Assembly: GCA_038496445.1 (NCBI GenBank)
Contig: JALMLS010000065.1
Coordinates: 310,001-374,000, forward strand
DNA length: 64,000 nucleotides
Reading direction: 5' to 3'
DNA from: Trichosphaerium sp. ATCC 40318
Taxonomy: Eukaryota > Protista > Tubulinea
The position numbers were made by a program, and so were the translations under genes. Shown here in pieces: positions 1-64,000 of this stretch (position 1 is the stretch's first letter; each line of letters starts with the position of its first letter). Under the pieces are notes generated by a model. It was not told the origin of the DNA, did no database searches, and saw only the letters and a list, made by a program, of their open reading frames with translations.

Positions 1-1860
1 CCATCACCCACGCCTTTACCAAGCACACATTTTTTAGTACCTACTGGTGATCTTGGCCCTCTACCATTATGACCATGGTAAGTGTTATCAGGTACCTAAT
101 TATTGTCAACAAGGACATTGTAGTTTTGGAGCAAAGAGTTTTTCTGTACCCATATATCTGCGTGGTCATTGAAGGAGTCTGAAAGAGCTTTAAACTCAAT
201 TAAAAAGTGCTTTCTCCACTCGTTTGAATACTTTTGTTTTTCTTCAGGAGCAAGAGGTTTAAAATAAGGGTTTTCTTCAGAAATAAAGAAAGGTGCAAGA
301 CTCTTTCCTAAAAATAGCTATTAATAATCTGCTTGCACGAGTATTGTTGTTTATAAGGTACCATCCATAAATTTTGGCTTTGCAACTCCAGCTAGATCGA
401 GCAAGGTCGGTGTAAAATCAACGTTGCCGCTGACTTGCGGAATCTTGGCACCTGGCTTAATACCAGGGCCGCGAACAATGTAAGGGATACGGATGTCAGT
501 TTCATAAGGCTGTAATTTAGCTGTAGGTAAGCGCCATTGACCTAGTTTATATCCCTAAAAACCAAGAACTAAGTTGTAAAGACTCATAAAGGTAAAAAAA
601 TAATTGTTACTATTTGCGCACGTGATCACTTGAGTAAAATATGTATGTATCGTCAAGTATGTCTAATTTTTCGAGAAGCTGAATCACTGAGGATACTATT
701 TCGTCTACAGATATAAGTGAGCTCCACCTGTCCTTCATTTGTTGCTCTATCCATTGAGCTGCAAGTTCATTAAAAGGAGGATTTTGTCTTATCATCTGAT
801 GTTTGTCCGGAGAAGATGCATTCCAGTTCGGTGTTACTGGGTATGTCAAGTTTTCAAAAGGAGTGTTTTGAACCCACGGTGCTGGTGTAGCAGGATAGTG
901 AGGTGCATGAGGACCAATATACGCGAAGAAAGGTTGACCTGTTGGGCTGTTAAAACGACATAAACAAAGTGTCAAAAAAGACGGATTCGTGCCTGTTTTA
1001 ACAATTTCGTTGATCCAAGATAGCGACCTGTTTCCAATTTGACTCGTTTGATATGTCTCTGGCTTCATTTCTAACTGTTCTATGTGTTTAGACCCATTTG
1101 GATACTTAACAAAGTATTTTTTTGAATAAAAGACATTGTAGTCACAAGGAGAGCTTATCATAGTCATTCCTGCGTCTCTTTTCTTTCCACAAAAGTACTC
1201 TGTCTGGTCGTTTGTAACTTTACCAAATACACCTTTGAAGAGATAGGAATGTAAGCTTTATACGGAAAAAGAGAAGGAAGAGTCGAATCGATTGAAAAAT
1301 CGATGGAAAAGTAGAACTCAGAAATTTATATCACCTCCGGTTTTTCTCACCTGTGGCGTAACCTGCGCTTTCGAGAATACCGAACATACTCGCAGTTACA
1401 TTGAATACATTGTCTTCAGCATTTATATGCATACAAGTACCATTGGGAGCGCCAATGTTGTGATAATAGCGGCCTTGTTGTTACAAGTTAAAACAACGGT
1501 TCTAACCACGTGATCTTATCACGTGCCTGTAATAAATTCTGTTCGGGAAGGACAACAAACTGGTGTCGCTACAAAAAAGTTCTCGAAATACGCTCCTTCA
1601 TCAATCAACAGCTTTCTAGTTTCTGGCATCGCCTAAAGCTCATATAAACTAATAGTACTCTATTGTTGTAAAAAGGGACTTCAGTTGGTACAATTTATTT
1701 AAGATCGTACCGCAAGCGAGCCTATATCTGTGTATTCACGTGGGTTTCTTCCAAGTTGAATATCTTGATCATCAGTTAGAATAAACACGAAATTAGGTTG
1801 TTTCGCTGCTATAACAATAAAAACGGTAAACAAGCATATTGCGTTTACAAGTGTCATCAT
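1..1860 (-). CDS. Secreted/lysosomal sulfatase, N-acetylglucosamine-6-sulfatase-like (multi-exon; 3' end runs off the window)
   Basis: Signal peptide [19 protein letters not shown] then [14 protein letters not shown]; sulfatase signature [12 protein letters not shown]|RYYHN (about 1460-1565); [12 protein letters not shown]; YIFYSSDH|GYKLGQW; [19 protein letters not shown]. Confidence 0.93.
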
Positions 1861-2454
1861 TGTATTGAACTTCTATCTAACAACAAACGTGAGTGCACAC
1901 TGTGACTTAAGTTTGAAGGTAGAGCCACAAATTTATTATCTCCACGTGATGATGCTATGTAGGTTTGTTTTTTGTTCTCATGAAGTCATCCAAAGCATAG
2001 TCGTTCGGCCGTTGCTTACTCTATCTATATTACGAACAACGCTTATTAACTATCGTAGTGTGCTTGCTGCAGAGAAGCAACCAACATGTGACTTTCCTTT
2101 GAATACTCTAAGCAACCTTACACAATAACACTTACACTTGAACAAATACCCTTGTGAAGCATTCTTAAATCTATATCTTGGCTTTATTTGTTATGGAAAC
2201 TGTGTATTTTTTCTTGAGGTACATTGCCTTTGATGTGTCTCCTACAAACTTTCATTTACATGAGCCACGTTGTGGATAGAACGAGTACGGAAGAGGATTG
2301 TCATCTAGTTATTCCTGAGAGATGAACTCTGGGTGGTGCACAATACAAGGGGAATACCTATGTGCGGATGTGTTACTTTTTGAACTCTTACAACGTAAAT
2401 AACACATAAATGTTTGGATAAACGAGGGCTTTATTAAAAAGCAAGGTTCTGCTT

Positions 2455-3150
2455 CTAGTTGATACAAACACCACAGTTTCCAGCGTTAGTAAGAATAACA
2501 GTTGATCGACTACCGTTACCGTTAATGACTTCATTTCCAGTCCAACAAAACAAGTATGAATTATAGATGTACACTTCAGAAAACCTCCAACCGTCGCCCC
2601 CCAGAATTTCCATTTCTACTCCCTCCAATATTCTGTTCGGGTCCTTAACTGGTTGATCTCTAATATTAAAATAATCACGTGCACCAATCTCAAAATCGTT
2701 TTTGTGTGGGTCATCAACGTTATAACTCCAAGGCGAATTGGTACCATCAGTGTATTTGTATCGGTATCTTATTTGTGAATCAGTGCCATCGCCTGTCCCG
2801 CTTTCTGTTTGTGTTACAATGAAGGTATCTTCCTTATCTGTGTTAGGTGGAATATTCTTCCTGTATACGTCGCCGTAGTAGGGTGCATAGTCCAAAACGC
2901 AATTACTCAAAGTATAAATTTGGCAACGGGTTTCTGTCCAGACTCTAATGAAGTTACAATAGCTTCTACTATCACACGCTTGTTTGCACTGTTCCAAATT
3001 AGTTTGATGTAGTGTATAGTAACATGTTGGTACGCCCTGGCAAGAGCACTGGTAAAAATCGTTTATGGACAAAGGGGTGTAGGTGTAGGCATACGAGTAC
3101 GATACACAAATTACAACGAAAAGCGACAACAATATAGTTGAGACAGTCAT
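2455..3150 (-). CDS. Intronless secreted protein: Cys-rich PAN/apple-like module plus PLAT/LH2-like domain
   Basis: 231-aa ORF with signal peptide; LEQCKQACDSRSYC..RCQIY (PAN-like); GTGDGTDSQI, DFEIGARDYF and DGWRFSEVYI (PLAT-like motifs). Confidence 0.7.
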   Translation of the reverse strand: MTVSTILLSLFVVICVSYSYAYTYTPLSINDFYQCSCQGVPTCYYTLHQTNLEQCKQACDSRSYCNFIRVWTETRCQIYTLSNCVLDYAPYYGDVYRKNIPPNTDKEDTFIVTQTESGTGDGTDSQIRYRYKYTDGTNSPWSYNVDDPHKNDFEIGARDYFNIRDQPVKDPNRILEGVEMEILGGDGWRFSEVYIYNSYLFCWTGNEVINGNGSRSTVILTNAGNCGVCIN

Positions 3151-3461
3151 CAGTGGTTTGAAGCAACTGAGCGATTTCGTTTAAAGAATGGTGATGACCT
3201 GTAATACTAAGACTAATTCACCTGAGTCTGAAAAATAATAAAATTAAGTTTAGTGGAGCTAAAAATCATCACGTGCTTGCTACTAATCGGAGGGAACCTT
3301 TTTTTGAAAAGTAAGCTCAACACTAAATTAATCTTTGGGTAAAAGTTTTTTGGCTTTACAACAGTTTATAATAGCCAATCGCATCTACATAGCACGCACG
3401 TACTTGCTTACATTGAAAAAAAAAAAAAAAAAATCCATTAAAAACAAAACAAGTGTTTGGA

Positions 3462-6400
3462 TCACTGTACAAGGTCTTTTATTTCACCGGTTTTTATATC
3501 CATTATCATACGGTGTCTGAAATACGCCATATCCTTTTGAGAAAAGTCAAAACGTGCTCCTCTTCCTACACATTCTGCAAACCGACACAAGAAAACACCA
3601 CAATCGTATCCATTATGTTGATGAGGTATTTTATCTGGCATATCATCTGTCCAGTCTGAAAGATCATACTCACCTCCCTTATATTTCTCATACTCTGAAG
3701 TAACATATCCACGAAGTTTCTAGACATAAAGAAGTAAACACGATGAGATTTTTAGGAAGATAAAAGAAGAAGAAGAACCAACTTTTTCAAAAACTTTTTT
3801 GAACAATTTTTCTGTCATACCTCTAAACATTTTGGATTTGGAGATCCAAGAGAGTCATAGTATTCGAATTTCTTTTCTTTAAAATTAATAACAGAAAGAC
3901 ACCAATGAGATCCAAGATGTACAGGTACAACAACCTTATCAAGCTCAAAGATATCAATCTTTGCCTAAAAGAATAAAAAAAGTCAAAAAAAAAAAAAAAC
4001 TTACAAAGAACAAAAAAAATTTCAAACTCTTGCTTGACAAGTACCTTCTTTGACCACCGTCTTACACCTTTGTACCCACGATCTTTTAGTATTTTATAAA
4101 AGAAAGTATTGTAGTAATGGCAACGAAGTGTTTCCTTTGGGAACTTAATCTCTCTCTCATGTAACAGCTTCATATAAAAATTAATGACTTCATCATTAAG
4201 CCAGCCACTTCTATCATAAAGTGTTTTAAGGTCCTTGACCTTAATATCGATATTGAATTTATCAATAATAACAGTCATTTGTCCTTTCTTGAATATATCA
4301 CTTATTTCTTTAGTCTGTTCACTACGAGGTATGAGTAACAAAAGACAAACTAAAAGAAGAAGAAAATCCAAGAATTACTTGAAACAAGCACTTGATACAC
4401 CAAAAAAAAAGTACACATTGTATGTGAGGATGATATTTTTGTGGTTAAACGTGTGGTAGTTTAGAAAAAAGCTTCACAGAAAAGAGAAAAAAAATGAAAA
4501 CAACTACGAAGCACGTACGCTGACATCTCCCTAACAGGTACACCAGTCTCCTTGAAACCTTTGCGAATATCACTAGCCTTTTTTCTAGCATCTCGGAGCT
4601 CGTTGAGCCTTTAAATAAAGCAACAAGGTCAGTACTTATCAACAACTCGAGTTTCATATATACCTTCTATCTTGGTTCTTTTTTAGCCCTTCTCTCAACT
4701 CCCTACCTTCAGCTTCTAGCTGTTCAGTCCTTGCAATTTGCTCAAGAATCTAAAAAAATACATAAGAACGATAAACTCCAACAATAAATCCAAAAAAAAA
4801 ATGAAAATTTGTTGGGTACCTGTCTATTTATTTCAATCTCAGAATCCTTGTACTTTGCTGCCAAGTCTCTTATAAGATTCAATTGACGCATAGACTCTGT
4901 CATTGGTTCTTGTGGTTTATCATGTTTTTCAGGCGTAGAGCTACCTCTAGTCGCCAAATCTTGGTTATAAGAGCGTAGCTCTTGAGAGACCCTAAATAAT
5001 AAAATAAGTCTCTTCAACGCTATTACAGTTTTCCACGAAACCAGACAACAAGAAGGATATAAATATCAATAAAAGTACTTACACATCACTATTAGGCGGG
5101 TTAGCTGCCCACATTGAGTCATTGTCCATTGTAAGATCAATAAGAGAGTCACGCCGTGTTGAACGCTGTTTATCCATATCGCTACTAACAATGCTTACAT
5201 CATCTGCACTAAACACTGATTCGCTATAATCAGAAGCAAAAGACATCCCAACACTACGGTCATCGAAAGATGGTGGCTCTAGTTAAACAAATAAACACTA
5301 AAAACGAGAAATACAAAAAAAACTTACCAAGTAATGCTGTTTGAAGTGGTGCACTGTTGCGATTGATATATGGACTTCTAAGAACTTCAACATCTGTAGC
5401 ACGACGAGGAACATCTGGTTCGATAAATTGTTGATCAGTTGTTGTCCTTCTATGTATTGAGCCTGGTGAATATGTTGATAGTGCTAAATGATTTCCTCTT
5501 GGTGTGCTATTTGCACTTGGTGTGCTGTTTGTTCTAGGACGCGGACGTGGTGCCAGTGTATGTAGTGGACGTGGTGTTATTGCGCGTAGTGGAGAATTAT
5601 TATCTGTAGTATGTCTCCAAGACCGTGTCACCTGTAAAAAGAGTCAATACTAACTTCTCGTAGCTGATGTACTCACTTCAGGCGCAATTTGACTCTGATG
5701 TGCAACTGGCGTAAATCTATCAGGAGAACGTTGTTGCCTAAGCATGTTAGAATAAAGGTTTTACTGACCTTGGAATTGAATGAAAAATAACTCGTTTTCA
5801 ACGTGACACGTGGATTATAGCATGCGTCATTAACCCACTACGTACTCGAGTGCTCGATATACATCTGGATTGGTGCGCAGCAAGTGTTCTTGTACAGCAT
5901 ATTGCTCGCCATTTTTTGTCTTTGTACAACATTAGAGACAACCACCAAAAGAAACAATAATAAAAAATGACTATTGGTAGTAAAACATACCATGATATCA
6001 CACATGGACAGGTTATGCAAACTTGTCACCAGCTCAGACAATTGTGGAGTTTTCTCTTTACGTGGAGATACAAACGACTACAGACATGTTAGTTGTCACA
6101 AAAACAGAAAAACTTGGATTTGGCACAAAAAAAAAGCCGTTAATGTCCTGTAAAAAAAAAGAACAGAATTCAACTATATTGTGATCATTAATGTTAGATA
6201 GTCATATGACGCACCTGTGCTACGCCCCGTCTATCTGAAAGTGTGTTTAAAGGAGACGCGGGTAATTGCGGTCTGGTAGGTGTTGTTCGCCTTGTTGCGC
6301 GCCAATCTATCATAGGTGGCGGCGTTGTGGTGTCACTTCGCTTTTCTTCGATTATTTGCACGGAGGGCTCCTACAAATAATTTAGAAATAGCCCTAATAC

Positions 6401-6961
6401 ATCACTGTCGCGGAGGAAACAGTTTCGGGAGCCGAGTAAAGCTACTGATTGATGGTTATTTTTTTTCGCAAAAGAACTTTCTTTAAACTTTCGTAGGAGT
6501 ACAGTAGTACTACCAACAATGATTTCTAAGGGTTTTTTTAAATTTGTAATCTTAGTACCATCACAGAAGTAGCAACTCGTGTAGGAAAATCGTCTACTAT
6601 GCATAGGACGCATTAGAGGATTAAATAAAAAACATTTGGTGTACGTCGTGCGGTTGGCGCTGTAAATGCCCACTGAGCTGTAGTAATAACAGTACTGATG
6701 CCAGTTTTTACCGTGTTCCACACAGATGCAAAGGTGCTTGCTAGAACGCAAATAAGCACAATAAATGTCAATAAATTATACCGCTTCTTGGCCGCTTTAC
6801 AATAGGCTCTTCGTATTCCACTCCTCTAAGACAAATGTTAGTCTACAATTAATGCTCTAACTTCAATCAACAAAATAATGGCGTAAAACATAATTTAGTT
6901 ATGTTTTAAGCACTTACACCTCATCCGCTTGTCTTTTCCTTTTTCTTGAGGTTGCGATCAT
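3462..6961 (-). CDS. Sentrin/SUMO-specific protease (Ulp1/SENP1-like, peptidase C48), multi-exon with long low-complexity N-terminus
   Basis: [30 protein letters not shown] (catalytic His) and [12 protein letters not shown] (catalytic Cys); stop at 3462. Upstream exons traced to ATG 6961 ([14 protein letters not shown]-like); 5' model is less certain than the domain. Confidence 0.9.
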
Positions 6962-7139
6962 GCTTATTCGTAGAGCATACTCAACCTAATAGGATGGCTT
7001 CGGGAGACACAATGGTTGCTACAGAAAGCTCTGGACAAAAAAGGCTCGATAGTTTGGTCAATATCTATCTGAGGGCGAAAAACAAATGTTGCGAAAAACG
7101 CTCAGTTTTCAGTGACTACCAAAACGTTCTCCGCACATA

Positions 7140-8893
7140 ATGACCTCCGAACAAGATGTAAAAAAGGAGATCTATACGTGTGAGGTAAAAAAGCTGTTTT
7201 AAAACAACGATTAGATTTTTCTTAATACGCAAGGGGTTAATACTAACGCCGCACAGTCCGACTGGATGATTTACGGTATGAACTGGTCAGTTCGACCAGA
7301 CAAACCGTATCGCCTCGCAATTGGTTCTTTCATCGACAGCCACACCAATAAAGTGCGAGTAACCCAATTAAATGACAAAACTGGTGTTTTTGAACAAAAA
7401 GCAGAGTTTGATCATCCATACCCAACAACAAAGATAATGTGGATACCTGACAAATCTGCAACACGCGCTGATCTGCTTGGCACTACGGGCGACAAAATGA
7501 GGATATGGGAGGTAACAGATGACGGTGTTAAGAGTAGATCTCTCCTAAATAACGTACGCCAAACGGTAGTAATTATAGTTCAAGAAAATTTGTAGTGTAA
7601 ACTTTTTTGTTTTTTTTTCGTTTTTTATTACTTCTACAAACAACAAAAAACAAATCAAGCCACCTCTATTTTTACTTTACCAAGTTAACTAAAACGTAAT
7701 TTAAAAGAACAAAAACTCGGAATTTTGCGCACCTCTGACAAGTTTTGACTGGAATGAAACAAACCCTGAGATTGTCGGTACCTCATCCATCGACACAACA
7801 TGTACAATATGGAATATAAAGGTAAATATCAATTTTTTTTTTTGTTCGTTTTTTTTTACATTTACACGTGTAAAGACTGAACAAGCTATAACACAACTCA
7901 TCGCACACGATAAAGAAGTATACGATATAGCGTTTGCAAGAGGTATGGAGATGTTTCAAAAAAAAACAAAAAAAAGGAACTATATTTTGGACTAAAACTT
8001 CGTTAGGAACCGATGTATTTGCTAGTGTAGGCGCAGGTAACGTTTAAATCAGGTTTAAAATTATATTCATTGTCTAAATATTTTTTTACGAACAGATGGC
8101 TCTGTTAGAATGTTTGATTTGAGGAGTCTAGAGCATTCTACTATTATATATGAAGCACAGGATTTAACAGCATTGTTACGTCTCTCTTGGAATAAGCAAG
8201 GTAAATTAATCGATTTGTTTTCCTTTTTCGTTCTTTAGCACTTTATTGGCTGTTACAATAACTGCAAAATACGATACCAGTATTATTGGAGTATTGTACT
8301 ACATTACAATTAGTTTTGCCGGAAAAGATTTTCTCTAAATTTATTCGTTATTTAACACCGCTGTAGACCCAAATTATCTCGCAACGATGATGATGGACAA
8401 CTCAAAATGCATTATTCTAGATATCCGCGTTCCTTCTCTTCCTGCTGCGGAATTACAGGTAAGTATCTTATAAAACGATTTTAATAGCGTCTTTGTGTCG
8501 TTTAACTTTATTTATTACTTCATTACTGCTGTACTTCCCGATTTGGAACAGTGTTTTACAGTTTTTCTCACATTTCATCTTAGGGTCACAGTTCGTGTTT
8601 GAATGCTCTTGCTTGGGCGCCACATTCTAGCTGTCATATATGTACTGCAGGAGACGATGCCCAAGCGCTTATATGGGACCTTTCGCCTATGCCTAAGCAA
8701 ATTACAGGTTCGTATTTTTTTTTTCTTCAAATTGCTTCAAGTTTGCAACAAGTATTTGCTAAAACCTGATTTCTTAGATCCTATTTTGGCGTACAGTGCA
8801 GAAGCGCCTATTAATCAGCTTCAATGGTCATCAATACAACCAGATTGGATTGCTATTGCATACGGAAAGAAGCTACAAATTTTGCGCGTGTGA
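7140..8893 (+). CDS. DCAF7: DDB1- and CUL4-associated factor 7 (WDR68/AN11/TTG1 family WD40 protein)
   Basis: [79 protein letters not shown]-terminal LQILRV*. Confidence 0.96.
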
Positions 8894-9245
8894 GAAGCCG
8901 TTTTATGAGAAAGAAACACACCTTACAGTTTTATGCGTCAGCAGAAGCGCCAACCCAACAAACACATTAGTTTTTTTTTTTTCACAAAAATCTGCGGCGA
9001 GATATCGTATGTATGCCATGTGGTACCCGTAATTGTACCATACAAAAAAAGTTAAAAAATGACAAAAAAGAAAGTTGTTTTTGGTTAAGGAAGCCTCTCA
9101 GGTTATGATATTAGTGTTATACGTGTAAGTGGATGCTGTGTTGTTCAACAAGACTGCTATACTGTAGAAAAAAGATGACAGAATTGATTCACTGAGCGAA
9201 AAAAAAAAAGTTTGTGTGCGTATTTGTTTGACTTGTTAAACGGAA

Positions 9246-10410
9246 ATGTACCGCGCTCTGAGAACTACGACACGTAGGTCAAGTACTCGCGTAGTTAATA
9301 ACGCTATCAGATGCTTTACTACTATAACTGTGAGTGACGTCGATGTTGGCGTTACTTCCAATGCTGGGAATAAGCGAGTGGCGTGTTTAAAGTTAAATAA
9401 CCCTAAACGACGAAATGCGTTATCTTTGGCTACTCTGACTGAACTAAAAGCTGCAATAAAGCAAATATCTGAATCTGACGCCAAGGCGTTGATAATCAAG
9501 GTGTGCTTTTGAAGTGTTGGGTTTTTTTTGATTGTTTTTAACTTTCCCAGGCAGCTCCACCTGTATTTTCAGCTGGTCATGATCTAAAGGAGCTTTTAGC
9601 TGCTGACAAGCAAAAGTCCCAAGAAATTTTTGGCACTTGTACAGACGTTATGATGGGTGTTCGCAATCTCAATATTCCAGTCATAGCGCAAGTGCGTGAG
9701 AAGAGGTGTCAGTTGACGTTTTTGAACAAAAACAAGTTTTCAGGGCGATCATTTCTAAGTCTTTGTAGGTTGAAGGTTTAGCAACCGCAGCAGGTTGTCA
9801 ACTCGTTGCCATGTGTGATTTGGTTGTCGCTTCAAAAAAAGCAAAGTTTCAAACTCCTGGCGTTAATATAGGTTTATTTTGTACTACGCCTGGTGTAGCT
9901 GTGGCAAGGGCTATGACCTCAACAAAGAAAGTGATGGAAATGTTGCTGACAGGTGAGATTTCGCAGTTTGATTTTTTTTGGTTTTCTTCGACATCTCTCG
10001 TTAGTATTTACGCTTGATAAGGCGAAGCCATGTCTGCTGAAGATGCAGTACTCTTTGGGCTTGTAAATAAAGCTGTAGATCCAGAGAAAGTTGAAGAAGA
10101 AACTCTAGAATTGACTCGTAAAGTAATATCTAAGAGCTCTGCTGTCCTTGGTATTGGTAAAGAGGCTTTTTATAAGCAAATACAAAAACCTATTGAAGGT
10201 GCTTATGATTTCGGTGAGGAGGTCATGTGTAGGTACGTCAAACGAGTAAAGGAAGCTGTCGGTCTTTTTTTTTGTTTTCCGATTTTTTTATTTATTGATT
10301 ACTTCGTGACGTTTAACGCTATATTCGTACTATATAGGAATTTGGCACATGATGACACTCAAGAAGGGCTTACTGCTTTTGTAGAGAAGCGTCATCCGAA
10401 ATGGGATTAA
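9246..10410 (+). CDS. ECHDC3: Mitochondrial enoyl-CoA hydratase domain-containing protein 3-like
   Basis: Arg/Thr-rich presequence; [71 protein letters not shown]. Confidence 0.92.
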
Positions 10411-13400
10411 ATAAGAAGTTATTAATCCGATTTTTTTTTATTGTCATTATTTGTTAGTGTTACAAGTAGTGGTGTGGTTAAAAGTAAAGTGGTGGTGATT
10501 AAATGTTTTTTTTTTTGTGAAACGCCATGCAGTTTTTTTTCTGTTTTTTTTCAAGTTGCCGTTTCAGGTGTTTTTGAGTTGTGAGTGGATGAAGAATTAA
10601 TACTTCGTGACTTACCCTTTAATAGTATATACAAGTGAAGGTTGGGCGTTTGGGTTTTGAGTTTTCTTCAACTGTTTCTGGAAAGAAATTCCTTTTTTCT
10701 TTTTTTTGCGTTTTTTTTCTTTTTTTTTTTTGCGTTTTCTTGTGATTGTGGTGTGTTTTGTGCATTTGTTTTGCTCAGTTTAGTAAGTAGTTTAATCCCA
10801 TGCGTTTTGTCTTCTTATACGTAGAAACTCGAGCAGGCTCTGGGAGAGATGAGCATCTCTTTCTCTTCTTTTTTAATTTTTTTTTTGAATTCCTTTTAAA
10901 CTCTTGTAAATGAGACATCCCTAAAGGCACGTGATAACTGTTATCTGATACATAACACATAAACTCGTTATTGGATTTTCCTTTTCGTTCATTAAATAGT
11001 GATTGAGTTCTGTATATCGCCATTAAAACCTTATAGTTGGACACTACAAAAAAGCGCAAGACATTAGTTCCAAAAACAAAAAAAAAAGCAAAAAAAAAAA
11101 ACCGACAGACTATTTCCGTTGTTGTGAGCCGGCATCCGAAGTTGATGTGGTGCACAGGGTTTTAATACAAGGATAGAAACAAATTTCCTCCGCGATATAG
11201 TACATGTACACGCCACGAAGTAACCACATAAAACAGCTGCAACAGTTTGAAGTAGGTGCTGCAGTTAACATACCTTTTTTCTTTTCCCGACGGTTCCAAA
11301 TAGATACGAGTGGTGCTCCTCGGATGCATTGCAGTAAGTCGCATTCAACAGACTCAGTCTTTGTATCGAACGTAGCCTATAAACCACACCAAATTTTTTA
11401 GAACTCTTTTTTTAACAATTTGATTACTCTATAACTCAAAAATATGTACTTACTTCATTTACTAGATGAACGTGGAGTAATTTTAAGTTTTGTACTTGAT
11501 CATCTGTTCTATATCGATTAACATCTACCCTGGATGGTTTATGTCGATGTGATACAAGATCTACTTGGTTGTCTTGCGACGACATTAGTCCCTGTAGTGA
11601 TTTGATGTATGCACTAAAAAAGGCAAGAAAAGGAGGAATTTTGCCCCTACTTATGAACCACTTTTACTTTGTGTGATCAAAGTGATACTATTAGAACATC
11701 ACACAAGTATAGATATACTCTAGAATATACTTCGCTTTTAAACACTTGCCGGTTCAAGAAAGTCCGAAGGTATGTTTTTTTTAAATACAATACTCTCACG
11801 TACATATTAATACAACTCAGTACGTATTACATAGTACTTTGTAGTGTTTTATTTAGTTCTGTATGCTACAAGATCAAGATACTAAAGAACATGTTAAAGA
11901 ACGCTATAGAATGCGTCAGTCTACTGTTGGGTTGATTCGAGTAAATGTACAGAATTTCTGATTAATTGTTGGGGTTTTACGCTATTGTCTTAAAATGCGA
12001 AAAAGCCCATCTACTAGGTATCACTTGCATGTACTTGGTACTGCAACGGACGAAAATAGCGAATAAGGTCGTTTATCAAAAATAAGTCAAGAAAATCGAA
12101 ACTTCGCTGTAGGAGCACTAAAGTGTTAGTAGGAATTTCGGACGTACGAAATAACCAAGTTTCTTTGTTGTTCAAGAATGGAAATTTGGCAGAATTCCTG
12201 AGAAACTAAATTCATCCGTGACGTTATACTACAGGTTTATATTTAGTTTATCACTTTATATACGCTCGTGGTACACACGTACGTATTATTTACCGTTTGC
12301 GTAGAGGACTTCAGCTACATTGTTGCTTGCTGATGACATTGTACCTCCAAATACGTTCAATGAGCCCCTGGTGCTCATCAATTACTAGCTCCGGCATATT
12401 CCGCGTTCAAGTAGGGAGTATTCGTATGTTTGTTACGCATCATCAAGAAAAAGTCGTTATGTGGTGATATACTATCCTGTAGCTACCATCTACGCATGCT
12501 ATACGTTCCCAAATATGTCTCCTATTGAAATTTCTCCTTTGTAGTCTCTAAGCTCCTCGTAACAACTGGTACTTCAGGAATTTGTGGCTTGCTAAATATG
12601 GAGTATGTTTTTTTTGCCTTACTGAATACAGCATCGCCGCTATTTGATAGACTATCTATTTCCAATACTTCTAACGAGCAGTACGTTAAACATGATGAGT
12701 TTGTGTAACACTCAGATGATATTTAAACCCGTTAAACTCTCCGGATGATTCCACTTGTTGTATGTATTGATATGGTGTATTGGTTTGCTATTTCAGCGAC
12801 ACTCCGTTGAATGTTTTGTGATTGTTAAGATTTGGACTGTAGGTCTTAGTACGTGCGTCCCTTGGAGATATCATTAGCAGAAACGTTAACAAACACATTG
12901 ATATAGTTTATAGCAACGGTTTACAAGCATCACAAAGTTAAACAGGTTTTTTCCAAACGGTGTAAGTAAAGTTACCTTGTTTCCACTTTAAACTACGTAG
13001 TAGCACTACGAAAACGTCATAGTAATTTATATTGGTGAACGTACGTTTCTTCGGAGCCACCTTTCGAAAAAAAAAAAAACCTCTAAGTGGAAGAGTTAGA
13101 GTATCAAGGCTATTTCGTAGACGCTATAACGTGCATGTTTGTAGCTTCGGAAATGGAATACAGTTTCTCTTGTGTACCACTTTTAGATTGCTACGCAGTA
13201 GGAGATTATTAGTAATACAATAACTACCTGCAGTTTAAAAGTGCGAACAATATCTAAAGTGATTGGTTTGGTTTATTTCCTTGGCGAGCTGAGTAGTTTC
13301 TATCTTCGTCCCAGCGCTACAGTCGTAGACCGATATACCCACTAACATTTTGATACTATTCGTAGGACTTAGGCAGCTGTGGAATGTATTGTGCCTTCGA

Positions 13401-14452
13401 TGAAAAAAAAATGAGAGAAAACGCAAAGTTTGACTTTTTTTCACGTGGTTAACGGTATGTAGGTTCTCAGTGACTTTTTAGAACACTGTAGTATGTAGGT
13501 GTGATTATTGTGAAAGTACACGAGTGCTCATTCGGTAGAGCAAGATATAGTAGGAGTCACGTACCTCGAGTTCGTGTTAGCTTCAAAACATTCAAATTTG
13601 GAATCTACTGCTCGAAGGTATCTTGCGCTTCCTATTCTTCCGTGCGTCTTGATGTAATCTAAACGAGAGATGTTAATCCTATTGCATTATTATTAAATTG
13701 GTGTCGAGGATAATAGTTTTTAGATTTCCAAATATCGAACCACATTAAGATAATGCTGAGTGAATTATTCACCAAAGACGTTGGGTACAATTCTATAGCG
13801 TTATAGTTGCTTGGTTGTTGAAGTAGTGAATCAATAATTTTTATCAAATACATCTGTGATTTTGTAAGATCTCGAACTGCATCCATTGGTACTTATACAC
13901 AACAATTTCTTTTTGTCTTTTTTCAAACTATCTGTTTGGTAGTGGTACTAACCTAAAGTTACTAATTGTTGTAGTCGTGTGGTACTTTCTTCAGTGTAGT
14001 GCACCAGATGCAAGCGCCAGGACAGATGTGTTCCTCTCCTCCCAATATCATCTTGCACTGTTATAGCTGGGACTGAAATAATTGTATTTTTGATGGTGTT
14101 CAGTCTTGTTTTTTTTAGGGATGGTTTGTGAACATACATAACCCTTGTGCAAGCTATCTATTAGTGTGTGATTATGGAGTACTGTACGTGAGCACAAGAG
14201 CAGAAAGTCACGTGCTATACATCGGGAGTGGCCGTTAAAAAGTAGGTTTAATGTCAAATTGAAATAGCATTATTTCACCTCAGGTCAAATCCAGAACTAA
14301 CTTATAAGGCGCTATGATAGTATGAAATGATCACCACCAAACTATTTGAGGTCTTAACTTTTTTTTAAAGTCACAAAATTGAGAAAGGCGCGAATTGATG
14401 AAAATTATTTTATTTTGTTCTTTCCATGAATAAACAATAAGATCTAGCGAGC

Positions 14453-16457
14453 TTATACCGAGTTGTAAGTTTTTTTTCTTTGTTTGAGAACAACAAAGAT
14501 GAAGAATACAAGGAAAATAGCAAATACCATTGCCAAGACTATGAATGCAATCCAGCCTTAAGACAAAAATTAACGAAGGGAACGAAAAACTAAGTTGAGG
14601 AAAAAAGGTACCAGCTGTCAAACTGTTGCGTTCTTCACAATCTATGCTTTCCCACTCATACATAAATTCAAGTTCAGGTACCTCAGGCTCCGTATTCTCA
14701 TTTGTAATACCAATAATACCAATAAGTTTACGTGGACCGGCATTACCTATTGAGAAAAAAATAAGAAAACACAAACAAACAAGAAAAAGTAAAAAAAGTC
14801 ATTAAAACAAACCTGCTTGATCACACCCGTTTCCATCTCCATGATCCACAGTAGCATGTATGACAATAGAACGGCCAATGATAGAAGTAACAGAAAAAAG
14901 TTCTTCACGTGTTGAGTTGTATTGATACCATAATTGACCTTCGTACATCTTCTCAATGTTACCCTAGATGAACTGTTAGCTTGAATGAATTTACATCAAT
15001 TCCGTACTAGATCTCCTTGGTGTCTATCAGGCTTAGGTGGTAATTTATGGATCTTATTTGTTGGGTTCCAGTGCGATCCAGCTGAGGTAGCATCTGGTTT
15101 AGACATATCACCAAACTGGAAGAGAAACATTAACAAAACCCCAAAAACCCAGCGAAAGATTTCACTCACCTGGTGAATATGAATACCATGAGCCTCTTCA
15201 GGTAGCCCGTTGACACGTGCTACAATAGTAATAACTTGATCTCCAACAGAATTTTCCACCTACATTACAAAGTCAGTGAAAAAACAAGAACGCTGTTTTG
15301 AGAAAAGCTAAGAAAGGTTAACTTCACGTACTTGGTTGAACCAAAGTGTGCCATTACAAGAGGGACAGTTTGATGTTCCTGTTAATGATACAGTAGCCAT
15401 GCGTAGAGTTATATCATCTTAGATAAAAGTTATAAACTGGTTCGTTAATTGAACGTCAAACTGCAAAATCCCAAAAAAGGGGTACTAAAAAATCATGTTT
15501 GACGTACTTTGTTGCGCGACGTTAGTCACCTCATTTCGTACTCCTAGAACGCATACAGCAAGTGGTGTCTCGTAACCAGAATCACTAGAACAATCTGTTT
15601 GATTATTCCAAATGACCAATCCACGACCAGCAACAGAGTTGCTTCCAACAAGCTAACAAATTTGTCAAAAAAAAAAACCCCAAAAAAGCCTAAAAGCAAT
15701 CAGGTCCTACATACCTTCATTAGACTATCATTAATTACAAGTACATCTACCCCAGGAAACATGACATTTCCCTAGTTTTTTTTGTTAGTAAAAATCACGT
15801 GATCTTTTGTCTTTTTTTCTGTTTGAAGGTCACAGAACAATTTCTCAAACGAGAATTTATTGATCAATAAATCAAAACAAAAAAAAACCGTACTAGTTCT
15901 CCAGCGTGTCTGTCTGTGTCTGGAGGACATCCAAAGTTTGCTGTACCGTCTCCCTGGAATACACCACCTTGTTATCAGTTAGATTACGTTAATATCAAGC
16001 GCTTTGAAAGCGTACCAAATGCGGCTTGTACAGATTCGTCTATTCGTGTCAAATCGCCAAGCTAATATTATTTTAATGTTTTGGCATATGTGTATTCGAC
16101 GATACACCGTATGTCAGGGCGTATGAACGATTTTATGTAAAAAATGTGGTGTGATACGACATGTACCTCTTGAATAGTTATTGCGTAGTCTCCTGCTGGT
16201 ACTGATACGTTTTTGAAGAGTACATGTACAGTATCCTGAAATGTTGTTACACAATTCAAAAGACAATAAATAGGCGTACAGTTGCTTCTTTTCTTATCAT
16301 TATCTCACCGCTAACATCTAAACCACCATAACCTACTAAAGAGCAATGCAATATCTCTATTGATGCAAATGTCACTCAAAATGTCTTATAAATATGTTAT
16401 ACCTGATGTATATACGACAGAGAATACAATACAACAAAGTAACAGAGCTGCTCTCAT
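14453..16457 (-). CDS. Type I membrane protein with two Cu/Zn-SOD-fold domains (first degenerate, second intact)
   Basis: Signal peptide MRAALLLCCIVFSVV; domain 2 AHGIHIHQ|FGD, AGSHWNP, IHKLP, RHQGDL|GNI, IIGRSIVIH, GNAGPR; spliced last exon encodes TM helix WIAFIVLAMVFAIFLVFFIFVVL then KQRKK..*. Confidence 0.88.
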
Positions 16458-16547
16458 CTTGACGTAAAAATGACTAAAATGGGCTGAAACTTTTTTTTTA
16501 GACGCAAAACGCCTAAACTTATCTCTAGTCACTAACCCATTGTGGTT

Positions 16548-19500
16548 ATGGCCAATTTCGATAGTACATTCTCTCCTAGTAGACAAGAGGCTGTTGCTTT
16601 GTGGTCTGATTCTAAAACATTCGTCTGGAACTCAAAAACACAAGGACAACTATCTAAGAATGATCCTAATGTAACACATATCGATTTATTGTACAAACGG
16701 GTTGGTGAAGATGGCATTTTGCTCCTTTGTCAGTGTTTACGCAGTAATACAGTGGTGACACAGATAAACATTGGGTATGCAGCCAGTTTAGCGCCACGCG
16801 TTGTTGTTCGCTTGACATCTGTAATATCTGCAAATCAGTACGCGAGTCGCCTGGAATGGGCGTATTTGTAGTTAATACTAACAGCAATTAGCAATTTGAC
16901 TAGATTATTAATGGCTGGGTGCGCTATTGGTCCTACAGGCGCGAAAGCTGTCTCAGAGTGGCTTGGTTCATCGCGGTGTATTCAATTGCTCCTTCTAGAT
17001 GGTAATTGCAACTACACAACGGAGTTTTTTTTTAATTGCAATTTCGCATTAACCCCGCTAGTTAATTAGTAAACACGATTTGACGCTCGTTTTAGGTAAT
17101 TCTATTGGTGATGAAGGCTGTGGTTACCTAGCAGAAGCCCTCATTAAAAATTACACTCTAGCTAACCTAAGTATCGCTGATAATGAGATTGGATATGAGG
17201 TACGTGTTGTACAGTATTTTTATTGCTACTACAAAGGCAAGAGAACTGCCAAATAAGTCTTTGAAGCATGCTCATTTTAGGTTTCGCGAAAAAAAAACTA
17301 TCGTTTGAGCAGTCACTTATTATCAACAATTAGGGTGCAAAAGCTCTCGCATCGTGCTTTAAAGCAAATGAGTCTCTGAAAGTGATAGATTTGGGTAAAA
17401 ATAAAGTGACACGTGCAGGTTAGTTGAACAAATTTTAAGACACGTGTTTTTTGCGGGTTTCTTGTCTAAAGAGTTGAAAGGGCTTACCTGTGATTAGGTG
17501 TTCAGGCTATAGCAGAAGGTATAAAAGAGAATATGAAATTGGAGGCTATACTAGTTGATAAGCAGAAAGACTCGACTATTCACCAGATTGTAAAACAAAT
17601 GCTTCAGAATAACTTGGATTATCACAGTGTATGCGAGTCTCCTCGCTTTTATAGCCTCTTATACTTGTGACTAACGTGTATGTGTATAGTTGTTAAAAGG
17701 TAATGCGAAGACGAAGAAGAAGTATCCTTTGGAGTATGTCCTTGACACAGCGTGTTATTTCAATCAAAGAGCACTTATTGATCATATTATGAAGCGCAGT
17801 GGAAAAACCCCGCAGGTATATTACCTTTTCGTTAACTACTGTTACTTTTCCTCTCGCCATAGGAATACGCTTACGTTATATTCTAATGTAATGGAATTTT
17901 AACGAGCGGACGAGAATCTGAACCATTTTGAAATGTCGTTTTCTTTTTTTTTTATGTTTTTGCTTGCTGTGATTGACACAACCTCTTTATTAATTGTTTG
18001 TGTTTGTTAGGAGTTAATAAGCCTTGCTATACAAAGTGATTTTATCTATGCTACATCTCACTTGCTTATTGGAGACTTTGATCCTGATGAACCTATCACA
18101 CTTACTATTGCAACAAATAATATCAAAGTAGCGAGATTATTACGTGCTTGTGGTGTCCGAGTGCCACCCAGAGTACGGAGTATTGTTTTATTATAATAAC
18201 AATGTCTTGTACTTACTTTGGCGTAGTTACTGCAGAGTATTCCACCTAAGCATTCAAAGCTAATTGATGTTTTTAAAGTAAGCTAGATTTTTAACATTAT
18301 TTGGTTACAAAGAAAATCTTTGCCAACGGTGCTTGTTTTGACATAATTTTAGGCAGATATGAGGACTATTGAACTTGTAAAGATGAGAATCAGACCAGAA
18401 TTTATAACAAAGAGAATCAGTAAACATGCGTACGATATTTTATGTTTGTGATACAAGTACACTAAGTACAATCTAGAAATACAGTTGAGTGGTTGGACTT
18501 ATCAAATAATCATTTAACGAGTATTCCTTCCGATATATCAGTTCTTACAAGCGCATACTGCATTATATTAGCTCAAAACTTGCTAAAGACTATACCATAT
18601 GAGTTTACTGAACTTCATAATCTTCAAATACTTAATCTGTCAGATAACAGATTGAATACTATTGAGCCACATATTTTGACATTACATAATATTACTGATC
18701 TTGATATGTCATCTAATAGAATTCAAGATATACCAAACTTGGATAGACTTATCAATTTGAAACGTCTAGTGCTTTCAGGAAACGAGATTTCTTATATTCC
18801 TAATACTATCTCAAATTTGGTTCATCTTCGTGTTTTGGACGTGTCCAATAATAGATTGAAGTCTATTTTACCGGAGTTGTCTTTGATGAATTTGGTTGAT
18901 ATATACCTAAGTGGTAACCCTATGACATTGTGCCCAAGTGATATTGTAAAGAAAGGTAGGAGATCTAATTTCACTGTTACTTTGTTAAACAATATTTTTA
19001 CCGAGGACCTTTCTTTTGTTGGTACTCATCGCTAATAATGAATAGGTGCTTCTCGTATCATTCAATATATAAACGATATACAAGTACCAGACCATAAATG
19101 GTCGTCATTAAAATTACTTGTTGTTGGCATGGAAAACGTTGGTATGAAGTGCTTTTTTCTTCAGAAGTTGTTTTCTAATCTTACCTGTCTAAGGTAAGAC
19201 GCACTTAATTAGGCGCTTGAAACATAAAGATTACCCTCGAAATGTATCTACTGATGGTATAGATATTGAACCGCTCACAATGGCTAAAGTACAATTCACA
19301 GTTTGGGATTTCGGTGGTCAGGAGGTGCGCTAAGCTATCTCTTATTGTTTAGTTTTTTTTTTGCTAACATGTTTTTTGTTTAGATTTTCTATCCTACACA
19401 TCAATTCTTTATGAGCAGTCGTTCAGTTTATCTATTAGTATTTGATCTACGAAAGGGTATGAAACGTTTTGATTATTGGCTAAATAAGATCAAACTCGCA

Positions 19501-22500
19501 AGTGGATTCACTTCGAGTGCTGTACGTACTTTTTTCTTTTTTTCGTGCTTTTTTATGTAACTTAACTTCTTGCCTAGGTTATCATTGTCGGAACACATGC
19601 AGATGTTGTTGGAGAAGATATTGTTGAAAAGGCAACTGAACAAATAGAAAATGATTACATGCAAAATGAATGGTGCGTTCGAATGTTTACTTTGAAGGAG
19701 ACACGTAAATTAATAAGTCACTTCGATTTTCTGGCTGGCCTCATCCTTTATTGTACTACTCAATTGCCTAACTCTTTGATAATAGGGGTTCTTATGTACA
19801 AGCATATACATTTGTTAGCTGTACTACAGGTGTTGGTTTTAAAGAGCTTGAGCGTATTCTTGTTGATGTTGGTTCTCTTACAAAGATGATTACTGATACC
19901 ATCCCTGTGACTTATGAAAAACTTAATAATGAGCTTCAAGGCATTACTGACCAATACTTATCTTGGGAGGTATGTAATATCGGTCTATTACTTTCATTGG
20001 GTATAAACCAAGAACAGACTGAATAAAACCAGGCATGAGATTATTTTAACATTGTTACAGGAGTATGCCTTACTCGCATCTGATTGTGGTATCTTACGTA
20101 AGAACTTACCTAGTACCACTCAGTTTTTACATGATGCTGGGTCTATAATATATTATAACGAACCAGGTAACTACACCTCATGTATGTTGAAACAATCTAA
20201 CTTTGTTTTTCTTTTAGAACTAAAGGATATTGTTATCACTAATCCACAAAAACTTGCTGATATTATGGCTTCACTTATATCATTTAAAACAAACTGGCGT
20301 GATGGTAGAATAACATTATCGTCTTTTAGACTTGTCTGGGCTGTAAGGATTTTTTGTTTTACTATTTATTGCCATGTACTGATGTGTTTTGGCACGTGTT
20401 TAGGATATTCCAGAAGAAGCACATGAAAAATTAAGAAAACTTTTGGAAAAATTTGAGATTTTACTTCCACCTACTTTCCGAGTACGTTATTTTATTGTCT
20501 CTTCCTGTACATCCTTTAAGCAAGTTTGTAGAATGGAGAATCTGAGTATATTATTCCAAGTATGTTACCAAATAGAGCTCCTAAAAAGTACTTGATGAGT
20601 CAAGGTCATGTACGTGAATAATTACTTTACCTTTTGAACGTTTCTCATAACTTACTTGTTCTTGTAGTTCTTTAGTATTGCTACTCCAAACTTTATACTT
20701 GAAAGAGTATATAACTTCAAGTTCATGCCACTCGGATTCTTCTCAAGGGTTCTTTCAAGACTAGCTCATATTCCGGGTACGTGCAAATACTGTGTTAGTC
20801 AAACTGTACTTACTGTTTCTTCCTTTAAAGAGATACGGTGCCATGATATATGGTCAAATGGTACTCTAGTATCACTTCACAGCAACACATATCAAGGTCT
20901 CGTTGAGTACAATGAGGAAAAATTTGAACTCGTTGTACTTGTTGAAGTAAAATCAAGCGCTTCAAAACCTTTGAGAGGTTCTATTAAAGTCGGTATGTAG
21001 TATCCTTTTCACGTGTATTCTTATGCCTTTTTTAGGACATGATAGACTCTTTACTAAGCTTGTACAATGCATTGAGAGATTGCTTAATGGTTTTTATGCC
21101 AAGTATGAGGATAATGTTACTAGGCGTGTTAGATGGAATGATGTAACACGTCGTCAGCGTCATGAGGTTCCATATAAAGAAGTTGTAGCACGTTTCATTG
21201 AAGGCCATGTACATATTACAAAAGGGAAGTCTAGAGTGGCTATATATGCTATAGCTCCTGATATTTCACTTAAACATATTCCTATGGTAACTGGTGTCAA
21301 GATTCAAGAAAAAATTGGTGCGTTGTTGCTTGTTTTTCTTTTCAAGGTGTCGCTATGTTGTATTGACTGCTTCTTTTTGTGTAGGCACAGGAAGATTTTG
21401 TACAGTTTATAAAGGTTCAGCTGAAGGATTAGCTGCTGTTGCTATTAAGGAGATATGTTTCAGTGAAAATGATAATGATTTGACCGTTGAGATATTCAAG
21501 CAGTTTCAGCAAGAAGCTCTTGTTACAAGGTTCCTGTTTTTTGAAGCCAATCTCTAAGTGTTACTCTCTATGCTCATTGTTATGTGTAGTGAACTGAATC
21601 ACCCTACGCTTGTTAGGTTGTATGGTATTACTCAGCATCCTCGGTTAGCTTTAGTTATGGAGTATATGAAATATCGAACACTCGAGACATTGTTGTTCAA
21701 TCGTAAACTAAGAGACGAAGAAATTTCTTGGAAACTTCGTTATAAGATTGCTTATGATGTATCAAGGTAATTTATTTCTTACTTACATTGTAAAGTATTC
21801 CATTACATTGTTGACAATTATACTAGGGCATTGAACTACTTGCATAGTAGGAAGCCGTCCATTCTACATCGCAATCTTCGAGCTTCTAATATCTTCGTAT
21901 GTTTTTCGTTTTTATTATGTTGTTTAATGGTTCTCCGTAGCTTGTCTCTATGAATGGTTCTAGTGAGAATGTGATTGCAAAGGTACTATTATTGATAAGT
22001 TTAAGTTGATTAGTACTAAATAGCTTGTACAGGTCTCAGATTTCGGACTAGCACAACATGTTAATACGAGCATGGAACAACGCTTATTAAATTATGAGTT
22101 TTATGCTCCTGAAGTATTAAAGGATGGAAAGTACTCCACTAGGAGTGATTTATATAGTTTAGGAATGGTTCTTTGGCAGCTAGGTAGTGTTATACTTTTA
22201 CTAGTTGTTGCTTATGTTTTTCTTTAGCTACAAGACTTCATCCTTTCGGTAAAACAAAGTATCATACTTACGAGACAAAGAGCCTCAGTAAGGTAGGTTC
22301 TAGCTGGCTCTAATTACTTTAATTTCCTTGATTCTGTATTAAATAGTATAATAGGAAGAACTTCGAGATAAAAAACGTTGTAAAGAATTAGCAGCTCAAG
22401 GGTACGAGTTTGTGAAGAAATTAGTTTTTGAGTGCCATAAAAACAGCGAAAATACCATAGTTGAGCCACTTCATTATATGTTCTCAAAATACTATCCTTT

Positions 22501-24415
22501 TTGCGTGGACAACGTAGAGGTATTGCTTGTAAGCACAACGGTTTAGGGATCTATGGATTAACAACTTGTTGCCTTTCAATCAATCGCCGTATTCAGCTTT
22601 TTTTTTTTATTTTATTCTTCTTATATTATCTTTAAATTGGTCGCTAGTCTTACTGACAACAATTCTTTAGGTGGAGCATAACTTTTAGCCAAAAAGCTGC
22701 CCGTAAAAAGCAAGTTAGCCACGAGCTTATTATCGCTAATGTCATCGAAAAACAACTTCGTCCTTACATCCCAACAAACACTCCACCTAATTTCAAAGAC
22801 CTCATTGGTGCGTCACACTCGTTCCGCAATTCTCTTCCTTGCTCTTGTTTTTGTATGCTAGGCATTCCTGTTTTTTTCTTGCACTTTAAGCTCATTTCAA
22901 CCAGAGAGGTGTTGGCATGACGATCCAATGGAGCGACCATCTAGTAAAGAAGTGATGGTTACTATTCGTAGATTCGCTGGATTCAGACAAGATATATCAC
23001 ATGATAAACACATCCAAGCTCCAGATACCGGTAATTAAGTCTTTTCGTACCAAATGGTTTATGGATTTTATTTTTCCAGGGTTTAAAAAGATTGGTGTTA
23101 ATTGGAAGTTATTTTGTCAAGAACTTGAGCCAGCTTTTGCTGAGGCTGTTCAAGCTATGACTAAAATAGGAGGTAACGTTTGGGTTGGATGTCGTGATGG
23201 TATGGTTCATGTATTCAATGCTGTGGTGAGTGATTACTCTTTGGTTTTTATTGACTGATTTTTTTCTCTTAGCATAAACGCAAGTTGTTCGATTTTCAGG
23301 CTAGTGAACAGTCTTTGTATGCTATTGTAAAAGCGGGTAAATATGTGTGGACAGGCGGAGAGGATTGTGTTATTCGCATTTGGCCTGAGAAGGTAATATT
23401 TTAACGAAACTTGAATTGAGCTAACGTGACAATAGGGTGGAAAATTAGGAAAAGAGAAAAGAGTTTTGAAAGGACATCATGCCATGATTCGCTCCATTAT
23501 TGTTGTTGAAGATGATGGTACTATAAATATAGTAGAATATTTTTAAGGCTTGTTTTCTTACTATGAGTCTTTTTTGTAGGTAATAAACACCACACAGTAT
23601 GGAGTGGTGACGCAAACTGCCAGATTATTGTCTGGAAAGATTTCTTAGCTATGCAAGTTATTCAACTCAAACAACCCATCAATCAAATGTGTAAAGTTGG
23701 TAGTAACATATGGGTTGGTACTTTCAAGGATATTATTGTACTAGATAGCGCTGTACGTTCTGAATATCAAGATAACACCACAAGTTGCTTTTTTTTTTTA
23801 AGTACTGTAGCTTATGTAATTTTAGCGTATGGAGCTGCTAAAGCAGTGGAAAGCGCATAGTGGTATTATAAATACAGTTGTTCAAGTTAAGGGTAATGTA
23901 TGGACGTGCTCAGATGAGGGTATTTGTATCTGGGACTCTAAGGTACGACTTTCTTTCTTTTTTTTTCTTTTTTTTTTGGTTGTTTTCTTTTGTTTTTGGG
24001 TATTAATGTTAACATGTTGTAGTCATTGTGTAAAGTTAAAGTTTTGCATACTGGTGGTCAAACAGGAAATGCACGTATTTTTGCTTTACTTCCTGTACTT
24101 GTTAAAGGCCAAACACATGTTTGGTGTTCGTCTTTTGATAACTCATTGCTTATATTCAACGCTGAAGACTTTAATTTATTACATAAGATCCAAGGCTTAA
24201 AGGCATGTCAACTTAACATCTTTGAGCTTAAATACCCTCTGAAAAAATACAAACTACTTGAAAAAACGTTTTGTTAATCACTGAGAGGTATCAACACTTG
24301 TTACTAATTTAATGTTTAGTCGTACTTGAGAACATTAATATGGGCAGGACACGAAGAAGTATTTTCTGGATCATCTACTGGTGATTGCCGTGTAGCATGC
24401 TGGTCTTATTATTAA
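16548..24415 (+). CDS. Roco protein (RNI-like LRRs, LRRs, Roc GTPase, COR, TKL kinase-like domain, C-terminal WD40-like repeats); many introns
   Basis: N-terminal GNSIGDEGCGYLAEAL-type repeats; LRR exon 18493-18960; Roc KLLVVGMENVGKT, STDGIDI, VWDFGGQE|IFYPTHQFF, IVGTHAD; COR FLHDAGSIIYY, MPLGFFSRVLSRL; kinase IGTGRFCTVYKG, VAIKE, HRNLRASN, DFGLA, APE; VWVGCRDG and VWTGGED repeats. Confidence 0.95.
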
Positions 24416-24796
24416 GCATTAATTAATAATGCCAAAGGTCTTGTAGCCTTTTTGTACAGAATAAGAAAAAAAATAGCGATGGCTTAAATCCAACTTTAAG
24501 TTACTCTTATGTTCTTTTTGCTTGCTTTGGCTACGCGTCACCTATTATGAATTGTTGTTCTACGCGCTTTTCTATTTTATTGTGTACTTCCAATACCCGA
24601 ACATTTGCCGGTTTTCCTGTAGATTTAAGGAGTGGGCTAAAAAATTGTCCGACTTCTTTGAATAGCCTTCCAACAAGCACAGATAACATTGTCTCACTTT
24701 TAGCTCCAGCGGAAAAGCCTGTCCGCGGAACATTTCAGCTGGTTTTTGTTTACCGTTTCCGAGGAATCAATTTTTTACCGTCTGCCTTCAGTAGCA

Positions 24797-26126
24797 ATGG
24801 TTCTCATCCGTGAATTTCGTATTATTATGCCGTTTTCTATGCGAGTCTACAAAAAAGGTTCGGCTGCGCATGACTAGCGACAAAGGAATGCTAATGCTTG
24901 AGTGTTTTAGGTGCTCAGTATGGATCAGTTAAAGCAGCTTCGGAAGTGACATTGGGTTCGAAAGGAAAATCAGGCGTTGATACTGTAGTTATGAAGCCTT
25001 GGATAGACAATAACGGCAAGAAGGGTGTATACGCAAAGAGAATATATCACTTCGGAGAGTAAGTAGTACAACTCCTTATTATACTCTGATTGTACTTACG
25101 GTATACGTAACCAAGGTGGGTTCCGTCATGGATAAAAGCATTAATACCCAAAGGAAGTCTAACATTAGAGCAAGAGGTGCGATGATTACCCAAAACCCTC
25201 CTTGCAAGTAGAGTGGCAAGCTCCCGGCTCTTCCGCCTACAAAATTCTTCGTCGATATAGTTGTTAGTGCCGACCACTCTGCTTGCAATCCCTTGATTGT
25301 TTTCGTTGTTTTTGGTTACTACGTATGAGTATGTATATATTAATTGATTCATTACATAGATGTGGTATAGTTACCCATATTGCAAGACAGTAATGAGGTA
25401 CGAAGGCGTACAGCCAGTTTTTCATCTTACTTTGTAAAACACAGATCTCCATTCCTCGGAAACAATTTAAACTTCACTATTGAGTCATTTCACGTACGTT
25501 CCAATTCTGATAAGTACTTAGAACTGATTTAATAATAGACCAAGAACCTCGGCACAAAGTCAAATGCGATGAACCTTGATCCTAAGACTGAAAAAAAACG
25601 TGGCAAAGTCGTATTCGTATCCATATTTTTTTGCAATTTCTCAGGAATTATTTCGACTTGACGTACTAGATTGATATCACAGATTCTTTAAGAGATAGTA
25701 GAGGTTTTGATACTTCTTTTGATATTCTCAAAGATAAACTAAAGACAAAGGACATTGGTCCACTTAAAGATGATTGGCAAAAAAAATATGGGAAAATGTG
25801 TAGTTATAAACTTGTCACAATTGAGGTACGCTCTACCCTAGATATTCTGTTTAAAGAAACTAACTTCGTAACATTTTGTATGTAGGTTAAGGGTATTTGG
25901 GGTTTACAGAGTAAAATAGAGAGTTATCTTATGGACTTCCAAAAAGAAGTTTTTTTAAGGTTTCACAAGCAAGTGTATGTTTTCTCTTTGCTTTTATTTA
26001 TCACGTGTTTATTTTGTATTGTTTAGGTATTGTTCTGCTGATGAATGGATTAACATGAGTACAAAGGAAATAGACGCCTATGAACGGAAACAAATAAAGA
26101 AAATGAATGCATGTTTCAAAGAGTGA
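24797..26126 (+). CDS. Phosphatidylinositol transfer protein (soluble PITP family)
   Basis: MVLIREFRIIMPFS, GVYTQREYH, GPLKDDW, MCSYKLVTIE, WGLQSKIE, FLRFHKQV|FCSADEWINMS. Confidence 0.92.
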
Positions 26127-26289
26127 GAATCTAGAGTAGGAAATTGTATTGAACCAATTTGTAAAATAGTAGAAAACCAAGTGGGAATAAACAACTTTAT
26201 AGATTGATCTTAGGCCGTTGAGAATATATGTCAAATTAGCTAATTAAAACTCGTAACGGTGTACACACCTAACTATCTCAATAGGCTGA

Positions 26290-26581
26290 CCATTCTTTGT
26301 GCAACTGTTTTTATGCATTCTTCAGTAATTTTAGTCTTTAAATTGAATATGCAACGAAGTCCTTTCAATTCTTGTACGCCCTTCATCTGTCAAGCTTCCG
26401 CTTAATTTTAGTGTCGTTAAGTAAATGTTTCATATGAACATTTTTACACTGTTTTGTCTTCGCAAGTAGGCCTTAGAGGTGATGTCCAATGTACAATAAT
26501 GTGCATTCTCTTGTTGTGTACCTGACAGGTACTAAGTAAAACTCGAAAAGCAGCTACATATTTGACAACTGCTAAAGGCAT
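26290..26581 (-). pseudogene. Decayed F-box/LRR remnant
   Basis: Broken frames read MPLAVVKYVAAF..LLSTCQ and LTTLKLSGSLTDEG/VQELKGLRCI..TKITEECIK, resembling the local LRR repeats; frameshifts and stops present. Confidence 0.4.
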
Positions 26582-26582
26582 A

Positions 26583-27659
26583 AAGGAACAAAACAGAGAT
26601 ACCATTTACCATCTTTACTTAACTATTTTGATACAGGGAACCATTTGGTCTACCTGTTGTATATTTTGCCACTTCTGTACTTTTCTTAACACTGTCAGGA
26701 AACATACCAATTGATATATTACTGGTATTCTTCAAACCAAGATTGGTGTAAACTCGAAAAGACAACTTCTTCAATGGTTAGTAGAACATCACAGTCAAAG
26801 ATTTTTTAAGTGTTATTTTGTCCGTGTTGGATTGTATTCTATGTACTTTATCTTTGATTTATACTTTTCTTGTATCTTTTTTGAAACCAGTTGAAAACAA
26901 TACTTGAATTTATAATCTCTAAAGTATTCACTCTTCTTTGCTTTACCTTCAAGAATAAGCATGACACCTCTAAGGAAACCTGATTGTGTCATATAACACT
27001 TAAACCTTTCTTCTTGTATACCTAGCATATTATCAGCAAATAAAATACTGGCACAGAACATAAGCATTAAGGGGCCCAACCATGTTTTCGTCAAAATGAC
27101 TTGTCTTTTTTCTGCGAGCTTTGCTCTTCAAAGTAGGACTTTACATACTTTTTGATATGCTTTCAAACACTTTATATATCTTCTCTTGTTCCTTAGACAT
27201 ACACTCTTGAAGATGGTCAACTAAACAATCCTTTAAAAGTCGTTGAAATTCTGCTTTCATCTTTTCTCGTATTTCTGGTCCTTTTTTTTTGTCGCTAAGT
27301 GTTTTGAGTATTCTATCTCTCTTAGAAGGTTCTTTGTGCTTAATGATTGATTTATTGTCTTTTGGTTTCGGGGAGCTCTGAGTTTTCTTCATCTCTCTCT
27401 TTGTACGCTTGTTTTTAGGTGTTGTGGTGTCTGTTTTAGTTAATGCGCTTTCATGTGATGCAAGAGGCTTCTTTCTCTTCTTGCTAGCTGTGTATTGGAT
27501 AGCTTTTGGTTTATGGGCCTTTGGTTTATTCCATTGGTAGCAGGTATACGCATAAGTGGATGTGTTACCCATACCCGTTTTTCAATAATTATCACGTTTG
27601 TTTTCAATCAGGTCGCAAAGTCAGAAAACGACTGTAGTTTTCAATCAGGATTGAAAAGT
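26583..27659 (-). repeat. Left arm of about 1.08-kb inverted repeat (pairs with 36711-37801)
   Basis: Reverse complement aligns near-identically with 36711-37801 apart from scattered substitutions and indels in the intron and promoter. Confidence 0.97.
26813..27572 (-). CDS. Orphan 210-aa Lys-rich protein with N-myristoylation motif, copy 1 (exons 27572-27149 and 27021-26813)
   Basis: A GTATGT..TAG phase-1 intron joins two ORF-track entries; N-terminus MGNTST. Confidence 0.75.
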
Positions 27660-28092
27660 AACGATGAGTATTTGTATCAGCCGAATTCTACTGAAAGAGG
27701 ACTAGTGCATCAAATGGACACCATGAAAGACATAATGGTATTTTATTCTCTTGAGAAACATGTAACTTGAAGCGCTAGATTCTAGAGTGACCTGGCAGCC
27801 AAAAAAACTAAAGAGTTGTAGGTATCATTAGGAAACGTGATGGTCCTGTACTGTAACAAGCCCTCCTAGATTGCAAGTCAACTAGTATTTGTACCTTAAT
27901 ATCAGCCAATAAATGCTCCTTACATATCACATACCTTCACTGTGAAAAGTCCTGCATGTTTCAAAGAAAACAATGACTGATCAAAGGAGTTGATTTTTGA
28001 TCTCATTTTTGGTCAATGAGAGAATGTAGTTAGCTTTAGCAAGCATAGATGCTTTATTCACGTTCTAGCAGCAGTTACTCAAAATAAGAGAC

Positions 28093-28330
28093 ATGGACAC
28101 TACAATAGTGTATGAAAATGGCTCGTTTAAAGTCAGTATACGAGGCGGAAAGGTATCTTCCGATGAATACATAAAAAATGGGTTGTGAAAGGGATGGTAT
28201 AATGGACAGCTTAAGGCACAGGGCATGTTGGTTGATGGTAAACTACATGATGAAAGTAAATACTGGTGTGAGAATGGGCAACTCAGTGAACAAACTGGGT
28301 TGCTGGTAACCCACAGGGCAGCACTAAGAT
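28093..28330 (+). pseudogene. MORN-variant (YwqK-like) repeat pseudogene
   Basis: MDTTIVYENGSFK..KNGL*KGWYNGQLKAQGMLVDGKLHDESKYWCENGQL; in-frame TGA at 28186. Confidence 0.65.
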
Positions 28331-28768
28331 ATGGCGCGAGGACAGGCAAATTAAATACATACCTCCACGGAAAGTATATGCTTCATTTTACTGCCCCTTC
28401 CATGAACTACAAACAGTGGATTCATCAAAATCAATAAGGCTGTCTTCGTGAAATTAGTTGAGTAGGCGAGGTTATACATAGCTGAATAAACAAGGAAAAG
28501 AAAAAAACAAACTCACAGAAGGCAAAATATCAAATTGTATGTCATTTTCAACTTTGCGAAACTTATTGTATCACTTGTTTTGTTTTTGACACGTGTTATT
28601 TACTTTGTGTTGTCTGTCTTCAAGTTTTAAGCCAATTTAGATGTATTCATTAAAAACTGTCAGTGCTGACTCCGTACAAAGGACTTTCGGATTTAACAAT
28701 ACACGATTCAAGGCAAACGTGCATCTTAATTCTCCTTTTTTTCTTATAATCGTAGTGATAAATAAACT

Positions 28769-30037
28769 CTAAAAGTACTTTTTATGTCGAGCTAAAGATC
28801 CACTCTTGTACATGTGCTACGATCACAATTATTAGTACAGTATTGTGAATTTTCTATGTTCTTTGTGGGACGTACCTTACCGAGCACATTACCTCCTCTA
28901 CCCCACCACTTATACTCACCATGTCTTTCTCCATCCTTATAATAACATTGCATCCGTAGCATACCATTAGAATGGTATTCTTTGTGAACACCGCACTTTT
29001 TACTCATTTTATAGTAACATTGCATCTTAAGACCTCCACCTACATACCACTCTTTATAAATCTTGTTCTTTAGTCCATTTATATAAAAGCACTTTATACG
29101 TATCTTTCCATACTTTGTCCATTCTCTATACTTACCATCAAGCTTGCCATCAACAAAGGAACATTTCTTTACACAAACTTTGTTAAAATATCTACAATAC
29201 TCTCCATCTAATACACCACTTTTCACGTGAGCAAGAACTCTTAGATTACCATGAATATCATAAATACGTCTTTCTCCATCCTCCAGACCATTAACATACA
29301 TAGAATCTGCATAAACTTGCCCAGAAGGATGATATGTTCTGAAAACGCCAACTATTTTTCCTTTGATAAAAGTTCTTTGTGTTGCGAGTTGCCCGTTACT
29401 ATGCCACGTGCTATGTACACCTTCTTTCTTTCCTTTTTTATATTTACATGTAGAAGAGAGTATACCACTATCATGCCATGTCTCGTACAAGCCATGTTCC
29501 TATGATAGAGTAAGAAAAGAAAACTGCGATGAAATGAAGTATTCCTAAATTACTTCATCGTTTTTATAGTTACTGAGCTCTATGAGCACGCCTTTATCTG
29601 TCCATGCTCTATATTCTCCTTCTAAGTAACCTCGTTTATACGTTCCTTCTTGTGAAGGATTACCTGATGCAAACCTAAGTGAGCAGTGAGCGACGTACTG
29701 TTTTTCTTTGAAAAGTAACCAATTGAATTGTCCGTTGCATTACGAACCACCACTTGCATAAACCATCCCGATCACCACGTTTAAAATAGCATTCAGCATG
29801 TTTTATACCGTTAAGGTGCCAAGATAGCCAATGACCATTTTTGGCCATAGATTTATTGAATCTTGTACTCAGCGCAAAGTCACGCGTCAATTCTGGCCAT
29901 TTACGGTAAATTTCACTATCCAGCTCCCAGATGAGTCTGTGGAGCTCCAATGGTAAGTCAAATAGCCTATTAGAGTAATCAGAGAGCCGGGCAATTGTAT
30001 TTTTTAACGTTATTCTTGGTTTAAGCCGCGTCGTCAT
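28769..30037 (-). CDS. F-box-like N-terminus plus MORN-variant (YwqK antitoxin-like) repeat protein, 3 introns
   Basis: LFDLPLELHRLIWEL then about 12 repeats of the type WHSNGQL..Y.NG..DG.Y; phase-compatible GT-AG introns near 29745-29675, 29552-29499 and 28876-28820. Confidence 0.85.
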
Positions 30038-30256
30038 CTCATTGCGTTGATCGAGGTAAAACCGCCAAGACACGCTTTGTTGCGTTGATGTGTGACTGTA
30101 ATACGCCTAACAATCGTACTACACCAAAAAAAATTATCGCGATTGAAAGTACGTTGACTTTATAGCTTGGTGAGCTCAAAACAGCAAAGACGTATGTTTG
30201 AATAGTTGCGCCATCTATTATCTACCTTATACAAGCCTCTAACGCTATAAATCAAG

Positions 30257-32014
30257 ATGCTACAAAAATTACTTCGCTCTTCTCGCCGTAGTGTTGCTAG
30301 CGCGTCAGTAGCAACGAAACAGAGCGTACAAATACGACAGCGATGCACTGCCGCTGCAAGCGCCAAAGAGGAAGCCACGATGGTAGAAAAGCCTACAGAA
30401 ACGGTTGAGGAAGTTGTACCAAAGAAAAAGGTGATTATTGCCATATTTTACCTTACACTCGCTAAGATTCTTCTAACTACGTTTAATAGTACGACATACC
30501 ACCATTAACGGTCGTTCTCGATATAGACGAAGTTCTCATCTGTTCGCGATACAGAGCGCACCACGGCGCTCCTTACGCAGGGGTATGCTCATTGACCGCG
30601 TTTACGCTTTATTCAGGCACTTTGCAGCGAATACTGTCGTTTGACATTATCTAGTCAATGCAACTTGATGATCTCTTTGGTTTGATGGATAAGAGCCTTG
30701 AAGAACCAAAACTACAAGGTCTTGTAATTGATATGCTTAAATCTAAGGCAAATACTGTTGATGAGCTACGAGATGTTCTACAAGATAATGACAAGTGCAA
30801 AGAAATCCAAGATGAATGGTCGAAAGGTACTTTTTTTTCTGTTAAATCTTTCGCGTTTTTTTGTGCTGTGAATACACTTTTATACTATTATAATGTACCG
30901 TGTATGTGCTGTATATATATGATTATAGTTTTACATGGTAATGAATGTATTCTTTGACGGTCATGGCGATTTAAAAATATTTTGGATGTAACTTACTTTT
31001 TTTTTGTAGAAGTCGGGTCTGTTGGAGATAAGAAAGATTTTGTTTACTTCTTACCACAACTTGTTACTGATACAGGATTCTTTGATTTCCGTAAAGAGAT
31101 TGACGCTGTCCCAGGTACTGTAAACTGTCCACATTGCATATTTTGATTTTTGACACTTGCAATTCTTTTTTTTTTTTGGTTGCTCTATCAAAGCGCTTAT
31201 CTATGTGATTAGATATCGAAATGATTGTAGATAAATTCCGTCATAGCAGAAGATATTGTGCAAGGCCTCATTTGGCTCACTTTTTACAAGAGTTACACAA
31301 AATGGAAAATGTACAAATTGCTGTCTTTTGTGGTGGTATGTTGACACGTTATTTTTTTTCTCATTTTCTATTTTTTTTTTGCTACGTAAGTTGTCTTTGT
31401 TATGCGTTTGATTATCCTCTATTAATGGGCAGTGTTCATATTCATTTTACATAGCGTTACAACCATATGTTGATGAAGTACTTGAGACGCTTGGAGACGA
31501 GTTATTCCATCACAAGTTGAGAAGATACAATCAAGACTTATCTCGACCACATTGGGAGAAAGACTTGAAAACATTTGAGGATGTTGTTGATTTAGATAGA
31601 ACAATAATGATAGATGATAGTAGTTCCGGAGAACTAGACACAGTACGGTTTTATTTCCTTCACAAAAACAAACCACAAAAAGAATTTCTTAACTTCAAGC
31701 GTTGGTGTTCCCAATCACAGACTTGGGCTTCCCTCTAGTTATTCTTCGTTTCTTTGTGTATAAAGGTATGTAAGGACTAATTTATTTCGTAGAAAGCTGT
31801 TAATGTATTACCTTACTGGGGTCTACAGTATCAAGAAGAGACTGATGCTGAACTATTATATTTGTTGGATGTTTTAAAAGAAGTTCAACATACGCCTAAT
31901 GCAGCCACTAAAGTTCTTGAATTAAACCAAAAATTAGATGCAAAGAGACGTGAGAGTCCTTGGTACTACAAAAATCGTATTTTAGGCGAACATGCAAAGC
32001 ACTGGTTCTACTAA
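30257..32014 (+). CDS. NIF/FCP1-like HAD phosphatase with mitochondrial-type presequence
   Basis: MLQKLLRSSRRSVASASV presequence; LTVVLDIDEVLI (DxD motif), RPHLAHFLQEL, KDL..DLDRTIMIDDS, DAELLYLLDVL. Confidence 0.85.
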
Positions 32015-32463
32015 AGAATAAAACAAAAATTATATCTAAAAAGAAAACGTTGTACTTCGCTTTGTCAAAGTGTAATACCTCATGCTCAAACGGAATATGC
32101 CACATTCTTAAATACATAATGTATTATTTCTTTCTTCATTGAATGGTACAGTCAAGGAGAACTTCAGGGTCAAAGGAGATGAAAGTTAATAAATACGATT
32201 AGTCCAGCTGGCAAAAGTAGTATGAACACTAGAATTTGTCAACTTTGTAGTATTGTTCATCAATATGCCCTTCTATGACTTGGAGTGACTGTTGTAGAAA
32301 TTACTGGTTTGAGAAATTGTTACAAAGCCAAGCACTGAAAAACACGTGATTTCAGGAAAGTTAAAATAAATACCATAAAAGGTAAAATCTGTAAGTTAAT
32401 GAAATGTAAAAGTAAAGCTTTCTTTAAGCGATGTACAACCTTATTTTTAGTAGTAAATGTTGT

Positions 32464-33729
32464 TTAATAGGTAATAGTGTGAACACCAGTTAAGGCCTTT
32501 ATACATTTATCAGTAGCACCAGTCCCTTTAAGACAAATAGTATGAACACCAACCAAGTAGTTAACACCTTTGTCTGTAACATTTGTGTAACTAAGATCAA
32601 TTGTATGCACTCCAGCCAATGCTTTGATACCTTTGTCTGTAACTCTTGTATTGTAAAGATGAATTGTATGAACTCCAGCCAATGCTTTGATACCTTTGTC
32701 TGTAACTTTCGTGCCAGTAAGAAATATTGTATGAACACCAGCTAAGTGCTTGACACCTGAATCTGTAACATTTGTGTAACTAAGATCAATCATATGAACT
32801 CCAGCTAATTCTTTAACACCTTCATCTGTTACTGTTGTATAATTGAGATGTATTGTATGAACTCCAGCCAATGTTGTCATACCTTCATCTGTAACTCTTG
32901 TATTGAAAAGACTAATTGTATGAACTCCAGCCAATGCCTTCATACTTGCGTCTGTTACATTAGTATTAGTAACGTCAATAGCATAAACACCAGCTAGTGC
33001 CTTGATACCATCATCAGTGACTTGTTTACAGCTCCTTAAATAAATTGTATGGACACCAGCTAATGCTTTGATACCTTCATCTGCCACAAAAGTATAGCTC
33101 AGATCAATATTGTGAACGCCAGCAAGAGCCTTTACACCATCGTCTGTCACTTTTGTGTATTTAAGGTTAATCGTATGAACACCAGCTAAAGCCTTAATAC
33201 CATCATTAGACACTTTGGCACAATTGCTTAGATCAATGTTATGAACGCCAGCCAAATATTTAATCCCTTCATCTGTAACAAAATATGCTCGAGATAAATT
33301 TATTTTTTTGATTCCAGAAAGTTGTTTGAGGTGACCATCAGTGATGAATGTACACTTGCTACTAAAGGCAATACTGTGAATACCTCTTAACTTTGTAAAA
33401 TCAATATTTACTCTCTTGATGTCCTTATCAAGTCTGAGGGAGTGCACTCCTTGAAGGTACTGTAGTTGTTTCTGTTTGATAGGAAATTTGATGATTATAG
33501 TGTTTGTTTTAATGAGATGAGGCATTGTTTTGAACAGTTTTTTGAGTGAACGTTGTGATGTGATGACAATCTCTCTTCTATTTGCGTATCCCATGTGTTG
33601 TGTTGCGACCATTTTTAACGATTTTGAAGTACGGACTACCAAATGCATAGTTACCTTAGAAACAAAGTGTAGAATGTAAACAATGACTTCAACTGGAATT
33701 TCATCAAAGAATGCGCTGTTTGAGTTCAT
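32464..33729 (-). CDS. Intronless F-box-like plus leucine-rich repeat protein (cassette copy 1)
   Basis: FFDEIPVEVIVYILHFV then about 14 repeats of 21-22 aa, consensus LAGVHTIxLxxTxVTDxGxKA. Confidence 0.92.
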   Translation of the reverse strand: MNSNSAFFDEIPVEVIVYILHFVSKVTMHLVVRTSKSLKMVATQHMGYANRREIVITSQRSLKKLFKTMPHLIKTNTIIIKFPIKQKQLQYLQGVHSLRLDKDIKRVNIDFTKLRGIHSIAFSSKCTFITDGHLKQLSGIKKINLSRAYFVTDEGIKYLAGVHNIDLSNCAKVSNDGIKALAGVHTINLKYTKVTDDGVKALAGVHNIDLSYTFVADEGIKALAGVHTIYLRSCKQVTDDGIKALAGVYAIDVTNTNVTDASMKALAGVHTISLFNTRVTDEGMTTLAGVHTIHLNYTTVTDEGVKELAGVHMIDLSYTNVTDSGVKHLAGVHTIFLTGTKVTDKGIKALAGVHTIHLYNTRVTDKGIKALAGVHTIDLSYTNVTDKGVNYLVGVHTICLKGTGATDKCIKALTGVHTITY

Positions 33730-34058
33730 TTTGTCAAAATAGATGTATCTAATAGATTAGGGGATGTATGTTTGTGTTTTAGAGTGCCAAGTAAACGTAA
33801 AGAGATGTTGTTTGTTTATTCTAAGCATACTGACTTACTAAGACTTAATACACATTCCAGCGTATGTACATATCATCTAGAGGGTAAGTTTCTACTAGCC
33901 GGTGGTTTATTTCTTTAAAATAAACTACACTTGATAGCGAACATAATAGTTTTGACAAAAAAAAACGTGATAAGAAAAAAAAGAGAAATTGTTTTTATTT
34001 TTGACACAGAGACCATGATCAGTCTTGTACAACTGTAATTGGATATTCATTTCAGTAT

Positions 34059-34620
34059 TTATTTGGCAGTGACATCAGCTTCCTTTGAAGCACCACCCCA
34101 TTTGGAGTAGTCGACTTCAAATTTTGGAGCCAATTGGAAGATACCATGGAAGTTTTGTTTTGGCATGTCCTTGTCAAGTTTTGGGAACGCGAACTTGAAT
34201 CCTCTGCTCTTAGTTCTAAAAAAATAATGGTGAGTTGACGTTGGTGAGGCGAAGAAAATTAAAAAGGTTGTAAAGCGCAGATTTTGGAGAAAGACAAAAG
34301 ACATGAACGACCACTTTTATTCACTGATCAAAAAAGAAGATTTCGAAAGTTGTTTGTGCTTTGAGTACGTACTTTCCAGCAGGGATATGACCAAAGTCAA
34401 GGGTAACTTTATCTAGATCTCCAGAACCACCGCATGTCATGACCTCAGAGTGGAAAGGAGAGTCTTCATCAACATCGACGTAAGCCAAGCAGTCGGTGAT
34501 TGGAATTGGAAGCTTGTTGGTAAACTTGACTTTACAACAGTATGTGGTCTTGTCATCGAGGTTTGCTGGTACGTCGTACTCAACTTTAACACAGCCGTCT
34601 TCAACACAGATAGAAGTCAT
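34059..34620 (-). CDS. 134-aa uncharacterised beta-sandwich/Ig-like protein, copy 1 (exons 34620-34373 and 34215-34059)
   Basis: Phase-2 GTACGT..TAG intron at the same codon as in copy 2; mostly synonymous differences between copies; C-ending codon bias. Confidence 0.88.
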
Positions 34621-35253
34621 TGTTTTTATGAGAGTTGTTGTTTGTTGTTTGTTTGGATGATGAGAAATGACTGTATTTTAGAGCAGTGTTAAGCTATGTG
34701 TTTGTGTATTCCCGCCTCCACTGACTACTGACATACTAATGGTAGTTTTAATGTTCACCACTATGCCCACCTATTTTTGCTGTTAACGTGTCAGTACAGT
34801 GAGCACATGCGTAGGGAATATAGACAAACCCATGTTCGTCCATTATAAGTTTCGTCAAGGATTGATTATTGGTTCGCTTCCTACCCACTTCTTAAACTTC
34901 TGGTATGTTTAGAATAGTGCCATTTAGTTTAAACTACCAAAATAAGTCTATCTGTCATATTTCACCAAGTACCAATATCGCAAATATCTTTCTATTTTCA
35001 TGTTACTACAAGTAGAATAACTTCTTTCAAACAATCACGGACCTCGAAATACATCAACATTTTTAACCACGTGGCGTGATATTTTTTTATTTCCTCAAGC
35101 CAACACCTGTGCTAGGGTTGTACATGATATACGCAGACAAGCGTCATAGTATTTGGATAATTATTCACATTGAACTTCTAGAAAGATGAAAACGTCACTT
35201 AACAAGGTTCACACTAGACATCAAACTACAACTGTTCACCAACATACAGCAAC

Positions 35254-35436
35254 ATGCCTTACTACGGAGTTCATCGCCCTACTTACCGCCCTACCCCACG
35301 CCCTAGCCTTGCTTGCGGAGGCGGTTGTAGACCATCAATATGTAGACCTTCATGCCCACCTCCACGCCCAACCCATCCTCCTCGTCCTACAATCTGCCGT
35401 CCAAACCACGGATGCTATGGTTACAGATGCTACTAG
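35254..35436 (+). CDS. 60-aa Arg-Pro/Cys/Tyr-rich peptide, copy 1
   Basis: ORF length and frame conserved with 50867-51049, with many synonymous changes; shared start context AACATACAGCAAC-ATG. Confidence 0.88.
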   Translation: MPYYGVHRPTYRPTPRPSLACGGGCRPSICRPSCPPPRPTHPPRPTICRPNHGCYGYRCY

Positions 35437-36389
35437 CACTATACGTACGTAAGCTATACTAGTTCTTAGCGTTCTAACGCTGATTTAATAGCTATGAAGT
35501 TATGGTATTGTACGCAAACTACTTGAGGTTCTGTGCAAGATTAAATCGTTTAAAAAACCAATAACAGCAGTTTCTAAACTGACGTGCAGTACTGTGAAAA
35601 TCTTCCTTTATCAATAAAACAAAGTTCCTAATACCATTGTACCCAACTTGCTTGTATACGAATAATCTAGGTAACCCACAGACCGTGATGTAGCACCCTA
35701 AACAACCAGTAATGGAAAAAGGTATACTGAGTTATTGTATGTCTCAGTCAAGTTTTAATCAGCCTGCCTGGGAGCAGGCGTCAAGCGAAAAAGCTATGAA
35801 TCCGTCTCAAAAACACGTGATTTTTCAAACCCAAACCAAAATTGTTTATTTACATATTTGATACCTGGTGGCGTTTACAAAGCATATGGTAGCGTCGTTT
35901 TACTGGTTTGAATTGTAGTGTATGATTTTTTAACGCTATAACCCCTGTTGATGCCGTGAGAGCGCTATTGACAGCGTAGGCAGGCGCTAGTTGTAGTGCT
36001 AGTAAATTTTACACTTACCTGTACAATACAGTTGGTTTTTCATCACGTAAAACAACGTCGAACAGTGTTTGAGTCTAATCATACCAATATTTAGCTTTTA
36101 GCCATCGTACCTTTTCTTTTAGCTACCAAATGACTTCTGTGGCTTGAACGTACCACGTACAGTGCCTAGGTAATATTGCGATCTTTCATGCGAAGAAAAT
36201 GGTTAGACGTGGAGCTGACATTAAAAATTTTGCTATCACTTAAGTTATATAAGCCACTATGAAGGACAGTATTGTACAGCAAATAATTCACATTGTGGTA
36301 GATCTACACCGTTAGACAGAATTGTCAATTCTTGCTAGATCTGGTAAAGTGCTAAGAACTCACTCTCTGAATTATTCAGAAATATTAGT

Positions 36390-36575
36390 AAGCCTCTCAT
36401 GCCATCTTTTACTTTCACAATGCTGCTCATCAGTTCTCATGTTAAATGTCGATCAATCATCCACAATATCTGTGTTTTTAGTTGTCCATTCTCATGCCAC
36501 TCTACCTCCAGCATGTTTATCATCAACCCACATACACTGCCCTTTGTTTGAATGCCCCGAAAATATGAGCCACAT
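36390..36575 (-). pseudogene. MORN-variant remnant mirroring 28093-28330
   Basis: Broken frames read GQCMWVDDKH / VEWHENGQLKTQILWMID / HCESKRWHE. Confidence 0.5.
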
Positions 36576-36710
36576 TTGATTGTGTACCAACTTTTTTTTT
36601 TAATGTTGCAACGTCAAAAAGTGTTCAAAGTGACATAATTAATAAATTGTTAATCAGTTTTGGTTTTCATGGATTATAGGATGAGTATTCTGGAATAGTG
36701 CTTAAGTATG

Positions 36711-37801
36711 ACTTTTCAATCCTGATTGAAAGCGACTTAGCGATCTTGATTGAAAACAAACGTGTGATAATTATTGAAAAACGAGTATGGGTAACACCTC
36801 CACTTATGCGTATACCTGCTATCAATGGAACAAACCAAAGGCCCATAAACCAAAAGCTATCCAATACACATCTAGCAAGAAGAGAAAGAAGCCTCTTGCA
36901 TCACATGAAAGCGCATTGACTAAAACAGACACCACAACACCTAAAAACAAGCGTACAAAGAGACAGATGAAGAAAACTCAGAGCTACCCGAAACCAAAAG
37001 ACAATAAATCAATCATAAAGCACAAAGAACCTTCCAAGAGAGATAGAATACTCAAAACACTTAGCGACAAAAAAAAAGGACCAGAAATACGAGAAAAGAT
37101 GAAAGCAGAATTTCAACGACTTTTAAAGGATTGTTTAGTTGACCATCTTCAGGAATGTATGTCTAAGGAACAAGAAAAGATATATAAAGTGTTTGAAAGC
37201 ATATCAAAAAGTACGTAAAGTCCCACTTTGAAGAGCAAAACTCGCAGAAAAAAGACAATTCATTTTGAAAGAAAACATGGTTGACCTTAACTTGAGCAAC
37301 TTGCGCTCAATCTATGCTTATATTCTGTGCCATTATTGTATTTGCTGATAATACGTTAGGTATAAAGGAAGAGAGGTTTCAGTGTTATATGACACAATCA
37401 GGTTTCCTTAGAGGTGTTATGCTTATTCTTGAAGGTAAAGCAAAGAAGAGTGAATACTTTAGAGATTATAAATTCAAGTATTGTTTTCAACTGGTTTCAA
37501 AAAAGATACAAGAAAAGTATAAATCAAAGATAAAGTACATAGAATACAATCCAACACGGACAAAATAACACTTAAAAAATCTTTGACTGTGATGTTCTAC
37601 TAACGATTGAAGAAGTTGTCTTTTCGAGTTTACACCAATCTTGGTTTGAAGAATACCAGTAATATATCAACTGGTATGTTTCCTGATAATGTTAAGGAAA
37701 GTATATGAGTGGTGAAATATACAACAGGTTGGCCAAATGTGTTCCTTGTATCAAAATAGTTTAGTAAAGATGGTAAATGGTATCTATGTTTTTTGTTCCT
37801 T
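36711..37801 (+). repeat. Right arm of about 1.08-kb inverted repeat (pairs with 26583-27659)
   Basis: Direct comparison with the reverse complement of the left arm. Confidence 0.97.
36787..37568 (+). CDS. Orphan 210-aa Lys-rich protein with N-myristoylation motif, copy 2 (exons 36787-37210 and 37360-37568)
   Basis: GTACGT..TAG intron 37211-37359; 5 aa differences from copy 1. Confidence 0.75.
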
Positions 37802-38100
37802 CCTTTAACACAAGCACCCAGCCTGAGACAATCTTAAATGCTCTGTGCTAAGTCAGTTTACTTGTTAAATGGTGCTCAACCTCGTTAATACAGTCGTTGT
37901 ACGTAAAGGTATTAGTGTAGGCTCTAAGAGCAATCTGTAAAACATCAAAGTAAATTTATATTCATTTTCGTTTTTGTGTTGAACTCAAAACCCTCCTTCT
38001 TTATCGTCATCGCACGTGACAAAAGTTGTTCACCGACTTTTTATGTTGTTAAGTTTTTCAATAAAGTTCGTTTTGTTTCTAAAGAGCACGTGTGCACAAG

Positions 38101-40598
38101 ATGCCACAACTTTTACAGCTACTCTGTATAATACTTGTACTGGCATATACAACAGCTGAAGGACCGATAATAGTAGATGTACCCTTTTGGTCTTCAACAA
38201 TAGGCACAGTTAATACTGTAAGCGTCATTATCCCTTTAGAACTACTTTTCACTGTTTGCTAACTTTAAATCACAGCAACCTTCTATTCTCGTTGTTCCAA
38301 ACCCTTACTACCGTCGTGGAAGGTGCGCCAGTATAGTTAAAAGTTTTAAAAGCGTTAACGGCGTTTTAAAGTCCAATATACGACAATTTGTATCAATCTC
38401 TTAAGATACTCAAAGCAGAGCTAGCATCTTTCATGTTTTGGGTCCCGTACCCTGGTTTAGGTGTACCTGCTCTTCATGAACCTTACGGTAACCCTCGTTG
38501 CTCACTGATACCACATGGGAGTGTAGGCCATGTAGACTGTAGTCAGGGCTATATAGACGAGATTGAGGAAGTTTATTTTGGAAATCCTTCGGGCACGTGT
38601 GGGTTAGTATTTTAGGTTTTATTTGGATTCTAGTTCGCAATTTCGTCCACTCACACTGGCGTTGTTACCAGGAACTATAAGGCTGGCTCTTGTGATGATT
38701 TAGAAATCAGAGGAGTAGTTGAGCGTTTGTGTTTGAAACAGAAAAGCTGTTCCCTAGATATGACGAAGGCAATGTCAAGGTAAGACAGAAAACAAAAACC
38801 TGCGCATGTCACTGTAATCTTACAACCCACTTTCCATAGCTCCTCATGTGTCAATGGTACTCTAACAATACAAGCGAGATGCAAGTACGCCACAACTGAA
38901 AGAGAAAGAGTAAAACGAGTTCATAACGTTTTTGTAGCATACACGTGAACAAGTCTTCCTGGGATTTTAGTTACATGGATGAACTTGTTGATGATTTTCT
39001 GGCCGCTCAAGGTGACACTCCCTATATTCTTGATTTTTCAGTCACTCCTAAATGGATGATGAACACCCCACAGAGACAAGAACTAGGTTACAATAGGAAC
39101 GATGTACGTACATGCCTCTACAATCTCGTTGATTTTTTTTAAGGTGCGCTGGGATTACTTCCCTACAGTTGACTTCAGAGATCCTACCTATACTGAACTC
39201 GGAGCTTATAATAAACGGATACTACACTATTACCTTAAAGGTGAGATGACAGACGAATACGGAGTTACATTCAAGAGACCTTCTGGACCTATTAAAACCA
39301 AACACTATCAAGTTCTAAATGAGGTGACAATATTCTAATTTACATCTTCTCCTTCTCAAGCTGATGATGAGTAGCCTGTGAAAGGATCTTGGGTAGAATA
39401 TACCAAACAATATGACGCGATAGTAGGCGCTGTAAAGGACGACTTTCCTGACATGGAATGGATTGGTATTGTCGCTGAACAACTCGGTTCACCAGAGTTT
39501 TACACATATTTTTTGAATAACACAAACCACGCTAAGGTAGACAAACACGTGACATTTTTTCTTTTAGGAACGCCACACTTAATTCATTTTAGGACATTCC
39601 AATATCGTGGGTATCATTCCATTTCTATGGAGGTGCTGGAAACGCAACTTTAGGAAAAGATTTAGAAGAGATGTTTAGAGATTTCGATAGTGCATTTATA
39701 ACAATACAGAACATAAAGCTCATAAGGTTTGATGATCTTTACCTCTCAGCACTATGTAACTACGTATTAACTCTTATCGTTATAGGGATAAGTTAAATCC
39801 AACTGTGAAATTGGCACTAGACGAATTTGTAAGGCTGACAAAGCGGGCGTTTTTTTCAAAAATTGTTGACTAGTATTATTACTGTAGGGAGTAATGTCAG
39901 CGCCAGGAACTCTTTCTGATCTTTACTGGGTTGCATGTGGTTCTTATTATGCATACGGATTCACAAAATTGGGTGTACTTGGTATTGATGCCGTTCATTC
40001 TAGCCAACTCCTTGGATACCCAAGTCAGGTATATCTATTTAACACATGCACTCCACTTTATTTATCTTTACTCTTTAGTATCCAGACGTTACAATGGTAG
40101 ATTGGGTAACAGGTACGCCTCACAATTACAGTAGACTAATTTCTTGTCGCTGTTAACCTTGCACGTGTTTTCTTTTAGGCAAAGGAAACGCTCGGTATTG
40201 GAGTCTTAAACTTATAATTGATACAATTGATGTTGGTAAAGATACCTTTGTAGAAACCTTGCTTTCTTATTCAGAAGAGTACACATGTTTTTACAAGAAT
40301 CGCTTCTTTTTTAATCTCACGATAAATATTAGTATCTTTGCACAAGCTGTGATTAAAGAAAATGGCGACAAGTTGATATTATTAGGAAGCAAGCGTGGAA
40401 TTGTGAGTTTTTGTTCTTTACTTTTAAAACATATTGACTACTTTCTAGCCTTTGACTGTAAAGATTGCAGGTGGTGTGGGAGCTACATTCGAGTATATTG
40501 ACATTACAACTGGAAGTGGTCCTGCAAAAAAGAAACTTCTTTCTACAGACACTTTGACACTTTCAGCCTTTGGTTGGGGGATACTCCATTTAACCTAA
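38101..40598 (+). CDS. Secreted clan GH-A (GH39-like) glycoside hydrolase with an inserted SUEL/galactose-binding lectin domain
   Basis: Signal peptide; lectin insert IEEVYFGNPSGTC|G..GSC..VERLCLKQKSC; SWDFSYMDELV, FSVTPKWM, YQVLNE (acid/base), WVSFHFY, LALDEF|G (nucleophile). Confidence 0.78.
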
Positions 40599-41156
40599 AG
40601 TGGTGTATAAAGTACTTAGTGATTATTCACTAAGTAAGGTCATGTAAGGCCAAAAAATAAAAGATTTAGAAAATCTTAAACAGGTTTGTGTTAAGTATAG
40701 CTAAGACTTCCAAGACTAGTTGTAACAATGGAAAGTTAAGAAGAAATCTGTAATTACGAGTTTTCATACAAAGTCAACTGTAGATTCTTAAATTTTGAAT
40801 GTCATTTGTTGAGTGACACTTTAAAGAAAGTGCGAAGTCGTATGTTGTGTATCTGAAACTAAAATTAAACGATAAGCGCTTGTTATAGATGAAAGTAAGG
40901 CGTAGTCTATCTGGAGGTGATCTTACAAGTAGATACGCCAATCTGTATGGCTCTTCAGCAATAATAAAATCCGTTATCTTGTTTCTGAGTAGCACTACAG
41001 CGTCTCCTATTTACACGTGTATACTTGTTTCCGGGCTGACATATTTTACGCCTCGCTATCAAAAGAAAGTGCTGGCGGCGTACATACATTGTCTTTGTTA
41101 CAAGCCAACGGTACATACATTTGCTTGACTAAAGTGCAAAAAAGCAAAATATTATT

Positions 41157-41228
41157 TGTCTTTCCCTGGAATCGAACCAGGATCTCCTCGGCCACAACGA
41201 GGTGTACTAGCCAGTATACTAGAAGGAC
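41157..41228 (-). tRNA. tRNA-His (GTG)
   Basis: 72-nt cloverleaf GTCCTTC-TA-GTAT..GTAC-A-CCTCG TTGTGGC CGAGG-AGAT-CCTGG TTCGATT CCAGG-GAAAGAC-A; downstream T-run consistent with a Pol III terminator. Confidence 0.95.
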
Positions 41229-41309
41229 ATTTTGTTGATGAAAAATGGAATTTCGCTAGACTCGTTCCGTTGAAGGCATAAACCGGGTAATCTGGTAGCT
41301 GTCAATAGT

Positions 41310-42608
41310 TTATTTGGTTTGTTCTTTGACAACCTACAAAATAAATTAATGGTTGGCCGTAGCAACGAGATACGTACCTTGTAAAAATTGAAAAATTCTT
41401 CTTCTATTATGTGCAGTTTACCACAAATAACGAAACTGTGTAGCGGCGAACCAAAATCACATGTCTTAACTTCTGTAAGCGTACCAGATCCAATTTTTTG
41501 GTCTGGTTGACCTACGCGAGCAACACCAATGCATAGGGCATCGTCAGACAATACTAAAGAATTTTTAGCGCTGTGCCATACTGTTGTTTATCGCAACAAG
41601 AGAAATGAAGCATATTAATAAAATATTTTCAGAAAGCGTGCCTCCTTCTTTGTGTTTCGCTTCTACTTCCATCATTTGTTCTATACAACGACCAATAGAC
41701 ATGTATCGTGGTGGCTCAAATATTTTGTTTCCCCTGTGCTCAGTCAGACAGAGGAAAAAATCGTCAAAAAAATGCATACTTTAAAAGGTTTTCGACAGTT
41801 TGCTCCTTTACTTTTATATCTATTATACTATTAACACTGCCAAAAAATACTATTACAAATACACGTTCGTATGAGTACTGTTTAGAATCTATTTGAGCTC
41901 TACATTGCCCACAAAAAAAAAAAAAAGAAAAAATTTGCAGCGTTTTGAAACAAAAAATACGTACCAAGCAAGCATAATGTATGCAAACCGAGTGCTTTGT
42001 TTTCCTTGATTTTTTGATAGAACGAATCTGGGCGCCATTTCTCATTGAAAAAGCAAATTGACACAGTTTGTCCAAAGTTGTATAATTGTAATCCTGTACG
42101 CAATATTAGATATGTCAATGGTCATTTGGCGTACCTGTACATCCAATTGCGTTCATAATAGACGCATTGTGTATTACTTGTACTTGAATACCTTTTTGTT
42201 GAGCTCTGAGCACCAAGTCGCTGTGTGTAGTAGCTCTACACTTTCTTGAGCATTTCTGCCACAATACGATTTGAAAAATTGATCAGCGCCTATACGTACC
42301 CAAATGGGTCTCCAACGACCAAGAACGCTACATTTTTCTCAATTGCGGAATCAAGAATGGTTTCAGACCCTTGTTCTACCATTTCCCTGTCAGCCAGTGT
42401 AATTTCTTTGCCATAAAACGCTTCCTAAGTTATTTGGTTGGTTTGAGTATATTATAAATGTACTACGCACAAGCTTTTTCTTATCTACTGACAGTATGGA
42501 CGTGTACGCTTCCAAATAAATTGTTTCGCAGGACTTTACAGCCTCAAGGCCTTTAACTGTAATATCTTTCTCATCGCCGAGGCCCAAACCGACCATAAAC
42601 AGTACCAT
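41310..42608 (-). CDS. DPH5: Diphthine methyl ester synthase
   Basis: [41 protein letters not shown]|[38 protein letters not shown]|[24 protein letters not shown]. Confidence 0.97.
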
Positions 42609-42833
42609 TGTAGTTTATTGTAGATAGGAACTGTTGCGTACTTAACAAAAATATCGGCGTACTCGCCGGAAAACATGACTACAATTTACCTAAATAGAAG
42701 CATACAGTACATTTACAAGCGAAACAAGTTGAGAAATGTAATATAATCTCAATTAGAGCATAAACAATATATTTTTTTTCTTCTGGTGTTACAGGGTGAA
42801 ATTTGTACAAGCGGGGGTTTTGGTGTGAGGTAA

Positions 42834-43208
42834 TTAAATGACAGTGTTTGGTGATACGACGAATAGCGTGCAAGAATTCGGTTCTAAAGTAATGACAAAT
42901 TTATCCGTCCATACGCCCAATGAAGTGTTACTTGAGTCCATTATAGATGCTGTCGTTCCTTTTACGAGTCCTGAAAACGAAAAATCAAACCACTGAAAAC
43001 TGGAGAAAAAAAGACTTGAAGCAAAAAGGGCAGTCGCGCCCAATTAAGCTTATAACCCCGTGAATTCTCTAAGGCTTGTATACGTACCCAGATCAAGGAA
43101 ATTAATGTCATTTGTGTGAGCCTCAGTTTCATTATTAAAAACCGCGACAGCAACATCCCCTGAAGGTAGTAGCGTTGTGTATAGTGGATTTTGTGATTTT
43201 AGAGACAT
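42834..43208 (-). CDS. Alpha-galactosidase (GH27) C-terminal beta-sandwich-like domain without a visible catalytic domain (exons 43208-43088 and 42970-42834); possibly partial or a pseudogene
   Basis: LPSGDVAVAVFNN..INFLDLG|L..LGVWTDKFVITLEPNSCTLFVV resembles the Melibiase C-terminal consensus; clean phase-1 intron. Confidence 0.55.
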
Positions 43209-43672
43209 GCTGCGAGTATCAGAGAAACAGAAAACAAAGCTTCCTTAAAACCTTAAGCCAGGCGTTTTTGTACTCCGTGGTGGCACTGAACATCACTCTC
43301 GTGCGGAGGTAAGAGCATATTTCTTCGAAGCGGAGCTATAATGAAAATTTTGCGTGTTTTTTGCCAAGATTGTGTTTTGCAATTACGCAGTAGTACTAAG
43401 GCGCCAAAACTCTTGAATATCTAATATTACTGCGCTCTTAAATTGTTTAATTAATTTATTGTACTCTACAATTTGTACGCGGTCGTGGGGTGCTTACGCG
43501 ATATACGCATAACGCCAGCCATAACTTTTCTTGCCGTCAAGTTTTACGCTTTACCATAACACCTGCTGCTCTATTCGCGTCGTTATATTGTGAAAGCGGT
43601 AACGGTTGACTTTGTGAAACCGTTTTTTTTTTTCTTTCTTTTTGGTTTTAATTACTTCCACAGTAAGCCACA

Positions 43673-46600
43673 ATGTCTTCATTACGTTACCTGTGCGTAG
43701 TGTGTATTATTGTAGCACTGGCCGCTTCCAGCGGGCTACAAGATGATCCTATAGAAGGAGAAGCAATACAATACCTAGATGGCGTTTGGACGGCTTCAAA
43801 CGGTGGTTCTTTATCTATAGACGGCAACGTACGCTAACTCCATTCAAAAAATACGTTGGGCCAATAAAAGGCGCTCAGGTAGTTGTACTGAACCCTTTTA
43901 ATTGTCTATTCTTAAAACGGGCCATAAAAGCCAGTGATAATTCCATCGAAAAGTTTTCGCAAATGTTATCACGTGCCGCTCGTTTTTCAGTTTTACGGCT
44001 TACTTGAGGTTTTCTTCTCATTCTCTAGCTCTTAAATGTATTATTGATACTTGGGTAGGTTCCAGGAGACTTGATTACAGATCTACATAGAGCTGGGAAG
44101 GTTGGTGATCCAATTTACGAAGAAAATTGGCTAAAGGATAGTGATGTTTGGAGCGGCTCAGATTGGACGTATTCAACTCAATTTACTATAAAGAAAACGC
44201 GTATGGGAAAAACGTTAGTACACAATACAACTGACACGCTTGATTTTAGAAAATACTAAAGCAACATGGCTTGTATTTGACGGCGTAAAGATGGGTGCTT
44301 TTGTCTTTCTAAACGGCAAAAAAGTAGGCGAGGTTAGCGACCAGTTTCTCCGATACGAATTTCCTGTCTCGACAATGCTTGAAGCGACAAATAAACTAAG
44401 CTTGGTGTTCCCTAAAAACAATACTCCTGACTGCGAGGGTAGATATATGGCCTGTACAGGTACTAAGCGCAAAAAATCAAACGTTTTATTTATTGTTCAA
44501 AAGGTGGATGGGATTGGGCGCCGTACTCAAACACACTTGACCAACATGGTTCCCATACACTCTCTAAGGGTATTTGGAAGTCTGTGTATTTAGTACAAAT
44601 CGCAGATGCTGCAATCACAAACATTGTACCTCAAATCAAATACCTTGGTGATTATCCAACAGAACCTCTCACAGATAGCCATGAAGGGTTTACTGTTAAC
44701 ACAAGGCTTTATCTCTTTGTACCAGAGGATGTTACAGGATCCCTAGAGATAACTAGTTCATGGGGAGGTCATTTAAACAAGCCAGTCTCACTCAAGGCTG
44801 GTGCTACCTACTTAGACTTTAGTGTTCCTGCCATGGGCGTAAAACTATGGTGGCCTGCTGGTTCTGGTGGACAAACACTTTATCACATGACTGCAACAGT
44901 CACAGGACCAAAATCAAAGGTGTCAATCACAAGACGTATTGGATTCCGCGTTTTCGCCCTTGTAACTGCAAACGATACTGTACCTGGAGACTTGAAAGGT
45001 ATTAACAAAAAACTAATCCTAGTTGTTGATTGTTTTATAACACGTGATTTCTTATTTAGGTAAGGACGGAAGTGGCACTGATACGATGAGATTTAGAGTG
45101 AATGGAGCTAATATTTTCGCTCGTGGAGCCAATATGATTCCAATGGAGGAATTTGAAGGAAGAGCTAATGATGCTGCATTTATTCGTCTAGTACAGAGTG
45201 CTAAGGATGGTAATATGAATATTCTTAGAGTTTGGGGAGGCGGTATCTTCTTGTACGTCGACACTTTCTGCAAAGTTGGTCGCAAAAATATTGTATTGGG
45301 TTTAACTTTGCTCTTTAGGTATAACGCTTTTTATGATGCTTGTGACGAGTTAGGTATTTTGTTATATCATGATATGATGTACGCACAAAATGGACACGCG
45401 CCAACAAACAGTACAAAACAAGCTAACGAAATAGCGCATCAGGTTAGGCATATCTTTTACGTTAAACAGTGTTAACTTTTTTTTCTTGACAGGTGAAGAG
45501 ATTGTCTCATCATCCATCTATCATTATTTGGGATGCTTGCAACGAGTGTAACGGTGGTGGATTATATGCTTCCTTCGTAACTGCTCAAGTTATAAAAGTA
45601 GATCAATCTAGACCAGTATGGCCATCAAGTCCTTCAGGTGGTTGGAATGCAGGTAATAAAATACTGCTTTTAAGATTTATTCTCACTTTTGTCTTAAAGG
45701 TGTTGAGCGCCTTTATGGTTTACCAGATGGTGTCAAACTTAATCCTCGCGGAAGAAGTCCTATTGAGACACATGGACCATATCAACATGGAAACGGATAC
45801 CCAGGAGGTGCTGTGAATGGAGGCGACAAATTAAGTGCGTTTTTTATTGAGGTTAAACAAATGTAGTGATTCGTGTTGTTTTTTAATTTATTCTTAGTTC
45901 TCTTTCCTTCAAACATTCCACCAGCATTAAAAATTGCGCCTATGAGTATTCATCTCAAAGGAACATTTGCAAGTGAATTTGGATGCGTTGCTATGAGTTC
46001 ATTTGAATCAATGAGCAAGACGCTAACAGGTAAAACGCCAAAATAAAATACTGCTGTTAACATGTCTTTTACAGGCCCTAAGGATTGGTCTCTCCATTCT
46101 CCTCCAATGAAACAAAGAAACTACCCTTGTGATAATATCATAATAGTTTATTGGGGACAACAGAACTTTAGCGAGTATGGTGAACAAGCTTTTAAAAAGC
46201 AGTTATACCAATGCCTTATTGGACAAGCACTTAACTTAAAATCAAATGTTGAAGTTAGACGTGCTACTAATAACTTTGGTACTATTATCTGGCAATACAA
46301 TGAAATATGGCCAACAGGCGGATGGGGTTCCATCGAATATGGTACAAATCGATACCTTTCCAGAACCAATCACAAAGAATTGTTTTTTTTTTTGACTTCA
46401 AACAAAAATAAGAAAAAAGAAAGAAATGCATCTTTTTTGACTTTTATGTTAGGTACACCTGTTCCAGGACAAGTTATTGGAGGTAGATGGAAACCTTCTC
46501 ATTATTTTTACAAGGCTTCAGTGTTTACAGATATTATCGCTAGTTGCGGTGCAGATGGTTACTGTTTTGTGAAAAACGACGGAATTTCTGCTTTTAAAGG

Positions 46601-47273
46601 AAGTTTAAGTTTCGACCTTGTTCATTTCGACACTGGTAAAGTAGATTCTATTATTCCAAAATTAGATCTTGACATGAAGCCTGGATGTGCTGTAATGGAA
46701 GGATTTTGTATTAAGGTACAAACAATCAATGTTCAGGAGACTTCCTCTCGTAAACATCAAAAAATGTTGGTGCATTTTTTTACTTATTTTTTTTTTAGTC
46801 AAACGAGGGTGCCGAGTGCTGGTCTTTATCAAAGATTTTCGACTACTATACCTGTCCTAAAGGCGGATCTGATTGTATTGCTGTCATTACTGTAACAGAT
46901 AATACAAACAATGTTGTTATGAAGAACGTACTAGCATTAGACGTACCAGGATCAATGAACTTGCAAAAAGCAAACATTAAATTCACTATCAAACAAGACG
47001 GTGATAATGCGATGATTTCTATAACAACTGATGCTGTAGCTGCCTACGTAGTATTGACTACTGAATCTCCTGGTAGATTCAGCGACAACGCATTCTTGCT
47101 CATGCCAGGTCAGTTTTAAACTTTTTTTTTTGTCTTGATTTTTTTGAAGTGTTTTCAAGTATCCTTACTTCTTATTAGGAACAACTGATATTGAATTCTT
47201 ACCATTTGGAAAATTGGATATGGATCTCTTAACAAAGACTTTAAGGCTTGAGCATGCACAAGAGTACTTGTAA
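43673..47273 (+). CDS. MANBA: Beta-mannosidase (GH2), secreted/lysosomal
   Basis: Signal peptide; VPGDLITDL, LVFDGV, DWAP, KLWWP, IGFR, IFARGANMIP, MNILRVWGGG, FYDACDELGIL, RLSHHPSIIIWDACNE, FASEFG, IWQYNEIWP, GRFSDNAF. Confidence 0.93.
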
Positions 47274-47373
47274 AAAACACAACAACGAATTAATAAAGCC
47301 AATAATTGATTGGCTGCAGTTAATCCCAACAATTAAGACAAGGTTGAATGAACTACTCCAATATCTTTAGCTT

Positions 47374-50300
47374 TTATTTGCAACAGTGTACACCTCTTTT
47401 TCGGTAACAATTAAGTCCTTCAACACCTTTGTCTGTAACATTAGGGCAATTGTAGAACCTAAGGGAATGTACATCTTTCAATGCTCTAACTCCTTTGTCT
47501 GATATTGAAGTCCCACTAAGATCAAGTGTATGTACACCTGTAAGTGCTTTGACACCTTCATCTGTCACATTTCTGCATTGACGAAGATAGATGGTATGGA
47601 CGTTTGTGAGAGATTTGAGACCTGCATCTGTTACTGAAGTATAGCTCAGGTTAATAGTATGGACATTTTTAAGTGCTTTAACTCCTTCATCAGTTATCTG
47701 TGCACAACCCCCAAGGCTAATTTTGTATATGTCTTTGAGAACTTTGAGACTGTTGTCTGTAACTCGAGTGAAGTCGAGTCGAATTTCATATACACCCTTT
47801 AGTGCTTTTATACCTTCATCTGTCACTCTTTCACAGCTACATAAGCTAATGGTATGAACACCCTTTAATGCTTTGATGCCTTCATCAGTAATTGCATTAC
47901 AGTAACTAAGGTCAATGTCATATACTCCAGCAAGTGATTTAATACCTTCGTCACTCACCTTATTACAACTATCAAGGTCGATTGTATGTACTCCTTTGAG
48001 TGCTTTAAGGTCGCTGTCATTGATCTTATCAGTACACCAAATGGTTGTAGAACATGCTATGATTTTACGACATCCAAATAACATTGAATGCAATGTGTTT
48101 TGTTCCATGCCACATAATTCAATTTCAGTATTGTTCATAACACCCTTGTACTGTCGTATCTTTAATATATCTTGAACACTGTGTAAATAAGCATGATGAT
48201 AGCCAACAACATCATGTATGATATCAGCCATCAAACAACATGTTTGAGCAATACTGAATCTGTTGTGTACATAGGAAATGATATTCGAAATAATCTCTGG
48301 TGGAAAGTCAAGAATATTTAGTTCTTTGTGTGTTACCACGTGATTTTTTCTGGGATTATTAAGTAAGTACAATCAGACTTAAAATGTGTTGGTAGCTCTG
48401 CTCAGACGTACTTCTTTGTTTGTTTGTATTTTGGCAAGATAACGCCCTCAGAATGTTCCGTACATTGATCTTTTCTGTTTATGTCATTATCTGCATGTTT
48501 ATAGAGAACTTGATCCAATTGTTGTGCTAAACTTGTATTTGATGCGTTTAAAACCTTATCAAGCTGTTTTATTAGTATTTCATGGTTATTTGCTGTAATT
48601 GTATTGAAAACAACTGAATGGTTACTATGATAATACGTCAGCACTTGTTCTATTGATACACCCAAAAAATTCATTGTGACTTGTTGCTGCAACCGTTGAT
48701 GTACTGTTGAACTGTTTTGGGGATTTTCCCAACCAAACATGTGAATTACAACTATGCCTCCTTGTCTGTGCCACACTCACAAAGAGGGAAGAGCAAGTAG
48801 TTTTGGGATTGCGCATATCCTGTAGTGATTGTGTCAATGAGTAACCGCCCAAAATTAAGGGTACCCAAAGAGGCACAAATTTTGAAATTAGGTGTTTTAT
48901 TTAATAGTGTACAGGTTTTATTCCTCTTAATTGTCTACTGAAAGTACTATTTCTAATTCTATATTATCAGTTAATGGTGTATACTCAAAAGTAGCTGAAT
49001 GCTTTACAGTTTGTACAAATTCACTTGTGGTTTTTTCAAAACCACAAAAAAGAGAAAAATGTGATGTTCGAGCATTTGCTTCAATGTTTTTTTTAAAGGT
49101 TATGATATAAGGAACACGTAGAATATCTTGTTTTTCAAGTGGAAGACAAGATACTTTCAACATAGCCGTAGTAAATTCGCAATTAATTTGCCTATAAAAG
49201 AAGACTCAGCGAGCAGACTTAGCTAGAAGAAAAAAAAAAGTAAACTTTGACTGCACGTGCCATAATATCCCTGCAGCGTATTTAACGAAATTGAAAGATT
49301 CTCTAGTAATATCTAACTTTATACTAATAGAAGATTTATGACCTTTTGATGAAGGTTTAGGTGCTGCCATTAACCTAACGCAAAATCAAAAATTAAGAGA
49401 ATAACAAGAAAAAAAAAGTAAGTTGACGCACTTTGCGTTGAATACTTGCTTATAAGCATTCTTATTCAAATCTGAGAACCCTCTATACATCATAGTAGTA
49501 TTATCAGGAAAATAACCATAACAAACATCACCCCACACATCTTTCCACCAATAATTTCTTGAATCCGATTTCTTCCATAAATAAAAAGCAAAAACGCAAG
49601 GTAAACTTTTTTCTATTTCTTTCGCAAGAACATAGTGCCCAGCCATACCTATAACATCAATCAATACCAAGCAAACATAAACAATATAACGTACATGCTA
49701 GAAGCCATATATCAGCTGAAGAGTTGATGTATTTTACTTGACTTCCTTCCTTGTAGTCTGTCCACATGAACTCAATAATCGCATGTGGAAGAAGAAACTG
49801 TACGTCATTATCGAAGCAATACTGAAGAATCCCTGAAGTTGTACAGCATAATTTTACAATACCGTCAATAAGTATAGAGTAAAGTTCAGGTTCACATTTA
49901 GTAGCTAACATTGGTAGATCAGAAATAGGGCCAGCTAGTATGAGCATTTTAGTGAATGATACTACATCTTTGGATTTTATCTATTCGAAGGCAAAAAGTT
50001 AATCGAAAAAAAAAACTGATCATGTGATTTGCACGTGCCCTTTTTAATGTTTCTAAAACGGATATACGTATTTTATTTCCTTCCTTTGCAAGTTCTTGTA
50101 AAGCCACAGAGGTGTCATTCGTCGATAGTACGTTTAAAAGCGAAAGAGCAGATTCTACATTTTCATTTTCATGCAAGATGTAAGTATACGGCTCATCCGC
50201 TTTGAGCGCTTCTAGCTTCTCTGTGAAGTATCTATATAATGTGCTTAACCTCTTTATTGTGTTCTTAACGGTATTAAATGCAATATGACGTACGTGGAGT

Positions 50301-50448
50301 TAATGGAAAGGAGCATTTTTGAAGAACGTGTGTAAGCCAATGTAGGACCATTTTCTTTCTGTATATTAATTGCGAGATCACAAAACCCTTCTCTTCCAAC
50401 AAAGTACGGTAACGTTCTTAGCGGTACACTATTTTTACATAAAAACAT
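47374..50448 (-). CDS. Multi-exon unknown protein whose last exon (48349-47374) is an intronless F-box plus LRR unit; middle exon joins uncertain
   Basis: ILDFPPEIISNIISYV plus about 10 LKGVHTIxLxxCxxITDEGIKA repeats with no ATG of their own before the F-box; phase-2 intron 48411-48350 links the upstream ORF; further exons traced to ATG 50448. Confidence 0.65.
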
Positions 50449-50866
50449 TTAAAAACCGTGCATATGAAGGTTTTATAGAGCGCACGTGCGTGAAATAGCT
50501 TCAACGTCGTGTTTTTCATGTTTTATTTCTATTTTCTGTCGTTTTACTAGTACGTCTTTTATATCTTTACAATCACCACTTTTTTTACGTTTACATGGGA
50601 TATTGTGTGACATGTCGAAAAAAAAAAACGGAATAACACAAACACTGTCTTAACTCAATTAAGTTTGGTACAATTGTAGAGCCAAGCCAAGTTGTTGAAG
50701 TGGCTTTATTAACATCTCGCGTTCGTACAATAAAGACATAGCGTAGTTAAATACTGAGAACAAAGTTTCTACAAGCGAGTATTCCGCCGTTCTTGCATCC
50801 TTTGTTTCCCTTTGCTACAAGCCGAATAAACACGTATTGTTGTAGTTTGTTTTACATACAATTATG

Positions 50867-51049
50867 CTAGTAGCATCTGTAACCGTAGCATCCATGGTTT
50901 GGACGGCAGATTGTTGGACGAGGAGGGTGGCACGGGCGTGGAGGTGGGCATGAAGGTCTGCAAATTGATGGTCTACAACCTCCTCCGCAAGAAATGCTAG
51001 GGCGTGGGCAAGGGTTGTAACAAGGGCGATGACATCCGTAGTAAGACAT
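50867..51049 (-). CDS. 60-aa Arg-Pro/Cys/Tyr-rich peptide, copy 2
   Basis: MSYYGCHRPCYNPCPRPSISCGGGCRPSICRPSCPPPRPCHPPRPTICRPNHGCYGYRCY; 52/60 identical to copy 1. Confidence 0.88.
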   Translation of the reverse strand: MSYYGCHRPCYNPCPRPSISCGGGCRPSICRPSCPPPRPCHPPRPTICRPNHGCYGYRCY

Positions 51050-51679
51050 GTTGCTGTATGTTTGTGTTTTGAGTAAATTTGTTTGTGAGTTAAGCAAGGC
51101 CTTGAGACATTTGTATTATGGCCTTGTATGAAGGCATAACATGTTTGTAGAAGAAAAGAATACTAATGTCACTACTCACCAAAGCAAGATTATAAAACAG
51201 CCGTCAAATACGTTTGTTGACTTGGTTTAAGAGCTGGTTTTTACCGTTGAGTTTATGTGAATCAGGTGAGTAGTATCTTAGCGTTTTTGCTTAGGAACAG
51301 AATAGACGCTTGTTTGAGATATTTTGGAGCCCGGTGAAACGTGACAACTGCAAAATTTCCTAGTTTACTACAAACAGGCTATTGACGTTGAGAACATAAT
51401 CATGTAGGGCATGAGAGTGTTGCCAAGAGTTATTAAAACTGTTATCAAAACAAAATCTGAACGAACACAAAGCACGTTAACGTCTATTCTTGTAAGATGT
51501 CAACGCATGGGTTAACACTATGAACGCTTTTAAACACTATTTCAAAGTAATACGACTAAGAAAAATTATCTGTCATTAATCTTTAAACGGAGGTATCTCA
51601 CAAAAACACACGCCTTAACAACGTGTCGAATATCTTCATTTCTCATCATCCACCCAAACAACAAACAACAACTCTCATA

Positions 51680-52209
51680 ATGACTTCTATCTGTGTTGAA
51701 GACGCCTGCGTTAAAGTTGAGTACACTGTACCAGCCAACCTCGATGACAAGACCACATACTGCTGTAAAGTTAACTTTACCAACAAGCTCCCTATCCCAA
51801 TCACCGACTGCTTGGCTTACGTCGATGTTGACGAGGACTCTCCTTTCCACTCTGAGGTCATGACCTGTGGTGGTTCTGGTGATCTCGACAAAGTCACCCT
51901 TGACTTTGGTCACATCGCCGCTGGAGGGTACGCAAACAGTTTTTTTTACGTTTGTTACAAAATGGCACTTTCATTCTTTGAACAAAAAACGACTATTGCC
52001 AATTCTTTTCTCATATTTCCGGTTGTTTTTACAGCGTACTAATACTTTTTAGATGCAAGTCCAAAGGATTCAAGTTTGCATTCCCAAAACTCGACAAGGA
52101 CATGCCAAAACAAAACTTCCATGGTATCTTCCAATTGGCTCCTAAATTTGAGGTCGATTACTCCAAATGGGGTGGTGTTTCAAAGGAAGCCGATGTCACT
52201 GCCAAGTAA
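51680..52209 (+). CDS. 134-aa uncharacterised beta-sandwich/Ig-like protein, copy 2 (exons 51680-51927 and 52053-52209)
   Basis: 126/134 identical to copy 1; identical exon lengths (248 and 157 nt). Confidence 0.88.
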
Positions 52210-52430
52210 ACAACCTTAATGTAAAACGTATTATCTGTGCTTAGTGGTCGATACCTTGTATTGAAATAAAAAAATCAGTTAAAATATCACGTGATATTTT
52301 TTCAACTTTTTTACGCTTCTTTCAGCAGTATAGCTCTGATTGTCAACTCTCGTCAACCTCCGTTACTTTTTTGTATTCAGTAACCAGCTTGGGACGGCAA
52401 TTCGGGTCATCTGATCTATTTAAAGAAAAA

Positions 52431-53602
52431 ATGAATGAAAACAGCGCATTCTTTGACGAAATACCTGTTGAAGTTATTGTTTATGTTTTACAGTTTGTTT
52501 CGATGTTATCTATGCATTCTGTTGTACGTACATCTAAATTGCTTCAAAACATTGCACAACAGCATATGGGATATGCAAACAGGAGGTATATCTTTATAAA
52601 CAAGGAAAAAAAGCTTAAAAAGCTATTTATGACAGCACCTCATCTCATCAAAGAAAATATGATTGTTATCAAATTTTCAGTTCATCAACGGCACTTAAAG
52701 TACTTACAAGGAGCTTATGCACTTGAATTACATAAAAGGCTAGTTAAAATTGACTTTACAGACTTTAGGGTAGATGGGATAGACTTTAGAGATTGTAAGT
52801 CAGACGTTACTGATGATCACCTTAAACAACTTTATGGAATTAGAAGAATAAACCTATATCAGAACAGAGATAAAGGCATTAAAGCATTGGCTGGCATTCA
52901 TACTATACACTTAAATTATTGTCAGTACATTACAGATGAAGGTGTTAAAGCATTGGCTGGTGTTCATACAATAAGCTTATGTAATTGTAAGCGTATTACA
53001 GACAAAGGTGTTAAACAACTGAAAGGTGTGCATACAATTGGTTTAAGCCATACTCAAGTCTCAGATGAAGGCATTAAACGATTGAGAGGTGTTCATTCAA
53101 TCAATCTTGTAGGTACACATGTTACAGACAAAGGCATTAAAGCATTGGCTGGCGTTCATACCATAAGCTTAAAAGACTGTCATTACATTACGGATGAAGG
53201 TGTTAAAGCAGTGGCTGGTGTTCATACAATAAGTTTATGTAATTGTAAGAGTATTACAGACAAAAGTGTTAAACGGCTGAAAGGAGTGCATACGATTAAT
53301 CTTGCTTATACACGTGTTACAGATGAAGCAATGTGACTGACAAAGGTGTTAAATCATTATCAGGAGTGCACACAATTTGTTTAGGTATTAATGTGACAGA
53401 CAAAGGTATAAAAGCATCGAAAGGTGTTCATTTAATTGAAACTTCTTATTGTGTTAATATTACTGTAAAGTGTATTAAATCGCTTGCAAATGATGGAGTA
53501 ATTTATATTTCACATCCAATCACACGTGCTTTACTTAAATCACTTGGTATTAGTGAAGAGCTGTATTGGTTATTCTTCCAGGAGCTATTCAATGATTACT
53601 AA
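52431..53602 (+). pseudogene. F-box-like plus LRR gene (cassette copy 2), frameshifted at about 53331
   Basis: MNENSAFFDEIPVEVIVYV matches copy 1; frame breaks at ..VTDEA|(N)VTDKG, with repeats continuing in another frame to 53602; the truncated product could still be expressed. Confidence 0.75.
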
Positions 53603-53902
53603 AAAGAAATAAATAAGCTTGCATGAACCTTGGTACTGCCTCTATGGTATGATTTTACTTGGTATGGCTGTTATAGTTGCTACTTAAATTAGTCTTTGTA
53701 TTAGCTTTACTCGTGTGGTAGTAAGACATTAAAAAAAAAGTCATTGCAAGTGAAAATGAAGGTATCTTCCAACGAAAGATGTGAACGACATTCATTTTAG
53801 TTAAGTTGTATTTTATGGGCAAACAACCGAAAGTTTGTGGTTTTAAATACTATTTTAATTAGCTATCTGTTACAATCCAGCCTTTTTTTTTGCTTCTGGT
53901 TT

Positions 53903-56485
53903 TTATGTAAATTTATTTTCCTTTTCTAGGTTTTGCTCAATTTCATCCATTTTCTTTCGATCTTTAGCCTTGAGCACTTGCCAAACAATTACGGCAGCGA
54001 TTAGCTATTAAAAGAATAAAGTCAGAGAGAAATCATCACGTGTTGAAATAAAAACGATAAAAACAAACAGAACTTTGCAGTTTTCTGAAGTAAAATAACA
54101 AACTAGAACACTTATAGCATTAAGATGGGTAACATGTAACAAAATTAAGGGATTGATGATATACATAGATAATTTTAATGGTTTTGAACCATAGATTTCC
54201 CCAAAAAGACGACCGAAGTCCAAGAATAAAAAAGAGAAAAAAAAAGAATAAAAACGCACTGGTATTATCAACAGAGCTATAGCAGCAGCAATAGCGCCCC
54301 AAGCCCATATAGGAAGTATTTCATCCGAATCACTGCTTTCTTCAGTGTTACACGCCCTATACTCCATTCTAAGGATATTCAGTTGACGTCTTATGACCCA
54401 AGGACACTCAGTTTGATTTGGGAAGAAAATATTATCTGGTTCGACTAGCACGCAATTTGGATTGTTGTTGACGATCAGATCTATCGTTGTATCGTTTTCC
54501 AGATCTTCTGTATGTACAATCAATGTATTGTTTATGTCTATACAATCTTCTACTATCATCCTCGTTTCTCTATCCACTGTCAAGGATCCTTCAAATCGTA
54601 CTTTACCACCGAATGATATGTTTGTACCTGTTGCTACAACACCAACTGTGAAGTTTATATTTTGGTTTAGAAAAACAAAAGAGTTGTTTCCTACACAGTT
54701 TCTCAAGTCTCCTTGTGCGTAACAAGCTTCAGTAGGTACTTCTGTTGGTGCTTCCGTTGTAGGAGGTATCGGTTCAAGTGTAGGTGCATTTGTGGGTGGG
54801 GGCGTAGGTGCTTCAGTTGTTGGCGGAGTCGTTGTCGGTGGTTCTGTTGTTGGTGGTAACGTTGTTGGTGCTGTTGTTGTAGGTGGTGCTGTTGTCGGTG
54901 GTGACGTTGTTGGTGGTAGTATTATACTAAAATTTGATGTTGTTGGAGGGGAACAAAACCGTATAGAACCATCATGACTACAAACAAAAAAAACGTAAGT
55001 ATAAGAAAATTATGAGAAATATTCCCGACAGTAACTATAACGTACAGGTCAAATCCTTCGTTTGAGCGGCTTGGAAATTCTGAATTACGTTCAGTTGTTA
55101 TATACGCGGCTACATCTGAGAATATTCCATCGGAGGCAACAACAAAAGTTGCCTGGCAATCAACTGTTTGTTGGGTTGTTAGAATTGCTCTAAATTTTAT
55201 CGTTCTGTTATCTACTTCTTCAGATATCGCCTAAATCACGTTTTGTTGTTGATTTCTTTATGTGTGAAGTATTATTACGTACCCTGCTACTACAACTTAG
55301 AGTTGAAGGTACATATGAACCGAATTCAACAGGAAGCGAAACAGCAATTGTCTTTGTTACTTCTGCAAAATTCTTATAATTTTCGCAATGTACTTCAACA
55401 GTAATAGTATCTCCAACAATCAATCCATTGATATCAGCACCATCCTCAGCGGTAAATATATGCCTATAATAAGATATTAATTTTGAAACCTGGTCTTAAT
55501 TAAATCACGTGCCAGCAACTCACTGCAGGTTGAGGACAAGTCCATAAAGCTCTGAAGAAGCCATTAAATTGACCACTTGAAACAACACCAAACTGTATAA
55601 CGCCCACATTTTGATAATCGAACCCCCTAGTGCGATCATATGGAATACAAACATCTGTCTCGGTGTTTATACTCCCCAGTGTGAATATTATAGAGCTTGT
55701 TTGTATGGAGGAAGGTGACGTTGTTTTCAGTTCATAAGTAGTCCCAGCAACGCCGTTTGCCAATCGGATATTCCAACAGTCTATCAGTTGAAAAATGCGT
55801 TAGAACATTCACATCCACGTCATACACTTTTTTCTTTTTGTAAATTAAATCACAACTGTATCTATTCAAATGAAATAGAATTGTAACGCTCGGTTTAGAA
55901 GGAAATACCCGTTGGCAAATCTTAGTTGAACTCCAAAAAAACAAAGAAAAAAAAAGATTACCCAAACAGTGGGCACCTATAAAACCCCGCAGCCAAATTG
56001 TATCTTCGCAACATACTCAATTATGATAAAAAAAGACTGCCTTCCTGAAGTGGCAAGTTTCCAAAAATAATTTAGCTCAAACTCCTCTTATCACGTGATA
56101 AATGCAAAAAAAATATTAAAAATAGGAGTACCGTACCCATGCCTCTTTCTAACATATTCACTCTTGGTGATATATCAGAACCAGATTCATCTTCGTATAT
56201 TGTAAGGCATCGCCCTGTACATCCTCTGGCTTGAAAGGTAAACACTCCTTGACTGAGGAAACAGTCAATACGGCTTTCTGTTCCTACCAGGCAATCTGTA
56301 TATTCCAAATACGTGTCGCGTCTACCACCAACAAACGCAGGGTTTAGAGACGTTACTCTACTGTCTCGCAAACCAACGCCTAGGCCTACTGACGAAGGGA
56401 CACTTGAGATATCATAATCATCAAATACTTGAGCGTATAGGCCAAGACATAGTGTACCAATGAAGAAAAGAAATACACCGCGCAT
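53903..56485 (-). CDS. Type I membrane surface glycoprotein with Pro/Thr-rich stalk
   Basis: Signal peptide MRGVFLFFIGTLCLGLYA; beta-rich Cys-containing ectodomain; PPTT repeats about 54735-54950; TM IWAWGAIAAAIALLIIP|LIAAVIVW; short charged tail. Confidence 0.82.
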
Positions 56486-57226
56486 CGTTCTACAAAAAAA
56501 ACCGTGTCGGTTGGATATTTTTAAATTGGCCTACTTCGCTGTTTTTTAGTTATCACGTGCGCATACCTTGTTTTTATGGCTTCTTCAGAGGGCACGCGCG
56601 TTTTTTCTGTTATTGGATAGTTAGAATTGCCGTTATTGGTTCAGGTTGTTTCTCTACGCTCAAAGGTTAAGCTCTTGATATCGTTGGAAATAAAAACAAA
56701 AAAAAAAAAGGGATTGAACAACAAACTTTTTAAATTGAAGGTCAACTTAGAAAAGTTATCGGGAAGTACTAGTTCCTTTGCGTAGGATGCGCTGTAAGTG
56801 TTAAACACGATTGATCCGTTCACATTTTCTATGCAAAAATAGGAGGAGTGCTAGTAACTGTAGGGGGACTATGCAGTCATAGAGCAATGCAGGTTTTGCA
56901 GATGTTTTTTTGTAAAGGCAAGAGGCAGAAACGAAAGAGTGAAATGACTTTTCTAGTGAAGTGTTTTATGCAGTTCGATGGCCTACTCGCTGGGCGTATT
57001 TGCGTCACTTGATAACACAGTAATACCAATTTGTACAGACTACATGTGCGTGGTTCTCTCTAATCGTTCCCTAATGGTATATTTAGCCCTACCAGCCATA
57101 AAACAACACAGTTTTCAGGTGTCACTGATTGATTAATTACGGAAATGAAGTCTTTATAAGCGTTTTCTTTGCTAGTAAAGAACCATTAAAGATGATGTTG
57201 GAGAGCCTAGAGTAAAAAATGAAGTA

Positions 57227-57320
57227 TATACCGCTTCTTGGCCGCTTTACAATAGGCTCTTCGTATTCCGCTCCTCTACGACAAATGTTAGTCTACAATT
57301 ACTGCGCTAACTTCAAGCAA
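57227..57320 (-). repeat. 94-bp dispersed copy of SENP exon 2 and the adjacent intron end (6777-6870)
   Basis: 89/94 identical, same orientation, 50450 bp apart. Confidence 0.92.
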
Positions 57321-57380
57321 AGATATCTATTTCATTGACAGGTATAGATTATTTTATTGTTTTTTTAAGAAAACACTAAG

Positions 57381-58400
57381 CTACACAGTTGCTCTGAGCT
57401 GTTTGAAGAAATCTTCCCAAGAGATATGCACTCTTCCAGCTGCTTTCTTAAAATCACTCGGAGGGTTGGCCTTGCCGAATACCAGCATAAATACCACTGT
57501 ACCATGGAACTCCTCTTTCAGCCTGACGATCTTTTTCAAACTCTTCAATAGCCATTGACTTGTAGACAAGCTTGACATTACATGTTTCGCTCAGGTACCT
57601 TGCCAGCTGAGTTTAAGAGATAGCAGTACCACTCAAGTTATAAATCTTATAATTGTGTTCTTCACTTGTAAGCATGCAAGCATAAACATATACGCTAATT
57701 CATGTATTGCACAATATCCACAAAGTCCATCAGCAGCACAATTAGCGATTACTCCAGTCTTTTTATAGTTCTCTATGCACTCAACATCAGGTTTAATATA
57801 AATACCATTACGCCCAATCACCTAATTGTTGTTAGTTCTTTGTAGGTTAAGGAATAATGTCAACAAACGAAACTATGATAGTCCAGAATCTTGGATGTCT
57901 TTTTCTGTTTGTCGATTACTTGCAACAATAAGAGAAAATGAATTACCAGTTTCTGCGCCTTGCATGCTTGTGTAAACTATTTTAGAAACACCATAAGCTT
58001 TAGCAGCTTCTATTACATTCCTGTATAAAGGAATACGCTAACCAGGCAAAGTTTAGGCGCGTGTGTGATAACAACAACCAAATGCGCTTTGGTTTGTTGA
58101 ATGAAATAAAAAAAAGGAAACTATTGCCTGTAGTGGCGTGGTTCAGAGACGTTCTAGAGCTTGTCTATCCCATAGTCTCTTGGACGTACTTCTACACCCA
58201 AGTGCTCTGCCTTTGAGATGAGCAAAACATGCTCCTTACCGACTTCTTGATGAGAGCCTTTGTTATGCACCACCTAATATACCTCTTGCTTCAAATATTG
58301 CGATTTTCATTTCTTTGCTTGTGCTTGTTTAGCTGTTTTGAGCTCATTTTTTTTTGTTCAACCAAAACCATAGTTGCTACCAAAGCACACTTCGTCACTA
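57381..58400 (-). pseudogene. Decayed gene with an OTU-like Cys motif
   Basis: IANCAADGLCGYCAI resembles the OTU DGxC motif; in-frame stops downstream; fragmented frames upstream. Confidence 0.35.
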
Positions 58401-58703
58401 TCGGAAACTATTGATAAAAGTGTATCAGAAGTTACAAGCACAAACAGAAACGCTTGTCATAATATATGTAGCGTGCTTTCCTTTTAATTTGCCCGAGGTG
58501 CGGTATAACTAAGTCACGTGTCGATCGGTACAAAAAATGAGCTATTTAATTGTCCCTGAGTCTACCATTTACAAATAAGCATCCTAACTAATTGTAGGAG
58601 TAGCTCGGGGGAATGTAAATAAAAAGGTCCGGTTTAGGTGAAAACACGTGAGATTTCCAGTCAGTTTAAATTCGTAAGAAATCAATTGTTCTAAACCTCA
58701 ATC

Positions 58704-59865
<1,162 letters not shown>

Positions 59866-60605
59866 ACAAGTATTGACAATACCTACTTCACTGGTATTTA
59901 TTCTATTGATCCTTTGTTTGGTCATTTGGTTGTGCAAAAAATATCGTTTGTAGCGTCTACGATTGCCACCAATTTGTCTATTTAGCGTTTTCGTACCTCT
60001 TTTACTTTAGCTCTACACCTTTCAAGCTCTTGCTCGAGTTCTTCTCTTGATTTTGTTTCAGCCATGCTTTTATAGTTGAGTATGTTGAAAAACGTTGATA
60101 GAAGTCTTACGCGAAAAATACAAGGAATAATTATTTAAGGCAAGGAACTGATGAGATTGGCTAACGGATTTCAACGAAGCATTTGAAGTGGTGCGCTACA
60201 ACCGCCACTGTCAATGAGGTATCGGAAGTAGGGCAAATTCTTGCAAAACTGTTTAGTGGTTGGTGTATGCGAAATTTACAGTATCACATGAAAAGCAATA
60301 CTTGAGCACGTGTTCAGAGCTTCGGCATTTCAACTCGTTGTAGAATTTGAACTTGACTTTTTTCTTGCTTTGTAACATTATGTTGATCAAAACAACTAAA
60401 ATGATTTTGTCACAAATCTGTGATGTAAAAAAAAATTCAAAAAGAAAATTCAAAAAACCCAACAAAGTAACAGATAGCTGTCCGAGCTAATATGAGAGCG
60501 ACACCACCTTTCCGGCAGTTATTTTATCTCTTTCTGTTATAATCCTTAAACGACCTTGCACATACTCTATATCTCCTTTTCTACCCTCAAACAATTACCT
60601 GAGGT

Positions 60606-61502
60606 TAGTGGTTGAAAGTTAACGGCTCAGCTCTAAATGACTTTTCAAACAAAAACAACTCTATTTAACCGGCTAACCGGCTCCAAATTGTTACAATAAA
60701 ACACGTGTTTGGAAATTTATTTGTAGTTTATGTAGTCTAAGTACTTAGCATTAACTGCAGCACAAACTTGCAGTTCTAGAGATTTTGTATTCAGACTAGT
60801 ACGTTTGCTTGTCATCACAATAGAACCACGAGAAAATACTCTCAACTGTTGCGGAACTTGCTGGCATTCCTAAGTACACTCTAGCCAAAGCTGAAAGGAG
60901 AAAGTAAGAACGGTTGCCACGCCACCATGTTAATGGACACTGGTTTAGGGCAAGTGCAGGCATCCGTCTGTATTGCTTCAGTTCTTTGGCAATCTAAGAA
61001 AAAAAGAAAATAAAAGTTTTCGAAAAAAAAAAAGAATCCGAGGATCAAGAGCGGAAGCAACATGTTACTTGCCATTGATCTTTGTAGAACCCATCTCAGT
61101 AACAAATTGTCTAAGCACACTTGATCTTCATGCAATAGCGTAGGGTTTGCTTTGAATCCCATTGAGGTAAGCGATAGTTGTTTCAGCTGGGCTTTTGTTC
61201 CATCGTTTAAGCACAATTTACAAACTTGTAAATGCTTGCGAAGTGTATCAGTGCTGGAGTTGCGACTGAATGGTGCTTGACAATAGGCACAAGAAACCTT
61301 ATCAGGCGAGTCTATCATGGTCAATAAACAAAAACATCAGCAGTTCTTGTTAGTAGACGTTTTTTGGTTCCGCTACTTGGTGGTTCAGCCATTGAAATTG
61401 GTATTTAGAACGGAAACGATTTAAGTCAATTAAGTCATTTATTTTTTTCGTAACAGCCAAATGACTAAGCCGGTTAAATAAGCCGTTTACCAACAACCAC
61501 TA
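60606..61502 (-). mobile_element. Non-autonomous, internally deleted hAT DNA transposon (897 bp)
   Basis: 8-bp TSD CCTGAGGT (60598-60605 and 61503-61510); TIRs TAGTGGTTG..AACGGCT (18/22); BED finger CAYC..STDTLRKHLQVC; hAT C-terminal motif WW..LARVYLGMPASSATVESIFS..KRTSL; no DDE core. Confidence 0.93.
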
Positions 61503-62070
61503 CCTGAGGTAAGGTCACTTTATTACGATGTTGCCGACTTTCGCTCTTTTGGTTTTTTCCTGCTTTTCTTGAGATAATCAAACATCCATTGTGAGTGTAC
61601 TCATAGCAAATCTTTTACGTTTAATAGGTTGCTGAGATGTTTGATAGTAATTCGGAACATGCCAGAAACGGATGAAAAATGCTAGTTTTCTATTTGCAAC
61701 TTCACGCGTTTAAATAACCTAAACTACCTTCACACAAACCTCTGGTAAATTTTAGGGTAATTACCCTAAATGTTTGATGATATTGATATTCATAACATGC
61801 CAAAGTTGGAGCTATTTCGTATTTCAATCTTTCACTGCTTTTTGTCCTTACAACGCACCAAATATTGTTGTTCAAAGTGATTGCCCTGTTAATTGTTTTT
61901 TCGTGCAAAATAGCGAACTACAAAAATGAAACTCGAAATACCTTAGTGAACTATCATAATTATGTGTTTGTGGCGATTTTATAAACTAGAATTCTGACGC
62001 CACTTGATTCCAAAACGGGAGCATAGTTTAAGGTAAAAAATAATAAAACAAACACGCACGACCACATCTA

Positions 62071-64000
62071 ATGAAGACAAGTATTTTGGTTCTATCACTA
62101 TTGTATTGCGTAGTACAATCTTTAGCTGTTATGACTCTCAATGTTAACCCTTGGAGAGTTGTAACAACGTACAGTACTGGTACTAATCAGTTCCTAATGC
62201 TGTGGAAGGACCCAAGCTCAGATTAGTACGTTAAACAACTATCTATTTTCAATCAACTAATTCAACCTAGTCACTTCGAAGGCATCTTCTACAATGAATT
62301 CACAGAAGTGACGAGGTCTATTTACGTTGATTCATTTTGTCGTATAGCTCCTGATTCTAATAATCATAAGTGGCTTCAATACGATATTGAATATGGTCCT
62401 CGCAATAAATTCAATGTTGTATATGCTTGTGCGGTGGATGGAACAACACACCTCGCTATAACATTTTTGGATGAAAATGGCTCCTACGCGGGCTACAAAC
62501 GCAATCTTCTTAATTACGGAGTAATAGGAGATATGAGGCCTACTGTAACTCATGGAACTGTCCAGGATACTATGTTAGTAACATTTCATGAGGGTTCGGG
62601 CGCTAAACGATTGTTTATGAGAGGTGGAGACCTGCAATCGTGTTGTGATTCTCTCGCTGCTACCGTTACTGCTCCAAAGATTATGGCTTACGACCTCCCT
62701 TGGACCGACAAATTATTTGTCTATTCTTGGGAGGGTTTTATTCCCTATCCTAATTCGAGACCAACTGCTGGTGGTATTATAAATGCTAATTCTGGTACAA
62801 TGACTACATTAAATGAAATTCAGCGACGTGGTGTTTCGTTTGCACATAGTTCAAATGGCAATTTCGTCTCTCTAAGCCGTAATCAACATTCGCGTGTAGT
62901 GTTTAGCGGTATGAATTATTTTTATTTGTCTTGGTTACACGTAAACTAAATTATTCTGTTTCATAGATAACAGTGGCACTACGTTTACACTAGGGAATCA
63001 ACCAAGTGTGCCAATCAAAATTATTTACTTTGCAGCTATTCATAAGTTTGTTGCTGTTACATGGGATGCCACTGCCAGCAAGATCAGAGTGTATACAATA
63101 CATGAAGATACGTAAGTCTCACCTACCGTTTCGTTCATTATTTTTACTATTACCATCTAACTAATGTAGCTATGCTATAACTGATGAAGAAGAAATTACT
63201 TTAACTGATGTGCCTACAGAAAACTATTTTTTCGATGTACATATTGGTACTTGCAATCTACTGTTGACTTCTCTTGTTGATTCAAAAGCACAATTCAATC
63301 TCTTCAAAAGGATATGTGCTTCTCCAACGACCGCATCACCAACAATGCCACCAACAACAATGCCGCCAACAACAATCCCGCCAACAACAATGCCGCCAAC
63401 AACAATCCCGCCAACAACAATCCCTCCAACAACTGTAGCTCCTACAACAGGAGCGCCGTTGACTACTGAGCAAACCGTTTCACCTACCTCTCCAAATACA
63501 TGTGCACAGCAAACTGGTGTACTAACCGATGATCAGTGCGTGTGCGGTGGATATCCTCAACCTTTGGAGCGTTGTTTGTGTATTGATAACAAGTGGACTT
63601 TGTTTGGTGACTTTTATGTACCAATCTTGTTTACTTTAAAAGTGCCATTAGTAATTCAAGGTATTTATAATATTACTTATCGCTACTTACTCTAACTTTA
63701 ATTAAGGTTCAATGTGGTGGCAACAAGATAGTCAGATAATATTCGATAGACAAGGAGTAATAGAAGTAACACAGTGTGTGTTTGAACAAGGTATTTATTG
63801 CGAAAACACTTCTTTTACAGTTTTCTTGTTATTGTACTAAGTGCCACTCTTTTAGAAAAAGCTAAAGTCACAATCAAAAATATCTCAACAGTAGGACCTC
63901 TTATTGATTTCAAAGGATCACAATGTACTGCTATTCTATCGCCTGGTCAAGAAGAAAGTGAACCTGGAAAAGGGGATGAACCACTTTTGAAAGTAGTCAT
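62071..64000 (+). CDS. Secreted or membrane protein with Pro/Thr-rich stalk (3' end runs off the window)
   Basis: Signal peptide MKTSILVLSLLYCVVQSLA; beta-rich N-terminal region; PPTT(M/I) repeats; Cys-rich post-stalk domain. Confidence 0.78.
63348..63437 (+). repeat. Coding tandem repeat, 6 x 15 bp (PPTT[M/I/V])
   Basis: ccgccaacaacaat(g/c) units. Confidence 0.95.

Follow-up and report, generated by a model that had tools for sequence, protein, structure and literature searches.

A divergent gene pair in Trichosphaerium encodes an undescribed Ig-like domain and an arginine-proline-rich peptide within a duplicated three-gene block

What is a pair of small and dissimilar genes, lying head to head and present twice, doing in the genome of the amoeba Trichosphaerium? 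The pair lies in a window of 64,000 nucleotides (the whole stretch of DNA analyzed here, positions 310,001 to 374,000 of contig JALMLS010000065.1), which is eukaryotic, intron-rich, and 36.9% GC. The published Trichosphaerium draft has 37.69% GC in 710 scaffolds and contains many F-box and MORN genes (PMC10521059). A preliminary description had proposed that a gene for a 134-aa protein and a gene for a 60-aa peptide constitute a two-gene system, with a second, inverted copy at 50867-52209. We recovered the same gene models in both places, referred to here as copies A and B.

In copy A, the 134-aa gene is encoded on the minus strand, starting at the ATG at 34620, with exon 1 at 34373..34620, an intron of 157 nt at 34216..34372, and exon 2, which ends with the stop codon, at 34059..34215; the 60-aa peptide gene lies on the plus strand at 35254..35436. 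In copy B, the strands are exchanged: exon 1 (51680..51927), an intron of 125 nt (51928..52052), and exon 2 with its stop codon (52053..52209) are on the plus strand, and the peptide gene, coding for a Cys-rich isoform with 11 Cys, is on the minus strand at 50867..51049. Both introns are GT-AG introns in phase 2. The complete ORF of MMETSP Transcript_26115 (P0001) encodes a protein that is letter-for-letter equal to the spliced copy B model; therefore, the copy B 134-aa gene is transcribed and spliced as modeled. This transcript bears out the copy B intron, and the copy A intron occupies the same position. P0001 was the one protein returned when exon 1 was searched against the protein collection, and exon 1 of copy A is identical to it at 78/82 positions. 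For all searches with the 134-aa protein, window exons were queried one by one, and P0001 served as the full-length query. The copy A 134-aa protein and both peptides had no entry in the protein collection searched. Since 60-aa ORFs usually fall below transcriptome ORF cut-offs, this absence is only weakly informative with respect to the peptides.

Recounting the identities between the two copies gave the values of the preliminary description, 126/134 for the larger protein and 52/60 for the peptide. The preference for C-ending codons also held in both genes: C is used at 62-77% of two-fold codons in the cassette genes, compared with 35% for a set of 12 other ORFs of the window (p 0.004 to 4e-5), a codon usage of the kind expected of well-expressed genes. 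Consistent with the proposed lack of signal peptides, simple hydropathy analysis (not SignalP) revealed no hydrophobic N-terminal stretch in the 134-aa protein or in the peptides, whose maximum 9-residue hydropathy is 0.6-0.8.

Strong purifying selection had also been suggested, and a dN/dS comparison of copies A and B upheld this for most of the pair but not for the beginning of the peptide. The 134-aa gene showed a pS of 0.32 and a pN of 0.04 (dN/dS 0.10, p 2.5e-11), and codons 21-60 of the peptide gene were similarly constrained (pS 0.27, pN 0.02, dN/dS about 0.07, p 0.0002). Codons 2-20, in contrast, differ by 11 replacement changes and not a single silent one (p 0.049, for a split chosen post hoc), with heterogeneity between the two segments at p 0.0014. 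Four of eight peptide replacements yield a Cys in copy B (V6C, T10C, T14C, and T40C relative to copy A), each through two base changes. Conservation starts just 5' of the peptide ATG and stops at its stop codon, and the peptide frame has the lowest pN/pS among the six frames, which together argue that the peptide ORF is real. An overlapping, protein-like open frame in +1 was rejected as a gene, as its pN/pS is 0.99, it has no start in copy B, and its stops differ between copies.

The duplicated unit proved to be larger than the two genes originally described. In both copies, the 134-aa gene is followed downstream by an F-box/LRR-type gene, on the minus strand at 32464..33729 in copy A (LRR_6, E 4e-27; the F-box motif was judged by eye) and on the plus strand at 52431..53336 in copy B. 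These two genes are identical at 73/113 positions and are mutual closest relatives within the window, and the duplicated block thus comprises three genes. Because the three were duplicated together, the linkage of the pair in A and B represents one duplication event and is not independent evidence of an association. The copy B F-box/LRR gene reaches its stop at 53336, and LRR units go on in another frame at 53327-53599, which could reflect a frameshift, a short intron, or a mistake in the assembly. A ACGTGATA motif is present upstream of both F-box/LRR genes (33965-33972 and 52289-52296), in an intergenic region that is otherwise unalignable (local p 0.14).

Silent sites of the F-box/LRR gene are saturated, with a codon identity of 47% vs 45% expected, whereas same-residue codon identity is 0.80 in the 134-aa gene and 0.84 in the peptide gene, vs 0.44 expected at saturation. 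As had been noted for the introns, no alignment between copies could be obtained for the introns or for either outer flank (z -0.7 to 0.8). Therefore, the saturated F-box silent sites, the intron, and the flanks indicate an old duplication, after which the pair was kept alike far more than its neighbor. Strong constraint may account for this likeness, or gene conversion acting across the inverted copies, or the two together; with two copies, these cannot be told apart. Copy A sits inside a further inverted duplication, which is younger, with 92% identity (26583-27659 vs 36712-37801). This second duplication holds a 143-aa basic ORF and part of another ORF; the 143-aa ORF has no Pfam match and is under purifying selection (pS 0.11, pN 0.012).

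Several other features of the window were recorded. Intronless MORN-repeat and F-box/LRR-type genes surround the cassettes (28792-29490, 32464-33729, 47374-48372, and 52431-53336), and in Trichosphaerium no other domains of putative giant-virus origin are as common as F-box and MORN (PMC10521059). A direct repeat of 94 nt, 95% identical and with copies 50 kb apart (6777-6870 and 57227-57320), has unrelated flanks and no Rfam match, and could possibly be a small mobile element or an RNA gene. A tRNA-His (GTG) gene is located at 41156-41229 on the minus strand. Genes with 15-nt Pro/Thr mucin-like repeats at 54011-55009 (minus strand) and 63165-63692 (plus strand) probably encode related membrane proteins, and the spliced gene pieces at 18466-24200, in which LRR stretches occur along with GTPase-like and kinase-like ones, resemble, by eye, a Roco-type kinase.

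The head-to-head layout and the short spacer were preserved through the single duplication event, and remeasuring the gap between the two ATGs confirmed the reported 633 nt in copy A and 630 nt in copy B, near-equal lengths that owe partly to shared descent with offsetting indels. The proximal leaders were also conserved, as initially described. That of the 134-aa gene (34621..34710 on the minus strand in copy A, 51596..51679 on the plus strand in copy B) is identical at 66/83 positions (z 11) and contains a TCATT motif, which may act as an initiator, and a CAA-rich 5' part. Directly 5' of the peptide ATG stands an invariant stretch of 13 nt (35241..35253 on the plus strand of copy A). The CAA-rich leader is not specific to the cassette, with similar ones found in three fused paralogue transcripts described below (L001-L003). 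The middle of the spacer, previously considered unalignable, is instead weakly alignable: global alignment gave a z of 3.4, and local alignment against dinucleotide shuffles identified a block of ~95 nt (p 0.006) at 34913..35008 in copy A and 51292..51383 in copy B. Measured from the ends of this block, the 134-aa ATG is 388 nt away in both copies, and the peptide ATG is 246 nt away in copy A and 243 nt away in copy B. As the block neither matches Rfam nor folds unusually as RNA, a DNA cis-element is its simplest reading. We regard it as a candidate shared cis-element that would fit a bidirectional promoter, for which it is the strongest, if indirect, evidence, and, judging from sequence comparison, we find it reasonably likely that the two genes share a promoter and are co-expressed. 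A 23-nt match ~200 nt 3' of both peptide stops (35632-35654 and about 50656-50678), not significant at p 0.21, is a possible 3' end element.

We next turn to the proteins themselves. The 134-aa protein consists of an Ig-like domain that has not been described before and that here stands alone; we name it Z. Only three other real matches to Z were found among 1.84 billion representatives, and a profile search added none. In the proteins where Z is fused to other domains, it is always C-terminal and is 57-63% identical to the window Z: it follows an unknown 120-aa domain in P0002, a ricin-B trefoil in P0003 (E 5e-26), P0007, and P0009, two copies of a beta-rich domain of no known family, X, in P0004, and X plus ricin-B in P0008. 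The Z-bearing proteins form four clusters; all stem from intronless transcripts in MMETSP or in a single JGI sample (3300016894), and none has a leader. The fused transcripts probably come from the same organism as the window. The ricin-B-Z fusions retain three QxW-type motifs and lack signal peptides. P0003 and the window Z gene share their first four residues and have a matching ATG context, which suggests the gain or loss of a lectin domain just past the start. No ricin-B beta-trefoil was detected in the window 134-aa protein; it is present in P0003 and P0008. Z is thus no module reserved for the peptide: at least four further architectures also have it as their C-terminal part. A six-row tree that included copy A did not resolve the order of the fusion events. 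Two further candidate relatives, P0005 and P0006, are repetitive proteins that matched over short stretches only and were rejected as chance matches. Domain X is itself undescribed; it is beta-rich, spans ~90 aa, occurs twice in P0004 (L001 56-700) and once in P0008 (L002 70-370), with E 2e-14 and 7e-12, and has no Pfam or PDB match. By eye, it may resemble FAIM-type sandwiches.

In agreement with the preliminary description, neither protein of the pair could be assigned to a known family in Pfam, NCBIfam, or PDB. Z had no Pfam match at E values up to 10 and none in NCBIfam or among PDB sequences, family profile included, and it was not found among metagenome, viral, or prokaryotic contigs; contig and structure searches gave no indication of a viral origin. 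AlphaFold modeling from seven rows predicted a beta-sandwich at low confidence (pLDDT 56). In Foldseek searches with this model, CBM2 was the top row (E 0.0075, 18% identity, VIA Z 5.5), tied with unrelated sandwiches, and the model also weakly matched transglutaminase C-terminal, TRAP-beta, and CARDB/DUF11 domains (TM up to 0.59, Z values up to 6.2). Atlas features of the domain scored 0.89-0.91 to DUF11/CARDB clusters. These predictions favor a beta-sandwich fold for Z and do not assign it to any of these families. Invariant Cys, Asp, Glu, His, and Met residues cluster within residues 44-68 of all Z domains (Cys44, an acidic loop at 49-52, His57, and Met61), and a single invariant Trp, W122, is located near the C-terminus. 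A role for Z in maturing the peptide, suggested earlier, found no support, as neither a catalytic motif nor a family match indicates an enzyme of that kind. The window Z carries a charge of -4 to -5 and the peptide one of +8 to +9; since the Z of P0004 is neutral, charge pairing is not a trait of the Z family.

The copy A peptide contains 15 Pro, 9 Arg, 7 Cys, 6 Tyr, and 6 Gly residues, for a charge of about +9. Both peptides combine seven or eight Arg-Pro units with a Cys-Gly-Gly-Gly-Cys core and Tyr-rich ends, and both lack Asp, Glu, Lys, Gln, and Trp. Copies A and B have 7 vs 11 Cys of 60 residues (12-18%), none of them adjacent, and 6 Tyr. No homologue was found among 5.8 billion proteins, in a search covering candidates of 33-105 aa, with longer kin outside its scope, and there was no match in Pfam (E up to 0.1), NCBIfam, PDB sequences, or viral contigs. 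Metallothioneins have ~30% Cys, arranged in clusters, and almost no aromatic residues. The peptides, with 12-18% Cys, 6 Tyr, no adjacent Cys, and no Pfam match, do not conform to this type, which weakens the earlier proposal of a metal-binding module. The proposal of a cross-linked structural system was narrowed: transglutaminase cross-links are excluded because the peptides contain neither Gln nor Lys.

How might these observations fit together? The explanation that we prefer, and hold tentatively, is that the locus encodes a co-regulated divergent pair of abundant leaderless proteins in which the peptide would form a disulfide-cross-linking matrix and Z would be its assembly module. An old inverted duplication would have copied the block of F-box/LRR-type, Z, and peptide genes, and neutral DNA would then have diverged to saturation, whereas both genes of the pair stayed alike, as did their leaders and the central spacer block. 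One shared promoter would drive both genes in opposite directions in the same cell state, and the products would be abundant proteins without signal peptides. Z would be a lineage-restricted Ig-like beta-sandwich, to which an assembly or anchoring role is suited because it is a constant C-terminal module behind interchangeable heads (ricin-B and two unknown beta-rich domains). The peptide would be a basic, mostly unstructured Arg-Pro chain with Cys and with Tyr-rich ends that cross-links by disulfide, perhaps also by dityrosine, and packs around or stiffens acidic Z assemblies, for example in a cortex or coat, with copies A and B supplying low-Cys and high-Cys versions. In this reading, Z and the peptide would belong to the same structure, cross-links would form, and the two would be in physical contact. 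It seems improbable that the multi-copy cassette makes up an undescribed intracellular or coat polymer in which Z displays swappable heads, the peptide cross-links, and Cys isoforms tune stiffness.

Co-regulation could also exist without any physical partnership, in a leaderless defense or feeding program with Z in cytoplasmic lectin-type effectors and the peptide as a cationic Pro/Arg/Cys antimicrobial that leaves the cell with no signal peptide. Fungal cytoplasmic ricin-B lectins are defense proteins (PMC4082614), the ricin-B-Z fusions are leaderless with their three QxW-type motifs retained, and the peptide has the charge and the Arg-Pro units for such a role; the excess of replacements in its codons 2-20 (11 to 0, p 0.049, post hoc) fits positive selection. 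However, these peptide changes are directional to Cys and not scattered, the peptide has no leader, processing site, or antimicrobial family match, and stand-alone Z has no lectin domain and one Trp only. We consider such a program rather unlikely. A dedicated two-component module, in which Z is a binding partner, chaperone, or maturation factor of the peptide or both handle metal (Cys44, 49-52, His57, and Met61 in Z; Cys/His in the peptide), would draw on the cluster of invariant residues (Cys, Asp, Glu, His, and Met) common to all Z domains, on the opposite charges, and on the fixed linkage. Yet these residues are just as invariant where Z is fused to a lectin, neither sequence nor fold matches an enzyme or a metal protein, and the Cys share of the peptide is far under that of metallothioneins, with six Tyr and a Cys count that differs by four between copies, all of which leaves this module very unlikely in our view.

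The two genes might instead be unrelated neighbors, highly expressed orphan genes that came to lie head to head by chance, were co-duplicated with the F-box/LRR gene, and have been conserved separately with the help of gene conversion. The duplicated block does contain three genes, Z does occur in four other architectures, and the region does harbor a second, younger inverted duplicate; moreover, the conserved spacer block could serve just one of the genes, and the likeness in spacer length derives partly from shared descent and offsetting indels. Against this, the members of the pair, unlike the F-box gene, both show little silent divergence, a codon bias, and leaders that are conserved, and the distance of the spacer block is held to both ATGs. 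We judge chance neighborhood to be unlikely as well.

Keratin-associated and small proline-rich (SPRR) proteins are leaderless and Cys/Pro-rich, with Cys-Arg-Pro-Ser-like repeats and Gly/Tyr-rich ends, and build an intracellular cross-linked matrix. The peptide resembles these keratin-associated and cornified-envelope proteins in composition, a likeness that is at most convergent; it differs from them in having no Pfam match, far fewer Cys, no Gln or Lys, and an amoeba host. In arrangement, the pair recalls the silkmoth chorion A/B and HcA/HcB genes, small structural genes that lie head to head on a shared promoter; these promoters are ~330 nt long and, in Hc pairs, over 90% identical (PMC4639761). 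Both systems consist of small genes multiplied as head-to-head pairs, with low- and high-cysteine classes and coding regions that are much more alike than the flanks. However, chorion partners belong to one superfamily and are secreted into the eggshell, whereas the proteins described here have unrelated folds and no leader, and their spacer of 630 nt is patchily conserved; there is no sequence homology. Among amoebozoans, the closest precedent for this layout is the sigN family of Dictyostelium, in which small Cys/Gly/Ser-rich proteins are encoded by gene pairs that are inverted and divergent and share intergenic promoters (PMC2257962). Like the cassette, sigN is lineage-restricted and small and Cys-rich, in inverted pairs, but its pairs are paralogue-paralogue pairs of Arg-poor proteins found on or outside cells rather than an Arg/Pro peptide with an Ig-like domain, and no homology was found.

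For Z, P0003 and P0008 resemble the fungal cytoplasmic ricin-B lectins and chimeras in joining a leaderless ricin-B trefoil to a second domain (PMC4082614), but the second domain of these Z paralogues is not a known protease or pore-former, and the window Z has no lectin. The beta-sandwich predicted for Z would place it in the fold class of the CBM2/CBM49, CARDB/DUF11, and transglutaminase-C domains. Among them, the CBM2/CBM49 modules, which include those of the Luke cyst-wall lectins of Acanthamoeba, have two to four conserved binding Trp, and the Luke lectins carry a signal peptide (PMC6541295). Z differs from these families in that there is no sequence match and in its one Trp, its lack of a signal peptide, and its invariant acidic His/Met loop, which is unseen there. 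Two other known types do not fit: penaeidin/arasin-type Pro/Arg Cys antimicrobials, as the peptide has no signal peptide and no Pfam, PDB, or protein-database match, and an aegerolysin/MACPF two-component pore former, as there is no Pfam or fold match to aegerolysin and the partner is a 60-aa peptide.

The pair was found in no other organism searched, and both of its proteins are undescribed. Small genes duplicated as divergent pairs are a known arrangement; here, the pair joins two proteins of unrelated folds. Z is the defining part of a new family of modular, leaderless proteins; their heads can be swapped, and one of these is a ricin-B lectin. If the two genes are not co-expressed and their products not cross-linked, the locus would be a pair of orphan genes inside a three-gene duplication. 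If the polymer reading is true, the pair would be an amoebozoan counterpart of the keratin/keratin-associated or chorion systems, built from unrelated parts. Should co-expression and cross-linking be confirmed, the pair would open a molecular route into the coat or cortex of a testate marine amoeba and would supply a compact candidate for a bidirectional promoter to a lineage that has no genetic tools.
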